In this document: positions 1-64,000 of the stretch, piece after piece
Numbering within the stretch: position 1 is the first letter of the stretch
Layout: each line of letters begins with the position of its first letter
From: Spirochaetota bacterium
GTDB taxonomy: Bacteria > Spirochaetota > UBA4802 > UBA5550
Direction: 5' to 3'
Length of the DNA: 64,000 nucleotides
Assembly: GCA_963664815.2 (NCBI GenBank)
Contig: CAXXHB010000002.1
Span: forward strand, 544,001-608,000
Notes under the pieces: generated by a model
Told to the model about the DNA's origin: nothing
Seen by the model: only the letters and a program-made list of their open reading frames with translations
Databases searched by the model: none
Position numbers and translations under genes: made by a program

Positions 1-1
1 A

Positions 2-1792
2 GAAACCGAAATCCGCGGATGGAGTGAACTTGATGTTATCCTGTTTTCGGGGGATGCTTATGTCGACCATCCATCATTCGGTAGTGCAGTGATAGGAAGA
101 GTTATAGAGAGCCAGGGATTAAGAATCGCCATTGTCCCTCAGCCGAATTGGCGGGATGACCTGCGGGATTTTAAAAAATTTGGGGTTCCAAAATTATTTT
201 TTGCTGTAACATCTGGATGCATGGATTCAATGGTGAATCATTATACTGCCGGGAAACGGCTTCGTTCTGATGATGCATACACTCCCGGTGGAAAAAGCGG
301 ATTCAGACCGGATTACGCAGTTCAGGTATATTCCGGAATTTTAAAGAAGCTATTCCCCGAGGTGCCGGTAGTTGCAGGCGGAGTTGAAGCGTCACTGCGG
401 AGATTTACTCATTACGATTATTGGAGTGACTCTCTGAGACCTTCTGTGCTTTCTTCAGGCACGATAGATCTTCTTGTTTACGGAATGGGGGAGAAACCTC
501 TGATAGAAAGCATTGAATTAATGAAAAAAGGAGTTCCTTTTTCATCATTAAAAACGGTATCTCAGACCGGATTGAAAATATCAGGTATCGAGCAGTTTCC
601 GCCTAATAAAAACTGGGAAGATGTTGAACTTTATTCACATGAAGAGTGTGTTGATGATAAGAGAAAATTTGCAGCAAATCATGTCCTTATTGAAAAATAT
701 GTGTCATGCTATGAACAGGTAAGACTTATACAGAAAACGGGAGGATCGTCGATTGTTATAAATCCTTTCAGGGTTGAAGCTGAAAGTGATAATATCGACA
801 TAGCTTTTGATCTTCCCTATACAAGACTTCCACATCCGAAATATAATTCGAAGGGTGGTGTGCCAGCTTACGATATGATTCGTCATTCGGTTACGCTTCA
901 CAGAGGGTGCTTTGGAGGATGCAGTTTCTGTTCAATAACAATGCACCAGGGGAAAATGGTGACAAACAGATCAGAAGAGTCGATTTTACGAGAAATAAAA
1001 CAAGTAGCAGAAATGGATGATTTCAGGGGATATATCTCTGACATGGGAGGTCCTTCCGCCAACATGTACAGAATGGGAGGGGATGATACTTCTATATGCA
1101 GAAAGTGCATAAAACCTTCCTGCCTTTATCCATTAATCTGCAGAAATCTTGTTTTTAATCATAAGCTTCTTATTAATCTTTATAAAAAAGCGGAGAAAGT
1201 GCCAGGTGTAAAGAAAATATTTATCTCCAGCGGTATACGCTATGATATGCTTTTATGTGATGATCAGGAAAAGAGAAAAAAATATCATTGTAATGAATAT
1301 ACGGAAAAGCTTGTAAAGGATCATGTCGCGGGGCGATTGAAGGTTGCTCCTGAGCATACATCAGACCGTGTTCTTAAATTAATGCGAAAACCTTCGTATA
1401 AGTTGTTTGAAATGTTCAGAAAAGTTTTTGAAAGAATATCTGTCGGAGCAGGACTTCAGCAACAGATTCTTCCCTATTTTATTTCATCACACCCCGGATC
1501 AGAAATTGAAGATATGGCAGAGCTTGCAGCGTTAACCAAAAGCGGAGGATTCAGACTTGAACAGGTTCAGGATTTTACTCCGACTCCGATGACTCTGTCA
1601 TCGGTGATTTATTATACCGGATTCGATCCTTATACAAATAAGAAAATTTATTGTGCAAGAAGCAGCGAGGATAGAAACGACCAGAGAGGTTTTCTTTTCT
1701 GGTATAAAGAAGAAAACCGGGAAAAGCTGAAACGCAGGTTAAAGAAAATAGGCAGAGAGGATTTGATTAAAAAAATTTTCGGAGGGAAATGA
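2..1792 (+). CDS. YgiQ/UPF0313 family radical SAM protein (5'-partial, begins before the window)
   Basis: The frame is open from position 2 (ETEIRGWSELDVILFSGDAYVDHPSFG, typical of the family). It has the CxxxCxxC motif GCFGGCSFC and the family motifs KVAPEH and EQVQDFTPTPMT. Confidence 0.9.
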   Translation, partial: ETEIRGWSELDVILFSGDAYVDHPSFGSAVIGRVIESQGLRIAIVPQPNWRDDLRDFKKFGVPKLFFAVTSGCMDSMVNHYTAGKRLRSDDAYTPGGKSGFRPDYAVQVYSGILKKLFPEVPVVAGGVEASLRRFTHYDYWSDSLRPSVLSSGTIDLLVYGMGEKPLIESIELMKKGVPFSSLKTVSQTGLKISGIEQFPPNKNWEDVELYSHEECVDDKRKFAANHVLIEKYVSCYEQVRLIQKTGGSSIVINPFRVEAESDNIDIAFDLPYTRLPHPKYNSKGGVPAYDMIRHSVTLHRGCFGGCSFCSITMHQGKMVTNRSEESILREIKQVAEMDDFRGYISDMGGPSANMYRMGGDDTSICRKCIKPSCLYPLICRNLVFNHKLLINLYKKAEKVPGVKKIFISSGIRYDMLLCDDQEKRKKYHCNEYTEKLVKDHVAGRLKVAPEHTSDRVLKLMRKPSYKLFEMFRKVFERISVGAGLQQQILPYFISSHPGSEIEDMAELAALTKSGGFRLEQVQDFTPTPMTLSSVIYYTGFDPYTNKKIYCARSSEDRNDQRGFLFWYKEENREKLKRRLKKIGREDLIKKIFGGK

Positions 1793-2232
1793 TAAATCAC
1801 AATTTCCCGATCTTTTGTATAATGAATATAATAAAGAACATTCGCGAGAAAGTTTTAAAATAGAGCAAAGCAACATTTAAAAAATTATAAGAAAGAATTA
1901 TAAAATCTCCCGCAAAAAATAGTCTGCTATTATAGTATAATAGATATAAAAAGGACGATAATAAAAAATATTTCTGCCCTAGGCTTATGTTTATTATCCA
2001 TCCTTGCACATTTTACTTATCAGACCTCATTTGAAAGTTGTTAGAAATATTAATATAACTTATTGAAAAAATGGATAGACATCTTTTTGTTTCAAAGTCA
2101 GATATTGCTGGATAATTATATTAAAAGACATATAATAACCGGCAATTGCTGTTATAGTGATGTGCGATTACGGAGTTGCTGAGCAAGAATGGGGCGCTGT
2201 CTCGTATATGAGCGCAGTTAAGGTATAAGCAT

Positions 2233-3009
2233 TTGTATTCAATCGGAATAGACATAGGGTCAGTATGCACTAAAGGTGCAGTATATGACGGAGAAAAACT
2301 TCTTACTGATATTATACCTACTGGATGGAATCTCAGAGAGTCGGGGGATACAATCCTCAGGCGTCTTGTTGAAATAAGCGGAATGCATGGGAATGACAGC
2401 CGGTTTATCACAGTAACAGGTTATGGAAGAGATTCTATCGTATTTGCTGATAAAAGGGTAACAGAGATAACATGTCATGCAAGAGGAGCTAATTTCTTCA
2501 ATCATGAAGCCCGGACGGTGATTGATGTAGGGGGACAGGACAGCAAGGCAATAGCAGTTGGAGAAAAAGGGCAGGTTATTGAATTTATCATGAATGACAG
2601 GTGCGCTGCCGGTACAGGAAGATTTCTTCAGGTAATGTCTCACATTCTTGGGAGTGAAGTTGATCAGCTTGAAATTCTTGCCGGAGAAGCCGAGCCTGCA
2701 ATGATTAACAGCATGTGTGCAGTATTTGCTGAGAGTGAGGTCATAAGCCTTTTAGCACGTGGTGTAAGTAAGGAATCAATTGCTGCGGGTATTCTTGAAT
2801 CCATATCGGGTAAAATTCTGCATCTTACAGGGAGAGTCCGTGTATCGGGATTGGTAGTTTTTACCGGTGGGGTCTCTAACAATTCAGTTATAAGGAAAAA
2901 TCTTGGTAAGAGAATAGGGGAGGAGATAGTCACCTACCCCGAAGCACAGTCTGCCGGGGCAGTTGGCGCAGCTTTAATCGGATACGATAGTTACTGGAAG
3001 ATTAAGTAA
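2233..3009 (+). CDS. CoA-substrate-specific enzyme activase (HgdC/YjiL-type ASKHA ATPase with [4Fe-4S])
   Basis: Motifs GIDIGS, VTGYGR, TEITCHARGA, IDVGGQDSK, MNDRCAAGTGRF, SMCAVFAESE. TTG start. Confidence 0.92.
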   Translation: MYSIGIDIGSVCTKGAVYDGEKLLTDIIPTGWNLRESGDTILRRLVEISGMHGNDSRFITVTGYGRDSIVFADKRVTEITCHARGANFFNHEARTVIDVGGQDSKAIAVGEKGQVIEFIMNDRCAAGTGRFLQVMSHILGSEVDQLEILAGEAEPAMINSMCAVFAESEVISLLARGVSKESIAAGILESISGKILHLTGRVRVSGLVVFTGGVSNNSVIRKNLGKRIGEEIVTYPEAQSAGAVGAALIGYDSYWKIK

Positions 3010-3027
3010 AACATCAGGTAATAGTAA

Positions 3028-4170
3028 ATGAAATTTGACAAGTTATATCTTACAAAAATAGAAGAGGATATCTTCAGTAAGGGGATAAAACAGAAGGAAC
3101 TGGGCAAGAAAGTTGTCGGGACTTACTGTGCATTTACGCCTCCGGAAATAATTGCAGCAGCAGGCGCGATCCCTGTATCATTATGTGCAGGTTCTCAGAA
3201 ACCGATTCATGACTCGGAGAAACATCTACCCAGAAATCTCTGCCCACTTATCAAAGCAAGTTACGGTTTTGCTTTGACCGACACCTGCCCGTTTTTTCAC
3301 TATTCCGATTACCTTTTGGCGGATGCTACCTGCGACGGAAAAAAGAAGATGTTTGAACTTCTATCGAGGATTAAGCCTCTGCATCTGCTGCAGCTTCCTC
3401 AAACATCCGGAACAGATGAGAGTTTCGCTTATTGGTTGAATGAACTGTATAAAGTGAAATCCCTGATGGAAAATTTTACAGGAAAAGAAGTTACTGATGA
3501 TAATCTTTCGGCGCAGATTAAATTGTATAATGCCTGCAGGGATGCTACAAGGGAACTGTTTGAACTTAACACGGGGGTATACCCTCTTTTGTATGGAAGA
3601 GAACTTGATTATATAACCGGAGCGCGTGGTTTTGACTGTGATATACCTGAAAGGATTAAAGAGATAAAAAGCGCAGCAAAGGAAGCCGGAGAACGAATCA
3701 ACGATCTGTCGTTTATTGACGAAGTAAAATGCAGGCCGAGAATACTTATTACAGGGTGCCCGAATACCAACAAGAAACTGCTGGAAATAATTGAAGATAC
3801 CGGCGGGATAGTTGTTGCAATGGAAAATTGCGGCGGGCTTAAGACCGTTGGAGTTAATGTGAAAGATGATGAAAAACCGATGGAAGCGCTTGCGAGAAGA
3901 TATTTAAACATTGCCTGTCCATGCATGACTCCAAATGACGGGAGATTGAATATTATTGGTGATATAATCCGCGATTACAGAATTGACGGTGTCGTGGAGC
4001 TGACATGGCAGGGATGCCATACGTATAATATTGAAGCTTTCATGATCAGGGAATATGTTACTTCTGATCATGGGAAACCATATATCCAGATTGAAACAGA
4101 TTATTCTGAAAATGACATCCAGCAGATACGGGTAAGGATTCAGGCTTTTCTCGAACTGATGGGTGACTGA
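3028..4170 (+). CDS. YjiM-like double-cubane cluster reductase / 2-hydroxyacyl-CoA dehydratase family subunit
   Basis: Motifs VGTYCAF, LPRNLCPLIKASYG, TCDGKKKMFE, ITGCP, CPCMTPN, GCHTYNIE and IETDYS, as in E. coli YjiM. Adjacent to the activase. Confidence 0.85.
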   Translation: MKFDKLYLTKIEEDIFSKGIKQKELGKKVVGTYCAFTPPEIIAAAGAIPVSLCAGSQKPIHDSEKHLPRNLCPLIKASYGFALTDTCPFFHYSDYLLADATCDGKKKMFELLSRIKPLHLLQLPQTSGTDESFAYWLNELYKVKSLMENFTGKEVTDDNLSAQIKLYNACRDATRELFELNTGVYPLLYGRELDYITGARGFDCDIPERIKEIKSAAKEAGERINDLSFIDEVKCRPRILITGCPNTNKKLLEIIEDTGGIVVAMENCGGLKTVGVNVKDDEKPMEALARRYLNIACPCMTPNDGRLNIIGDIIRDYRIDGVVELTWQGCHTYNIEAFMIREYVTSDHGKPYIQIETDYSENDIQQIRVRIQAFLELMGD

Positions 4171-4195
4171 ATATAATAATAAAAAGGAGATTGTA

Positions 4196-5305
4196 ATGAT
4201 AAAAAAAATGGCATCAATGATTGCTGTAATCGCTCTTTCAGTTTGTATTTTCTCATGCAAAAAGAGTGGTGGAACGGCAGAATTTAAAATCGGGATTGTG
4301 ACACCTTCTCTTTCCAACAGCGAAGAGGAATTCAGGGCTGCAGATGCACTTGGTAAAAAATATCCAGGAATGACAAAGCATATAATCCTTCCTGATAATT
4401 TTTCAAAAGAACAGGAAACTGGTATTACCCAGATTGCGAGTTTTGCTGATGATAAAGATGTAAAAGCAATAGTTATTTCAGCAGGAGTGAGCGGGATACT
4501 CCCGGCTATACAGAAAGTTAAAGAGAAGAGACCTGATATGGTTGTAATCACTGCGCCGATATGGGATGATCCCGACATGATGGCAAAGTATGTTGATCTG
4601 GCTCTTGATACAGACTGGGTAAGACGTGGAGAGTTTATTCCTGAAAAAGCAAAAAAGATGGGAGCAAAAACCTTAATTCACTATTCTTTTCCTACACATA
4701 TTGCCAAAGAGGTAATATCAAAGAGACGTGAAATGATGAAGCAGACATGTGCAAAAATAGGTCTGAAATTTGTGGAAGTGCTTACACCAGATCCGCAAGC
4801 CGGAAGCAACAGGCAGGCAATGCTTCAGTTTCTGCAGGAGGATATTCCGAGGCAAATAAAGAAATACGGGAAAGAAACTGCCGTATTTGGAACAAACTGT
4901 CCAATGCAGGATGTAATTATAGCAAAGGCGATGGAACTCGGTTTTATTATGCCTGAACAGTGCTGCCCTACTCCTCTACAGGGATTTCCTGCTGCGCTTG
5001 GACTTTCTATTAAACCGGAAGATACAGGAAATTTTGATAAGATTAATGCTATGATAAAAGAAAAGGTTAAAGCGGGGAACATGGCGGGAAGATTGTCAAC
5101 TTGGCCGGTTTCTGTAAGCATATTCCTGCCTACGTTTGCCTTTGAGCTTGCTAAAGCAGCTGTTGAGAAAAAAATAGATCTCAAGAATATAGATCAGGTT
5201 AAGGCAAAGGCTAAAGATGTAGCAGGAGTAAATGTTACATTCAATACTATGAAGCCGGGGATGACCAATTACTACTTGATTATTATTGACTCCATAATAT
5301 ACTGA
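4196..5305 (+). CDS. ABC transporter substrate-binding lipoprotein (DUF3798-like)
   Basis: RBS AAGGAG before ATG 4196, lipobox IFSC, motifs HYSFP, FGTNCPMQ and EQCCPTP. Upstream of the ABC ATPase and permeases. Confidence 0.8.
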   Translation: MIKKMASMIAVIALSVCIFSCKKSGGTAEFKIGIVTPSLSNSEEEFRAADALGKKYPGMTKHIILPDNFSKEQETGITQIASFADDKDVKAIVISAGVSGILPAIQKVKEKRPDMVVITAPIWDDPDMMAKYVDLALDTDWVRRGEFIPEKAKKMGAKTLIHYSFPTHIAKEVISKRREMMKQTCAKIGLKFVEVLTPDPQAGSNRQAMLQFLQEDIPRQIKKYGKETAVFGTNCPMQDVIIAKAMELGFIMPEQCCPTPLQGFPAALGLSIKPEDTGNFDKINAMIKEKVKAGNMAGRLSTWPVSVSIFLPTFAFELAKAAVEKKIDLKNIDQVKAKAKDVAGVNVTFNTMKPGMTNYYLIIIDSIIY

Positions 5306-5349
5306 GAAGTAATTATTTTTCAAATATGTCCGCAACCTTTTACGGTATA

Positions 5350-5436
5350 GGGCCGGAGTGTGGTGAAAATATATATGAGTTGCAACTTATTTTGCTTTGA
5401 AGCAGCAGACTTATATTTTCACCCCATTCTGGTCCC
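5350..5436 (+). other. Long intergenic stem-loop between the SBP and ATPase genes
   Basis: GGGCCGGAGTGTGGTGAAAATATA pairs (with G-U pairs and a bulge) with TATATTTTCACCCCATTCTGGTCCC. Confidence 0.6.
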
Positions 5437-5462
5437 ATCTATTAATGGATGAGGATAAATCC

Positions 5463-7025
5463 ATGAAAGAGCTTCTTAAAGTATCACATCTATCCAAAAA
5501 ATACAGATCAGAGTTTGCGCTTAAGGATGTTTCGATCTCTCTTGAAAAAGGAAGGATCCTCGGGCTGGTGGGAGCAAATGGGAGCGGCAAGAGTACACTG
5601 ATGCAAATTCTTGCCGGGAGCCCTGTTATTGCCGATACAGGCGGTTTTACAGGTGAGATATTTTTTGAAGGAAATCCTATCAGACCTCAAAAACCAGCCG
5701 ATTCTTTAAAGATTGGAATAGGAATGGTTTACCAGGAGTTCGCACTTATACCTTCATTTACAATAGCAGAAAACATTATGCTGGGGCGTGAAAACAGGAT
5801 CAGGGCATTCAGTAGGATGAATAATTTATACTTCCCGCTTATTGACAGGAAAAAGGATATGGAGGAAGCTGCTGCGGTTTTAACAGAACTGGGCTTGACG
5901 GATCTTGATTCCGGCCTGGATGTAATGAATTTAAACGTGGGATCAAGACAGTTAATTGAATTTGCACGTGTAATAAATTACGGAAAACTGAAACTCCTGA
6001 TGCTGGATGAACCAACTGCAGTTCTTGGAAGTGAAGAAAGCGTACGGCTTATGGATCAGGTTAAACGTTTGGCAGAAAGAGGTGTTTCTGTAATATTTGT
6101 TTCTCACAGACTGGAAGAGGTGATGTCATTGTGCAGCATGGTTGCAGTTCTGCGTGATGGAAAAGTTGCCGGATTGTTTAATACTGTAGATACAGACACT
6201 GAAGAGATCGCATGTACTATGCTTGGAAGTATTGGTAATATTGCCCGGAAGAATCATTGCAATAAAGAGGAGAACAGCGCAACTTTTCTTAAAATGGAAA
6301 ATATTAATTGCCACGCAGGGGGGGAAAAGCTTGATCATTTCTCTCTTGAAGTGCTAAAAGGCGAGATAATTGGAATAACAGGGCAGAGCGGACAGGGACA
6401 GATGTTGCTGGGTAAGGCGCTTATGGGACTCATTCCATGCAGTGGTGATATAACTATAGGAGCAGAAAGAATAATTCCGGGCGACATAAGCTCTTTTTAC
6501 AGGAAAGGTTTTTGCTATATCCCGGAGGAGAGACGAAAAGATGGACTGCTTCCCGATCATTCAGTTGCAGAGAATATTGTATTTACTTTGATAAGCACAA
6601 CAAAAAAGTTTACATCCGTATTTGGTTTGCTGAAGTTCAGAATGATTGAGAAAACAGCAGTATCATATATAAAAAAAATGAATATCAAATGCACAGGGCC
6701 TCACCAGAAAGTCTCTGAATTGAGCGGAGGCAATCAGCAGAAAGTGATAATATCTAAGGCGATATCACTTTCACCGGAAATACTGATGGTTTTTGAGCCT
6801 ACAAGGGGAATAGATATTGGTGTAAAAGAGATAATACTGAACCTGTTGCTTGAGATGAACAGAAACAGGAAAACTACAATTATAATTGTTTCAAGTGAAC
6901 TCGAAGAACTGATGAGAGTTTGTGACCGTATAGCTGTTTTGTATGAAGGGGAAATTTTCAGCATTCTTACACCGGAGCATCCTGCCGGTGAATTTGCACT
7001 TGCATTTGCAGGGAAAAATTGCTGA
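5463..7025 (+). CDS. CUT2-type (sugar/nucleoside) ABC transporter ATP-binding protein with two ABC domains
   Basis: Walker A GANGSGKST, LMLDEPT, LSGGNQQK, EPTRGIDIG. RBS GAGG before ATG 5463. Confidence 0.92.
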   Translation: MKELLKVSHLSKKYRSEFALKDVSISLEKGRILGLVGANGSGKSTLMQILAGSPVIADTGGFTGEIFFEGNPIRPQKPADSLKIGIGMVYQEFALIPSFTIAENIMLGRENRIRAFSRMNNLYFPLIDRKKDMEEAAAVLTELGLTDLDSGLDVMNLNVGSRQLIEFARVINYGKLKLLMLDEPTAVLGSEESVRLMDQVKRLAERGVSVIFVSHRLEEVMSLCSMVAVLRDGKVAGLFNTVDTDTEEIACTMLGSIGNIARKNHCNKEENSATFLKMENINCHAGGEKLDHFSLEVLKGEIIGITGQSGQGQMLLGKALMGLIPCSGDITIGAERIIPGDISSFYRKGFCYIPEERRKDGLLPDHSVAENIVFTLISTTKKFTSVFGLLKFRMIEKTAVSYIKKMNIKCTGPHQKVSELSGGNQQKVIISKAISLSPEILMVFEPTRGIDIGVKEIILNLLLEMNRNRKTTIIIVSSELEELMRVCDRIAVLYEGEIFSILTPEHPAGEFALAFAGKNC

Positions 7026-8056
7026 TGAGAAGATATTTTCCTCCGTTTCCGCAGATGATAATAATAATTTTTACTGCAACTCTTTTTATTATTGCGCTGA
7101 AAATAAATGTAACACCATCTTCGATAGTGAATGATCTTATTGTACGACTTATTCTTAACTGCATACTTGTTGTTTCTCTCATTCCGATGGTAAACAGCGG
7201 CGCAGGCTTGAACTTCGGACTGCCCGTGGGAGCTATTTCCGGTCTGCTGGGGATGGTTATAACTGCAAACTTCGGAGGAAAGGGTCTTTCCGGTTTTATT
7301 GAATCTGTTTTGATTTCATTTCCGGTAGCTGTTTTTGCAGGTGTATTATACGGATATTTACTGAACAGGGTAAAAGGGAGGGAGGAGATTGCTGCAACAT
7401 TTACAGGCTTTTCTTTTGTATCGATAATGTGTCTTTTCTGGGTAGTGGCCCCTTTTTCTCATCCGCAGATGATATGGATTCTGGGTGGTAGTGGCTTAAG
7501 GAATACCATAGGGCTTAAAGATTTCTGGGAGAAATCGCTTTATAACCTTATACAGTTCAGAGCAGGAGAGATAATTATTCCGGGAGGTTCGATTATCTTT
7601 ATTGCGATGATTTTGCTGTTTCTTTATCTTTTTTCAAGAAGCAGGACAGGACTGCTTATGAATGCAGCTGGAGAGAATGAATCTTTCGCAAGGATAAACG
7701 GAGTGAACATTGCGCGGATGAGAATAATTTCTGTAATAATGTCGACTATGCTTGCCTCGACAGGGACATGTATCTACGCGCAGCAATATGGGTTTATTGA
7801 GCTTTATGATGCTCCATTGATGGCTGCGTTTCCTGCAGTTTCTGCTCTTCTTCTCGGCGGGGGCTCCGGAAGAAGAACATATCTCCGTCATGCGCTGTTT
7901 GGAGTTATTCTTTATCAGTCACTGTTCCTTCTGTCATTGCCGGTTGCCAATGCATTACTTATTCCAGAGATGACGGAGATAATACGAATGATAGTGACAA
8001 GTTTTGTAATTCTTTATGCTTTTGCAAAAAGAAATGAAGTTCAAAGGCATTCATGA
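7025..8056 (+). CDS. ABC transporter permease (BPD_transp_2)
   Basis: Multi-TM protein with GLNFG and AAGENESFARINGVN motifs. TGATG overlap with the ATPase stop. Confidence 0.88.
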   Translation: MRRYFPPFPQMIIIIFTATLFIIALKINVTPSSIVNDLIVRLILNCILVVSLIPMVNSGAGLNFGLPVGAISGLLGMVITANFGGKGLSGFIESVLISFPVAVFAGVLYGYLLNRVKGREEIAATFTGFSFVSIMCLFWVVAPFSHPQMIWILGGSGLRNTIGLKDFWEKSLYNLIQFRAGEIIIPGGSIIFIAMILLFLYLFSRSRTGLLMNAAGENESFARINGVNIARMRIISVIMSTMLASTGTCIYAQQYGFIELYDAPLMAAFPAVSALLLGGGSGRRTYLRHALFGVILYQSLFLLSLPVANALLIPEMTEIIRMIVTSFVILYAFAKRNEVQRHS

Positions 8057-9084
8057 TGAAAAGATTAAATCCGGTCCCGTTAATTTTTTTTATTCTGACA
8101 TTAATGGCATTTTCATTTTCCGGGTTAAGTGCAGGATTTGTGATTAACGAGGTAATAACGCGTATAATAAGGGATTCACTTCTTGTTTTTGCGCTTATTA
8201 TCCCGATAACTGCCGGGATGGGATTGAATTTTTCAATTATTGTAGGGGCAATGGCTGCTCAGGCTGGCTGGATAATCATGCTTGATCATAGAGTGAGCGG
8301 CATTGCAGGAATTGCCGGCGCTGTTTTTTATGGGATTGTTATTTCAGTAGCATGCGGTTATGCAATTGGATCATACCTTAACCGGGTTAAAGGTAATGAG
8401 ATGATTGCAACAATGATAATAGGAATACTTGGATCTGGATTTTACCAGCTGGTTTTTCTCGTTGGTTATGGGACATTTATACCGGCATCTAACAGTGAAC
8501 TTCTTCTTTCCAGGGGAGCCGGTATAAGGAATATGGTTGACCTGGCTCCATACAGGAATATTTTGGAAAGGCTGCTCCTTATCGATGTTTATGGTATTCA
8601 GATACCGGTTTTTATGCTGTTGCTGACAGTGGGGGCGGCTGGAAGTTTAAAAATTATTTTAAGTACACGGATGGGGCAGAAATTCCGTGCAGTGGGAGCT
8701 GATCAAGTATCGGCTGAACTTGCCGGTATCGATACGGACAGAACAAGAATAGTGGCGATCATTATTTCAACGGTGTTTGCATGCCTCGGTCAGATTATTT
8801 TTCTTCAGAATATAGGGATGGTCAATGTTTATACTGCTCACATGAATTCCGATATTTTCTCATGCGCGGCACTTCTCGCCGGAGGAGCAACAATTAAGGA
8901 GGCGAAAATACGTCACGCGATTGTCGGTATAATTCTTTTTCACTCGCTTTATATTGTAACACCTCAGGCCGGGCAGAACCTTTTCGCTAATGCGGTTCTG
9001 GGTGAATATTTCCGCAGTTTTGTTGCCTATGGATCAATAGCAATTGCCCTGATAATTAACATTAAGCATGAAAGTAAAATCTAA
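8053..9084 (+). CDS. ABC transporter permease (BPD_transp_2)
   Basis: Multi-TM protein with GMGLNF and RAVGADQVSAELAGID motifs. ATGA overlap with the previous gene. Confidence 0.88.
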   Translation: MMKRLNPVPLIFFILTLMAFSFSGLSAGFVINEVITRIIRDSLLVFALIIPITAGMGLNFSIIVGAMAAQAGWIIMLDHRVSGIAGIAGAVFYGIVISVACGYAIGSYLNRVKGNEMIATMIIGILGSGFYQLVFLVGYGTFIPASNSELLLSRGAGIRNMVDLAPYRNILERLLLIDVYGIQIPVFMLLLTVGAAGSLKIILSTRMGQKFRAVGADQVSAELAGIDTDRTRIVAIIISTVFACLGQIIFLQNIGMVNVYTAHMNSDIFSCAALLAGGATIKEAKIRHAIVGIILFHSLYIVTPQAGQNLFANAVLGEYFRSFVAYGSIAIALIINIKHESKI

Positions 9085-10160
9085 TACTCTCCGAATCTCA
9101 ATTCAAGGATCATATCCCAGAACCATGATTCGTCTGCGGGATTGTTTTTGTAGTATACAAGATCAATATTCTGGCTTCCTGTATTGTTATCCTGCAGGTT
9201 GAGCGGAATACCGGAGTTCTTTATAAGTTGTTTTGTTACATCACCTGTTGTAATTGTGTCGGTAACTACCGGGAGATCGGTAATAATTTTCATTCTGCTG
9301 AAACCTTTATCCGGCAAAAGTCTTTTAAGCCCATTTTTTCCTTTAAGTGTTTTTATTACGCGGAAAATGTTTTTTTCAGTACCGGAGCAGTATATATAGA
9401 ATCCTTTTTCAATTATCTCTCCATCATTGTTAACAGTCTCTTCAGAATTAAAGATTATAAGGAGGAATAATCCATCTGGTTTAACTTCTGGTATACATAC
9501 AGGGATCTCTCTCAATGATCGAATCTTCAGTCTGTCATCATACTGAACAGCGAAGGCGTGAATGTCTATCCTGCTTCTGTTCTCTTTCAGAGTTTCATAA
9601 AATGTAAAATCGGTATGATAATTCGGAAGAAATATTTCTATATCATTTTTAAGAACGAAAAAGACCAGTTTTCCTTTACCTGATTCAGCAAGAGATTTTA
9701 TATGTTCTGATGCACGTGAACTTACTGCGTCGGGGAAAGATCCTGTTTTCTTATAAAAGAGGGTGCATGATTTTAATTCAATGAATGATTTTTCATTGAT
9801 ATGCTTTAACAGAAAGTCAAATCTGTGATTCCCGTATACCGGTTCTCTTGTTATTGAATCAAAAAGACATAATTCCGGGACTTTTTTATTAAGGAGAAGT
9901 TCATAAAAGAGACTGTTACTGTAAGTTGAATCTATCATTACAGGGAAAGACTTTTTAATAATATAAAGTATTTTATAACGGTATTTTGCATTAATAGGAG
10001 AAAGAAGGATTTCACTTCCAGGCAGGGCAAGCTCGGAAAGGCGCCCGGTGTTGGGAACATATACATGAAGTTTTTTATTGTCGATCAGGATTTCGGCAAC
10101 GAATCTGTTAACTCTTTTTATCAGCGTCGCCTTCAGTAATGGGCTGTGCACCTTCTGCAT
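9081..10160 (-). CDS. sfsA: DNA/RNA nuclease SfsA with C-terminal extension
   Basis: Motifs KRVNRF, PNTGRL, RFDFLL, IELKSCTL, FPDAVSSRASEH, followed by about 130 extra C-terminal residues. Confidence 0.85.
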   Translation of the reverse strand: MQKVHSPLLKATLIKRVNRFVAEILIDNKKLHVYVPNTGRLSELALPGSEILLSPINAKYRYKILYIIKKSFPVMIDSTYSNSLFYELLLNKKVPELCLFDSITREPVYGNHRFDFLLKHINEKSFIELKSCTLFYKKTGSFPDAVSSRASEHIKSLAESGKGKLVFFVLKNDIEIFLPNYHTDFTFYETLKENRSRIDIHAFAVQYDDRLKIRSLREIPVCIPEVKPDGLFLLIIFNSEETVNNDGEIIEKGFYIYCSGTEKNIFRVIKTLKGKNGLKRLLPDKGFSRMKIITDLPVVTDTITTGDVTKQLIKNSGIPLNLQDNNTGSQNIDLVYYKNNPADESWFWDMILELRFGEY

Positions 10161-10164
10161 TATT

Positions 10165-10197
10165 CAAAATAAAACTCCGCCTGATGGCGGAGTTTTT
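10165..10197 (-). terminator. Rho-independent terminator downstream of the enoyl-CoA hydratase gene (could act bidirectionally)
   Basis: Perfect hairpin AAAACTCCGCC-TGAT-GGCGGAGTTTT, with T-rich tails on both strands. Confidence 0.8.
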
Positions 10198-10201
10198 AAT
10201 T

Positions 10202-10981
10202 TTATTTATCATTAAATACAGGTTTTCTTTTTTCGATGAAAGCATTGACTGATTCTTGTTTGTCTTCTGTTCCGAAGCAGTAGATTGACTGTGCCTGTTC
10301 AAACATCAGGCTTGCATAAGTATTACCCTCAGCAGCAACATTTATTCCCCACTTGGCAAATCTTATTGCAGATGGCGAAAGATTTGCTACCCTTTTTGCA
10401 AGCTGTAGTGTTTTACTTTCCAGTTCTTCAGGCTTGACAAGATATTCAACAAGTCCAATCCTGTAGGCTTCGGCAGCATCAATCATCTCTGTGAAGAGGG
10501 AAAGTTTTTTTGCCTGTCCTATTCCAACGAGCTTTGTAAGTCTTGTAGTCCCGGTCTGATCTGCTGCAAGTCCGAATTTAACCTCAGGTAATGCAAGAGT
10601 TGCCCCCTCTGCCGCAATTCTTATATCGCAGCTCAGTGCAAGTTCAAGCCCTCCGCCGAGACAGAATCCCTTGATTGCTGCAATTACCGGCATCGGAAAC
10701 TCCTGGAACCTGCTGAAAGTTCTCTGAAGGAAATTGAGATTATCTTTTACAAATCTTGTATCAACTGTTTTCAGAAATCCGGTGTCTACACCTGCGGAAA
10801 AATGTGCGCCATCTGTACAGACTATTACGGCTCTCAACTGATTGTCTTTGGATATATCTTCCTGAATATCCGCAAGTGTTAAAATCACTTCACTATTAAG
10901 AAGGTTAAGTCCGCTGGGATCGCAAAATGTAATGGTTGCGATATAACCGTCTTTAGTAAGCTTTATTTTCGGGTCGCTCAT
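10202..10981 (-). CDS. Enoyl-CoA hydratase/isomerase (crotonase) family protein
   Basis: Motifs FSAGVD, PVIAAIKGFCLGGGLELALSCDIRIA, LPEVKFGL and C-terminal FIEKRKPVF. Confidence 0.93.
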   Translation of the reverse strand: MSDPKIKLTKDGYIATITFCDPSGLNLLNSEVILTLADIQEDISKDNQLRAVIVCTDGAHFSAGVDTGFLKTVDTRFVKDNLNFLQRTFSRFQEFPMPVIAAIKGFCLGGGLELALSCDIRIAAEGATLALPEVKFGLAADQTGTTRLTKLVGIGQAKKLSLFTEMIDAAEAYRIGLVEYLVKPEELESKTLQLAKRVANLSPSAIRFAKWGINVAAEGNTYASLMFEQAQSIYCFGTEDKQESVNAFIEKRKPVFNDK

Positions 10982-11162
10982 AAATTTACCTCATTTATTT
11001 ATTATTTAACTGGAAAGAATACTATTATAATTATTTTAATCAGACAAAGTTAAACATATTAAATTATTATTCAAGGAATAAAAGTATTCTGACTTAATTT
11101 TTAAAAGGACATTAATGGCAGTTTTAAAAGTTCAGTTATTTAAAACTTTTGTAAATTAAAAG

Positions 11163-11483
11163 TTAAAATAATATCATTATTTTATACTCTCTTGCACTTT
11201 GTGAATGTTCAATTGATATATTTGTGAAAAAATTCTGTTCAAGCTGAAACTCAAAATCGGAAAGCCATTTTATAAATTCTTTTTTATCAAGAATAGATTT
11301 GCTGAAAGAAAGTTCAAGGTCGAATTCGTTTACTATAGTAAAAATTTCAATTAGGCTGTTGTCCTCTTTTGTAAGAATTGCTTTGAACATATTAATATCG
11401 AGGGCTTCAATTTTTATATGAGATGATGATTCAAGAGTGTGTGCGGCTATGTCCAGTACTTTCATGTAATCAATAGAGGGCAT
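11163..11483 (-). CDS. Hypothetical protein
   Basis: 106-aa ORF with RBS (AAGGAG), co-oriented and packed behind the NYN gene. No motif recognised. Confidence 0.7.
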   Translation of the reverse strand: MPSIDYMKVLDIAAHTLESSSHIKIEALDINMFKAILTKEDNSLIEIFTIVNEFDLELSFSKSILDKKEFIKWLSDFEFQLEQNFFTNISIEHSQSAREYKIMILF

Positions 11484-11495
11484 ATAATAACTCCT

Positions 11496-11999
11496 TTATT
11501 TTTTCCGGAAAAGTTTCTGCCAGTATGAAATCTCTTCTTCTGAGATTGAAGGATTTTCTTTTTCAGCCGCAACTTTCTGAAGTTCCAGCTCCTTAAAATA
11601 AGTTTCAATAGTTGCATTCAGTGATTCGGCAAATTTTTCACTGGTTATATTTTTTGCCCCGAACCTGTTGATAAAGAATATAATATCTTTATCCGAAGTA
11701 ATTACAGTTGTCATTTTCGGATTCAGGTCTTTCTTTATAAATTGTTTTATAAGATAATCTGCAGAATAGTCAAGTGAATAATAGATATCAATTTTGCCTA
11801 TACGTTCGCTGGATGTTTCTATGGTTTTGTCTTTCTTGCCGTCAAAAACAACACTGATTGCAGTTTTCTTTATTTTCTGGAATTCCTTAAGTTTTTCAAG
11901 CAGACCTGCCCTTGCCGTATTAAGCTGGCCCATGTACATCATAGCTTCAAGGTCGGGAAATTTGTAAATAAGATTGAATCCGTCAATAAGTAAAGGCAT
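11496..11999 (-). CDS. NYN domain protein (YacP/Rae1-like PIN-fold RNase)
   Basis: Acidic catalytic motifs LLIDGFNL, VVFDG, ADYLI, VITSD. Confidence 0.85.
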   Translation of the reverse strand: MPLLIDGFNLIYKFPDLEAMMYMGQLNTARAGLLEKLKEFQKIKKTAISVVFDGKKDKTIETSSERIGKIDIYYSLDYSADYLIKQFIKKDLNPKMTTVITSDKDIIFFINRFGAKNITSEKFAESLNATIETYFKELELQKVAAEKENPSISEEEISYWQKLFRKK

Positions 12000-12060
12000 A
12001 ATTACTACCGGTATTTAAAATTTAGACTTTTAATTAAACTGGCTTTGAATCAATATATCT

Positions 12061-12498
12061 TCATGTATCTTTATGGAGTTCAATTAAAGTCCGTTTTACT
12101 GTAAAACCATTATCAATGAAAAATTTTAAAGTTTCAGGAGATGTATCAGAAACAGCAAATATAAAATTTACAGCGCTTGATTTTTTTGATTTCAATATGA
12201 AGGATTTCAGAAGCTCCACCCTTATTTCGGTTTTGAGAAATTCAGGTTTTACTCCCATCCAGTGAATTAGGGAGTCTTTGTCACTTATTGAACCGATTAT
12301 AAAACCGAGTACTTTTTTTTTCCTGGCGGCAGTAAGTTGAATAGTGTTATCTGATGCAAAAATGTCCGCGAGATTTTCAGGGCTCATCCTAAATGAAAGA
12401 CTTATAAATGAATGTTCATCATTACCTAATAAATAGATCTGCCTCAGATCAGATTCGACAGTCTCCCGTATGATTATACCTTTTTCAGAAAGGCTCAT
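12061..12498 (-). CDS. GNAT family N-acetyltransferase
   Basis: IIRETVESDL start, VLGFI, WMGVKPEF, FFIDNGF. The acetyl-CoA loop is degenerate. Confidence 0.7.
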   Translation of the reverse strand: MSLSEKGIIIRETVESDLRQIYLLGNDEHSFISLSFRMSPENLADIFASDNTIQLTAARKKKVLGFIIGSISDKDSLIHWMGVKPEFLKTEIRVELLKSFILKSKKSSAVNFIFAVSDTSPETLKFFIDNGFTVKRTLIELHKDT

Positions 12499-13280
12499 TT
12501 CTTCAGCATCCGGGTAAAATTTTCAGTTACTGAATTTTCAAGGTATGAAAGCGGAATTTTTTTTAAAGAAGAGATAAATTTATATGTATGCTTGATGAAT
12601 TCAGGAAGATTCGGTTTACCACGCATGGGGACAGGTGAAAGAAAGGGTGAGTCAGTTTCAACAAGTATTCTGTCAAGCGGTACATAGTCGATTGCATCAT
12701 GCAGCTCAAAGGCATTTTTGTATGTAACATTACCTGCGAAGGATATCAAAAACCCCATATCCAGCACACGTTTTGCTGCTTTTGAATCTCCCGCGAAACA
12801 GTGCATAATCCCATATCCGCAATTTTTTCTTTTAAGAATTTCGAGTGTTTCATCCATGGCATTACGGGAATGAACAATCAGCGGAAGTTTAAATTTCTTA
12901 GCGACATCAATCTGCGTTTCAAATGAATTAATCTGCATAACCTTTGGCTGGTGCATACGATAATAATCAAGTCCGCATTCTCCAATACCGAAGAGAAGAT
13001 TACTGTATATGCTGTTCATCTCTTTATCAACAAATATTTCCAGATTTGATAGTTTCTGTTCCTGTGCCGGAGACGATGGGTGTATTCCTATTGTATAAAA
13101 AACTCCATTTTCAGAATTTCTTTTAGAGAAATCGCGGGACCAGATAAAATCTTTTTCTTCGATTGATATCTGAACTGCATATTGAAGATCATTATCTTTC
13201 AGGGATTTTATAAGGATCTCCTCGGAAAATTTATTATCGTCAAGTATTATGTTGAAGTGTACATGCGAATCGAGAATCAT
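12495..13280 (-). CDS. tatD: TatD family hydrolase
   Basis: Motifs DSHVH, GIHP, IGECGLDY, IVHSR, MHCF, VETDSPF. Confidence 0.95.
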   Translation of the reverse strand: MILDSHVHFNIILDDNKFSEEILIKSLKDNDLQYAVQISIEEKDFIWSRDFSKRNSENGVFYTIGIHPSSPAQEQKLSNLEIFVDKEMNSIYSNLLFGIGECGLDYYRMHQPKVMQINSFETQIDVAKKFKLPLIVHSRNAMDETLEILKRKNCGYGIMHCFAGDSKAAKRVLDMGFLISFAGNVTYKNAFELHDAIDYVPLDRILVETDSPFLSPVPMRGKPNLPEFIKHTYKFISSLKKIPLSYLENSVTENFTRMLKK

Positions 13281-13803
13281 CTTTTAACCTGTTTATTTAT
13301 GTGATTATTAATATTAATTTTAGCGTGGGTTTATAATCAAGAAGAAAATTTAAAATGATTCCAGATAAAAATTTCTAAAATAAAAAAGTTTTTAAAGATG
13401 TTATGTTTTTACAAGATGGATAGTTCTTTAGTAAATTTTAGTTTGACTTTTTTAAAGAAAAAGGATCTATTATAGACAACCTTATTTATCATCTGTTATG
13501 TGAATAATTATACTCAATTGATTTAATAATTTAAAATTCCGGTATATAGAGGTTGAATTAAAGTTTTACAGTTAAATAATTCTTCCTGGAATCTGAATAC
13601 AAAAAAGGCAGGAAATGATGATCAATGTAAACTGCTTGAATCCATTCTATGACATTTAAAATTCGTTGATTATTAACGCAGTGTTTATATCCGGAATCTG
13701 ACTTTAAGGGGTGTCCTTCAAATTATTAGCCACTGAAGTTGTGAAAGAACAGTTTTTAATTTAAATATTCGGAAAGAACCGGGAACAGCAGTCTGGAGGA
13801 AAT

Positions 13804-16800
13804 ATGAAAAAGAAATTATTACTTAATACAGGTCTTATCTTTGTTCTGGGATTTTCTGTATTCTGTTTAATGCAGAACTGGCGGATTCTTATTGGAAATC
13901 CCGCAGCGTCTAAAATTAAACTTGAGTTACCATCATTCGGATCTTCTGACGGGAAGGGAAATTATTATATCATTGATAAATCACGAAGGAGAGTTATATC
14001 CTCAGATAAAAATGGTATTGTTCTTTCAATTATTGATGGGGGGAGTAAAGATCCTGGAACTTTTTTTTATGCGAATGAAGTTATCGCTGATAAAGAGGGC
14101 AGGATATATATTCTCAACTGGGTTCTTGATAAATCCGGTTTTTTTATGGAACGTGAAGAGATACTTCGCTATAGCGTAGATGGTACGTTCGATAAAATAA
14201 TCTATTCAAAAACTTATGATGCAGAAAACAGAATTCCCACGCTCGTCCAGAGAGGACAATTAAGCGGACTTTTTTTCAGGGGAGATACAATCAACTGGTA
14301 TGATATAGACATTAAGGGTATATGGTCATATTCTTTGAATGTTTTGAATGGGACATTAAACCATATTCTTACAGTTGAACTCCATGATGCTAATCTGATT
14401 GTTTCAAGTATTGTATCTTCTGATAATGAAACAGTAATCTATGTCACAAAAAAAGGGGAGATTGTTGAAAAGAGAAAGGGTTTGTCTCCTGTTATAAGGT
14501 ATTCAGCGGATAGAGAGTCAGGAACTCTTTCCATACCATGGCATGTAGGGATTGATAAAACCGGGGTAATTTATTTTTCTGATATTGAAAAAAGAAAAAT
14601 AATGAAGATTTCAGATAAAGGTCAGATCTCTCCTGTTCTCTCGCGTGAAATTTTTGAATCTCAGAAGATAACAACGGATGAATTTACCTATTACAGATTT
14701 TCAGTTCTTCCGGACGGGCGGTTGACTACCTGCAATGACTCATATCTTGTTTCTCTTGACAGCAGCGGTAAAGTACTTATTCATACAGGTTTTTTGCAAT
14801 ATCCCGGATCAATGATTTTTAAAGCATTTATGATGTGGTTTATCTTTCTGGCCGGCATTATTTCATTTGTAGCATTAGGCTGGTTCTTTTTTACTGATGT
14901 AATGAACAGAAAAATACCTGACGTACTGCTTAAAGCTGCTGGTATTATTATAGTGATTGGTGTGTCGGCTGTACTTATTTCCAGTCTTATTGTGCAGAAC
15001 TTTTCATCCCGTTATCAGAAAGCAGCGCTAAATAAGATTGCCCAGATGGTACAGATAATTCCAAAAGTTATTGAAGCTTCCAATCTTGAAAAAATTACGC
15101 ATCAGAGTGATTTTCTTGGAAAGGATTACCGTGCAATACGGGAAGATCTTCTTACTTCGCTGAATTATAATAAAGATGAATGGAACAATAGTTATTATTT
15201 TGTTCTTTATAAGGTAATTAATGAAAGACTCTATGCTTTTATGTATCTCAACGGGGAAGTTGGTATTTATTATCCTTTATCATGGTTTGATGATCCTCAA
15301 AGTATTTATCACAGTGCATATAAAGGGGAAATTGTTACAGAATCTGTAAATGATCCATGGGGGAGCTGGCTTTACGGAGTGGGCCCAATCTGTAATAAAG
15401 AGGGTAAGGTAATAGCTTTGCTGGAAATCGGGACAGATTTTTACAGTTTTACGCAGGAGAATAACAGGCTAATCCGTGAAATTATACTTGATGTTGTGAC
15501 AATGCTGGTAATTTTTGTGCTTGCTATGATTGAAGCAACTTTTCTTATTGAAATGCTGAAGCAGAGAGAGAAACGGATCCGTCTCCTTGCAGAGGGTAAA
15601 ACTCTAAGAAAAGCAGATCATTATACCGATGCATTTCTTGCACGGCCTGTTACATTCATTTTCTTTACAGCAATTTCCATGTCTGTTGTATTTATCCCGC
15701 TGATGATGCAGAACTTTTATCATCCGGTTCCAGGTCTTTCAAAAAATCTTGTTCTTGGGCTGCCTATTTCATGTGAGATGCTTTTTTTCGGTATTTCCAG
15801 TATCTATTCAGGAACCCTGATTTCAAATCGTGGCTGGCGCTTTGTTGCACGTCTTGGCTTTCTGGTAACAGGAATCGGGCTGCTTGCTTCAGGATTGTCG
15901 AGCGGAATGATAACATTCCTTGCAGCGAGAGGGATAACAGGTCTTGGCGCTGGATTTTTCTTTATGTCCATGCGGGGATTAATTAACTGTGAAGGTATGC
16001 AGGAGATGCGGGGAGAGAGCTTTTCCAATTTTTATTCTGCAATGATTGTTGGTACTGCAATTGGAGCAGTTGTCGGAGGTATAATTGCTGATAAGCTTAG
16101 TTATTCTGCAGTATTTTATTTTGCCTTTGTAGTTCTTCTGGTGGCTTTTTTGTTTGATCTTTTATATTTCAGAAAAATGTCATTCATGGAAACTGCTGTC
16201 CATAAGATTCCTGAGAAGGGAGCTATTACATCAAGTATGAAAACATTTTTTTCAGATCCGCTTGTCATCGGTTTTTTTCTTCTTATTGTTATTCCGACAT
16301 ATGTAGCGAGTACATTTCTCACTTACTTTTTTCCGATTTTTGCAGAGGCAAACAAAGTTTCATCTTCGACAGTAGGACGTTTGTTTATATTAAACGGTGT
16401 ATTTGTCATTTATCTTGGTCCGGTTCTGAGCAGATTTTTCAGCAGTAAGATGAAATCCGGAAGTACTATGGTTTTCGGATCTGCCCTGTGGGCCTGTGCT
16501 CTTCTTATTTCGGCAATTACAGGCAGCTTTGCCGGAGCGGTTATGGCGCTTATTATTATGGGTATAACTGAAGGATTCTGCGTAAGCGCACAGAATAATT
16601 ATTTTCTGGACATGAAGGCATCCACCGCAATAGGAGAGGACCAGGCAATCGGATATTTTGAGATGGTGGGTAAATTTGCTGAAATGTTCGGGCCTATTTT
16701 ATTCAGTTTAGCGATTATTCTCGGTCAGCTTGCGGGGCTTTCCATAGTCGCGGCAGGAGTTTTCGGTTTTGCTGCATTATATATTTTTTTCGCAATGAGA

Positions 16801-16809
16801 AAAAATTGA
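13804..16809 (+). CDS. Membrane protein: NHL/beta-propeller-like plus Cache-like extracytoplasmic sensor fused to a C-terminal MFS transporter
   Basis: RBS GGAGGA. N-terminal TM, propeller-type repeats (DGKGNYYIID, DKEGRIYILN, DKTGVIYFSD), a TM pair, a Cache-like segment and a TM. The last ~390 aa form a 12-TM MFS (ARGITGLGAG, GAVVGGIIADK). Confidence 0.8.
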   Translation: MKKKLLLNTGLIFVLGFSVFCLMQNWRILIGNPAASKIKLELPSFGSSDGKGNYYIIDKSRRRVISSDKNGIVLSIIDGGSKDPGTFFYANEVIADKEGRIYILNWVLDKSGFFMEREEILRYSVDGTFDKIIYSKTYDAENRIPTLVQRGQLSGLFFRGDTINWYDIDIKGIWSYSLNVLNGTLNHILTVELHDANLIVSSIVSSDNETVIYVTKKGEIVEKRKGLSPVIRYSADRESGTLSIPWHVGIDKTGVIYFSDIEKRKIMKISDKGQISPVLSREIFESQKITTDEFTYYRFSVLPDGRLTTCNDSYLVSLDSSGKVLIHTGFLQYPGSMIFKAFMMWFIFLAGIISFVALGWFFFTDVMNRKIPDVLLKAAGIIIVIGVSAVLISSLIVQNFSSRYQKAALNKIAQMVQIIPKVIEASNLEKITHQSDFLGKDYRAIREDLLTSLNYNKDEWNNSYYFVLYKVINERLYAFMYLNGEVGIYYPLSWFDDPQSIYHSAYKGEIVTESVNDPWGSWLYGVGPICNKEGKVIALLEIGTDFYSFTQENNRLIREIILDVVTMLVIFVLAMIEATFLIEMLKQREKRIRLLAEGKTLRKADHYTDAFLARPVTFIFFTAISMSVVFIPLMMQNFYHPVPGLSKNLVLGLPISCEMLFFGISSIYSGTLISNRGWRFVARLGFLVTGIGLLASGLSSGMITFLAARGITGLGAGFFFMSMRGLINCEGMQEMRGESFSNFYSAMIVGTAIGAVVGGIIADKLSYSAVFYFAFVVLLVAFLFDLLYFRKMSFMETAVHKIPEKGAITSSMKTFFSDPLVIGFFLLIVIPTYVASTFLTYFFPIFAEANKVSSSTVGRLFILNGVFVIYLGPVLSRFFSSKMKSGSTMVFGSALWACALLISAITGSFAGAVMALIIMGITEGFCVSAQNNYFLDMKASTAIGEDQAIGYFEMVGKFAEMFGPILFSLAIILGQLAGLSIVAAGVFGFAALYIFFAMRKN

Positions 16810-16868
16810 ATTAACATCTCTCCGCAGAGGGAGGGGTTTAATATTAATGGATTGATTACAGGAGCAGT

Positions 16869-19658
16869 ATGAAAAGTAAGCATTATATTATGATGTCAGT
16901 ACTGGTTCTGGCAATTACAATATCAGGTATTATATCATATAAATTTTCTTCGAGTTTGTTTTCAAATCCCTTCAATAGAGATTTTCACTATGAAAATCCA
17001 TCCTACTCGATAACAGACAATGAGGGGAGTAATTATGTAATAGATCGCTCAATGAGGCGTATTGTTAAAATAGATGTACGTGGAAATCTTTCATGGATTA
17101 TTGAAGGGGGATCAAGGGAAAGAGGTTCTTTTTTTTATGCCTATGAGATAGCGGTGGACGAGCGAGGAATGCTTTATGTAATAAATGGTGTTCTTGATAA
17201 TGAAGGGTTTTTCATGGTAAGGGAGGAAATTCTCCGTTACAGTGCTGCCGGAGTTTTTGAAGAGGTTATATATTCAAAAAATTATAAATCTGAAGAAAGA
17301 GGTCCTTCTCTTGTTCAGCGCGGACAATTTCTTTCATTACATGCAGAGAAGCAGACAGTCGAATGGTTTGATATCGACAATCAAGGCATACAGTCAATAC
17401 GCGTTGTTATGCCTCAGAGATCTGTCGAAAGGAAGACCGGGGTCTTTTTAAAAAATGCCAACCTTCTTGTTTCAAGTGCAGTACGTCATTCAGATGGATC
17501 TGTCATCTATTGTACAAAAAAGGGAAAAATATATATATCTGCAGATCAGAGTGATGGATTATTATTATATTCCGCAGATGATCATAAAGAAGGTCTTTCA
17601 ATACCATGGTGGGTAGCAGTTGATAAAAAGGGGATTATATATTTTACTGATTTAGGAAGCCGCTCTGTATTGCGTTTAAATCCTGATAAAACTCCGGATA
17701 CAATTTTATCCAAAGAAATAATAGAAAAAGCTGGATTACAGACTGGTTCTTTTATCTATTACAGGTTCAGCATAAATAAAGATGGAATGATTACAACCTG
17801 TAACGATTATTATACTGTGGTTTTGTCAGCTGATGGGAAAAGCATTGTACGCTATTCAGATGGCGGCAGAATTTCTTTAAGTAATGTAATATTAAAAGTT
17901 TCAGGCTGGTCTGTTTTTATCATAGGAACAATATTTGTAATAATAGCTGCAATATTTGGTTATATTAAAATTCTTAACCGGCGTATTCCGCTTATGATAA
18001 AGCAGGTTCTGATTTTTGTACCAATGCTTATTGTATCAGTTGCATTACCCGCAAACATGATTATAGAAGATTTTTCAGAGCGTTATAAAGAAGAATTAAA
18101 CAAAAAAATTTCTCAGATGGTACAGGTGGCACCTAAAGTAATTAATCCTGATGATCTTAAACGGATAATCAAACATGAAGATTATATGAGTGATTCATAT
18201 AACAGAGTCAGGGGTTCACTGCTTGAGGCATTTAATTACAACAATGATGACTGGAACAGGGGATTCTATTTTGCAATCTATCGGGTTTATCAGGATAATA
18301 TTTATGGATGCATGTATCTTAACGGAGGAATAGGAATATATTATCCTTTTACATATTTTGATGATCCTCAAAGCATATATCGCAACGCATATAAAGGGCA
18401 AATTGTTACTGAATCGCTGAGTGATGCATTTGGAAGCTGGTTGTACGGTGTAGGTCCCATATATGACAGGGATGGAAAGGTGACGGCGATTATAGAAGTC
18501 GGAACAGATCTTTACAGTTATACCCAGGCGAATAACAGGCTTATTATGAAAATGCTGGTTCGTATATTTCTTATTACAGTTCTTTTTGTTATACTTTTAA
18601 TGATTGTAACCTATCTATTACTTGTCTCGATTAAACGACTCAGCTCCGGTGTAACCAGACTTTCTCAGGGGGAGTGGGAAACTAAAGTAAGTATTGGTAA
18701 ACGGAACGATGAGGTTTCGGACCTTGCGCAGGGTTTCAACAGGATGTCGGAGTATATACTGAATTATATTAATGAAATAGTAAATCTCAATAAAGGATAT
18801 CAGCGTTTTGTGCCTGAACAGTTTCTGCATTATCTGGACAAGGAGAACGTTACACAGGTTCAGCTTGGCGATCAGGTACACAAAGTGATGACTGTAATGT
18901 TTTCAGATATCCGTTCATTTACTACACTTTCAGAGAAAATGACTCCGAAGGAAAACTTTGATTTTCTGAATTCCTACCTTAAGCATGTTGGGCCGGTAAT
19001 ACGGGAAAACAACGGGTTTATTGATAAATATATTGGTGATGCTGTTATGGCGCTGTTCCCTCACTCAGCGGATGATGCCCTGGAGGCAGCTATAGGTATT
19101 TTTGAAAATCTTCATGATTTCAATGAAAACCGCGAGAAGATAGGGGAACCCCCTATTGAAATAGGATTGGGTCTTCATACCGGGCCTCTTATGATGGGAA
19201 TTATTGGTGAGGATGAAAGGATGGAAGGGACTGTGATCTCCGATAATGTGAACTTTGCTTCACGTCTGGAGGGACTTACAAAGCACTACGGAGCACGTAT
19301 ACTTATAAGTGAAATGACATATAAACAGCTCGCTCATCCGGAACGTTATCTTATACGGAACCTTGGAAAAGTTAAGGTTAAAGGGAAGAATGAACCTGTT
19401 TCAGTATATGAGGTAATGGATCCCCTTCCCTTCAAACAGAAATCAATGAAAATTAAAACAAAAGATGTTCTTGAAAAAGGGATAGCGCTTTATCAGCATA
19501 AACGGTTTTCAGAGGCGCTTGAAAAATTTAATAAAATTCTGGCTGTTGATAAAAATGATAAAATTGTAAACAAGTATTACAATATCTGCAATGTATGCGC
19601 GGAAAACCCACCTGACGCAGTTGATTGGGATGGTACTCTTGAAATGAGGGAAAAATGA
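16869..19658 (+). CDS. Membrane-bound class III adenylyl cyclase with beta-propeller plus Cache-like sensor and HAMP domain
   Basis: Cyclase motifs FSDIRSFT, DKYIGDAVMALF, TVISDNVNFASRLEGLTK and VKGK. HAMP motif RNDEVSDLAQGFNRM. The N-terminal region is paralogous to that of the preceding gene. Confidence 0.9.
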   Translation: MKSKHYIMMSVLVLAITISGIISYKFSSSLFSNPFNRDFHYENPSYSITDNEGSNYVIDRSMRRIVKIDVRGNLSWIIEGGSRERGSFFYAYEIAVDERGMLYVINGVLDNEGFFMVREEILRYSAAGVFEEVIYSKNYKSEERGPSLVQRGQFLSLHAEKQTVEWFDIDNQGIQSIRVVMPQRSVERKTGVFLKNANLLVSSAVRHSDGSVIYCTKKGKIYISADQSDGLLLYSADDHKEGLSIPWWVAVDKKGIIYFTDLGSRSVLRLNPDKTPDTILSKEIIEKAGLQTGSFIYYRFSINKDGMITTCNDYYTVVLSADGKSIVRYSDGGRISLSNVILKVSGWSVFIIGTIFVIIAAIFGYIKILNRRIPLMIKQVLIFVPMLIVSVALPANMIIEDFSERYKEELNKKISQMVQVAPKVINPDDLKRIIKHEDYMSDSYNRVRGSLLEAFNYNNDDWNRGFYFAIYRVYQDNIYGCMYLNGGIGIYYPFTYFDDPQSIYRNAYKGQIVTESLSDAFGSWLYGVGPIYDRDGKVTAIIEVGTDLYSYTQANNRLIMKMLVRIFLITVLFVILLMIVTYLLLVSIKRLSSGVTRLSQGEWETKVSIGKRNDEVSDLAQGFNRMSEYILNYINEIVNLNKGYQRFVPEQFLHYLDKENVTQVQLGDQVHKVMTVMFSDIRSFTTLSEKMTPKENFDFLNSYLKHVGPVIRENNGFIDKYIGDAVMALFPHSADDALEAAIGIFENLHDFNENREKIGEPPIEIGLGLHTGPLMMGIIGEDERMEGTVISDNVNFASRLEGLTKHYGARILISEMTYKQLAHPERYLIRNLGKVKVKGKNEPVSVYEVMDPLPFKQKSMKIKTKDVLEKGIALYQHKRFSEALEKFNKILAVDKNDKIVNKYYNICNVCAENPPDAVDWDGTLEMREK

Positions 19659-20779
19659 ACGGTGAAACTGACCCGCTGAAGAAAACTATTTTAAAGAAAA
19701 AATCTCTTAGGGTAGTAGCTTATCTGGGGCTTGACAGGCCTAACAGGTGCATTGATTATGGTGAACTGCTGTTAAAAAAATTAATTGCAAGTCATCATAC
19801 AATTGCAGGTCTTGTAATTCATCCATCAGACCGGCTTGCTGACCTTGCCCGTAAATACTCTATACCATATATCAGCATACCACAGGAACTCCTTCAACCT
19901 GCGGATAAAATTAAAAAAGCATTGGCAGAAAATCAGCAGTTTATTGAATTTTATAAAATCTGGCTTGGGCATATACGTTCGTTTGGAGCTGATATAGGTA
20001 TTACCATGTGGGCATTATGGATCCCTGCAGAGATCTTTTCAATGCCTCCAATGGGGTTTATAAATTATCATCCTGCCCCTCTTCCGCAGATGAGAGGAAT
20101 GGAACCGGATACCTTTGCAATTCTTGAAGGGCGTAAGGAGATATTCGGAGCTGTCCATAAAGTAAATCATGCATTTGACTGCGGTGAAATTGTATCATGG
20201 ACAAGACATATTAAAATTCACCGGTATGATACTCCGGTTTCTGTTCTTGAGAATCTTAATCGGGAGGGGATCAGCACAATCATACATGTTTTAAACTCGT
20301 TTGCCGATGGAACAGCAAAAGGAGTTCCACAGTATACTGGTGAAGGGACAAGGACAACGCGTGATATGGCGCGTAAAGCTTCATTTATTGACTGGAGGTC
20401 GGATACTGTTGAAATTATTGACCGCAAGCTGAGAGCGTTTTGCGGTCAGGATATAGGTATCAGACTCAAAGCAGAATACCAGGGAACCATTCATAATATA
20501 GTTGATCTTGAAGGATATCATGGGAATTTTTCGGGTAAACCGGGGGATGTACTGGGGTTATATTGCGGGAAAGGTTTTTTTAAAGATCAGCCTGTTATTC
20601 GGGTACTGGATGGCATTATTATTGCACATCTTGGAAAAGTGATTACTCCGCTTTCGTATTCATCAATTTTTTATAATGAATGTCCGCAGGAAAAACTGAT
20701 TCTTCCGGGCAGGAGAAAGAGAATCACAAATCACAAAATGGTAATCCGCAGCATAACGGGATTAAATCAGAAGAATTAA
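19655..20779 (+). CDS. Formyltransferase family protein (Fmt/ArnA N-terminal-like)
   Basis: Catalytic Asn/His/Asp motifs GFINYHPAPLP-RG and VHKVNHAFDCGEI, plus an Fmt-like IDW segment. ATGA overlap with the cyclase. Confidence 0.8.
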   Translation: MNGETDPLKKTILKKKSLRVVAYLGLDRPNRCIDYGELLLKKLIASHHTIAGLVIHPSDRLADLARKYSIPYISIPQELLQPADKIKKALAENQQFIEFYKIWLGHIRSFGADIGITMWALWIPAEIFSMPPMGFINYHPAPLPQMRGMEPDTFAILEGRKEIFGAVHKVNHAFDCGEIVSWTRHIKIHRYDTPVSVLENLNREGISTIIHVLNSFADGTAKGVPQYTGEGTRTTRDMARKASFIDWRSDTVEIIDRKLRAFCGQDIGIRLKAEYQGTIHNIVDLEGYHGNFSGKPGDVLGLYCGKGFFKDQPVIRVLDGIIIAHLGKVITPLSYSSIFYNECPQEKLILPGRRKRITNHKMVIRSITGLNQKN

Positions 20780-20796
20780 TTTATCATGGAAATAAT

Positions 20797-22104
20797 CTAT
20801 TTCTCAGACTGCTGAAGGAAAGCATCAGGGAAATAACCTATTATTGTTTTAACACTGTTATTTGATATTGCCTTTGAGTCATGAATTATGTGTGAATCTT
20901 TGCCTGAGTTTATGGTCAGAGGGATGGCAATTTTTTTATTGCTCCATCCAAGCCATGAGTATTCCGGCAGGAACCGCACAAATCTGTATTTGTCTGAAGG
21001 ATTCATATCCTTCCTGTAGGCATTTCTGGCGTCTTTTATTTCATCGGTGGTGAAATCCACTCCCTTGTATCCTCCGTAGGCGAAAACACCGACGCCAAGA
21101 CCGACTGTTTCAGCGGATTCACCATAAAAACCAAGCGCCATAATTCCAACACCGGCAGCTCCAATAAGAGTAAAAATCAAAAGACCTCCTGCAATGCCGA
21201 ATAATATCCGGGATGTCATTTTTGTTGAACTTACTCCGAATTTTTCAGCATACTTAACATCATCGATAGTATCAGCTATTTCATTGTTACGCGTTTTATG
21301 CCTTGCATACCAACCCGAAGCATCGGGAGTAATAAAAAGATTCATTTTTATGTTTTCATCAATAGTAAGAGAAAGATGCGATTTGTTTCCCATGGCTTTG
21401 AAATCAACATCCCTGAAACCGCGAAGGAATTTATCACCCTTGGGATTCCAGTACGGCTGGTATCCTATACCTCCGAGGATCAGTGTCAGATTCGCCGGAG
21501 GTTCCTCCATTGAGATAAGCTCCCTGATCCATTTCATTGAAGGATTTAAAACAACTGCACGCCTGAAGTCGGCACGGGCATCATCCCACTCGCCGCACAT
21601 ATTCCACAGAACTCCACATATAACTCGCATAAATGCGTCATCGAATCTCCCTTCTTCACTGAACTTATTGCTTAAGAGTATGGCCGCTTTTTTTACCTCA
21701 ACACGGGCTTCAGAAAATTCTCCCCGAAGAGAATAACCCCAGCTTAACAGAAAATGCATCCATATGATTTCATGTTCAGAAGCATAGTAGCCTTCAGGAG
21801 TTTCTACAAAAAAAAAGGATTTTGCCTCGCGGGAAATTTTATATCGTATCTGCTTATCAATTTTTACTGCATAAGCTGCAAGTTTGTCTATGTCAGGATT
21901 TCCTGTTAAAAGATTAAGATATGTTCTTTCCATAACCGTAATGAACCCATTTCCTTCACCAGTTGGAAGAGATTCAATGGCTCTTTTAATATCGCCTGAT
22001 ATCATTGCAGATGATGAAAAATAGTATGAACTTTTTGTGTTTAATGTTGAACAGTTAAGAGTCATTAAAGACAGAATAAGGATTATTGAGATTATTCTAT
22101 TCAT
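20797..22104 (-). CDS. Hypothetical lipoprotein with TPR-like helical region
   Basis: Signal peptide ending LMTLN-C. TPR-like segment (GEWDDARADFRRAVVLNP) and a Gly-rich hydrophobic stretch. Confidence 0.65.
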   Translation of the reverse strand: MNRIISIILILSLMTLNCSTLNTKSSYYFSSSAMISGDIKRAIESLPTGEGNGFITVMERTYLNLLTGNPDIDKLAAYAVKIDKQIRYKISREAKSFFFVETPEGYYASEHEIIWMHFLLSWGYSLRGEFSEARVEVKKAAILLSNKFSEEGRFDDAFMRVICGVLWNMCGEWDDARADFRRAVVLNPSMKWIRELISMEEPPANLTLILGGIGYQPYWNPKGDKFLRGFRDVDFKAMGNKSHLSLTIDENIKMNLFITPDASGWYARHKTRNNEIADTIDDVKYAEKFGVSSTKMTSRILFGIAGGLLIFTLIGAAGVGIMALGFYGESAETVGLGVGVFAYGGYKGVDFTTDEIKDARNAYRKDMNPSDKYRFVRFLPEYSWLGWSNKKIAIPLTINSGKDSHIIHDSKAISNNSVKTIIGYFPDAFLQQSEK

Positions 22105-22318
22105 TTTTTATGTGCCTTTTAATGTTTATATCGTGTAAAAAATGCAGATAAAGCATTCCGGAACATTTATTTCAGTCGTTTTGAATTTATCAAAATATGG
22201 AATCCGCTATAAATAGAATTATGTTGGAACCGGAAATTATGCATATGTAAAAAACACAAACAGTAACATTTGCCGACTATAATTAAAGCTGCATGATGTT
22301 CATCATTTATAGTAAAAT

Positions 22319-22365
22319 ATTATTCTTATATTGACAAATCAGTTTTTTGTCAATATAAGAATAAT
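22319..22365. promoter_or_regulatory. Perfect 20-bp inverted repeat forming a symmetric bidirectional sigma70-type promoter
   Basis: ATTATTCTTATATTGACAAA-N7-TTTGTCAATATAAGAATAAT. Each strand reads TTGACA-N17-TATAAG. Lies between divergent genes. Confidence 0.7.
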
Positions 22366-22828
22366 TAATTTCTGAGCAGAACCTGAATTTTATTATATAG
22401 TATTTGTACAACTGTAGTTTTACTGTGGTTTATAAATAAATCAGATTCTTTTTTTCTCACATAATAAAAAATTACTTTTATAGTTGTTTTTTATTATTAC
22501 ACTTTAGATCTATTGAAAATGTTTTATCTTTCCCGGTTTTAACCGGCTTTTCAACTCTGTTACAGAAGAAAATCAAAATATATTGCTCATGATTATAATA
22601 TTTTAATGAGATAAAAGATCTTGATTTATTTTTTAGATGGCTGTTAGTATAACAATTAAAGGAAATGCTGTTTTTAAAAAAATTTGCAAAAGCGTAGCAG
22701 TCAATTTAATCAAGAATGATATTAAATCTTTCTATCGATAAAATTCTGCGTAATCCATACGAACAACATGCAGAGCAGTATGTAACATAACTGCTGTCAG
22801 AATACAGCAGTGAATAAAGGAGAGTTTT

Positions 22829-23608
22829 ATGAGAAATATAAAATATGGTTTCTGTGCTTTAATGATAATGTTTACTGCATGCGCGAGTTTACCCCCTGAA
22901 GTTCCGCATGGAGAAAACAGCTCAATAATCGGGATTTCAGTCAGGGTTAACAGAATAATGTTCTCACCAAATCCCCACGCTGTTTATTTCATTAAACTGA
23001 ATGAAAAAGACAATATATATATGAGTGATGGTTCTTTCCTGAAATCAAATTTCCATGAAGGGGATCAGTATTATTTTCTTAATGCAGAACCCGGACGCTA
23101 CATTGCAGTTGCGGCATTTAAAGGAAGCGAAACAACAGACGGCCGTGGTAATACTGTAAAAGAGTCACCTGACGATACTGTATATTACTTTCCTCTTGAT
23201 ATGGTACAGTTCACGGATACAAAATTCAAAACAGGTGAAATAGCATTCCTGGGGAAATATACGTTAGATTTGCCTGTCAATTTTGAATATGGCCTTAAAA
23301 ATCCTGATGAATCACAGGTGTATTATTGTAAAAGGCTTCAGCCTAATAAAGCTGAGCCAAGTGCGCTTGGCTGCTGTATAGAGACTCTAATTGCCATTGG
23401 CGGGGGCACGGGTGAAACTGCTGAAGCTGTAAAACTGAAAATGAAAGACAAAAACAGGAAGGCAGAAACTGAGTTCTGGACAAAGGCAAAGAAACATTTC
23501 AGTGAAAGTTCAATACAGGGCGTGCAGGATAAAGAAGAATCAGATAAAATTAAAATCTGGCTGAATATAATAGACAGAAGGCTGAAAAAGATTTCTGAGG
23601 ATCAGTAG
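22829..23608 (+). CDS. Hypothetical lipoprotein
   Basis: RBS AAGGAG and lipobox MFTA-C. No catalytic motif recognised. Confidence 0.75.
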   Translation: MRNIKYGFCALMIMFTACASLPPEVPHGENSSIIGISVRVNRIMFSPNPHAVYFIKLNEKDNIYMSDGSFLKSNFHEGDQYYFLNAEPGRYIAVAAFKGSETTDGRGNTVKESPDDTVYYFPLDMVQFTDTKFKTGEIAFLGKYTLDLPVNFEYGLKNPDESQVYYCKRLQPNKAEPSALGCCIETLIAIGGGTGETAEAVKLKMKDKNRKAETEFWTKAKKHFSESSIQGVQDKEESDKIKIWLNIIDRRLKKISEDQ

Positions 23609-23718
23609 CAGCTAAATGCAGTATTGTTAAATAGCATAATTTAAGATTAATGCTATGCATGGAGAGAGGATTTATAAGCCTGTTTTCACTGCTGCATAAT
23701 CTTGTTTTGCATCACAGA

Positions 23719-26403
23719 TTATACTTTTTCCAGCTTTACTGCACAGGCTTTATATTCGGCAGTTTTTGTCTCGGGATCAAAAACGTTGTTTGTAAGCCAG
23801 TTGGCATTGCCTTCCCGGAAATGAAATGACATCCACACAAGTCCTGCAGATACTTCATCAGTAACCCTTGCCCGCACTTTCACTGAACCGCGGCGCGATG
23901 TAACCTTAACATAATCGTGGTGTTTTATGCCGAGCTTTTCAGCATCAGCGGGGGATATGTCTGCGGTCTCTTCGGAGAGCATCATGTCAAGACCTGATCG
24001 GCCGGTCTGTGTCCTGGTATGGTAGTGGTAAAGCCTGCGTCCTGTGCTGAGAATAAATGGATATTCAATATCAGTTACTTCCGCAGGCGGAGTCCATTCA
24101 ACTGAAGCGAAGAGACCCTTCCCTCGCGTGAATTTTCCGTTTTTGTGCAGAAATTTTGTACCCGGATGTTCCGTGTCAGGGCATGGCCACTGAAGACCGT
24201 CATTTTCGAGTCTGGAATATTTTATGCCTGACAGTGACGGAGCGAGTGTTGAAACTTCCTTATCCCAAATATCCTGCGCGCTTTCAGATTTCCATTCGTA
24301 TCCCATCCGCCTTGCTAATTCCCTGAATACCCACCAGTTCGGCATTGCTATACCTGGCGCATCTTTGATTTTCCTTACCCTGTTTACCCGGCGTTCGCTG
24401 CTGGTGAATGTCCCTTCATCCTCACACCATGCGGCAGCAGGGAAAATTACATGTGCGTACTTTGTCGTATCAGTGTGGAATATATCGTTACATACAATGA
24501 ATTCAGCAGATTCCAGTTCATGATGCACGTGATTCATGTTAGGTTCAGTGTTGGCCAGGTTCTCCCCGAATATGTAAAATCCCCTTATTTTCTTTAACGG
24601 GAGAGATGCCATCATGTCAGGTATCATTATACCAGGTTTTTCCGGAAGATTTGAAACGTCCCATGCTCTCATGAACTTTTCACTGGCAGCAGGATCGTCA
24701 ACTCTCTGGTATCCCGGGAACAGATTCGGTAAAGCGCCCATGTCGCAGGCACCCTGTACATTGTTCTGACCCCTGAGTGGGTTTACACCAGCGCTCTCCA
24801 TCCCCATATTTCCAAGCAGCATCTGGAGGTTTGCTATGGATATGACGTTGTTTTTGCCGCATGTATGTTCAGTAATGCCAAGTGTGTAGCAGACCATTCC
24901 AGGTTTCACTGATGCCATTGTGCGCGCGATAACTCTGATGATATCCGGGTCCACACCGCATATCTCTGACGATCTTTCCGGTGTATAATCCATAACTGTG
25001 GATTTCATTTCATCAAAATGCTCTGTGTTTTCTTCAACGAACTTTTTATCGTATAAATTTTCTGTTATGAGTACATGCATGATTCCGTTAAGGAACGCAA
25101 CGTCAGATCCTGCACGGATTTCTGCGAAGATATCTGCTCTTCGCGCAAGCTCATGCCTGCGCGGATCCACAACAATAATTTTAGCGCCTCGTTTTTTTGC
25201 CCGCTTGACGAAGTATGAAGCAACCGGATGAGCCTCGGTCATGTTTGTCCCTATAAGAAAAAACAGTCTGGCCTTTTCGAACTCAGAAAAAGAATTTGTC
25301 ATAGCCCCTGAACCGAAGGATGCTGCCAGACCGGCAACAGTCGGGGCGTGTCAGGTTCGGGCACAGTGATCAATATTGTTTGTGCCCAGCACCCCCCTGA
25401 AAAATTTCTGCATGTTATACGAGTCTTCGTTGGTGCTCCTCGCGCAGCTGACCCCTGCCAGAGCATCCGGCCCTGATTCATCAATTATCTGTCTGAATTT
25501 TGACGCAACAAGATTGAGCGCCTCATCCCATCCTGCCTCTCTGAAACTTTCCCCTTCCCTGATCAGAGGCGTTTTAAGTCTGTCGTCTGAATATATGAAA
25601 TCGTATCCGTAACGTCCTTTCACACAGAGGTGCCCCCTGTTGGGCTCTGCTCCCTCTGATCCTGTGACACGGATGATACGGTCACCCTTTACGTGCAGTT
25701 CCAGCTGGCACCCTACCCCGCAGTAAGGACATGTAGTACGTACTTTTTTTCTTTCCCACACGCGTCCCATACCTGCACCCTTTTTTTCGATAAGAGCACC
25801 AACAGGGCAGAGCTGGACGCATTCACCGCATTGGACACATGAAGATTCACCCATTGGCTTGTCGTCATCACATATAACCTTTGTAAGATCACCTCTGTAG
25901 CCGAAATCGAGCACCTCATTCACAACAAGATTGTTGCATCCCTCAACGCATCTTCCGCATTTGATGCATTTGTCCTGGTCGCGTCTTATAAAAACGGCAG
26001 AGTCATCTTTCGCAGAAAGCTCTTCTGCGATAAATGCCGGGGCTTCGATCCCCAGCCTGTACGCGGCATTCTGAAGCTCGCAGTCTCCGTTCATTTCGCA
26101 TGAGATACAGTTGTGTTTTCCATTCGAGAGTAGCAGGTTAACTATTAGTTTGCGGGCTTCCATTATACGGTTACTTTCTGTTGTTACCTCCATTCCCGGA
26201 AACGGAAGAAGAGAGCATGCAGTCTGAAGGTTCTGCATGCCTTCAACTTCTATAACGCAGATTCTGCACACTCCGGCCTGTCCTGTTCTCTGATGGTGAC
26301 AAAGCGATGGTATGTAGATTCCGTTTTCTCTTGCAGACTGAAGGACAGTTTTTTCTTTATCAACCGGGATTGCTGTTTTATTTATAAAAAATATATCGTT
26401 CAT
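23719..26403 (-). CDS. fdhF: Selenocysteine-containing formate dehydrogenase alpha subunit (894 aa, UGA at 25353-25351 read as Sec)
   Basis: Two in-frame ORFs join across TGA as [30 protein letters not shown]. N-terminal [2Fe-2S], His/Cys cluster, two [4Fe-4S] motifs and CPYCGVGC. Molybdopterin motifs PLRGQNNVQGACDMG and EYKACAV. Confidence 0.95.
25321..25339 (-). promoter_or_regulatory. Bacterial SECIS element
   Basis: 11 nt 3' of the UGA, the minus strand reads TGTTGCC-GGTCT-GGCAGCA, a 7-bp stem with a GGU-containing loop like the E. coli fdhF SECIS. Confidence 0.85.
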
Positions 26404-26424
26404 TGAGTTGTTTCCTCTTGTAAA

Positions 26425-28188
26425 CTAACATTTTATAAGATCATCAAACTCAGTCCTGAATTTTGAGATCATCGCAATTATCGGTACGGTGAAGGCTTCG
26501 CCCATAGGACAGATTGTAAGTCCACGGATGCTGCTGCAGGTGCGAAGAATGAGATCTATGTCATCCATTTTTCCTCTGCCCGTGACAATTGCACCAAGCC
26601 TGTTTTTTATAATACGAGTTCCCTCTCTGCAGGGGACACACTGGCCGCATGATTCATGATGGTAGAATTCAATTGTCCTCAGTGCAAGTTCCGGAATAGA
26701 CACGAAATCATTTATAACAATGACAGCACCTGAACCGAGAGATGTCCCTTTTTTCAGGCACGAGTCGTAATCGAGTATAAGCCCGTCAGCTTCACCGGCA
26801 GTAATAATTGCCGAAGAGAGACCTCCGGGAATAACTCCTTTAAGGTTTCCTTTCACTCCGCCGGCTGCATTAATCAAGACATTAAGAGGAGTACCAAGCG
26901 GATATTCAAAGATCCCGGGTTTGTTCACATGGCCTGAAATGCCGAAGAGTTTCGGTCCGGAGTTGTTCACTGTTCCAATATTTCTGAAAGCTGCTGCACT
27001 TTTTAAAATAATAAAAGGGACGCATGAAAGTGTTTCAACATTGTTAATCACAGTGGGGAAGCCATATAACCCGCTGTTTGCCGGAAATGGCGGCTTCATC
27101 CTGGGATTACCCCTTTTACCTTCGAGAGATTCTATCTGTGCAGTTTCATCACCGCACACGTATGAACCACCGCCACGATGCACAACAATCTCTGTATGGC
27201 TGAGCAATCCGGCATTCTTCGCTTCGTTTATTGCAGTTTCAAGAATATCTGCGATCCAAGAAAATTCACCGCGTATATATATAAATGCTTTTTCTGCATT
27301 TACCGCACTGGCGCTTATGGCAATCCCCTCAATAAGGAGGTGAGGGTTAAATTCCATTATCTGTCTGTCTTTAAACGTTCCAGGCTCACCTTCATCAGCG
27401 TTGCATATGAGGTAAACAGGACGCTTGTCGTCTTTCGGGAGATAAGACCACTTCAGACCCGCAGGGAAACCGGCACCACCGCGGCCACGTAAGCCAGATT
27501 CTTTAACTTCATCAATAATATCCTCCGGCTTCATGGACAGTGCCTTTGAGAGTGCGCTGTACCCTCCATGTTGTATATAATATGCAAGAGATCTGCATTC
27601 CGGGTTAGTTCTGTCATTGAGGAGTATCCCGAAATGCGATACAACATTTATCGAGGGATCATTAACGGGATCAGCTCCATTTCTCAGCGCGTCTATAAGC
27701 GCATCAATTTTCTCAATGGTCATGTTCTCAAAATAGCGGTCATTTACCTGCAAAACAGGCCCTGTTGCGGATGAACCGAGATCCTGCACAGAAGAGAGTG
27801 TAAACATCCCGTCTGCAGTGGTTTCGCCGTCGCTTATATAAAGTTTGTTGCAGAGATGTTCCATTATTGCATCAGCTCCATGCAGAAATCCAGGTACGCA
27901 TGTATCGAGCTGCAGGTGGTACTTTCCCACCGGCTTTGTGTTGAACATCGTGTAGTAGGTCGATATGCCGTAAACACTGCTCATGCTAATGCCTGTAATA
28001 GCGGCAGCCTTTGACCTGGCATTGCTGTCAAGATAATTGCTGTTTTCTTTCTGCAAATGCTGTAAAACAGGCATAATAGCAGATTTTTTTTCCGGATATT
28101 TATCTGAAATAAATGTATAGGTATTATTTTTTTCTTTTTTCATAAGGGTCTTTTTTTTAAATATATTAATTTCTTTTATCAATTTCAT
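26425..28188 (-). CDS. NuoE-NuoF fusion (NADH/FMN-binding diaphorase subunit of the FDH)
   Basis: Motifs SGLRGRGGAGFP, CNADEGEPGTFKDR, YVCGDET and ESCGQCVPCREG...IC. NuoE-like N-terminus (STYYTMFNTKPVGKYH). The true start may be 28143. Confidence 0.9.
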   Translation of the reverse strand: MKLIKEINIFKKKTLMKKEKNNTYTFISDKYPEKKSAIMPVLQHLQKENSNYLDSNARSKAAAITGISMSSVYGISTYYTMFNTKPVGKYHLQLDTCVPGFLHGADAIMEHLCNKLYISDGETTADGMFTLSSVQDLGSSATGPVLQVNDRYFENMTIEKIDALIDALRNGADPVNDPSINVVSHFGILLNDRTNPECRSLAYYIQHGGYSALSKALSMKPEDIIDEVKESGLRGRGGAGFPAGLKWSYLPKDDKRPVYLICNADEGEPGTFKDRQIMEFNPHLLIEGIAISASAVNAEKAFIYIRGEFSWIADILETAINEAKNAGLLSHTEIVVHRGGGSYVCGDETAQIESLEGKRGNPRMKPPFPANSGLYGFPTVINNVETLSCVPFIILKSAAAFRNIGTVNNSGPKLFGISGHVNKPGIFEYPLGTPLNVLINAAGGVKGNLKGVIPGGLSSAIITAGEADGLILDYDSCLKKGTSLGSGAVIVINDFVSIPELALRTIEFYHHESCGQCVPCREGTRIIKNRLGAIVTGRGKMDDIDLILRTCSSIRGLTICPMGEAFTVPIIAMISKFRTEFDDLIKC

Positions 28189-28468
28189 CAGCGGAATATG
28201 TCAATGGTTTTACAAAAGACGATATAAAATATGATCAATAATATACACTGTGCAATGAATTTAATAAAGTCAAACATGTTCAGGTGAATCAGCCAAAAGT
28301 ACAATGCAGAAGCATTTATTCAATATCTTAAACCGGGTAGTTCTTCAAATAGGCTGCTTCTTGCAGAAAAAAGCGAAGACTTTACGCAAAAAGAAATTCA
28401 TTTTATCGGCTGCTTTTAATTAATTTGACAATGGGATAAAATTTTTTTGGAAAATTATTAAATTAAAT

Positions 28469-28484
28469 ATGACTAAAAAGTCAT
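28469..28484. promoter_or_regulatory. Palindromic putative operator between the divergent nuoEF-fdh and PocR-domain genes
   Basis: ATGACT-AAAA-AGTCAT. Confidence 0.35.
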
Positions 28485-28564
28485 TTATGTTTATCATTTG
28501 ACAATTCCAAGGTATAAATATACCAATTATCAGGATTATTTTATATGCAATATGGAAATCTTTT

Positions 28565-29302
28565 ATGAAACTTGCTGAACTTGCTGATTTAAAAGAACTT
28601 CAGAAACTCTGTGAAAGCTTTACAGCATTCACCAATGCCGTAACAGCAATAATTGATCTGGACGGAAATATTTTTACATCAACAGGGTGGCGGGATATCT
28701 GCACAAACTTCCATCGTGTTAATCCCCATACGGCTTTAAGATGCAGAGAAAGCGATACAGTTCTTTCAGAACAGATAAATAACGGGGATACATATAAAGT
28801 CTACAAATGCAAAAACGGACTTATCGATGTTGCCGTACCGCTTATTATCGGAAATCAACATGTTGCTAACTTTTTTACCGGTCAGTTTTTTTTTGAAAAA
28901 CCGGACAAGGATTACTTTATATGCCAGGCTGAAAAATTCGGATTTGATAAAAAATCCTATATGGATGCACTTGACAGAGTACCAGTCTATTCCGAAGAAT
29001 ATATCTTTAAAATGATGAATTTTCTTACAAATCTTGCTCGCGTTATAGGTGAATCAGAGATGGCCCGGAAAAAAGTTGAAGCCATCCGTGAACAGCTTAT
29101 AATCGAATTGAACAATTCAGAAAAAAAAATTAAGACTCTAAGCGGGCTCCTCCCGATATGTGCTTCTTGTAAAAAAATCAGGAATGATGAGGGTTACTGG
29201 GAACAGATAGAAACATATGTCAGTGAACACACTGAGGCTGACTTCAGTCACAGTATCTGTCCTGATTGTGCAAAAAGACTTTATCCTGAACTGATTATTT
29301 AA
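28565..29302 (+). CDS. PocR ligand-binding domain protein with C-terminal Cys-rich (zinc-ribbon-like) motif
   Basis: PocR motifs GWRDICTNFHR..CRESD, YKCKNGL and TGQF. C-terminus LPICASCKKIR..YWEQIE..FSHSICPDC. Confidence 0.85.
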   Translation: MKLAELADLKELQKLCESFTAFTNAVTAIIDLDGNIFTSTGWRDICTNFHRVNPHTALRCRESDTVLSEQINNGDTYKVYKCKNGLIDVAVPLIIGNQHVANFFTGQFFFEKPDKDYFICQAEKFGFDKKSYMDALDRVPVYSEEYIFKMMNFLTNLARVIGESEMARKKVEAIREQLIIELNNSEKKIKTLSGLLPICASCKKIRNDEGYWEQIETYVSEHTEADFSHSICPDCAKRLYPELII

Positions 29303-29742
29303 ATTTCATTTAAACAGAATCGTATTGAGTACTTAATGTCTGGATTGATACGATTTTCCATAGACCCGCTTTTGCTGAAATACGAAAAAGTAGATTTGTT
29401 TTTCACTATAAGTCAGGTCTTTCTGTGTATCACACGGTAATTATACTACACGAGAATATAATATACAGGTTATTACAATGTATTACATGCATGTAAATAT
29501 TTAACGTAAAAAACGTTTAATAAGAATCATCAGATATAATAGATTACAAACCCAAGTATAGAAACAACATGCATCAATTTTTATTGTTACACCGTTGTTA
29601 ATTATAGAGCTCTCTTTCTGTATATGCACTGTAACTCTTGACGGCATTTAAATTGTTTTTTTCATATAATGAATCATATGTTCGTTTTCCGGTCTTATCA
29701 GAGAGGAGAGAGAACATATACATTTAGCTACATATTTATTAA

Positions 29743-30120
29743 ATGGAGAAAACCATGAAGATGCTTATTGTAGACGATTCATTTGTTATCCGCAAAACAA
29801 TTGAGAAATATGCTGCTGAACTGGGAATAGAAAATATTCTGACTGCTCATAACGGCATCGAGGCGATAAAAATATTTAAAGCAGAGTTGCCATCTCTGGT
29901 AACCATGGATATAACAATGCCGGAAATGGATGGAATACAGTGTCTTGATGAAATAATGAAGATAGACCCTGACTCGAAAGTAATAATGATTACAGCCCTT
30001 AAAGATAATTCTACCGGCATGCTTGCATTGAAGAAAGGGGCTTCCGGATTCCTTCATAAACCATTTACGTCTGAACAGATAAGAGATGAAATAATGGCAG
30101 TTACCGGAGCAGAACTATGA
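29743..30120 (+). CDS. Single-domain response regulator (CheY-like)
   Basis: Motifs VDDS, MDITMPEMDG (phospho-Asp), MITA, KPF. Confidence 0.92.
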   Translation: MEKTMKMLIVDDSFVIRKTIEKYAAELGIENILTAHNGIEAIKIFKAELPSLVTMDITMPEMDGIQCLDEIMKIDPDSKVIMITALKDNSTGMLALKKGASGFLHKPFTSEQIRDEIMAVTGAEL

Positions 30121-30563
30121 CAGAACGGGAACTGAAGTATTTTATTGATGTTGTAGTAAACTATTTCCGCAATATTTCTGGTGAGCCTTCAGAGATGGGT
30201 ATACCATTTATCAAAGAAAAAGAGAATACGTTGCTTGACTATACCGGGCTTATCGGCATTTCCGGGGCAAAAAAAGGTGCTATATATCTGACATCGACAA
30301 AAGAGATGCTGGCTGATATCACATCCATTCTTCTTGGAGAAGACAGTCCAGGGGAAGAACTGATTGTAGATATGGCCGGAGAGATTGCAAACACTGTTGC
30401 AGGGAATGTTAGAGAGAATTTTGGTTCTTCTTTTATGATATCAGTTCCTATAATACTTAAAGGGAGTCCGGATGATGTTATTATAAGGATGGTCCCTCCG
30501 ATATTTATTATACCAATAAAATGGCGGGTATTCAGCGCCTATCTTGCCGTTGGTCTTGAATAG
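30117..30563 (+). CDS. cheX: Chemotaxis phosphatase CheX
   Basis: YTGLIGISG and DMAGEIANTVAGN (E-x2-N motif), ISVP. ATGA overlap with the CheY-like gene. Confidence 0.85.
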   Translation: MTERELKYFIDVVVNYFRNISGEPSEMGIPFIKEKENTLLDYTGLIGISGAKKGAIYLTSTKEMLADITSILLGEDSPGEELIVDMAGEIANTVAGNVRENFGSSFMISVPIILKGSPDDVIIRMVPPIFIIPIKWRVFSAYLAVGLE

Positions 30564-30574
30564 GAGGATTGTTA

Positions 30575-33307
30575 ATGGAAAAGACTTCAATAGATATATT
30601 GTGGATATTGACTGCGTCTGCGCTGGTATTTGTCATGAGAGCCGGATTTGCCATGCTTGAATCCGGTATAGTCCGTTCAAAAAATTCAATTAATGTTTCC
30701 GTAAAAGTTCTTTCTGATCTGGCAATTTCTCTTGTCGTGTTCTGGCCCATAGGTTTTGGTATAATGTTCGGTTCTTCATGGCATGGGTTAATAGGTACAA
30801 ATTTTTATTTTCCACATCTGTCAGGAATGTATATATCGGTATTTTTTCTTTTTCACGCGATGTTTACATCCACAAGTGCAACTATAGTTTCCGGAGCAGT
30901 TGCCGAAAGGATTAAATATCCGGCGTACCTGATAATCACTCTGATCTTTTCAGCTGTGATTTATCCGGTATTTGGCCACTGGGCATGGAATAATGGAATA
31001 TCCGGTAGTACCCCCGGATGGCTCGTTAAACTAGGGTTCATTGATTTTGCGGGGAGTACTGTAGTACATAGTATCGGAGGATGGATGTCCGCTGCAGTAA
31101 TTTTAATTCTGGGTCCAAGGATCGGCAGGTATAATGAAGATGGTTCAGTAAACCGTGTGACAGGTTCTAATACCCAGACGGCGGTTGTAGGAACGATATT
31201 GTTATGGTTCGGCTGGATCGGGTTTAACGGAGGATCGACTCTTGCGATGAATGATGCAGTCCCGGGAATAATTGTAAACACATGTCTTTCCGGGGCAGCG
31301 GGATTTGTTGTGACACTTATTGCGGGATGGTATATCCGCGGATTTGCTGATGTTGGTCTGGTTGTAAACGGGACCCTGGCGGGTCTGGTTGCTGTGACGG
31401 CATCATGCGCATACGTTAATGAATGGCAATCTATGGTTATCGGTGCAATTGGTGGACTGGTAATGCTTCTTGTAGAATGGCTGATAGACAGGCTGAAAAT
31501 CGATGATGCGGTTGGTGCCATCCCTGTTCACCTGGGAGCCGGGATCTGGGGTACTCTTGCGGTGGGTCTTTTCAGCGACATGAAGCTACTTGGAACTAAC
31601 CTAACAAGAATTCAGCAGACAGGAGTTCAGCTGGCAGGGATTCTGGCGGCAGCTGTCTGGGCTTTCGGTGTAGCCTTTATTGTCATCTGGACGATAAACA
31701 GGATTTTCCCTATACGTGTGAAACCTGAAGATGAATACCAGGGCCTGAACATTTCGGAACACAGGGCATCGACTGAAATTTATGATCTTTACAATTCGCT
31801 GGAGGAACAGGCGAGGACAGGAGATCTTTCAATAAGGATACATGAGGAACCCTTTACAGAAATGGGACAGATCGCAAGACGTTATAACCAGGTGATAGCC
31901 ACGCTGGAGGAGAACCTTGTAGCAAAATCTGATTATGTAAGCATACTGGATAATGTCAGCGACGGGCTGTTCCTGATGGACAGGGATAACAGAATTGCAC
32001 CGCATTATTCGGGATCACTCGAAAAGATATTTGAACAGACTTCTCTGGCCGGAATCAGCTTTGATAAATTACTGGATGGGCTTGTGTCTGAAAAAGATCT
32101 GAATTCATTCAAAGAGTATTCATTAATGCTTTTTGACAGTAAATTTTCTTTTCGTACTCTTGAGAAACTGAATCCGCTGAAAAAAATCGGGATATTTATA
32201 GATGACAGAAAAGGAGGGTTTCTCTCCAAACATATTGAATGCAGTTTTTTAAGGATTACAGAAAATAATACAATATCAAGGGTTATGGCCATTGTCAGGG
32301 ATGTTACCGCAGAGACAGAACTCACTTCAGAGATGGAGAAGGTTAAAGAAAGGAGTCAAAGAGAGATGCAGATGTTCTACCGTATATTACGGATAGAACC
32401 TGCGATGTTTATCGAATTCCTTTCAAATCTTGAAGAGAACATTTCTAAAATCAACGAAATACTTGAGTTTGAAAAAGGGAGTCTTGTTGAAATGCTTAAT
32501 GAAATGTATAGATATGTTCATTCAATTAAAGGAGATGCTAATCTGTTTGAGCTTGATTTTCTTGCACAGAAGGCCCATAATTTTGAAAGCCGGATTGAGG
32601 AACTGCTTCAGAATACCAGTCTTGAGAATGCTGATTTTATTCCACTTGCGGTAATGGTTTCTGAACTTCACAGCACAGTAACACAGATGCAGCTTCTAAT
32701 AGAGCAGATACTGTCGTTCCAGAAAGATTTTTCATCGCATAACAACAGTTCTGAAGAGCTGATAGTATTTTCAGTAAAAAATACAATAAACAGGCTGACA
32801 GGAAAAACAGGAAAGATAATAACAATTGACTCGAGCGGGTTTGATATCCTGAACATACCTGTAAATCTACGGAAAAAAGTAAAAGAAATATTTATACAGC
32901 TGGCACGGAATTCTGTTATACATGGCATTGAAACCCCGGAAGAGAGAATCGCGGCAGGAAAGAATCACACCGGTCAGATAAAACTTTCAGCAATAAAAAA
33001 AGATGATTGTGTTGTTATCTCATACAGTGATGACGGCAGAGGAATTGATTTTGAAAACCTTGGAAAGAGTGCAGCCGGGACTGGTCAAAGACCGGATAGT
33101 GAGGTATCTCCTGCTTCAAGAAAAAAGCTGATCGAACTTATGTTTCAGCCGGGTGTTTCAACTTCTGAAACTGCAGATCTAGATTCCGGACGGGGTATAG
33201 GAATGTTTCTGGTAAGAAGGACAATCGCCGAACTGAACGGACGGATAACGGTAAAGACAAGGAAGGGTGAATTCTGCGAATTTGAATTTGCAATTCCCTG
33301 CGCGTGA
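30575..33307 (+). CDS. Ammonium transporter (Amt) fused to PAS, Hpt and CheA-type histidine kinase domains
   Basis: Amt motifs GFAMLESG, SGAVAER, DFAGSTVVH, WFGWIGFNGGS, DDAVGAIPVH. PAS-like ILDNVSDGLF. Hpt VHSIKG. HATPase RNSVIHGIE, DDGRG, SGRGIGM. RBS GGAGGA. Confidence 0.9.
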   Translation: MEKTSIDILWILTASALVFVMRAGFAMLESGIVRSKNSINVSVKVLSDLAISLVVFWPIGFGIMFGSSWHGLIGTNFYFPHLSGMYISVFFLFHAMFTSTSATIVSGAVAERIKYPAYLIITLIFSAVIYPVFGHWAWNNGISGSTPGWLVKLGFIDFAGSTVVHSIGGWMSAAVILILGPRIGRYNEDGSVNRVTGSNTQTAVVGTILLWFGWIGFNGGSTLAMNDAVPGIIVNTCLSGAAGFVVTLIAGWYIRGFADVGLVVNGTLAGLVAVTASCAYVNEWQSMVIGAIGGLVMLLVEWLIDRLKIDDAVGAIPVHLGAGIWGTLAVGLFSDMKLLGTNLTRIQQTGVQLAGILAAAVWAFGVAFIVIWTINRIFPIRVKPEDEYQGLNISEHRASTEIYDLYNSLEEQARTGDLSIRIHEEPFTEMGQIARRYNQVIATLEENLVAKSDYVSILDNVSDGLFLMDRDNRIAPHYSGSLEKIFEQTSLAGISFDKLLDGLVSEKDLNSFKEYSLMLFDSKFSFRTLEKLNPLKKIGIFIDDRKGGFLSKHIECSFLRITENNTISRVMAIVRDVTAETELTSEMEKVKERSQREMQMFYRILRIEPAMFIEFLSNLEENISKINEILEFEKGSLVEMLNEMYRYVHSIKGDANLFELDFLAQKAHNFESRIEELLQNTSLENADFIPLAVMVSELHSTVTQMQLLIEQILSFQKDFSSHNNSSEELIVFSVKNTINRLTGKTGKIITIDSSGFDILNIPVNLRKKVKEIFIQLARNSVIHGIETPEERIAAGKNHTGQIKLSAIKKDDCVVISYSDDGRGIDFENLGKSAAGTGQRPDSEVSPASRKKLIELMFQPGVSTSETADLDSGRGIGMFLVRRTIAELNGRITVKTRKGEFCEFEFAIPCA

Positions 33308-33314
33308 GGGTTGA

Positions 33315-34568
33315 ATGAATATAGATTATACCAAACACGAAGATGGTACTGAGCAATTTGATATTGATCCTGTGATCTCAGGCAGCGATAACTATCGGAC
33401 TCCGGGTGTTCTCAGGCTGTATAAACGCAAACGACCCCGGGGAAGAACTTTCAGCATATCAAATATTGCTTCCGGTTTTTTTTATGTGCACCGCGATGCT
33501 CTGATTGGGGATGTTGTTGAAGATATGAATACCCATGAAACACTCCTTGCAGTAGGGATGGTAGGTGATGAAGGTGAAGCCCTGGGGGTCATTACCAGAA
33601 GAGAACTTTTTAATCTTCTGGGCAAATCATTCGGAGAAGATGCTGCTAAGGATATGCCTGTATCAAGAATTGCTAAAACTACAGGCATTTACCATGAGGA
33701 CGCAAATACTCTCTCTGTTTCGGAACAGATTGCCGATGAGATGAAAAAACCGACACTCCGATTTTTTCTGATATCAGATTCTGACGGTAAGTTTGCTGGT
33801 ATTTTTTCAACCCGGGATATTATGATGCATCTTGCTGCAATTACCAGGCAGGATATTGATACAGCAGGAGCAATACAATCGCGTATCGTGCCTGAAAATA
33901 CATTTATAGTAAATGGAAGGGTAGAAGCGGCAGCATCAACACAGATGGCTTTGGGCGTAGGCGGCGATTTTTACTCGATAAGATCCTTCCCTGATGAGAA
34001 ATGGTTTTTCCTGACGGCAGATGTATCTGGTAAAGGTATGGGAGCATCACTTCTGACATCCATTGCCGGAGGGTTTATCCATATGTATAATTTTTCCGGC
34101 GGAATAAAGCAGCTTATAAAAAAACTTAACAGTTACATTTTTAACACATTTGATTCTGAAAAGTTCATTACATCGGTTTTCATGACACTTGACGGCAATA
34201 TCGGAGATTTATCAATTTGCGATATGGGACATTCAATGGTTTATCTTATGAGAAATAATAAAATGCACCATATCAAATCAGGACTGAATAATCTTCCACT
34301 TGGAATTGTTGAGGACATTGATCCTGCTTCTGTATTGCTTAAACTTAAACATGATGATATAATTCTGCTGGTAACGGATGGTGTTACAGAACAGCGGGAT
34401 ACAGATGAAAATGAATACAGTATTGACCGGTGTGGAGGCATAATTGCAGCGAACATAGAAGAATCGCTCGAGAAAATTATGAAACTGTTACGCGATGATA
34501 TAAACATTTTCAGGGGCGGGAAACAGCAGTATGATGATATAACATATATGCTGATAAGGTATAGATGA
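33315..34568 (+). CDS. CBS-pair plus SpoIIE/PP2C-type serine phosphatase
   Basis: CBS-like motifs LGVITRRE and GIFSTRD. PP2C motifs VGGDFY, ADVSGKG, TDGVTE, DDIT. Confidence 0.88.
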   Translation: MNIDYTKHEDGTEQFDIDPVISGSDNYRTPGVLRLYKRKRPRGRTFSISNIASGFFYVHRDALIGDVVEDMNTHETLLAVGMVGDEGEALGVITRRELFNLLGKSFGEDAAKDMPVSRIAKTTGIYHEDANTLSVSEQIADEMKKPTLRFFLISDSDGKFAGIFSTRDIMMHLAAITRQDIDTAGAIQSRIVPENTFIVNGRVEAAASTQMALGVGGDFYSIRSFPDEKWFFLTADVSGKGMGASLLTSIAGGFIHMYNFSGGIKQLIKKLNSYIFNTFDSEKFITSVFMTLDGNIGDLSICDMGHSMVYLMRNNKMHHIKSGLNNLPLGIVEDIDPASVLLKLKHDDIILLVTDGVTEQRDTDENEYSIDRCGGIIAANIEESLEKIMKLLRDDINIFRGGKQQYDDITYMLIRYR

Positions 34569-34898
34569 TATAAGCAGGTATAATAATAACCTAAGGTAAA
34601 ACTTTAACAGAAAGTCAGTTTAAACAGAGTTATATTGAAATCATAAAGTCAGTACGGATATTAAATTTTTCTATTATAAAATTCATTATGGATCTTTAAC
34701 GCCAGGGAGTTGAGTATAAACTCTCTGGTATAAAATATTTACCTTTCTGGAAAGTCAATAATAAAGCTGTGAGACTCATGGTTTATTGTTAAAAATTGTA
34801 TCTATTTTGGATCAAATATATGAATAATTCTTTAACTTTTCCGGCAGGAATGCCGGTATGGAGATGCAATATATTTATATTAATTAAAGGATGAGACA

Positions 34899-35450
34899 AT
34901 GAAAACAGCCCTGTTAATTGTTGATGTTCAGAATGATTATTTCCCCGGGGGAAAAATGGAACTCCATGGAAGCATTGAAGCGGGTATGAAAATAAAAAAT
35001 ATACTGGAGTATTTTCGAAAAGAGAATATGCCGGTTTTTCATGTGCAGCATATCTCAATAAAACCGGGAGCTACATTTTTCCTTCCGGATTCACAAGGAG
35101 TGAAAATTCATGAAAATGTACAGCCGGAAGATGGGGAGAAAGTGGTAGTTAAACATTATCCTAACAGCTTTCGTGATACCACTCTTCACGAATTGTTAAA
35201 AAAGAATGAAGTCTCCAGGCTTGTAATTGCCGGAATGATGACACATATGTGCATTGACACCACCGTACGTGCGGCATTTGATCTTGGTTATGAATGCATA
35301 GTAGCAGGTGACGGCTGTGCCACAAGATCCCTCGGGTTTGATAATAATATAATTACAGCAGAAGATGTACAGCGTTCATTTCTGGCGGCTCTTAACGGTA
35401 CATTTGCGAAAGTTGTAAAAGCAGACCAGATCTATGATCTTCTTAAATAA
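34899..35450 (+). CDS. Cysteine hydrolase (isochorismatase family)
   Basis: Motifs ALLIVDVQNDYF, KHYPNSF, GMMTHMCIDTT. Confidence 0.93.
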   Translation: MKTALLIVDVQNDYFPGGKMELHGSIEAGMKIKNILEYFRKENMPVFHVQHISIKPGATFFLPDSQGVKIHENVQPEDGEKVVVKHYPNSFRDTTLHELLKKNEVSRLVIAGMMTHMCIDTTVRAAFDLGYECIVAGDGCATRSLGFDNNIITAEDVQRSFLAALNGTFAKVVKADQIYDLLK

Positions 35451-35535
35451 TTTTTAAAACAGATAATTCATGTATTAAAAGCGTTAAAACTTTACAATGA
35501 TTGTTGTTCTAATAATTTGAAAGAGGGGGCAGCAG

Positions 35536-36282
35536 TTGAAAATCAGGATTTTAGGAAACGGAGGGGCAATAAATGACGGGTTGCCGTACAATTCATTTAT
35601 GGTTGATGATTTTTTTCTGGTAGAAGTCCCTCCCGATATTATGACATCGCTTTTCAGGGAAAAAGTTAAACTATCCGGATTGAAAGCAATCTACATTTCA
35701 CATTTCCATGGCGATCATTGCTTCGGTCTGCCGTTTCTTCTGTTGAGAATATTTTTTAATTCAGAGGGAAGAAATTACGATTACAAAATAAAGATAATCG
35801 GACCGGAGAATGTTAAACAAAGAACAAAGGAGCTATGTATTCTGGCTTTGGGAAGGACTCACCCTGTAAATAACTGGATAGAAGATAACTTTATTTTTAT
35901 AGATCTATCTGCCGGAAGCAGAATTGATGCCGGTAACGGAATTTCTCTTGAAATTTTTTTCATGGATCACTTAGTGGAGACATACGGTTTTTCTGCATAC
36001 CGGAATGATCGTATAACCTTTTCATATTTTGCTGATACACTGTGGAGTGATGAACTTCTTTCTCAGATAAAATTATTTCCTGAAATAATTATAACAGACC
36101 TGAATGGGGAGCAATCAGACCCTGAAAAAATTCATATGTCGGAAAAGGATCTGTTTGAAAATGCCATACCTTATGGAGAAGGGAAAATCGTTTTTTACGG
36201 AACACATCTGAAAACACAAAAAGAATCTTCCCATGAAAAAATAAAGTACGTGCATCCCGGAGAGAGTATATTATTGAAGTGA
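35536..36282 (+). CDS. MBL-fold metallo-hydrolase (RNase Z-like)
   Basis: HxHxDH motif ISHFHGDH, plus ADT, IHMS and GTHL. Confidence 0.85.
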   Translation: MKIRILGNGGAINDGLPYNSFMVDDFFLVEVPPDIMTSLFREKVKLSGLKAIYISHFHGDHCFGLPFLLLRIFFNSEGRNYDYKIKIIGPENVKQRTKELCILALGRTHPVNNWIEDNFIFIDLSAGSRIDAGNGISLEIFFMDHLVETYGFSAYRNDRITFSYFADTLWSDELLSQIKLFPEIIITDLNGEQSDPEKIHMSEKDLFENAIPYGEGKIVFYGTHLKTQKESSHEKIKYVHPGESILLK

Positions 36283-36297
36283 TTTACGTGAAATTTT

Positions 36298-36978
36298 TCA
36301 TTTCAGCGGTTTGATTACTGTTCCCTGATCTTTGATTTTATTATAAAGTTGTCTGGCTGTGATTATAAATGTAGGGGAGACATCGAGACCGGCCTTTTGA
36401 AGAGCCTTTGCCACCCATGTATTGCATGTATTAAAAAGATGATACCTGTAAACTGACTTGAAAAAAATTATCTCTCCGGAATGCCTGCTGGAAGTAATTA
36501 CGGATTCATCATCAGATCCCTTTATAAAACTTTTACCTATAAAATCAAGGAGTTTCATATACTGTTCGGTGGTAAGTGAAAGTCTCACTGTAAAATCACT
36601 CCATAAAATAAAATTTTCCATTGCCGCGCTGCATCCCTCAATGCGTATTACACTTGTATTGGGAAGAAGAATAGCTCTTGCTCCCATACATATATTATTA
36701 TTGGGATCCTGGTAGAATTTTTCTTCCCCCCAGCCGATATCTATAAAGTTGTAATCCCTGAAATATTTTAGAGACGATATAACATGTATAGATTCGTTTT
36801 CCACGGGGATTATGATTCCTGTATGCATGTAATTATTAACTATGTAAATGGAATGTATATCGGATTGTGAATTCGGGTTTATTAAACTCTCTGTATTCTC
36901 CCTGCCTGTACAGCAGAAAGATACGGACAGGATTAAGTTTAAAAAGATAATCAGCAGTCTGCATTTCGATGGAATCAT
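36298..36978 (-). CDS. DUF2459 family protein
   Basis: Motifs HTGIIIP, IGWGE..FY, YHLFNTCNTWVAKAL. N-terminal signal peptide. Confidence 0.8.
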   Translation of the reverse strand: MIPSKCRLLIIFLNLILSVSFCCTGRENTESLINPNSQSDIHSIYIVNNYMHTGIIIPVENESIHVISSLKYFRDYNFIDIGWGEEKFYQDPNNNICMGARAILLPNTSVIRIEGCSAAMENFILWSDFTVRLSLTTEQYMKLLDFIGKSFIKGSDDESVITSSRHSGEIIFFKSVYRYHLFNTCNTWVAKALQKAGLDVSPTFIITARQLYNKIKDQGTVIKPLK

Positions 36979-37022
36979 TTCAAAAACCTCATCCGGTTTA
37001 TATCGAAGATAAATTTTAATAA

Positions 37023-37622
37023 TCAGAAAAAATATGATTTAATGCCGCTCATCATCATCTCCAGTGCAATAAAAGAAACAAGGACTGCCATTATCTTTTC
37101 CAGTCCCTTTGAAAATTCGCTGCCAAGAAGTTTTTCAATATATGAAGAAGCTGAAAGCAGCAGAGAACCTATGATTACCGCTATAAAAACTGATAGAATT
37201 AAATATAATCTGTCCCATCCATGAAGACCAAGATATGAAATCATACCGAATGTCATACATCCCGGTCCGGCCAGCATCGGTATAGCCAGGGGAGAGACAA
37301 CAATACTTCCCGGATTTAAAGGTTCATTCTTTTCATCGCCGGAATGATTTGTCAGTATCATCTGGAAGGCGATATAAAGAAGAAGAATTCCACCCCCTGC
37401 TTTAACCGCCTCTATCGAGATATAGAAATAATTCATTATCTGCCTTCCGAGTATTGAAAATATCAGTACAATTGCGCCGGCTATGGCTGACGATGTAAAA
37501 GCAATTTTAACCCTTTCTTTAGTTGAAAATTTATTTGTAAGGGAGATGAATAGAGGTATTGTCCCGATGAAGTCCATCAGTATGAACATAGGAATGAATA
37601 AAGATAAAAATTTTGCCGTCAT
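37023..37622 (-). CDS. MarC family membrane protein
   Basis: 6-TM protein with PLAIPMLAGPG. Confidence 0.9.
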   Translation of the reverse strand: MTAKFLSLFIPMFILMDFIGTIPLFISLTNKFSTKERVKIAFTSSAIAGAIVLIFSILGRQIMNYFYISIEAVKAGGGILLLYIAFQMILTNHSGDEKNEPLNPGSIVVSPLAIPMLAGPGCMTFGMISYLGLHGWDRLYLILSVFIAVIIGSLLLSASSYIEKLLGSEFSKGLEKIMAVLVSFIALEMMMSGIKSYFF

Positions 37623-37819
37623 TGAATACGCTCCACTGTTTAAGGATAGTATGACTTAATATAATGTGAACCGTATTTTAAAGTTTTTTTTAAAATAATT
37701 GCAGTTTGAAAATAATAAACAATAGAATTTTGTAAATTTTGGATTCAATGCTTGATATATCGCTGTTTGTATATTATAGTGTTTATAAGTTGAAGTCTGT
37801 GTGCAGGAGATGAAATATT

Positions 37820-38173
37820 ATGAAAGAAAGAAACAAATCCAGGGTAGTATTTCACGTTAACGCTTCGATTGAGTATGACGGAAATATTGTAAATGGAGAT
37901 GTTGAAAATCTAAGCACAAACGGGATGTTTATGAATACGAAAGAGAACATACCGGTAGAGAAGGAAGTGGAGGTCTCCATATATCTTTCAGGGACAACAT
38001 CTGAATTGAGCCTTAATATTAAAGGTATAGTTGTCAGGAAGGATGCAAAGGGCGTTGCTGTTAACTTTAAAGAGATAGAATTTGATTCTTTCATTCATCT
38101 CAGGAATATTATTGAATTCAATACAGCAGGAAACAGTGAAGTGATGAAAGAGTTTACACAGGAAAGGAAATGA
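37820..38173 (+). CDS. PilZ domain protein (c-di-GMP receptor)
   Basis: RxxxR (ERNKSR) and NLSxxG (NLSTNG) motifs. RBS AGGAG. Confidence 0.85.
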   Translation: MKERNKSRVVFHVNASIEYDGNIVNGDVENLSTNGMFMNTKENIPVEKEVEVSIYLSGTTSELSLNIKGIVVRKDAKGVAVNFKEIEFDSFIHLRNIIEFNTAGNSEVMKEFTQERK

Positions 38174-38350
38174 ACTTTATTTATAAGTTATACAATTTTT
38201 TTAAAAAAAGCCAGAGATTTTCTCTCTGATTTTTTATGGCTAAATTTGTTTTAATACAATAATTACATATGAATTCAATGTAAAAATTACTTGAAAGTCG
38301 AAGAATTTCTGCAAATGATTTCACAGATATCAAATCTGGTAAAAAAATAG

Positions 38351-38513
38351 TATAGACAGTTCTTATATAAAAACTGTTCTTTCCTATCTGTTATTAACCG
38401 GCTGAAACATATAGACGATTTATAGACCCTTTACTGACAGTATATTAACAGTAGTTTACTTATGTCTGAAAGGGTGAGCATACTGTCTGAATACTGTCTA
38501 TAGACTGTCAATA
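38351..38513. repeat. Array of 11-bp phased repeats (consensus TATAGACAGTA) in two inverted blocks
   Basis: Forward units at 38351, 38410, 38421, 38432, 38443. Reverse units at 38460, 38481, 38492, 38503. Confidence 0.65.
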
Positions 38514-38694
38514 AAATACAGCAAAATAGTAATTTATACATTATTGTATAGTGGAATTAACTGTTACAGCTTAAGATATTTTGAAACAATTATTAAAGAA
38601 GGAATTTTTAAGCTGATAACGCAGTATCAGCAGTAAAAGTAATTGAATTTAATTGAACTGAAGTAAAAAGTAACAAATTATCTACGTTATCTGA

Positions 38695-39738
38695 ATGAAT
38701 ACAATTATCAATAAATACTCAGCAGTTATATTGGCTTTCATCTCGGCTATGTTGTTTGGAATTAATACTCCTGTTAATAAATATTTACTGAAGGATTTTA
38801 ATCCATTTTTTCTCGCAGGGCTTCTGTATCTTGGTGCATCAATCAGTTTGTTTCCGGTTTTGCTGGTCAGGGGGGAGCTGTCGCTGCTTTTAAAACTGAA
38901 CCGTAGTAATAAAGTAAAGCTCTCAGGTTCGGTTATAACAGGGGGGATACTCGGTCCGATTCTTATACTGTCTGGCCTCAGAATAGCTCCGGCGTCTTCT
39001 GTTTCCCTTTGGCTTAATCTTGAACTGGCTGCAACCACTATTCTCGGATATTTTTTCTTCAAAGATTTTCTTGGAATCAAAGGGTGGGTAGGAGTAGTTA
39101 TAGCTCTCCTTTCCGGGCTGATGCTGACTGTAAATGAAGGACGTGCGGGTATTGTTCCTGCGGTATTAGTATGTTTTGCGTGTATATGCTGGGGTTTTGA
39201 TAATCATTTCACGGCGCTTATTGACGGTATTTCTGCAGTTCAGAGTACTTTCATCAAGGGAATTTTTGCGGGGACAATTAATACAACTGCAGGTTATTAC
39301 TTTTCCAGACAGCCGATATCGTTTGAATTTTTAATCTATGCACTTCTACTGGGTGGTATTTCATACGGGATTAGTATTGTTCTTTATATAATTTCAGCCC
39401 AGAAACTCGGGGCAATACGAAGTCAGATAATATTTTCAAGCGCGCCGTTTTTCGGAGTTTTCTTTTCGGTGCTTTTTTTATCTGAAAGTATAAGTTATCT
39501 TCAGGCATCATCTTTCTTTTTATTTCTCTGCTCAATTTATCTTTTTATATCTGAGAAACACGAACATTATCACCATCACCATGAGGTTGAACATACCCAC
39601 TTCCATAGACATGATGATATGCATCATGATCATACACATGAGAAAGAAATTCCGTATCATGAGCACATTCATCATCATGAGAAAAATGAACACACACATC
39701 AGCATCTTCCCGATATGCATCACAGGCATAAACATTAA
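38695..39738 (+). CDS. DMT/EamA family transporter with His-rich C-terminal tail
   Basis: 10-TM EamA pair (LAGLLYLGA, CWGFDN, SSAPFFG). The last ~60 aa are very His-rich, ending PDMHHRHKH. Confidence 0.9.
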   Translation: MNTIINKYSAVILAFISAMLFGINTPVNKYLLKDFNPFFLAGLLYLGASISLFPVLLVRGELSLLLKLNRSNKVKLSGSVITGGILGPILILSGLRIAPASSVSLWLNLELAATTILGYFFFKDFLGIKGWVGVVIALLSGLMLTVNEGRAGIVPAVLVCFACICWGFDNHFTALIDGISAVQSTFIKGIFAGTINTTAGYYFSRQPISFEFLIYALLLGGISYGISIVLYIISAQKLGAIRSQIIFSSAPFFGVFFSVLFLSESISYLQASSFFLFLCSIYLFISEKHEHYHHHHEVEHTHFHRHDDMHHDHTHEKEIPYHEHIHHHEKNEHTHQHLPDMHHRHKH

Positions 39739-39789
39739 GAGGTCAGCTGGGTTTAAGAGACTTATACTCTTTATAATCTGAAACAGGAA

Positions 39790-41136
39790 ATGAAAATAAC
39801 CATTATAAATCCACCAATAGAAGATTTCTATATCACCGGAATCAGGCGTCAACCGCTGGGACTTCTTTATATTGCAGCAACACTGAAGGCTGCAGGTTAC
39901 AATCCGTCACTTCTGAACTGTCATAGCGGTAAAAAAAGCATAATGGAAATTCCTGTTGAGTTCAGTTATCTTAAACGCTATATAAACAATCCTGACCCGG
40001 AACTTTGTTTCCCGTATAGAAATTATACACACTACGGGATGAGCTGGCAGGAGATTGATTTGCGGATAAAAAATTCGTCGGCGGATATATACTTCATCTC
40101 TTCTTTATTCACAACTTATTATGCGGAGGCAGAGAGAATTATTGATATTATAAGGAAATATTCGAAGAGTGCCTATATTGTGGTGGGAGGGTATCATGCT
40201 TCGCTTTATCCCGAATACTATATTAATGAGACAGGTGCCGATTTTGTAATACAGGGAGAAGGTGAGCTCTCTTCTCTTGAACTTGTTCGAGCGATAGAGA
40301 AAGGAGCATCATTTCAGAATATTCCCGGACTTGTCTATAGTGAAAATAGCGGAATTAAAAAAAATTCTGTAATCTCAAAGCCGGATGTAAATCTCCTTCC
40401 AAATCCTGCAAGGGAATATCTTCTTGTCAGGGATTTTAAGGCTTACAGAAAAATTTTTATCCCGGTTATAACATCAAGAGGGTGTCCAAATAATTGTACA
40501 TTCTGCACCGGGAAAATTATATGGGGTAGCGGACGCAGGGAACGCAAAGCGGAAGATGTGATGTGTGAGATAACAGAATGTATCGAAAAGTATAATGCGC
40601 AGATAATAAATTTTGAAGATGATAATCTTTTTCCCTCAAAAAAAAGGGCATACGAATTACTGGAACAACTTATTAATATAAGAGAAAAGAAAAGTCTGAC
40701 GTTCGAATTAACAGCGATGAATGGAATCTCGATTGAAAAAATTGATGATGATATTATTAATCTTATGAAAAGAGCCGGATTCAGTGAACTGAATATATCC
40801 CTTGTAACACATTCGGAGAATCTGCAGACGAACGAGAAAAGACCATTCAATTCTGAAAAATTTAAGATGATCGCCGTATCGGCGAAGCGGAACCGGATGA
40901 ATGTCCGGGGATATTTTATTCTGGGGCTGCCGGGTCAGAGCCGCGAAGAGATAAGTGATACAATTTCTTTTCTTAAAAGTATCGATGTAAAAATCTTCCC
41001 TTCAGTATATTACAATGTTTATTCCCCAGAGAGCGAATGGAAAATGCAAAGATCTTCAGCCTTTTATAATGAAAATATGTTACTGAATCGTGATGATCTT
41101 TTTAGAAGTTTTAACAGTTGTTTCACGGCATTCTGA
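39790..41136 (+). CDS. B12-binding domain radical SAM protein
   Basis: Motifs PLGLLYIAA, VVGGYHAS, GEGE, TSRGCPNNCTFC, FEDDN, FILGLPG. Confidence 0.9.
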   Translation: MKITIINPPIEDFYITGIRRQPLGLLYIAATLKAAGYNPSLLNCHSGKKSIMEIPVEFSYLKRYINNPDPELCFPYRNYTHYGMSWQEIDLRIKNSSADIYFISSLFTTYYAEAERIIDIIRKYSKSAYIVVGGYHASLYPEYYINETGADFVIQGEGELSSLELVRAIEKGASFQNIPGLVYSENSGIKKNSVISKPDVNLLPNPAREYLLVRDFKAYRKIFIPVITSRGCPNNCTFCTGKIIWGSGRRERKAEDVMCEITECIEKYNAQIINFEDDNLFPSKKRAYELLEQLINIREKKSLTFELTAMNGISIEKIDDDIINLMKRAGFSELNISLVTHSENLQTNEKRPFNSEKFKMIAVSAKRNRMNVRGYFILGLPGQSREEISDTISFLKSIDVKIFPSVYYNVYSPESEWKMQRSSAFYNENMLLNRDDLFRSFNSCFTAF

Positions 41137-41259
41137 ATAACAGATTGAAAAAGAGTATCAGTTATTTTATACATTCAATATGCCGGTAATAAAATTCAGT
41201 TGCTTTTTTATAATGTTTTTCTTAGATTAAAAAGATATTTTCAGGATAAAGGATATTAA

Positions 41260-42048
41260 ATGATTCATCTGAAAAAAGAAAAATCCCGGTTAAAAAAGAA
41301 ATTAACCCTCTATTTTTTACTCATTGCAGTTGTTTCAATTTCAGTTAGTGTTGAAATGATTTTCGAGTTCAGTTCGGCTAAATTCCGGAATGACATAAGG
41401 TCTCAGCTCATTAAAGAAGTACAGCAGGGAGTACCGGGTGAATATGTAGTAAAACTTAATATTGAAAAATTAAACACAGCAATTAATAACCCGATAAATG
41501 ACTTAAGGAACAGAATGATTCTTCTTCTCCTTGTAATATGCGGAAGTATAGTTGGCGCTTTTATTATGTTCGCGAAGGATATTGTTTCACCAATGGACAG
41601 TATAGTTGATGCTACAAAAAAAATTGCCGATGGCGACCTCACTGTAACTGTTCCGGTTATATCTGATGATGAAATAGGACAGATAGCCACTCTTATAAAT
41701 GACATGAATATAAATCTTCAGGATATGATTATGCAGATAAGGCAGGAGATATCGAGGCATAAAAATAAAATTCTGGAAGCCGGAATAATAATTACCTCAC
41801 TAACTGATAAAAACAGCGAGGAGATTTTAAAGAACAGGAAAATGAAAGTTTCGGATTATAAAAAAATGATGGGATTAAGTAATGATGTAGTGAAACTCCT
41901 TGATACAATGCTGATTGATCTTGGAGCTCTGGAAAATTTTGTTAAAATGTATAAGACTTACTCAATACATACAGAGATTAATCAGAAAGAGCTCGATAAG
42001 GTGTTAGATCAATATAATGTCAGGTTAGGTTCTGAGGAAGAGGAATAA
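41260..42048 (+). CDS. Two-TM HAMP domain protein without a recognisable output domain
   Basis: Two TM segments and HAMP (IVSPM..IADGDLT..DDEIGQIATLINDM), followed by a short coiled tail. Confidence 0.8.
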   Translation: MIHLKKEKSRLKKKLTLYFLLIAVVSISVSVEMIFEFSSAKFRNDIRSQLIKEVQQGVPGEYVVKLNIEKLNTAINNPINDLRNRMILLLLVICGSIVGAFIMFAKDIVSPMDSIVDATKKIADGDLTVTVPVISDDEIGQIATLINDMNINLQDMIMQIRQEISRHKNKILEAGIIITSLTDKNSEEILKNRKMKVSDYKKMMGLSNDVVKLLDTMLIDLGALENFVKMYKTYSIHTEINQKELDKVLDQYNVRLGSEEEE

Positions 42049-42830
42049 TGAGTTTTGAATACTGGTATATGTTTCCTGTAGCTGTAGTCGTTTCGATACT
42101 TGCCAATTCATCCGGTTTTTCCGGCGGGGTACTATTCCAGCCGATCTATAATCTTTTTCTGAATATTCCTATTCAGAGTGCAGTGGCGACTGGAATTGCC
42201 ACTGAAACTATTGGAATGACAAGCGGTGCGGCAAGGTATATCTATTATAAGATGGTTGATCTTCCGATAGCATTTACTATGATAATGCTCACAATACCGG
42301 GTGTGGTTCTTGGAAATCATGCGCTCATTGTGATAAATGGTGATCTGCTTAAATTTATCCTTGGTTTCATTATTCTTTTTATCGCCACGATGCAGTTCAC
42401 TCATGCAGTAAGAAAATCTTTCGGTGAAAGAGACAGTGTTCCTGTTGAAGATATATACCCTTTTATGTGGATTCCGCCAATCAGCGGATTCTTTTCTGCG
42501 GCGACAGGAACAGGTGTATGTGAGATCTCACAGCCGCTTCTTGAAAAGGGCTTAAATCTTAAAACAAAAAGAGCTAATGCTACAGCCATAATGATTGAAG
42601 CAACTGCCGACTGGATAATAACAATACTGAACATTCATGCAGGATTTATCATGTGGAAGTTGTGGATCTTCACCGGTACAGGAGTAATCATCGGAGGTCA
42701 GATTGGTCCATATATTTCGCGATATCTTCCGGAAAGATTGATTAAAATTATATTTTCAATTTCTATAATTCTCATTGGCATGTTTTATATTTATAAAGGA
42801 TATCTCTGGTTTACTAAAGGGCGGGTCTAA
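42048..42830 (+). CDS. Sulfite exporter TauE/SafE family protein
   Basis: Motifs SGFSGGVLFQP, AVATG, GVIIGGQIGP, about 8 TM. TAATG coupling to the previous gene. Confidence 0.85.
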   Translation: MSFEYWYMFPVAVVVSILANSSGFSGGVLFQPIYNLFLNIPIQSAVATGIATETIGMTSGAARYIYYKMVDLPIAFTMIMLTIPGVVLGNHALIVINGDLLKFILGFIILFIATMQFTHAVRKSFGERDSVPVEDIYPFMWIPPISGFFSAATGTGVCEISQPLLEKGLNLKTKRANATAIMIEATADWIITILNIHAGFIMWKLWIFTGTGVIIGGQIGPYISRYLPERLIKIIFSISIILIGMFYIYKGYLWFTKGRV

Positions 42831-42839
42831 ACATATTTT

Positions 42840-44528
42840 ATGGGACTTATTTTTTTCCTTGAAAGCACAGCGGGACAGGGTGTTCTTTATTTCAGCCAGA
42901 CTCTTCTTTTTTCTGTAATGCTTTATATTCTTGCCGCAGAGTTTATCCGTACCAGAGATAAAACTCTGGTTTATAAGCTGATGGCTTCGTGCAGTATAAC
43001 TTTTGTTAGTGGTGGAACTGCTCTTATATTTATTCTTGATTCTTTTTATAATATTAAAATAACCCAGAAATATTTCCCTTTGATATTCAACGGACTCTTC
43101 GCCATTGTTGTCATTTCCCTGGCTAGGGCTTTTACTTATGAATTTGTTTCAAACAGAGACAGGTTTCAGAAGCTGATAAATTCAGGAATTATTCTTTCAT
43201 GCGTGATATATATTGTAATGCAGATTTACTGGCTTAGCATTTTTACTCCGGGTATGGAGTTCTGGAAGTCAGATCTTCAATTAATATTTTCACTATTCTT
43301 TATTTTTATGGTCATTTTTTCAATATACCATCTTGTGAGATTCAGGAAGAGTTATAAATTAAGACTGGTAACAGGTTTCTCTTCAATCGCCATTGTACAG
43401 ATGATTAATATTTATGGTTCCATTACGAATTACATTCCACCGATTCTTTTCATAATCAAGGCCGCTGCACCGATGCTTGTTCCTGTAATGTTTACAAGCG
43501 TTGTATTCAAGGAATTAATAGGAAGAGTTGTATTAATGGTGGAGCAGATAAGAATAACTTTCGATCATCAGAGGGAGTTAATTTTTGAACTTATAAATAT
43601 AGGCGTAGATCTCTCCTCGATGTCGGATAATCTGGTAAAGGCTGCTCTTGACGGATGGTCTAAACTCTCGTTCGTTGTAGAGACTATAAGGGAACAGATA
43701 AAGGACAGTGATTCATTGAATGAAATTACAAAAGCATCTTCTGAAAGATTAAAGTCGCTTAATCTGAAATCAGTTGAAGAGTCTGTGAATAAACTGATAG
43801 AGAATGCAGTAATATGTTATAATAATGATGATAATGTGTCAAACGGCTTATTCCATGAAATAGTGACAGGGATGGAAAAGACATCAAGACTGGTAGCTGA
43901 ATCGTCTATCGATAGTGAGAAACTTAAAGAATTGCTCCCCGCAGTAAACTCGGCACTTGATAATATTGATGATATTTCTGACAGAACAAATATTCTTTCG
44001 CTGAATGCATCTATTGAAGCAGCAAGAGCCGGTGTTAACGGGAGAGGATTTGCTGTTGTTGCCGAGGAGATCGGCAGACTTGCTGAGAATTCTCTGGCCG
44101 GTTCCAGAGAGGTAAGAAGAAACATTTCAGAGATAATAAATCTCTTCAGAGAATACGAAGAAAAATCGGTAGTTTCGGTTAAAGAGATGAACAGGCTGCT
44201 GGAAAAGCTCGGGGTAATGGGATCTGTAGCTGAGAAAAAAACAGATATAGAGATCGATCCCGCTGTATCGGAAGGAATAAGAACAGGGATTGAATTATAT
44301 AACTCGGTTGTAGGGGAGATTGTAAGAAAAGTGGATAATGTAGAGACAATAACCGGGAGAAGCCGTATCCATGCAGAGGAGATGAAAAATAAAATCAGTG
44401 AACATATCAGAAACATTGAATCATTTGCCGGTATCAGCGATATGATAAATGATCTTGTTGCCAAGCTTAACAGCAAAATTAATGTAATAATTGAGCAGAC
44501 AGGGGAGCTGGAAAAGCTGACTTCGTAG
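42840..44528 (+). CDS. Methyl-accepting chemotaxis-like protein with multi-TM N-terminus
   Basis: Signalling hairpin [34 protein letters not shown] and about 7 N-terminal TM helices. Confidence 0.88.
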
Positions 44529-44684
44529 AAAACAAAAAAAATCTAATGAGACATAAATAGTATTGACAACTTTAATGATGTTGACAATAAATATTCAGGT
44601 TAAAGGCTTGATAATGGATTTCACTCATAAATAAAATCTCAATGAAGCCGTGACCACTTTATATATGGAAAGTATAAAAGTGAT

Positions 44685-45638
44685 ATGAATTCATTAAACA
44701 GAAAAGACCTCCTCGATATTAAATCGCTCTCTCCTGAAGAAATAATGCTCATATGTGATACAGCAAAGTATTTCAAAGATGTCTTTACCCGCGATGTTAA
44801 AAGTGTACCTGTGTTGAGGGGTAAAACAGTCTGCACGTTGTTTTATGAACCGTCAACCCGTACCAGGCTCAGTTTTGAACTTGCTGCGAAAATGCTGTCG
44901 GCAAATACGATAAATGTCCCTGTTACAACATCGAGTGTTGTAAAGGGGGAATCGCTGATAGATACAGTGAGAACCCTTGAAGCCATGAAGGCAGACTATA
45001 TAGTAATGAGGCATGGAGCATCTTTAGCACCCCATTTTTTATCTAAAAATATCAAGGCTTCTGTTATAAATGGTGGTGACGGTTATCACTCTCATCCCAC
45101 ACAGGCGCTTCTTGATACATATTCTATTCTTGAAAAAAGGGAGACCCTCAGGGGGCTTCATATAGGGATTATCGGTGATATAAAACATTCAAGGGTTGCG
45201 AGATCGGATATTGTTGCTTTTACAAAACTAGGGGCAAAGATAACCCTGTGCGGACCTTCAACACTTCTTCCCGATGAGTTTAAACAGTATGGCGTGGATA
45301 TTACCTATGACCTTGATGAGCTTCTTCCTGAGCTTGATGTAATAAATATGCTAAGAATTCAGAGAGAAAGACAGAAAGGATCACTTTTCCCGTCAATCAG
45401 GGAATATAATCTTCTATATTCCCTTACCGAAGAGAGATTTGAAAAATGCAAGCCGGAAATTATCGTGATGCATCCCGGGCCGATGAATCGCGGGATTGAA
45501 CTTGATGATGCCGTGGCTGACTGCCCTAATTCGATAATTAACGAACAGGTGACTAACGGTGTGGCTGTGAGAATGGCTATTTTTTATTTACTGGCGGGCG
45601 GGACTCCGCTTAGTGGCGCTGATACTGAGGGTAATTGA
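44685..45638 (+). CDS. pyrB: Aspartate carbamoyltransferase catalytic subunit
   Basis: Motifs FYEPSTRTRLSF, HPTQALLD, GDIKHSRVARS, RIQRER, MHPGP. Confidence 0.97.
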   Translation: MNSLNRKDLLDIKSLSPEEIMLICDTAKYFKDVFTRDVKSVPVLRGKTVCTLFYEPSTRTRLSFELAAKMLSANTINVPVTTSSVVKGESLIDTVRTLEAMKADYIVMRHGASLAPHFLSKNIKASVINGGDGYHSHPTQALLDTYSILEKRETLRGLHIGIIGDIKHSRVARSDIVAFTKLGAKITLCGPSTLLPDEFKQYGVDITYDLDELLPELDVINMLRIQRERQKGSLFPSIREYNLLYSLTEERFEKCKPEIIVMHPGPMNRGIELDDAVADCPNSIINEQVTNGVAVRMAIFYLLAGGTPLSGADTEGN

Positions 45639-45643
45639 TATAT

Positions 45644-46936
45644 ATGGGTATACTGATTAAAAATGGAAGAGTAATAGATCCGGCAAGCAGGACGGATGAA
45701 CGGCTTGATGTAGTTATCAGCGATAATAAAATTAAGGATATTGCAAAAAATCTGAGCCCGGCATCCGGCGATGAAGTCATAGATGTGCGGGGTGCTCTTG
45801 TGCTTCCAGGTCTTATTGACATGCATGTTCATTTTCGCGAACCCGGCAGGGAGGATATCGAAACTATAATAGGCGGTTCAATAGTCGCAGCAAAAAGCGG
45901 TTTTACATCTGTTTGTACAATGCCTAACACTTCACCTGTGATTGATAACCAGGCTCTTGTCCGTTTTATAATTATGGAAGCGGCAAAAGGTCCAATAAAT
46001 GTTTTTCCTACAGCGAATATTTCAAAAGGGGGGAAGGGTGAGGAAATTTCCGAAATGGGGGAGCTCGTTAAAGGGGGAGCCGTAGCCTTTACCGATGATG
46101 GCCGCCCGGTGATGAATTCAATTCTTATGAGGAGAGCACTTGAATACTCGCGTATGTTTAATGTGCCGGTACTTTCTCATGCTGAGGATAAACTTCTCGC
46201 TGATGAAGGTTTAATGAATGAAGGGCTAAATTCAAACAGACTTGGACTTCATGGAATCCCATCCGAAGCAGAAGAAGTGATGATAGCCAGGGATATAATT
46301 CTTTCCAGACTTGCCAAGGGAAAACTCCATATATGTCACGTATCATCAGCTGGATCTGTTGAATTGATCCGTCGCGGGAAATCCGATGGCATTAATGTTT
46401 CATGTGAAACCGCTCCTCACTATTTCGCGCTCAATGATGATGCTGTAGAAGAACATATGTCAATGGCTAAAATGAATCCACCACTGCGAAGCGAACATGA
46501 CAGAAAGGAGATTATTCGTGGGCTTAAAGATGGAACAATTGAAGTGATTGCAACAGATCACGCTCCTCACGCGTTGTTTGAAAAAATGCAGGAGATGGAG
46601 TATTCTCCTTTTGGAATTATAGGGCTTGAAACAGCTGTGCCATTAATTATAACAGAGCTTGTTCGCAATAATAATTTTTCATATATAGAAGCATTCTCCA
46701 AGATCACGTGCAATCCGTCTAAAATTCTCAATCTTGGAAAAGGTGAATTAAAACCAGGCGCTGCAGGGGATTTAACTGTTATAAATCCTGATGAAAAAGT
46801 GGTAGTTGATGAAAAATTCCTCATTTCTAAATGCAAAAATACGCCTTTCGTCGGGAAAGAACTTTTTGGTAGTATCGAATACACTATATGCAACGGAAGA
46901 ATAGTGTATAAGAGGAACCAGGCCTGGGATAGATGA
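45644..46936 (+). CDS. pyrC: Dihydroorotase (type I)
   Basis: Motifs DMHVHFREPG, MPNT, KMNPPLR, ATDHAPH. Follows pyrB. Confidence 0.95.
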   Translation: MGILIKNGRVIDPASRTDERLDVVISDNKIKDIAKNLSPASGDEVIDVRGALVLPGLIDMHVHFREPGREDIETIIGGSIVAAKSGFTSVCTMPNTSPVIDNQALVRFIIMEAAKGPINVFPTANISKGGKGEEISEMGELVKGGAVAFTDDGRPVMNSILMRRALEYSRMFNVPVLSHAEDKLLADEGLMNEGLNSNRLGLHGIPSEAEEVMIARDIILSRLAKGKLHICHVSSAGSVELIRRGKSDGINVSCETAPHYFALNDDAVEEHMSMAKMNPPLRSEHDRKEIIRGLKDGTIEVIATDHAPHALFEKMQEMEYSPFGIIGLETAVPLIITELVRNNNFSYIEAFSKITCNPSKILNLGKGELKPGAAGDLTVINPDEKVVVDEKFLISKCKNTPFVGKELFGSIEYTICNGRIVYKRNQAWDR

Positions 46937-48876
46937 AGTCGATCCATTCTGAAAAGCATATAACAACTTCTGAAACTGCACAGATGCTGGGAATATCTGT
47001 AACATCCGTTAAAAATTGGGTGCGTCATGGTTTTATCGAAAGAGTAATAAATGATGCGGATGTTTTTTTTCTTGAAAAAGATGTAGTTTCTCTTCGCAAT
47101 CGTATACTTAACGGTGAACTTAAACGCCTTAATAACAGGGCAAATAAATCTAGTTCATTGAAGACTTTTTTCCCTGATGAGCTTTTTAGCAGTGAAGAAG
47201 AAAAACGTATTGTATCAGAAATTTCTTCATTTATAATGAGACATAATATACCATTATCATCAGCACTCTTTCTTATTTGCCTTAACCTTCTTGAAAAAAG
47301 AGGGATGCTTGAAGGTGCTGCTCCGGAGGATATACTCTTTACAAGGAAAATAAATATAAGGAACAGAAAGCAGTTAAGTGAAACCCTAGATCAATGGAGG
47401 GGATCGTTATCATCAGATGTAAAACCTGAATTTTTTGAAATTTTAAAAGTGAGCTTCCCTGATCATTCAAATATTACCGGGATAATTTATCAGTCTATTC
47501 GTATAGAAGGAGACAGGAGCAGGCTTGGGATGTATTATACTCCGGATAATGTAGTATCAGAAATTGTCGGGAGAATTGTATCACCAGAATACTTCTTTCT
47601 CGATCCATGCTGCGGAACAGGACAGTTTCTCCTTGCATTCGCAGATAAAACAACTAATCCGGAAAATATTTATGGAATTGATATAGATCCGTTAGCTGTG
47701 AATGTTGCAAAAATAAATCTGCTGATGAAATTTCCAGATAAAGATTTCAACCCCAGAGTTTTCTGTGCTGATTCACTTCTTGATTATAATGAGTCATTTC
47801 TTTTGAGTGACATGAATAATTTTTCTAAATTTGACTGCATCGCCACTAATCCGCCATGGGGATCTTATTTTAACAACGATGAATTAAAAAATCTTAAAAC
47901 ATTTTATCCGGAAATTGTTTCCGGAGAATCCTTTTCATATTTTTTAGTAAAAAGTCTTCGTATGCTGAAATATCAGGGTATTTTATCTTTTGTACTTCCG
48001 GAGTCAATGCTGAATGTGAAAATTCATTCAGATATAAGAAAATACATTTTATCCAATTATCATATTTCCAGGATAGAACAGAAGAAAAAAATATTTAAGA
48101 ATGTATTCAGCCCTGCAATGGTGATTGATATACAAAATGTTAAAAGCAGTAAAAGGATAGAAATTATAAATAAAAATGAATCATTCCGAATAAACCAAAA
48201 TAGATTTAGCAGTAACAGTAATTATATTTTTGATATTAAAATTGATATTGAAGATGAGAAAATTCTTGATAAGATATTTTCATGCAATCATCAAACAGTA
48301 AAAGGTAATGCCGCATGGGCACTTGGTATAGTGACTGGAAACAATCAGAAATATATAAAGGATAAAAATGATAACCACTGTGAACCAGTTATTAAAGGTA
48401 AAGATATTTCCCCTTTTAAAATTAATCCCCCCAGTACCTTTATTAAATTTGAACCTGAAAAATTTCAACAGTGTGCAGATGTGAACTTTTACAGATGTGG
48501 TGAGAAACTGGTATACAAGTATATCTCAAAAAAACTGATTTTTGCGTGCGACAGGGATAATAGATTAACCCTTAACAGTGCAAACATTATGATTCCACAA
48601 TTAGAAAGTGTTGATATCAGGATTATTATGGCGTTGTTTAATTCAGATTTGTATCAGTATATTTTTCAGAAGAAATTTTCATCAGTTAAGGTTCTCAGAA
48701 GTCATATTGAAGAACTACCCGTTCCGGAGATGGCAAAAAATCAACAGCAGTCAATTATAAAAATGGTTGAGGATGTTGAATCAGGGGGTCCGGTTAATGA
48801 TATTAATGAATTTGTTTATGGAATTTTCGGTCTTAATGAATCTGAAATTAAATATATAAAGAAAAGAGTGGAATAA
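46933..48876 (+). CDS. N6-adenine DNA methyltransferase (gamma class, TaqI-like C-terminal TRD) with N-terminal HTH
   Basis: Motifs GMYYTP, DPCCGTGQFL (motif I) and NPPW (motif IV). N-terminal HTH ETAQMLGISVTSVKNWVR. Confidence 0.88.
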   Translation: MKSIHSEKHITTSETAQMLGISVTSVKNWVRHGFIERVINDADVFFLEKDVVSLRNRILNGELKRLNNRANKSSSLKTFFPDELFSSEEEKRIVSEISSFIMRHNIPLSSALFLICLNLLEKRGMLEGAAPEDILFTRKINIRNRKQLSETLDQWRGSLSSDVKPEFFEILKVSFPDHSNITGIIYQSIRIEGDRSRLGMYYTPDNVVSEIVGRIVSPEYFFLDPCCGTGQFLLAFADKTTNPENIYGIDIDPLAVNVAKINLLMKFPDKDFNPRVFCADSLLDYNESFLLSDMNNFSKFDCIATNPPWGSYFNNDELKNLKTFYPEIVSGESFSYFLVKSLRMLKYQGILSFVLPESMLNVKIHSDIRKYILSNYHISRIEQKKKIFKNVFSPAMVIDIQNVKSSKRIEIINKNESFRINQNRFSSNSNYIFDIKIDIEDEKILDKIFSCNHQTVKGNAAWALGIVTGNNQKYIKDKNDNHCEPVIKGKDISPFKINPPSTFIKFEPEKFQQCADVNFYRCGEKLVYKYISKKLIFACDRDNRLTLNSANIMIPQLESVDIRIIMALFNSDLYQYIFQKKFSSVKVLRSHIEELPVPEMAKNQQQSIIKMVEDVESGGPVNDINEFVYGIFGLNESEIKYIKKRVE

Positions 48877-48880
48877 CAAA

Positions 48881-49768
48881 TTACTCTTTAAGCTTTTCAT
48901 TCATAAAATCCATAAGCTCCGGAATCTGCTGTCTCCATGATGTCCATCCGTACATACCATATTTATTGTCCTTGTATACAATACTATATTCAGGAGATTT
49001 TTTCTGAAGCTGCTTCAGCTTTATGGCCATAATACGGGATTGACCGGGATTATATGCATCCTGTTTTAATCCGTGATACAGATAGACATTAACTCCTTTG
49101 AGCTTTTCTGCAAGCTTAAGAGGATTATCGTCGTTTTCCCATCTTATCTGAAATTTGGTATAACTTCCATAAACAGCTTCTATCATTTTGCTGTTTGGAA
49201 GAATTGTCGGGTCATAATATCCGGAAATTCCGGCTGTAGCTCCGAATTTTTCAGGGTATTGGCATGCTGTTAGTATTGCTCCATGTGCCCCGGCAATTAC
49301 GCCAATGATTCCTGTATTCTCTTTTTTTAATGCCAGTGAAAAGTTATCATTGAGAAATTTTATCAGGGTTTCTCCAATAAATTTTCCTCCTGGTATTACA
49401 TTCCATTTGTATGTTGTTTCAGGATAGTAGGAAGTTTCATATACAGACTTATTCATATTGGGGCATACTATTATCATGTTGTATTTATTTGCAGATGATT
49501 CTATAGATGCTCCGGTTTCCCAGTCTCTTTCGTTGCTGTCATACTGGTGCAGAGCGATTAATGTTCTTAGTTTATCGCCTTTTGTGTAGTTTTTAGGGAA
49601 GTATATCTGAATTTTAGCTGTAGATGATTCTCCCATGTATTCAGTTTTCACAATTACATTTTTAAGCCACTTACCAGGTTGAATCTGGCTGATGTAATCA
49701 ACATCTCCTGCTGAAACTATGAGTGGCAATAAAAGAAAAAAAACAAGTAACGGGAAACATTTTTTCAT
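48881..49768 (-). CDS. Secreted alpha/beta-hydrolase (esterase-like) protein, catalytic residues apparently lost
   Basis: Signal peptide and esterase-type layout (IYFP..Y, LIALH, IIVCP, GISG, YLYHG..D). The nucleophile elbow reads GVIAG. Confidence 0.7.
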   Translation of the reverse strand: MKKCFPLLVFFLLLPLIVSAGDVDYISQIQPGKWLKNVIVKTEYMGESSTAKIQIYFPKNYTKGDKLRTLIALHQYDSNERDWETGASIESSANKYNMIIVCPNMNKSVYETSYYPETTYKWNVIPGGKFIGETLIKFLNDNFSLALKKENTGIIGVIAGAHGAILTACQYPEKFGATAGISGYYDPTILPNSKMIEAVYGSYTKFQIRWENDDNPLKLAEKLKGVNVYLYHGLKQDAYNPGQSRIMAIKLKQLQKKSPEYSIVYKDNKYGMYGWTSWRQQIPELMDFMNEKLKE

Positions 49769-49919
49769 GAGTATAGACCTCATCTGCAAATTATGATTTT
49801 TATATATTACGGCTGAAAGAGACAAAGATATAAAATTATTAAATTCAACTATAAATTAAGTAATATATGCAAATATAATTTAAACAATTTATGTATTACG
49901 AGTCAAGCAGTTTAATAAT

Positions 49920-50594
49920 TCAGGGAAGATAGCCGTTTTCTTTCATGCTATAATATGATAAGTTTGTGAGTATTATATGATCAAGCAATGGTATTCCAAC
50001 TATTTTACCTGCTTCGATCAGCCTTTTAGTTGTTTCAATATCCTGTTTTGAAGGAGTAGTGTTCCCTGACGGGTGATTATGAGTGACAATTATTCCAGAA
50101 CCGGCTTCTTTTATGGCATCTCTAAAAACTTCGCGAGGATGTACAATAGCTTCGGTAATGGTTCCAATTGATATAATGCTTTTTTTCAGCAGCATATTTT
50201 TATTATTCACAACCAAAACTCGGAATTCCTCTTTTTGAAGACATGCGATTTCCGGAAGTAGAAGCTGCCAAACGGCATCCGGTGAGCTTATATGCTTCAG
50301 ATCTGCAATATCTGTAATTACACGCCGTCCTATTTCAAATGCTGCCTGAATTTTTACAGCTTTTTTTAGTCCCAGACCTTTTTCTGCAGCTATTTCCCGT
50401 AGTCCTGCTTTTGATACTGCAGAAAGCCCCCCCATATTTTTTATGATTCTTGATGACAGTTCAAGTACATCTATATCTTTTATTCCTGTTCCAAGGATGA
50501 CTGCCAGTAGTTCTGTATCCGAAAGATTCTGTACGCTTTCGCCATCGATGCATTTCTGCACAGGGAGTTTAAAGTCAGCATGCATTTTACTCAT
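49920..50594 (-). CDS. radC: RadC family protein (JAB domain)
   Basis: Motifs LSDTELLAVILGTG, VHPREVF, HNHPSG, LLDHII. Confidence 0.93.
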   Translation of the reverse strand: MSKMHADFKLPVQKCIDGESVQNLSDTELLAVILGTGIKDIDVLELSSRIIKNMGGLSAVSKAGLREIAAEKGLGLKKAVKIQAAFEIGRRVITDIADLKHISSPDAVWQLLLPEIACLQKEEFRVLVVNNKNMLLKKSIISIGTITEAIVHPREVFRDAIKEAGSGIIVTHNHPSGNTTPSKQDIETTKRLIEAGKIVGIPLLDHIILTNLSYYSMKENGYLP

Positions 50595-51612
50595 TGATTT
50601 TAGCCTCTTTATATATTCTGTTAAATTCCTCAATGTATTTTAAGGCTAATTCGCTGCTTTCTATTATAATAATATTTTCGTCATTTTTAATGTTGGCGTT
50701 TTTTGAAATGTTGAACGAACCAGTTATAACATTAAGATCATCTATGATGATTACTTTGTGGTGCATAATATATTTATTTCCGTCAAGTCGCACAGGAATA
50801 CCTTCAATTTTCATCTTTGTATACTCGGAATATTCAGTATCAGACCCTTTTTTCTCGAAAACACCTTCGACAGGTATGCCTTTCTTAAATTTTTCGATCA
50901 TTAGCTCACCAATGATGTCAGAGGTGAACGAGAATTGCATAAATTTTATTGATTTTTCAGCTTTTTTTATTTTATCATAAATAATTTTTTCAACATTATC
51001 CTCTGGAGCAAAATATACGTTAATATTCATCTTGTCGAGCTTTGTATTATACTTTCTTCGTAGCTTTTTAAAGGCGCCTTCTTCATTTCTGTTTCCAAAG
51101 ATTCCTGAATCAAACATTTCGGTGAATTCAGAGAGATAAATTTCTGCAAGCTCAGATGAATGTATGAGCAGGGCATTATTGTTATTTTTCCATGTGCAGT
51201 TTTCGGTCATGTTATAAGATCCTGTAAAGACAGTCGAACCATCTATAACAGCAAACTTGTTATGCATAAGACCCGTATTTGTATCCGTTACAACGGGGAT
51301 TTGATTCTCCATAATTTTTGTAATAGCTCTCCCCGAAAAGTTGTCATTATCTGTAACAAGTTTTACCTCTATACCTCTCTTATGTGCAGCAACCAGTTCT
51401 TCAGCAATTTTCATTGATGAAATATCATAGAAAGCACCGTAGAAAAATTGTTTTGAATTTTTAATAGCAAGAATAAGACCGTCCTGCGGGTTTGCAGCAA
51501 TACACTTTTTCATTTTTGAAGGATTTGTAAAGTAAACTTCCCATTTTTTTTCTGCATATGATGTGGAATAAAGAAAAAAATGAAGAATGAAAACTATGAT
51601 TATTTTTTTCAA
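50587..51612 (-). CDS. Exported phospholipase D superfamily protein (two HKD motifs)
   Basis: MHNKFAVID..TGSYN and MHHKVIIID..TGSFN. Signal peptide. Confidence 0.9.
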   Translation of the reverse strand: MKKIIIVFILHFFLYSTSYAEKKWEVYFTNPSKMKKCIAANPQDGLILAIKNSKQFFYGAFYDISSMKIAEELVAAHKRGIEVKLVTDNDNFSGRAITKIMENQIPVVTDTNTGLMHNKFAVIDGSTVFTGSYNMTENCTWKNNNNALLIHSSELAEIYLSEFTEMFDSGIFGNRNEEGAFKKLRRKYNTKLDKMNINVYFAPEDNVEKIIYDKIKKAEKSIKFMQFSFTSDIIGELMIEKFKKGIPVEGVFEKKGSDTEYSEYTKMKIEGIPVRLDGNKYIMHHKVIIIDDLNVITGSFNISKNANIKNDENIIIIESSELALKYIEEFNRIYKEAKINE

Positions 51613-51646
51613 GAGATTCCCTCAATTAATTTCAACGTATGGAGAC

Positions 51647-51687
51647 TTTACTGCTTTCAGTAAGATTAATGAATGGAAAGCAGTAAA
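51647..51687. other. 12-bp perfect inverted repeat upstream of the PLD gene
   Basis: TTTACTGCTTTC-N17-GAAAGCAGTAAA. No U-tail on the coding strand. Confidence 0.5.
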
Positions 51688-51757
51688 AAATAGCACAGTT
51701 CAATCAAAATCTGATGCTGATATTTATACGTTCAGGAGCTGGAAAAAATGAATTTTT

Positions 51758-52702
51758 TTATCCGTGTTTTAAATTTTCTTCTTTTTCAAGTACGAGGTTT
51801 TCGTATTCGGTGTAAAGGAGCTGTTCTTCTTTTCCGGGGTTCATAGATCTTACTTTTGAAACGAGAGTTCTGTAAGGAGAGAGTTTTTTTATATCCGTTT
51901 CAGATTCAATTTTTTGTTTTAACTGTTTATCATCACGGACAATCAATGCAAGATAAAATTCAAATGCGTTTTTAAGATCGCTGAGCATAGTTTTATTTTT
52001 AACAACATCCAGTTCATCTTTTTTATTATTAAGGATGTCGTTGATATAAAAGATTATAAACTGAGTGTCAAAGGCTGATATATCAAAATCAAGTAACAGC
52101 TGGTTAAGGTTGGAGAGTGCCATATTTTTTAAATGGTAGCTTGCAAGAAATACGGGATTATCGGACATGGTGTTGATGCTTATATAATCAGAGCTTTTTT
52201 CTTCATGAAGAGGGAGTACCGCTTCAACTTTTTCTGATGCTATTTTTATTATTTCACCTGGACGATAACGGCTTGTAATAACTGAGACTTCAATTTCGGA
52301 AATAGATTCATCAACAACAAGATAATCTACTTCGGTATCAGAAGGGATATCTTTAAGCATAGCTGAGTAACTTTTTAGTGTTATAATTTTAACAGGGAGA
52401 AGATCCATAGATGCTACATAATGGATAAATAGATACTTTCTTTTTTTTTCAATAATGTTTCTGTAAGGCAATATAAGTGTATCATCCCTGATTTTTAAAA
52501 GCGAGTATTCTTTAAGATGATCCCGTTCAATTAGGAAAATCCTTCCAAGAAAGACCACAGTGGGTATTTTGTGAAGAATACTTCTCCCCTCATTGTCTAC
52601 AGGAAAAGTTTCACCAATATTATTAAAAACAAGAAACTTAAGTTTATCAAACAATATTTTTAAAGTGTAACCAGCTGGTGTTTTCTCTTCAGTGAAATCC
52701 AT
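51758..52702 (-). CDS. Hypothetical protein
   Basis: 314-aa ORF co-oriented with its neighbours. No motif recognised. Confidence 0.75.
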   Translation of the reverse strand: MDFTEEKTPAGYTLKILFDKLKFLVFNNIGETFPVDNEGRSILHKIPTVVFLGRIFLIERDHLKEYSLLKIRDDTLILPYRNIIEKKRKYLFIHYVASMDLLPVKIITLKSYSAMLKDIPSDTEVDYLVVDESISEIEVSVITSRYRPGEIIKIASEKVEAVLPLHEEKSSDYISINTMSDNPVFLASYHLKNMALSNLNQLLLDFDISAFDTQFIIFYINDILNNKKDELDVVKNKTMLSDLKNAFEFYLALIVRDDKQLKQKIESETDIKKLSPYRTLVSKVRSMNPGKEEQLLYTEYENLVLEKEENLKHG

Positions 52703-52768
52703 GGATCACCATATACTATTTTTTAACTTTATAAATATAATAATGAGTGAGATTTGCAAGCAATAATT

Positions 52769-53770
52769 TTATAATTTGGAGCTTACATCAATGGAGAAAG
52801 AATCAAAAATTTTACGGATAAAATACTGGTATGATATTCCGGCTATCATTGCCGCATTATCGGTACACATGAGAGGTGAGGGAAACAGCACTTCTTCTTC
52901 TTTATTCTTTTCTGCATAAATCATCTGTCTGAGTCTTCCGTTAGCTGCCACCCCCCCCGCAACAACCATTCTCTTTATTCCGGATTTTCTTGCAGCGGTA
53001 AAAAGTCTTCTTACAAGTAATTCAAGCGCCCTCTCCTGAAAACTGTAGACTATTTCAGATTTATTTTGTTCCGGATTCTGTTTCATGTAGTTTATAACGG
53101 CTGTTTTTAAACCGGAATATGAAAATCTTGTATCATCAGGATCAGTAAGAATTTTCGGAAAAAAAATTTTATTTTCAGAGGCTTCCCTGGCAAGCTTTTC
53201 CACAAGCGGTCCACCCGGATAGCCGAGACCGATAAATTTTGAGACCTTGTCAAATGCTTCTCCCACAGCATCATCAACTGTTTTGCCAATCAGTTCCATT
53301 TCTCCCGGTCCGGTAACAGTATAAAGAGCTGTATTTCCTCCGGATACAAGAAGTCCGATGAATGGATATGACAATTCGCTTTCCTCAAGAAACGGAGCAT
53401 AAAGATGAGCTTCAAGATGATTCACTCCAATGAGCGGAATATTCAGCACAAAAGAGATAGCTTTTGCGCTTTGAAGAGCTATTAAAAGTGATCCTGTCAG
53501 GCCTGGTCTGTTTGTGGCTGCAACATAATTTAGATCTCTGAAAGTAAAATTGCTTTCAATGAGCGCCATTTCAATCAGGTAATTAATTTTTTCAAGGTGA
53601 GCCCTTGATGCTATCTCCGGCACAACTCCTGAATATTCGCAATGAAGTTCAACCTGGCTGAATATTCTGTTTGAGAGTATTTTTTTCCCGTTAATAACAA
53701 TGGCTGCTGATGTTTCATCGCATGAACTCTCCAGACCCAACCCTATAATTTGCTCCGGCATATGTGACAT
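52769..53770 (-). CDS. tsaD: tRNA N6-adenosine threonylcarbamoyltransferase
   Basis: Motifs LESSCDETS, GVVPEIASRAH, NHLEAH, LVSGGNT, DDAVGEAFDK, GGVAAN, TDNAAMI. Confidence 0.96.
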   Translation of the reverse strand: MSHMPEQIIGLGLESSCDETSAAIVINGKKILSNRIFSQVELHCEYSGVVPEIASRAHLEKINYLIEMALIESNFTFRDLNYVAATNRPGLTGSLLIALQSAKAISFVLNIPLIGVNHLEAHLYAPFLEESELSYPFIGLLVSGGNTALYTVTGPGEMELIGKTVDDAVGEAFDKVSKFIGLGYPGGPLVEKLAREASENKIFFPKILTDPDDTRFSYSGLKTAVINYMKQNPEQNKSEIVYSFQERALELLVRRLFTAARKSGIKRMVVAGGVAANGRLRQMIYAEKNKEEEVLFPSPLMCTDNAAMIAGISYQYFIRKIFDSFSIDVSSKL

Positions 53771-53773
53771 TAC

Positions 53774-55138
53774 CTATTTACTTACCTTTTCAATAGCAGC
53801 TGTAAGTTGATTATCAAATTCAAGATCATATATCTGATTTTTATGATACTTTGAAATTTCTCTTTTAAGTATAAAGTCAGCTGTATTATCTGAAATTTTT
53901 ACATTTCTGCTCTGAAGAAATTTTTTAAATTCAGATTTCACTATGTCGTTATAAACGGTTTTAATGGAGACGAATTCATTAAGCAGTTTATTACTGCTTA
54001 TTTTCTTCAATTCATCGGTCTCTTTTTCCGGAAATTCCGCGACTTTTACTTCAAAATCGGGCATGATCCCCTTTCCGTGTATCATCGCACCGGAAGGGGT
54101 GTAGTATTTAGCAATTGTAACTGCAATGCCAACATCCTTGTCAAGGTTGTATGTTTTTTGAACGGATCCTTTACCGAAAGTTTTTTCACCGAGGAGAAGC
54201 GCTTTGTTATTATCTCGCAATGCCCCGCTTAAAATTTCTGAAGCTGAAGCGCTTCCTTTATTTACAATCAATATGATTTTCCCTTTATAGACAGGATCTG
54301 TTACAGCTTTGAAATACTGTTCTTTATTGTTTTCTGAACGCCCCTTCGTTGATACAATTGTAAGGTCTTTTTCGAGGAAAAAATTGGAGATTTCCACTGC
54401 AGCGGTGAGAAGTCCGCCGGGATTGTACCGAAGGTCTATAATAAGTCTGTTTATCTTGTTATTATTGAAGAAATCAAGAGCTTTCCTTACATCCTGAGTT
54501 GTATCGTTTCCGAATGTTTTAATTTTAAGGTAACCGATATTATGTTCTTTTATTAATGCAAATTCCGTACTCTCTATCTTTACAGGAGCTCTTTCAATAT
54601 TATAACTGATTTCTTCCTTGAAGCCTTCCCGTTTTATTGAAATATTTACTTTTGTTCCGGGGAGTCCTTTTATATTTTTAATTATTTCATCCAGATTTTT
54701 ATCTTTAATAATTTCATTGTTCACCTTGGTAATTATATCACCAGATTCAATTCCGGCTTTCATTGCCGGGGAATTTTCAATGGGGCTTACTACTACAATT
54801 TCACCGTCCTTGACAGCTATTTCAACGCCAATACCGACAAATTTTCCGGAAGTCATTTCCTGCAATTCAGCTGTAGATTCTTCATTAAGAAATCTTGTGA
54901 AGGGGTCTCCAAGAGAATCAATCATTCCTTTAATAGCACCATAAAACAGTTTTTTGTTATCCGGCTGGTCAACGTACTCGCTTGTAATTATCTGAAAAGC
55001 CTGGTGAAAAAAATCGAGATACTTATGTGCCGGTTCCCCTGCGGAAGCTACAAATGAAAAATTTATTCCAAGAAAAAGACCTGTTGCAAAGGCAAGTACT
55101 ATTAAATGAGTTTTTCTCTCTGAAAATTTTTTAAGCAT
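53774..55138 (-). CDS. Carboxy-terminal processing protease, S41 family (PDZ)
   Basis: Motifs GIGVEI (PDZ), DLRYNPGG, SASASEI, TFGKGSVQ. Confidence 0.95.
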   Translation of the reverse strand: MLKKFSERKTHLIVLAFATGLFLGINFSFVASAGEPAHKYLDFFHQAFQIITSEYVDQPDNKKLFYGAIKGMIDSLGDPFTRFLNEESTAELQEMTSGKFVGIGVEIAVKDGEIVVVSPIENSPAMKAGIESGDIITKVNNEIIKDKNLDEIIKNIKGLPGTKVNISIKREGFKEEISYNIERAPVKIESTEFALIKEHNIGYLKIKTFGNDTTQDVRKALDFFNNNKINRLIIDLRYNPGGLLTAAVEISNFFLEKDLTIVSTKGRSENNKEQYFKAVTDPVYKGKIILIVNKGSASASEILSGALRDNNKALLLGEKTFGKGSVQKTYNLDKDVGIAVTIAKYYTPSGAMIHGKGIMPDFEVKVAEFPEKETDELKKISSNKLLNEFVSIKTVYNDIVKSEFKKFLQSRNVKISDNTADFILKREISKYHKNQIYDLEFDNQLTAAIEKVSK

Positions 55139-55300
55139 GATTGGCTCCGGTTTAAAAGAAATGGGTTTTAGTATAAAGTATGTAAATTAAAAATAAAATC
55201 TGTTACTGGTAGTGTCAATAATTAAGTAATATGCTGGAGAATTTATTATAAGCAATTGAATTAATTTCAGAAAGAGAAAGAAATTGTATTTTAACAATAA

Positions 55301-55900
55301 TTATATTTCTTTAAAAATTTTTCTGGCAAAATCCGTGATTATTCTTGCAGTTAATCCCCATATAGTATTTTTTCCGAAATTGTAGTAGTAAACATCAAAA
55401 TCTTTTCCATCATGTGTAAGTTTTTCGCATTTAGTATATTCTTCATTATAAAAAATAGAAAACGGAACTTCAAGCATTTCATCAATCTCATCCCTGCATA
55501 CAACATACTGTTGAACTCTGTTGAGCGCTCCGACAAAAACATAGACATGGAAACCCATAATGGAAATATATTCATCGAATTCACCCAGGACTTCGATTTC
55601 TTCCGGATTTATCCCGACCTCTTCCATAGTTTCCCTGAGTGCTGTTTCGAGATAATCTTTGTCAGTGGAATCATATCCTCCTCCGGGAAATGATACCTGA
55701 CCTTTGTGTGTGGATACCTTGTCTGTTCGAAGCGTAAGGAGAACATATGGAGATTCCTCTTTTTCCATGAAGAGAATCATTACTGCCGATTTTTTATAAT
55801 CGGGATAATGTACTGTTCGTTTATTTCTTGATGAAAGTTTGTCGGCGATGAATTTTTTAAAAGATATAAAACTATATGCGGTGTTGAATTTCATATTCAT
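55301..55900 (-). CDS. Nudix hydrolase, CoA pyrophosphatase family
   Basis: Motifs LLTLR..HKGQVSFPGG..TALRETMEEVG and IWGLTA. Confidence 0.92.
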   Translation of the reverse strand: MNMKFNTAYSFISFKKFIADKLSSRNKRTVHYPDYKKSAVMILFMEKEESPYVLLTLRTDKVSTHKGQVSFPGGGYDSTDKDYLETALRETMEEVGINPEEIEVLGEFDEYISIMGFHVYVFVGALNRVQQYVVCRDEIDEMLEVPFSIFYNEEYTKCEKLTHDGKDFDVYYYNFGKNTIWGLTARIITDFARKIFKEI

Positions 55901-56420
55901 AAATATCCTCTCCATACTGATCGATGGCCACAACTACTGGAAAATCTTCAACAATAAGTTCATACACTGCTTCAGCAGCAAGGTCGTCAAAAGCTATTAT
56001 CCTTGAAGATTTTATCCTTTTGTTTAAATATGCCCCCGCTCCTCCAAATGAACTGAAGTAGACTGAGTGATATTTTACAATAAGTTCTTTAGTTTCTGCA
56101 TTCCTTTTTCCTTTTCCAATCATCCCTTTTATACCAAGTTCAAGCATCATTGAAGAGAAGGGATCCATTCGCGATGATGTTGTCGGACCAGCGGCTCCTA
56201 TAACTTCCCCAGGTTTTGCAGGAGTCGGCCCAACGTAGTATATAAGCTCATCTTTAAGTTCAAACGGGAGTTTTTCCCCTGTTTTAAGCATATGCGTAAT
56301 TCTTTCATGTGCTTTGTCTCTGGCGGTAAGAAGCTTTCCTGTAATGAGACAGAGATCTCTGCATCGAAGTGTTTCAAGTACATCAGATGTAAGAGGAGTG
56401 GATATTTTTTTCCAGTTCAT
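55872..56420 (-). CDS. Class I fumarate hydratase / tartrate dehydratase beta subunit
   Basis: Motifs TARDKAH, GPTTSSRMD, MIGKG, EAVYEL.VEDFP. Confidence 0.92.
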   Translation of the reverse strand: MNWKKISTPLTSDVLETLRCRDLCLITGKLLTARDKAHERITHMLKTGEKLPFELKDELIYYVGPTPAKPGEVIGAAGPTTSSRMDPFSSMMLELGIKGMIGKGKRNAETKELIVKYHSVYFSSFGGAGAYLNKRIKSSRIIAFDDLAAEAVYELIVEDFPVVVAIDQYGEDIYEYEIQHRI

Positions 56421-57265
56421 CAGAGAATCTTTCTCCCTTTGCGGAATGAATGACAGTTTAAGTTAAGGGCAACAGGGAGTGACGCTATATGTGCCGGGGC
56501 CTCTTTTATGTAAACACCTGCTGCGCTGTTTTTACCACCTAATCCTAATGGGCCTACTCCGGAGTTGTTTATTCTTTCGAGAATTTTTATCTCCAGATCA
56601 TGGTAGAAAGGATCTGGATTATGTTCTTCCGGATTTTTAAGCAGGGCTTTTTTGGCATTAAGCATTGCTGTATCTGCGGTACCCCCTATCCCTATGCCCA
56701 GGAAGAGAGGGGGGCATGGATTAGGCCCTGCAGAAATTACCGTATCTTCAACAAATTCAATTATTTTTTCCACTGAGTCTGTTGGGCGGAACATCTTCAG
56801 CACACTCATGTTTTCCGAACCCCCGCCTTTCAGCATGAGATCAATAACAAGTCCGTTTCCCGGAACTATATCTGTGTGAATGATTGAGGGTGTATTTGTC
56901 CCTGTATTTTTTCTGCGAAGAGGATCAGCAACAATAGATTTTCTGAGATAAAATTTATCGTATGCTTCAGCAACTGCGGAATTTACTGCGTCGTAAAGAT
57001 AATCCCCCGTAATATCGAGTTCCTGCCCGATTTCAAGAAATATAATCACAGAACCGCAATCCTGACAGAGTGGAATATTATCTTTTTCCGCTATTTCAAT
57101 GTTCTCTATCAATATACCAAGAGTTTCTGATGCGAGTGGAAGCGTTTCTTCTTTTCTCATCTTCAGAAAAATATTTTTTATTTCCGGAGGTGCTGTAAAA
57201 TTGACATTTAAAATAAGTTCCTCAATGGCTTTTTTTATTTCATCAGTGTGGATTTTTCTTTTCAT
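56420..57265 (-). CDS. Class I fumarate hydratase / tartrate dehydratase alpha subunit
   Basis: Motifs PLCQD, KGGGSEN, NPCPP, GIGG, HIASLPV, CHS. Confidence 0.92.
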   Translation of the reverse strand: MKRKIHTDEIKKAIEELILNVNFTAPPEIKNIFLKMRKEETLPLASETLGILIENIEIAEKDNIPLCQDCGSVIIFLEIGQELDITGDYLYDAVNSAVAEAYDKFYLRKSIVADPLRRKNTGTNTPSIIHTDIVPGNGLVIDLMLKGGGSENMSVLKMFRPTDSVEKIIEFVEDTVISAGPNPCPPLFLGIGIGGTADTAMLNAKKALLKNPEEHNPDPFYHDLEIKILERINNSGVGPLGLGGKNSAAGVYIKEAPAHIASLPVALNLNCHSFRKGRKIL

Positions 57266-57540
57266 AATTTTATTGGTACTATAAGCCTATTCAGGTAAAA
57301 TTTTTTTACAATTACCGGAAATCTGAGAATTTGGTATTTATGAAATATAAGACATTCAGAAGAACGAATGTCAACAAATATTATATGAATCATTAATCAG
57401 AATTTTGATGTTTTAAAGCATGGTATTAGTAATTCGTCGTTCTATCGTAGACTTTATATTACTTGACATTATCTGCTATATTTCAGATTTTTATGGTAAA
57501 ATAAGAGAAGAGTAAATAATATGAATATGTAGATCAGGGA

Positions 57541-58311
57541 ATGATGCGGAAAAATAAAAAAAGTATCATGTATTTTTTCATCTTTCAGGTTACAGAAATA
57601 AAAATAATACTCTGTGCCATGCTTCTGCTTTTGCTTTCGTGTACATCAGTTAAAATTACTTCAGAAGGAGGTGCAAATGAGCAGATAAAAGCGGAAAACA
57701 GAATCATGAAAAAAAACCTTACACTGGCATTGAGGGAAAACAGCGTTTTAAAAGATGAAAATATTCTGTATAAGGGTGACAACAGCAGACTCAATACGCG
57801 TATTAAACTTCTTGAATCGGAAATGGGGTCATTGCAGAAAAAGTATGAGCAGGACATTGCTCTTCTTAATGAAAAATATGAGAACCTGAACAAAAAAAAT
57901 ATTATTCTTGAACAGGAGAGTTCGTTTAAATTACAGGAACTCACTTCAATAAATAAAGCTCTTGAACAAAAGATGACAGGCGAGATAACGCAACTGAATG
58001 AAAATATAAGAAAACAGGAGGAAGCGTTTAACAGAGAACGTGCGGGTATTGAAACTGCATTTTTAAAAAAAGAGCTGGAATATCAGAAACAGCTGACACT
58101 GCTTAAGAAAGAGATTTTAACCGCTACAGTTGAGATGGAATCGTTAAAAACAAAGCTTGCAGAATCAGAGTCAAATCTTTCAGCCGTAAAATCTGAAATA
58201 ATCAGGAAAGATGAATTGAACAGGGAGCTTAAATTAAGAATCGATTCTCTCGTTGCTGATAAAGAAAATAAAAAAGAGGATTCTGCTGATATAAAAAAAG
58301 GAAATCCATAA
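57541..58311 (+). CDS. Coiled-coil putative lipoprotein
   Basis: Hydrophobic stretch ending LLLSC followed by a long heptad-rich region. Start codon uncertain. TAATG coupling to the next gene. Confidence 0.65.
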   Translation: MMRKNKKSIMYFFIFQVTEIKIILCAMLLLLLSCTSVKITSEGGANEQIKAENRIMKKNLTLALRENSVLKDENILYKGDNSRLNTRIKLLESEMGSLQKKYEQDIALLNEKYENLNKKNIILEQESSFKLQELTSINKALEQKMTGEITQLNENIRKQEEAFNRERAGIETAFLKKELEYQKQLTLLKKEILTATVEMESLKTKLAESESNLSAVKSEIIRKDELNRELKLRIDSLVADKENKKEDSADIKKGNP

Positions 58312-60455
58312 TGAATCATAAGGAAGGAGATTCCGTCAGACTCACGAAATATTCAGCAGTTATAATAATTTTCTTCCTCGCTTTTTATCTTATGCTTCCA
58401 AAATCTGTTGCTGCTAAGAATAAGTTTACTCTTCTTCTTACAACAAATCTGCAGGGAAGATTTTCACTGGAGAAAGAAAACCAGAATTTGAATGACCCTA
58501 TGCTGATTCTTGCACAATCTATAATAAGAGAAAAGGAAGAATCCCCATTTGATCTTTATCTTGACTTGGGTAATGCATTCTATCCCGGAGTTCTTTCAAG
58601 ATACAGCTATGGTTCTGCAATGATGGATTTTTTTAACTATTTTAACTGTGAGGCGACTCTTATATCTTCAAGGGATATAAGTATAGGGCTCTCCAACCTT
58701 GAATTCCTTTCAAAAGATAAAAATACAAAAATGCTCTCGTCGAATATAATCAAGGATAACCAGCCGATATTTACTCCATACATTATAGTAAATCATTCTG
58801 GCAGGAAAATCGGTATTATAGGCGTTTCTTCAGCTGATGGCCTTTTTGATATAGCTGAAAAAAAGACTTTAAATATTTCTTTCAGTAAATATCTTGAATC
58901 AATAAAGATTATGGCTGAAAAACTGAACAGTAATGGTTGTAATAATCTTATACTACTTTCGGGGCTGTCATACAGGAATAATATAGAACTGATGAAGGAG
59001 ATACCCGAAGTAAACCTGATAATCAGCGGTGGTGATTCTACAGGGAGTCTTTTTTCAATTCCATCGTCCCGTGTTGATCTTCAGTGGGGAAGATCGATTG
59101 TTACTCTTCTGGAGAATGACGGATACTACAGGCTTGAACTCGATCTGGATGATGGAATCAGCATTATATCAATGAATTTCAACAAACCGGCAGAATATAA
59201 AACATCAAATCCGGCATACCTTGAGTTTACCAACAGACTTTCTCTGTGGAAGGATAAGTTCAGAGAAGAGGAAAATCATATTTTTATAGATAAAATACCT
59301 GCGGCGTCTGTAACAGATGAAAGAGTGGCTAATATGTTAAGGCACAGGTACAACAGTGAAATAGGGATAATTGAGCAATATTCGATTATGCCTCAAACAC
59401 TTACCGGGCCGCTTTACTACTCAACCATAATGAAGCTTGTCAATAATGATAACCCGATATTTACATACAGGTTAAGCGGTGCCGATCTTAAAAAGATTGA
59501 AGATAGCAGCAACCTGGTTATTACAGGAATAAATAAAGAGAAAATACAGGATTACCCGATATCGGATGAAAGGATGTACAGGGTTTGCTCAACTCAGTAT
59601 GCTTATGACAGGATAACAGGGTTATTGCGGAAGCATATTGAATATAATAACACCTGGAAGACCCTGCAGGATGAAATAGAAGAAGATCTTAAAACAGATA
59701 AGTCTCTTATATCCGTTAATTTTAATTACCTTGAAGACAGATTTAGAATGCTTCTGGATATAACCCTGTCAAATTTTTATGACAGGTCTGTTGTTGAAAG
59801 AGGTGACAGCATAGATACTCCACCTGGCAAACCGTCAGAAACATACCGGAGATGGGGTATGGAAGATACGTTAAATATAACTTTATACAATAAGAATCAT
59901 CAACTGATAGTTACGCCATATATATATTATATAAAACAGAATGAAGAGTATCTTCAGAATCTCTTTCGCGGAACTCTCCTTTACACATATATTCCAAATA
60001 ATTCTGTCAGGCCATATCATAAGTCACAACTTGATACAGTCCTGGTCGAGAAAGATGGAAGACCGGTTCTGGTGAGAGAGACAGCCGGCATTTCTCTTAA
60101 AACTGACCGGATAACAGGAAGGTTCGGTGCAGGATTTGAGAAACAGATCCATGATCCGGAAAATTCCAGGCTTGATGGTATAGAGACACTGCTGGACGTG
60201 AATTATCCTTTTAATGATGAATTGGCATTCCTATTTAAAATGGATTCATTTATTTCAGTAAAAAGCGGAACTTCAGATGATCTGAAAATTCGAACAGAGA
60301 TAACAAATTCTCTTTCATACAGACTAAACAGCGTTTTAGGGGTATCTGTAAAATATAAGTGGTTTTATTTCTATTCTAAGGAAATTGAAGAATCTTATAA
60401 ATATAACCAGACTCTTATTTCAATTGATTTGAAAACTGATCTTAAACTTTTTTAA
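58311..60455 (+). CDS. Degenerate 5'-nucleotidase/metallophosphoesterase-like protein with C-terminal beta-strand-rich (possible barrel) domain
   Basis: UshA-like layout (LSSNI, PYIIV..GRKIGIIG, RLSGADL) with altered metal motifs. The C-terminal ~230 aa are amphipathic beta-like and end in Phe. Confidence 0.65.
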   Translation: MNHKEGDSVRLTKYSAVIIIFFLAFYLMLPKSVAAKNKFTLLLTTNLQGRFSLEKENQNLNDPMLILAQSIIREKEESPFDLYLDLGNAFYPGVLSRYSYGSAMMDFFNYFNCEATLISSRDISIGLSNLEFLSKDKNTKMLSSNIIKDNQPIFTPYIIVNHSGRKIGIIGVSSADGLFDIAEKKTLNISFSKYLESIKIMAEKLNSNGCNNLILLSGLSYRNNIELMKEIPEVNLIISGGDSTGSLFSIPSSRVDLQWGRSIVTLLENDGYYRLELDLDDGISIISMNFNKPAEYKTSNPAYLEFTNRLSLWKDKFREEENHIFIDKIPAASVTDERVANMLRHRYNSEIGIIEQYSIMPQTLTGPLYYSTIMKLVNNDNPIFTYRLSGADLKKIEDSSNLVITGINKEKIQDYPISDERMYRVCSTQYAYDRITGLLRKHIEYNNTWKTLQDEIEEDLKTDKSLISVNFNYLEDRFRMLLDITLSNFYDRSVVERGDSIDTPPGKPSETYRRWGMEDTLNITLYNKNHQLIVTPYIYYIKQNEEYLQNLFRGTLLYTYIPNNSVRPYHKSQLDTVLVEKDGRPVLVRETAGISLKTDRITGRFGAGFEKQIHDPENSRLDGIETLLDVNYPFNDELAFLFKMDSFISVKSGTSDDLKIRTEITNSLSYRLNSVLGVSVKYKWFYFYSKEIEESYKYNQTLISIDLKTDLKLF

Positions 60456-60564
60456 TATCAACTGTTAAGTAATCCCAACCATCTCACTGAGTAAATATAT
60501 ATTCCTCTTTTTCTGAAGAGTGTGTCTGGTATTCTCCCCGGTAACCGCTAATGTATTAAAAGGA

Positions 60565-60609
60565 TTGACTCCGTATACCAGGTATACTATTAATGTATAT
60601 ATGGTATAC
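60565..60609 (+). promoter_or_regulatory. Promoter with overlapping TetR-type operators
   Basis: TTGACT-N17-TATTAA. Perfect palindrome GTATACC-A-GGTATAC (60573-60587) and a second imperfect copy GTATATA-T-GGTATAC (60595-60609). Confidence 0.65.
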
Positions 60610-60613
60610 TAAT

Positions 60614-61198
60614 ATGAAATCAAAAAGTAAAGCTATTGAAGAAAAAGTTTTTAAGAATGTTGAAACCCTTATGTTGCAATATGGAATTAAGGGTTGGAAT
60701 ATGAATGACCTTGCAGGAATATCAGGTATTACCAAAAGGACTTTGTACAAAATTATAGCTTCAAAAGAACAACTTATTCGAGATGTGGCATTTAACAATA
60801 TCAGGAGAATCAGGGAACGAGTTTTTGAAATAATAAAAAGTGATTCAGCTTTCAAAGAACGAATGGATAAGCTGATTACCGCCATCCCTGAACTCTTTAA
60901 GAATAACTATATCAACAATTATAGCGATATTCTGAATGAGTTTCCAGAATTAGAAGCGGATATTGTTAAAGAAAATGAAAAGCTGTCAGCTGACCTGCGG
61001 CTTTTTTTTCAGAGTGGGATTGACTGCGGGTGTATAAGAAAGGACATCACCCCGGTTCTGGTTCAGCAGATGATTCAGGCTTTTATTATTTATTTTGCAA
61101 AATACAGTTCTTCGGAAACTGAAGTTGCAGATAGGATTAAAATGTCACTTCACTGCCTGATCAATGGATTAGTTATCGGCCAGGATGGCGGGAAATAA
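60614..61198 (+). CDS. TetR/AcrR family transcriptional regulator
   Basis: HTH motif GIKGWNMNDLAGISGITKRTLYK..SKEQL. Upstream of emrAB-like genes. Confidence 0.92.
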   Translation: MKSKSKAIEEKVFKNVETLMLQYGIKGWNMNDLAGISGITKRTLYKIIASKEQLIRDVAFNNIRRIRERVFEIIKSDSAFKERMDKLITAIPELFKNNYINNYSDILNEFPELEADIVKENEKLSADLRLFFQSGIDCGCIRKDITPVLVQQMIQAFIIYFAKYSSSETEVADRIKMSLHCLINGLVIGQDGGK

Positions 61199-61268
61199 AT
61201 TCATTATTTAACTGAAAATAAGCAGTAAATATATTTTAAATTATGAATAATTTTTGCAGGAGGGAACC

Positions 61269-62117
61269 ATGAACATTAAAAAAATTGCAATCCCAGTGGC
61301 AATTATTTCGTTATTGGGAGTTGCCGGAATTTATATAAAAGACTACATGATTTATGTTACTACTGATAATGCCCAGGTTGCGGCTCATTATGTTCTGCTT
61401 TCTTCGAAAGTGCCTGGTTTTATTATAAAAGTAAACGTCAAAGAAGGGGATTCGGTTAAAAAAGGGAGCATACTTATAGAGATTGATCATCGTGATTTTG
61501 AAAATGTACTCAGGCAACATGAAGGTGAACTAGCTGCGCTGGATGCTTCAAAAAATGATGCAGAGAAAAATTTTAAACGGATTTCAGAACTATATAAAAG
61601 CGGCTCAGTATCACAGCAGAATAATGATCAATCAAAGGCTTTGTTACTCCAGTTAAGGTCAAAGTCTGAAGCGATGAGCGCCATAGTGGATCAGTCGAAG
61701 CTTAATCTTGAAAACACAAAGATAAAAGCGCCTGCTGATGGATTTATTGCCAAAACATCAGCTGAGATAGGGCAGTTTACGGGGAGCGGAGCTCCGCTTA
61801 TCGGGTTTGTAGATTCGGGAGAACGTTGGGTTGTGGCTAATTTTAAAGAAACAGAAATACCATACATAAAAACCGGAGCAAAAGTTAAAATTGAAATTGA
61901 TGCTATTCCGGGAAGATATTTCTCCGGAAACGTTGAAAGTCTGAGCTCTGCAACCGGGGCGACATTTACGCTCCTTCCTCCTGATAATGCAACAGGGAAT
62001 TTTACGAAGGTTGTGCAGAGAATTCCCGTTAGAATAAAACTGGATCCTGTTGATGAACCGGTTATGGAAAAGCTGAGAAACGGTCTGTCAGCGGTAGTAA
62101 AAATACGTCGCAGCTGA
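61269..62117 (+). CDS. EmrA/HlyD family membrane fusion protein
   Basis: Motifs TDNAQV, ANFKET, LLPPDNATGNFTKVVQRIPVRI. Confidence 0.93.
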   Translation: MNIKKIAIPVAIISLLGVAGIYIKDYMIYVTTDNAQVAAHYVLLSSKVPGFIIKVNVKEGDSVKKGSILIEIDHRDFENVLRQHEGELAALDASKNDAEKNFKRISELYKSGSVSQQNNDQSKALLLQLRSKSEAMSAIVDQSKLNLENTKIKAPADGFIAKTSAEIGQFTGSGAPLIGFVDSGERWVVANFKETEIPYIKTGAKVKIEIDAIPGRYFSGNVESLSSATGATFTLLPPDNATGNFTKVVQRIPVRIKLDPVDEPVMEKLRNGLSAVVKIRRS

Positions 62118-63685
62118 TGAATACGAAATCGGTACTGATAATTGCTGTAGCATCGCTGGCTTCGCTTCTTGAAGTTATAGATACATCAATTGTCAACGTG
62201 GCTATCCCTGCAATGATGGGTAACCTGGGTGTTTCACTTGATGATATAAGTGCGGTTGTTACCGGTTATGCTATTGCCAATGCTGTTGTACTGCCTTTAT
62301 CGGCGTGGGCCGCTAATAGAATCGGAAAAAGAAAGTATTATCTGGGATGCATAGCTGCGTTCACTGCTTCGTCGTTTGCCTGCGGGATATCTCCTAATTT
62401 GCAGACTCTTGTTTTATGTCGTATTCTTCAGGGGCTTGCCGGAGGTGCGCTGCTCCCGACTTCTCAGGAACTGATTTTCAACCAGTTTCCAAAGGAAAAA
62501 TCTGGTTATGCGGGAGCAATTTTCGGGTTGAGTATCATTATAGGTCCAACACTTGGTCCAGTGCTTGGCGGGTATCTGTCGGATAATTTCGGATGGAGAT
62601 CGGTTTTTAATGTCAATATTCCTCTTGGCGTCCTTGCTCTTTTAATCGGGTATGTAGTAATTACGGATGATGAGGTTTCAATGAGTGAGAGTGATTTTAA
62701 TGAAAATAGCAGAAATTATATTGATTTTAAGGGGCTTGCCCTGCTTTGTGCCGGGATTGGGGGTCTTCAGTATGTTCTTGAACGTGGAGAGGCAAATGAC
62801 TGGTTTTCATCTGATCTGATAGTTGCCTGTTCAATTATTTCTATAGTTTCGCTTGTAACTTTTGTCTGGTGGGAGCTTAAAGTTGACAATCCGGTAGTAG
62901 ATATGAAGCTTTTCAGAAAATCTACAGTTTCAATAGGAGTGATGCTTATTGCAGGGATGGGGTTCTTTATATATTCATCAGTTTTTATTACACCCTATTT
63001 TATAAATTTAGTTTTTCATTATAATGCAACTCAAACCGGAATGCTATTTATTCCCGGAGCTGTATTGACAATGCTGTTATTACCGGTTGTTGGTGCATTG
63101 ACTGACAGGATAGATCCCAGGTACCTGATTGCTACTGGTTTTTGCGGTGTATGTGTATGTCTTTTACTGATGAGCAGGTTTTCAACATTAACAAGTGAAT
63201 GGAGTATGCTTACAGCGCTTTTCGCAAGGGCTTTTGCAATGGCATTTCTTTTTCTCCCGATAACTTCATCTGTATCCAGCCAGTTTGAGGGATATGACCT
63301 TGCTCAGGTATCAGGGCTGCTGAACCTTCTGAGGCAGATAGGAGGGAGTTTTTCAATAGCACTAGTCGGTACTATTTTATCCAGAAATATGCATCAGAAT
63401 ATGCTGAATCTTACTTCAAAGGTTTCGCTCCTGAACCAGCAGACACAGATAACAGTAGCACAGGCAAATGGAGCAGTTGCATTGAAAATGAGTAAAACCC
63501 TGGGTTGTAATAACCCGGATGCAGGAGCACTTATGGCAATAGCAGCGAGGATAAAATCTCAGGCCTTTGTTGTAACCTTTGATCAGTTGATGATTATAAT
63601 TCTCTTTGTTGAGATTTTATGCTTTTTACCGGCAATATGGCTGAAAATTGACAGAACTAAACAAGTCAGGTTTACTGGACATTGA
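62117..63685 (+). CDS. DHA2 family (EmrB/QacA) MFS efflux permease
   Basis: Motifs DTSIVNVA, RILQGLAGG, GPTLGPVLGG, WRSVFNVNIP, NLLRQIGGS. Confidence 0.93.
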   Translation: MNTKSVLIIAVASLASLLEVIDTSIVNVAIPAMMGNLGVSLDDISAVVTGYAIANAVVLPLSAWAANRIGKRKYYLGCIAAFTASSFACGISPNLQTLVLCRILQGLAGGALLPTSQELIFNQFPKEKSGYAGAIFGLSIIIGPTLGPVLGGYLSDNFGWRSVFNVNIPLGVLALLIGYVVITDDEVSMSESDFNENSRNYIDFKGLALLCAGIGGLQYVLERGEANDWFSSDLIVACSIISIVSLVTFVWWELKVDNPVVDMKLFRKSTVSIGVMLIAGMGFFIYSSVFITPYFINLVFHYNATQTGMLFIPGAVLTMLLLPVVGALTDRIDPRYLIATGFCGVCVCLLLMSRFSTLTSEWSMLTALFARAFAMAFLFLPITSSVSSQFEGYDLAQVSGLLNLLRQIGGSFSIALVGTILSRNMHQNMLNLTSKVSLLNQQTQITVAQANGAVALKMSKTLGCNNPDAGALMAIAARIKSQAFVVTFDQLMIIILFVEILCFLPAIWLKIDRTKQVRFTGH

Positions 63686-63751
63686 GATGATGCAATGTAA
63701 TTATCTGTGAAAGTATACCAAAGACAGAATGCCGAGAAGAAATATTAAATA

Positions 63752-64000
63752 TCATTTTAATTTCTGTGCAACACTAAGACATTCATCGGTTAATTGCAAC
63801 CCGTGGGCATCTGGTTTATATTCATGGCAGAGTTTTCCAAGGTATTCAATGGCTTTTATTATTTTATCATTCCAGTGCCCGGCATTTATTCTCATACAGT
63901 TATTAAATTTCGGTTTCATGGAAAAAAGACACCCGGGTGCTATGAGAATGTTTTTCTTAAGAGCTTCGTGATAAATGTGAAGGGAATCTATTTCGCCAGG
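63752..64000 (-). CDS. C-terminus of a PLP-dependent aminotransferase / MocR-family regulator (partial, runs off the window)
   Basis: Open minus frame absent from the ORF track: PGEIDSLHIYHEALKKNILIAPGCLFS...FNNCMRINAG...AIEYLGKL, stop at 63752-63754. Confidence 0.75.
   Translation of the reverse strand, partial: PGEIDSLHIYHEALKKNILIAPGCLFSMKPKFNNCMRINAGHWNDKIIKAIEYLGKLCHEYKPDAHGLQLTDECLSVAQKLK

Follow-up and report, generated by a model that had tools for sequence, protein, structure and literature searches.

An Amt module fused to CheA-like kinase domains: a candidate ammonium receptor kinase in a spirochaete CheY–CheX cassette

Introduction

A stretch of 64,000 nucleotides from the genome of a Spirochaetota bacterium (hereafter the window) carries four tightly packed genes on the + strand. 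Their products are a CheY-like receiver, a CheX phosphatase, a fusion kinase of 910 aa and a phosphatase with CBS and SpoIIE domains. In a single chain, the fusion kinase joins a receptor-type (AmR) Amt module to a C-terminal cytoplasmic transducer composed of a HAMP-like linker, a PAS-like domain, an Hpt domain and a CheA-type P4 domain, and it is probably an ammonium receptor kinase that feeds the dedicated CheY-like/CheX pair encoded beside it. What is directly observed is the domain anatomy of this protein, the conservation of its catalytic and site residues, and the conserved gene order regulator–CheX–kinase.

Organization of the Gene Cluster

The cluster opens with the gene of a single-domain CheY-like response regulator (29743..30120, +, 125 aa), whose true start is probably the ATG at 29755 (MKMLIVDD), where the homologues begin. 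This gene is followed by those of a CheX-family phosphatase (30117..30563, +, 148 aa), the Amt–HAMP-like–PAS-like–Hpt–P4 sensor kinase (30575..33307, +, 910 aa) and a CBS–SpoIIE (PP2C) phosphatase (33315..34568, +, 417 aa). The regulator and CheX genes share an ATGA overlap, while 11 nt separate CheX from the kinase and 7 nt the kinase from the PP2C gene. The kinase frame is open from a TTG at 30569, which would yield 912 aa, but inspection of the sequence reveals an AGGAGG 7 nt upstream of the ATG at 30575 and, thus, the product is taken to be 910 aa long; the database representative of the kinase (P0001) has this same length. An AT-rich intergenic region of 441 bp (29303..29742, no strand assigned) precedes the cluster and is presumed to hold its promoter, no specific promoter being called there, and another AT-rich intergenic stretch of 330 bp lies downstream. 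Scans for sigma-70 promoters (24 found versus 25.8 expected from shuffles) and for terminators (4 versus 4.7) did not rise above the shuffled sequences.

No MCP, CheW or P-II gene and no gene for an adaptation enzyme occurs within the cluster; the nearest MCP gene is found at 42840-44528, and the regulator gene sits outside any flagellar or che operon. Both the four-gene arrangement and the absence of MCP, CheW and GlnK from the operon, as given in the original prediction for this locus, were confirmed by the open reading frames and by a Pfam scan of the cluster. The PocR-domain gene located upstream (28565-29302) was considered as a further part of the cassette and rejected, since it had no tblastn match in 20 loci (L131-L150).

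The Amt Module and Its Sensing Site

The Amt module spans 30599..31771 (+; Pfam Ammonium_transp, E 8.8e-112, residues 11-401). In phmmer comparisons with PDB sequences, its best match is the ammonium receptor Sd-Amt1 (8qj3, 388 bits), followed by Ks-Amt5 (6eu6, 329 bits), whereas Af-Amt1 and AmtB score 191 and 128 bits, so that by sequence the module is far closer to the two solved ammonium receptors than to transporters. The twin His motifs (VVHSIGG and IPVHLGAG) are present, and the vestibule Trp/Ser, Phe gate and twin His (W136, S221, F97, F217, H165 and H319) are invariant in 36/36 sequences, in agreement with the full Amt domain, with twin His and Phe gate, that had been predicted.

The signature residues of the sensing site were taken from PMC11152129 and transferred through the PDB alignment of the module with Sd-Amt1. 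The N1/N2 and exit residues E29, K44, D48, T103, S106, Y118 and N265 (910-aa numbering) are kept and invariant in 36/36 sequences; together with the twin His and the Phe gate, they are seen wherever the residues exist in all 93 full-length relatives tabulated, with the exception of P0093, which is N-terminally incomplete. N265 aligns with N269 of Sd-Amt1, the exit-narrowing Asn that replaces the Ser of assimilatory Amts. The genome provides an internal control in its three remaining Amt genes, behind each of which stands a P-II gene: in two of the encoded proteins position 29 is Tyr and the ligands are missing, the third has neither K44 nor D48, and two of these P-II-linked Amts (L001 and L002) show Thr at the position equivalent to N265. 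The closeness of the module to Sd-Amt1 and Ks-Amt5 and its retention of the signature residues make the ammonium sensor originally proposed plausible, although two positions of the site deviate (see below). Nevertheless, the N1/N2 signature is not proof of a receptor-only role, since according to the text of PMC11152129 it is also carried by characterised transporters such as plant AMT1.

The deviation concerns Q22 and N45, which are replaced in the window protein by R22 and V45, while the other six of the eight N1/N2 ligand and switch positions of Sd-Amt1 are present. The full Q/N set occurs in 73 of the 93 relatives and the R/V pair in 18, R/V never being mixed with Q/N; the R/V form is spread over five separate clades and requires at least three changes on the tree, and the other genome loci all have Q/N (18/18). 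Asn45 of Sd-Amt1 is reported as a ligand for both N1 and N2 (PMC11152129) and, therefore, ammonium binding by the window copy might be altered or lost. Speculatively, the Arg side chain may lie at or near the N2 cation site, which would alter affinity or cooperativity. The R22/V45 and Q22/N45 forms are a natural experiment that bears on the two-ion site put forward on the basis of the Sd-Amt1 structures.

The Cytoplasmic Transducer

The Amt module is followed by a HAMP-like helix–connector–helix linker (31775..31951, +) that contains the conserved motif EPFTEMGQIARRYN and corresponds to helices 2-16 and 30-60 of the AF2 model of the C-terminal part. Pfam HAMP remains sub-threshold on it (E 0.008, 16.9 bits versus a 25-bit cut-off), and residues P426, F427, E429, G431, I433, A434, Y437 and N438 are invariant in 36/36 sequences. 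This two-helix linker between Amt and PAS did not appear in the architecture first described for the protein. The PAS-like domain (31964..32302, +) is modelled by AF2 as a mixed sheet/helix fold with pLDDT mostly 84-93, and Foldseek matches the whole model with the PAS-histidine kinases 9a5d and 4gcz; thus, the earlier PAS-like assignment is supported by the structural model while staying sub-threshold by sequence (PAS_9, E 0.17 over the whole profile). The pTM of the C-terminal model is 0.41, which renders the relative arrangement of its domains unreliable.

The Hpt domain is a CheA-P1-like helical bundle (32306..32743, +; Pfam Hpt, E 5.6e-07, residues 613-681) that matches CheA P1 sequences in the PDB at E 0.004. 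Its putative phospho-accepting His lies in the motif HSIKG (codon 32519-32521, His649 of the 910-aa protein), and the His, Lys, Gly and Glu (+22) residues are invariant in 28/28 sequences and align with H48, K51, G52 and E70 of E. coli CheA. The chain ends with a CheA-P4-type ATP-binding catalytic domain (32750..33307, +; Pfam HATPase_c, E 2.6e-12, residues 769-910), which matches the CheA structure 6s1k at E 1.1e-26 and superimposes in Foldseek on CheA P4 (1i5a) with a TM of 0.82 and an rmsd of 2.2; the residues of its N, G1, F and G2 boxes are invariant in 28/28 sequences.

A P3 dimerisation domain (H-kinase_dim) gave no Pfam match at E<=0.01, a scan in which two of three own CheAs of the genome that were scanned returned it at E 1e-13 to 3e-17, and in hhalign comparisons with these CheAs only residues 334-511, that is, P4, align (probability 100%). 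A single Foldseek match to a P3P4 structure (4xiv) extends over 258 columns at an rmsd of 18 and is not decisive. Likewise, no CheW/P5 domain was matched by Pfam at E<=0.01 in the kinase, which terminates with P4, while 17 CheW-domain matches occur elsewhere in the genome. HisKA-family or DHp domains were also without a Pfam match at E<=0.01, the conserved His lying in the Hpt-type bundle. Since P1 and P4 are present with no detectable P3 and no CheW/P5, the protein is CheA-like and not a CheA. The CheA-class kinase of the original prediction therefore holds for the Hpt/P1 and P4 domains and for the missing CheW domain, but has to be narrowed, given that CheA likeness is limited to P1 and P4, that no P3 is detectable and that the PAS domain is preceded by a HAMP-like linker.

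The CheY-Like Regulator and CheX

The response regulator (Pfam Response_reg, E 2.1e-26) has CheY proteins as its best PDB sequence matches (6er7 with 100.8 bits and 1tmy with 82 bits). Asp56 (codon at 29908) is the putative phospho-acceptor; D11, D12, D56 and K106 are invariant in 20/20 cassette regulators, and position 103 is Phe or Tyr in all 20. Its closest paralogue in the same genome shows 40% identity and is encoded about 1.4 kb from a CheA-type ORF with CheW and CheX domains. The CheX protein is recognised by Pfam well above the cut-off (E 4.1e-16, 59.2 bits versus 27) and matches the CheX/CheC-like structures 3h4y and 3hm4 at E 4e-10, while it falls far below the cut-off of the NCBIfam equivalog for Thermotogales CheX (23.7 versus 280 bits). 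Residues 88-92 read GEIAN, in keeping with the single E-x2-N active-site motif of CheX.

Distribution of the Cassette

Besides the 93 full-length relatives, verified cases of the Amt-kinase fusion come from 18 genomes in a sample of 401 from the phylum. The synteny was drawn from this genome sample and not from the locus search by alignment query, which took its patterns from the Amt domain and yielded for the most part plain Amts or differently fused ones, with L029 as the only full-length relative. In the architecture and synteny comparison that had been suggested together with the prediction, the regulator, CheX and kinase genes keep the same order and strand in all Amt-kinase loci (18/18, the window and 17 others), which bears out that the kinase has a CheY and a CheX of its own. 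This pair also adjoins or lies near 24/24 non-Amt paralogues examined (L021, L147-L149 and L151-L170), and 1,053 representative clusters (E<=1e-30) combine the PAS–Hpt kinase module with other sensor domains. Hence, the kinase module with its regulator–CheX pair is a general cassette that is also joined to other sensors and is not built around Amt. The idea of a CheA-type kinase driven by Amt with CheY and CheX as partners thus stands as regards the conserved partners, but the same module serves other sensors as well.

Amt modules, in turn, are fused to MCP signalling domains (L039 and L084), SpoIIE (L032), GGDEF/EAL and HisKA kinases. These fusions present Amt as a general signalling input and are counted in support of the receptor reading. 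Two genomic associations were examined and set aside. The motA/motB genes that follow the genome's own non-Amt paralogue (L021) are treated as a coincidence, as tblastn found no MotA/MotB beside 20/20 other paralogues, two of them from the same genus, and a nitrogenase link was dismissed because L133 is the only locus with a divergent nifH upstream of the cassette and the window genome lacks a true nifH (best match 44 bits). Searches of openly accessible full texts and of the running text, figures aside, of PMC5764959, PMC11152129 (Fig. 7B of which gives domain organisations) and PMC10782961 turned up no account of an Amt joined to an Hpt/CheA-type kinase.

The Fourth Gene

The product of the fourth gene combines CBS (Pfam E 2.5e-10) and SpoIIE (E 3.8e-33, 115.5 bits) domains, with catalytic/metal-binding Asp columns (D218, D236, D303, D355, D407 and D408) invariant in 36/36 sequences. 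In the 17 assessable loci, the gene downstream of the Amt-kinase encodes a CBS–PP2C in five, a PAS–cyclase in four and neither in eight. The CBS–PP2C is, therefore, a variable accessory of the cassette, so that its inclusion in the predicted system is correct for the window locus, where the gene is present, and does not extend to the family. CBS–PP2C and PAS–cyclase proteins have no receiver domain, and no N-terminal docking motif common to both was seen by eye. A structure-predicted complex of the regulator with CBS–SpoIIE scored 0.00 in a run with no control pairs and counts neither for nor against binding.

Proposed Mechanism and Alternatives

For the ammonium receptor kinase favoured here, we infer the ligand, the direction of regulation, the phosphotransfer to the adjacent regulator and the trimeric state of the Amt module. 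The AmR-type module would admit NH4+ through the usual selectivity path and retain it in the lateral pocket (N1/N2) below the twin His, without passing it on efficiently. Occupancy of N1/N2 would be relayed through the HAMP-like linker and the PAS-like domain to the CheA-type P4, which would phosphorylate the His of the in-chain, P1-like Hpt domain, and the phosphoryl group would then move to Asp56 of the co-transcribed CheY-like regulator. The co-transcribed CheX would quickly strip it from the regulator and, in this way, the signal could follow ammonium on a short time scale. As neither P3 nor P5 is present, the scaffold would be an Amt trimer instead of a CheW/MCP array. Candidate outputs of the phosphorylated regulator are the flagellar switch and the neighbouring PP2C or cyclase.

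A more far-reaching proposal, tentative and rather doubtful as a whole, which includes the replacement of the chemoreceptor array given in the original prediction, is that the system forms an array-independent route into CheY signalling. A trimeric receptor derived from a transporter would signal through an in-chain P1–P4 kinase, free of P3 dimer, CheW and MCP, to a dedicated CheY that acts on the flagellar motor, with CheX as the only reset, and spirochaetes would thereby show taxis or kinesis in response to ammonium. The Amt-bearing kinases would then belong to an extensive, so far undescribed class of CheA-like kinases fused to sensors, and Q22R/N45V would turn the two-ion site into a one-ion site, with Arg in place of the second ammonium and different response thresholds.

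The output is where the strongest alternative arises. The same sensor kinase might use its CheY-like regulator and CheX only as a phosphate sink or timer, while an enzymatic output, either a STAS partner-switching network driven by the PP2C or cAMP/cGMP made by a class III cyclase, would control gene expression or metabolism and not swimming; we give this a real, though minority, chance. It draws on the translational coupling of the fourth gene to the kinase in loci where this gene is a CBS–PP2C (5/17) or a PAS–cyclase (4/17), on the cyclases near non-Amt paralogues (a REC–cyclase directly upstream of the regulator–CheX pair in L148 and L149, and a cyclase adjoining the kinase in L147 and L169), on the 28 SpoIIE and 25 STAS matches of the window genome, and on the direct fusions of Amt with SpoIIE in L032 and of Amt–HAMP with a phosphoprotein phosphatase reported from SAR11 (PMC11796062). 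However, 8/17 Amt loci and the majority of the 20 paralogue loci have neither enzyme beside the kinase, while the regulator and CheX are always present, and the lack of receiver domains in both enzymes leaves no obvious phosphoryl route.

Other alternatives concern the Amt module itself. It is unlikely that it works as a transporter (transceptor) whose flux or conformational cycling, and not static binding, is reported by the kinase: the whole conduction path (W136, S221, Phe gate and twin His) is invariant and some cluster-2 Amts that carry the N1/N2 motif are characterised transporters, as stated in the text of PMC11152129, but Asn265, equivalent to the exit-narrowing Asn269 of Sd-Amt1, is invariant too, three Amt–P-II pairs already provide for uptake in this genome, and the same text describes both Sd-Amt1 and Ks-Amt5 as mainly binding and not transporting. 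Quite improbable is that the R22/V45 form does not respond to ammonium, with its own Arg locking the cation site, or with the site retuned to another small cation or amine, and takes its real input from the PAS-like domain or another cue. The joint alteration of two ligand positions, its scatter over separate clades and the uniform Q/N state of the other genome loci are compatible with this, yet R/V forms show no variation in the seven remaining signature residues or along the whole selectivity path, so that the site appears to be under continued selection, and a recurrent coupled change resembles tuning and not decay. Finally, an assembly artefact, which had been named as a possible pitfall, or a decaying gene is refuted by conservation to the point of being extremely improbable, with a single open frame, 93 full-length relatives and verification in 18 genomes with conserved neighbours.

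Comparison with Known Systems

The window kinase resembles CheA, the class II chemotaxis kinase, in the His, Lys, Gly and Glu residues of P1 and in the fold and motifs of P4, and also in its partners, a CheY-like regulator and a CheX phosphatase. It differs from CheA in having neither P3 nor P5/CheW, domains that occur in all CheA homologues surveyed in PMC10782961. Moreover, unlike CheA, it would need no chemoreceptor, since a membrane sensor, HAMP and PAS are contained in its own chain. The CheA catalytic core (P1 and P4) thus exists without P3 and P5 and joined directly to sensor domains, which is relevant to the evolution of CheA and to the question of why the array is required.

As for the accessory phosphatase, in the HptB–HsbR–HsbA system of Pseudomonas aeruginosa an Hpt phosphorelay controls a PP2C/STAS partner switch tied to motility. 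HsbR takes the phosphate on its own REC domain, whereas the CBS–PP2C of the window has none. An AmR-like Amt is also linked with a PP2C-type phosphatase in the SAR11 'Amt-GI5' protein, as described in the text of PMC11796062, and in the Amt–SpoIIE of L032. In these proteins the phosphatase is fused directly to Amt, with no kinase, CheY or CheX, while in the window the two are encoded by adjacent genes and the PP2C, which has CBS at its N-terminus, occurs in only 5/17 loci.

The closest comparisons are those with the Amt-fold ammonium receptors. Sd-Amt1 of Shewanella denitrificans, presented in the text of PMC11152129 as an Amt–HAMP–GGDEF receptor, shares with the window protein E29, K44, D48, T104, S107 and Y119 (Sd-Amt1 numbering), the exit Asn and a HAMP-type linker that leads from the last transmembrane helix to a fused cytoplasmic transducer. 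This transducer is a diguanylate cyclase in Sd-Amt1 and a PAS–Hpt–CheA-P4 kinase in the window protein, which differs further in R22/V45 versus Q22/N45 and in the dedicated CheY-like and CheX partner genes at its locus. Ks-Amt5 of 'Ca. Kuenenia stuttgartiensis' is, like the window protein, an Amt–histidine kinase fusion, for which the text of PMC5764959 reports ammonium-dependent autophosphorylation. It has, as described there, a class I kinase (DHp and CA) and no HAMP, in contrast to the Hpt and CheA-type P4 of the window protein with no HisKA/DHp. Thus, next to the class I kinase and the diguanylate cyclase of the two characterised receptors, the Hpt–P4 kinase would represent a third type of transducer for Amt-fold ammonium receptors. 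Whereas the response regulator of Ks-Amt5 is given as unidentified in the text of PMC5764959, a CheY-like regulator and a CheX accompany the kinase as candidate partners in every locus examined, and the path from ligand to regulator is therefore testable with purified parts.

Organisation of the gene cluster

The cluster comprises four open reading frames (ORFs) arranged head to tail on the + strand at 29743-34568, encoding a stand-alone receiver or response regulator (RR; Pfam E 2.1e-26), CheX (59 bits against a Pfam cut-off of 27), a large kinase protein and a CBS–SpoIIE phosphatase of the PP2C class, also recognised by Pfam. The third frame, open from TTG 30569, matches Ammonium_transp (E 8.8e-112, residues 11-401), Hpt (613-681) and HATPase_c (769-910). 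An ATGA overlap joins the RR stop to the CheX start, the CheX stop lies within the ribosome-binding site of the kinase gene, and 7 nt separate the kinase stop from the PP2C start. The intergenic stretches on either side of the cluster are rich in AT and measure 441 bp and 330 bp. Thus, ORFs, domain assignments and junctions bear out the four packed genes of the original prediction. Since AGGAGG precedes the ATG at 30575 by 7 nt, the kinase product is taken as 910 aa, the length also held in the protein database (P0001) and the one originally proposed. The absence of CheW, MCP and P-II (GlnK) genes from the operon likewise agrees with the Pfam annotation, which places none within the cluster.

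Directly upstream, at 28565-29302 (+), a gene encodes a protein of 245 aa with a PocR sensor domain (E 4.8e-52), whose C-terminal tail is rich in Cys (CxxC…CxxC) and in which an output domain is not recognisable; this gene is not kept beside the cassette elsewhere among the annotated loci of the phylum sample. Other signalling genes of the window (16869-19658, 37820-38173 and 41260-44528) encode a 929-aa HAMP–class III cyclase, a PilZ protein, a HAMP-only protein and an MCP, none of which adjoins the cluster. A formate-dehydrogenase-like molybdopterin protein is encoded at 23719-26403 (-), next to a NuoF-like gene (26425-28188). Listed as separate ORFs at 25351-26403 and 23719-25302, it runs as a single continuous frame through '...CARTUHAPTV...' when TGA 25351-25353 is read as selenocysteine, and is likely a selenoprotein gene.

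Conservation of the RR–CheX–kinase cassette

In a phylum sample of 401 genomes, 45 contain the kinase module (E<=1e-30). Twenty loci were fetched and annotated by Pfam and tblastn, and 17 of them encode an Amt-kinase. At all 18 Amt-kinase loci (the window and these 17), the kinase gene directly follows those for a CheY-like RR and CheX, with gene order and strand unchanged; the loci are not all independent, as two pairs share a genus. This conservation, together with 93 full-length relatives, upholds the fusion as genuine. The following gene, assessable in 17 loci because L150 is cut, encodes CBS–SpoIIE in five (the window, L131, L132, L133 and L142), a PAS–class III cyclase in four (L135, L136, L138 and L139) and neither in the other eight. 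The cyclase gene of L136 (1500-2460, -) is split over two frames by a frameshift or assembly error. In L133, from a genome of the same family, the region about 800 bp upstream of the RR–CheX–Amt-kinase–SpoIIE genes has nifH (Fer4_NifH, E 1.5e-125) together with two small ORFs, in divergent orientation (8348-10000); no nifH is found in the window's genome.

The kinase module is not bound to Amt, and among its relatives it also stands behind Reg_prop/Y_Y_Y, GAF, PilJ, 7TMR-DISM, dCache and HAMP sensors. A HAMP–PAS–Hpt profile searched against 1.84 billion proteins matched 4,728 representative clusters at E<=1e-10, with 1,053 of them at E<=1e-30, mostly proteins of 550-1,500 aa with the module at varied offsets. 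For ten matches that were looked up, the names are generic only and the sources are Spirochaetales, Spirochaetia and Thermoanaerobaculia; relatives of the module also occur in Moraxella and Calditrichaceae. Moreover, the RR–CheX pair is present at all 24 non-Amt paralogue loci checked (L021, L147-L149 and L151-L170), directly upstream in 20, directly downstream in L163 and L166, downstream beyond a cyclase in L169, and about 2.7 kb downstream of the kinase in L147. One of these, L021 (3780-8611; contig C3 of the window's own genome, about 2456780-2461610), is a second cassette of the same genome, with a 686-aa kinase combining an unknown N-terminus, Hpt and HATPase_c, followed by motA and motB.

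A CheA-like kinase

The AlphaFold2 model of residues 402-912 (28-row alignment; mean pLDDT 83, pTM 0.41) places two helices and a connector before a PAS-like alpha/beta domain, a helical bundle containing the HSIKG His, and an alpha/beta ATP-binding domain. The two-helix linker, which holds an invariant P-F-x-E-x-G-x-I-A-x-x-Y-N motif (P426 to N438), matches Pfam HAMP below threshold (E 0.008), and the PAS-like domain matches PAS_9 over the full profile at E 0.17. In Foldseek searches, the whole model aligns with the PAS-histidine kinases 9a5d and 4gcz, and the last domain with CheA P4 (1i5a; TM 0.82, rmsd 2.2); in sequence searches, CheA is matched by the last domain (E 1.1e-26) and CheA P1 by the bundle (E 0.004). 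The Hpt His, Lys+3, Gly+4 and Glu+22 do not vary among 28 sequences and align with the E. coli CheA residues H48, K51, G52 and E70, which have catalytic roles; the N, G1, F and G2 boxes of P4 are likewise invariant in this alignment.

In a survey of CheA homologues, every one considered was reported to have Hpt, H-kinase_dim, HATPase_c and CheW (PMC10782961). The kinase has no Pfam match to H-kinase_dim (P3) or CheW and ends at P4. As a control, two of three CheAs scanned from the same genome match H-kinase_dim clearly and all three match CheW, and in profile-profile comparison with five own-genome CheAs, P4 alone aligns (residues 334-511; probability 100%). On its domain content, the protein is thus classed as CheA-like and not as a CheA. 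Since a P3 dimer is missing, the Amt trimer, inferred from the family, is likely the scaffold.

The Amt module

Among all PDB sequences, the Amt module scores highest against Sd-Amt1 of Shewanella denitrificans (8qj3, 388 bits) and Ks-Amt5 of Kuenenia (6eu6, 329 bits), the two solved ammonium receptors, and lower against the transporters Af-Amt1 (191 bits), Mep2 (about 149) and AmtB (128). In Sd-Amt1, residues Q22, E29, K44, N45, D48, T104, S107 and Y119 make up a lateral site for two ions (N1/N2), and Asn269 narrows the exit (PMC11152129). When transferred by HMMER alignment, these positions give E29, K44, D48, T103, S106, Y118 and N265 in the 910-aa protein, which also has the Trp/Ser vestibule, Phe gate and twin His; none of these residues varies among the 36 aligned relatives. 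Three further Amt genes of the genome, each followed by a P-II gene, served as an internal control: two have Tyr at position 29, which blocks the side pocket at the equivalent position of Af-Amt1 (PMC11152129), and none of the N1/N2 ligands, while the third is without K44 and D48. The full retained set thus occurs only in the kinase-fused copy, and the module looks like a receptor rather than an uptake transporter. This signature is a lead and no proof of a receptor-only role, because characterised transporters such as plant AMT1 carry it too (PMC11152129).

The window protein has Arg22 and Val45 where Gln and Asn stand in both solved receptors. Of the 93 full-length relatives (>=850 aa; P0100 and P0103, which have no Amt, left out), 73 have Q/N, 18 R/V, none a mixed form, and two are N-terminally incomplete; all 18 other genome loci examined have Q/N. 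On a quick FastTree phylogeny with midpoint root, R/V forms make up five separate clades requiring at least three changes by Fitch parsimony, and the five-member clade of the window is sister to an eight-member Q/N clade (support 1.0). Since Asn45 of Sd-Amt1 ligates both N1 and N2 and Gln22 touches N2 in the ammonium-free state (PMC11152129), the recurrent paired replacement looks like a retuning of the sensing site. One possibility is that the Arg22 guanidinium stands in for the N2 cation beside Asp48.

Amt is also joined to an MCP signalling domain, in a Rhodospirillales MAG (L039 6001-8364, with HAMP) and a Spirochaetes MAG (L084 4069-6330); both proteins are candidates for ammonium chemoreceptors of canonical arrays. 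A 712-aa ORF in a record of Leptospira ainazelensis (L032 6001-8136) fuses Amt directly to SpoIIE PP2C and so links Amt sensing with PP2C signalling within one gene.

Partner proteins, mechanism and output

The best PDB matches of the RR are CheYs, and all 20 cassette RRs compared keep D11, D12, D56, K106 and the aromatic switch residue. The genome encodes only one close paralogue of the window's RR (40% identity), some 1.4 kb away from a CheA-type ORF with CheW and CheX domains. CheX retains E-x2-N and is closer to CheX/CheC-like entries from structural genomics (E 4e-10) than to Thermotoga CheX (E 0.007), and the Asp columns of the PP2C are retained. In the best-supported chain of action, ammonium would occupy the Amt pocket, the HAMP-like and PAS-like parts would relay the signal, P4 would phosphorylate the Hpt His, the phosphate would pass to Asp56 of the RR, and CheX would reset it; anatomy and conservation are observed, and each functional step is inferred.

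The output may be motility or an enzymatic response. Phosphorylated CheY acting on motility would fit the identity of the partners as CheY and CheX, as well as the Amt–MCP fusions L039 and L084, which show Amt feeding into canonical chemotaxis as well; however, an adaptation gene is absent from the cluster, and motA/motB beside the own-genome paralogue recur at none of 20 other paralogue loci. An output through the PP2C or cyclase would agree with the tight coupling of these genes to the kinase, with REC–cyclases at the paralogue loci L148 and L149, and with direct fusions of Amt to SpoIIE (L032) or to phosphatases (described in PMC11796062), although these genes are missing at about half of the loci and their products have no receiver domain. 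As the genome contains 28 SpoIIE and 25 STAS matches, a partner-switching target could lie elsewhere in it.

Comparison with known systems

A 1124-aa open frame elsewhere in the window's genome (contig C3, about 3161036-3166382) joins a CheA HATPase to CheW and CheX domains, with a CheW gene and a CheY-like gene close by; it resembles the CheA–CheC/CheX fusions described for Leptospirae (PMC10782961). Searches of the running text of openly accessible literature, including the two papers on sensor-type Amt proteins (AmR) and the CheA survey, gave neither an Amt fused to an Hpt/CheA-type kinase nor the RR–CheX–kinase cassette, in agreement with the original remark that no characterised example was known. 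The Amt–kinase system is real and conserved, and its function is predicted. It is best described as a putative AmR ammonium receptor joined to a CheA-type kinase core, each of a kind already known.
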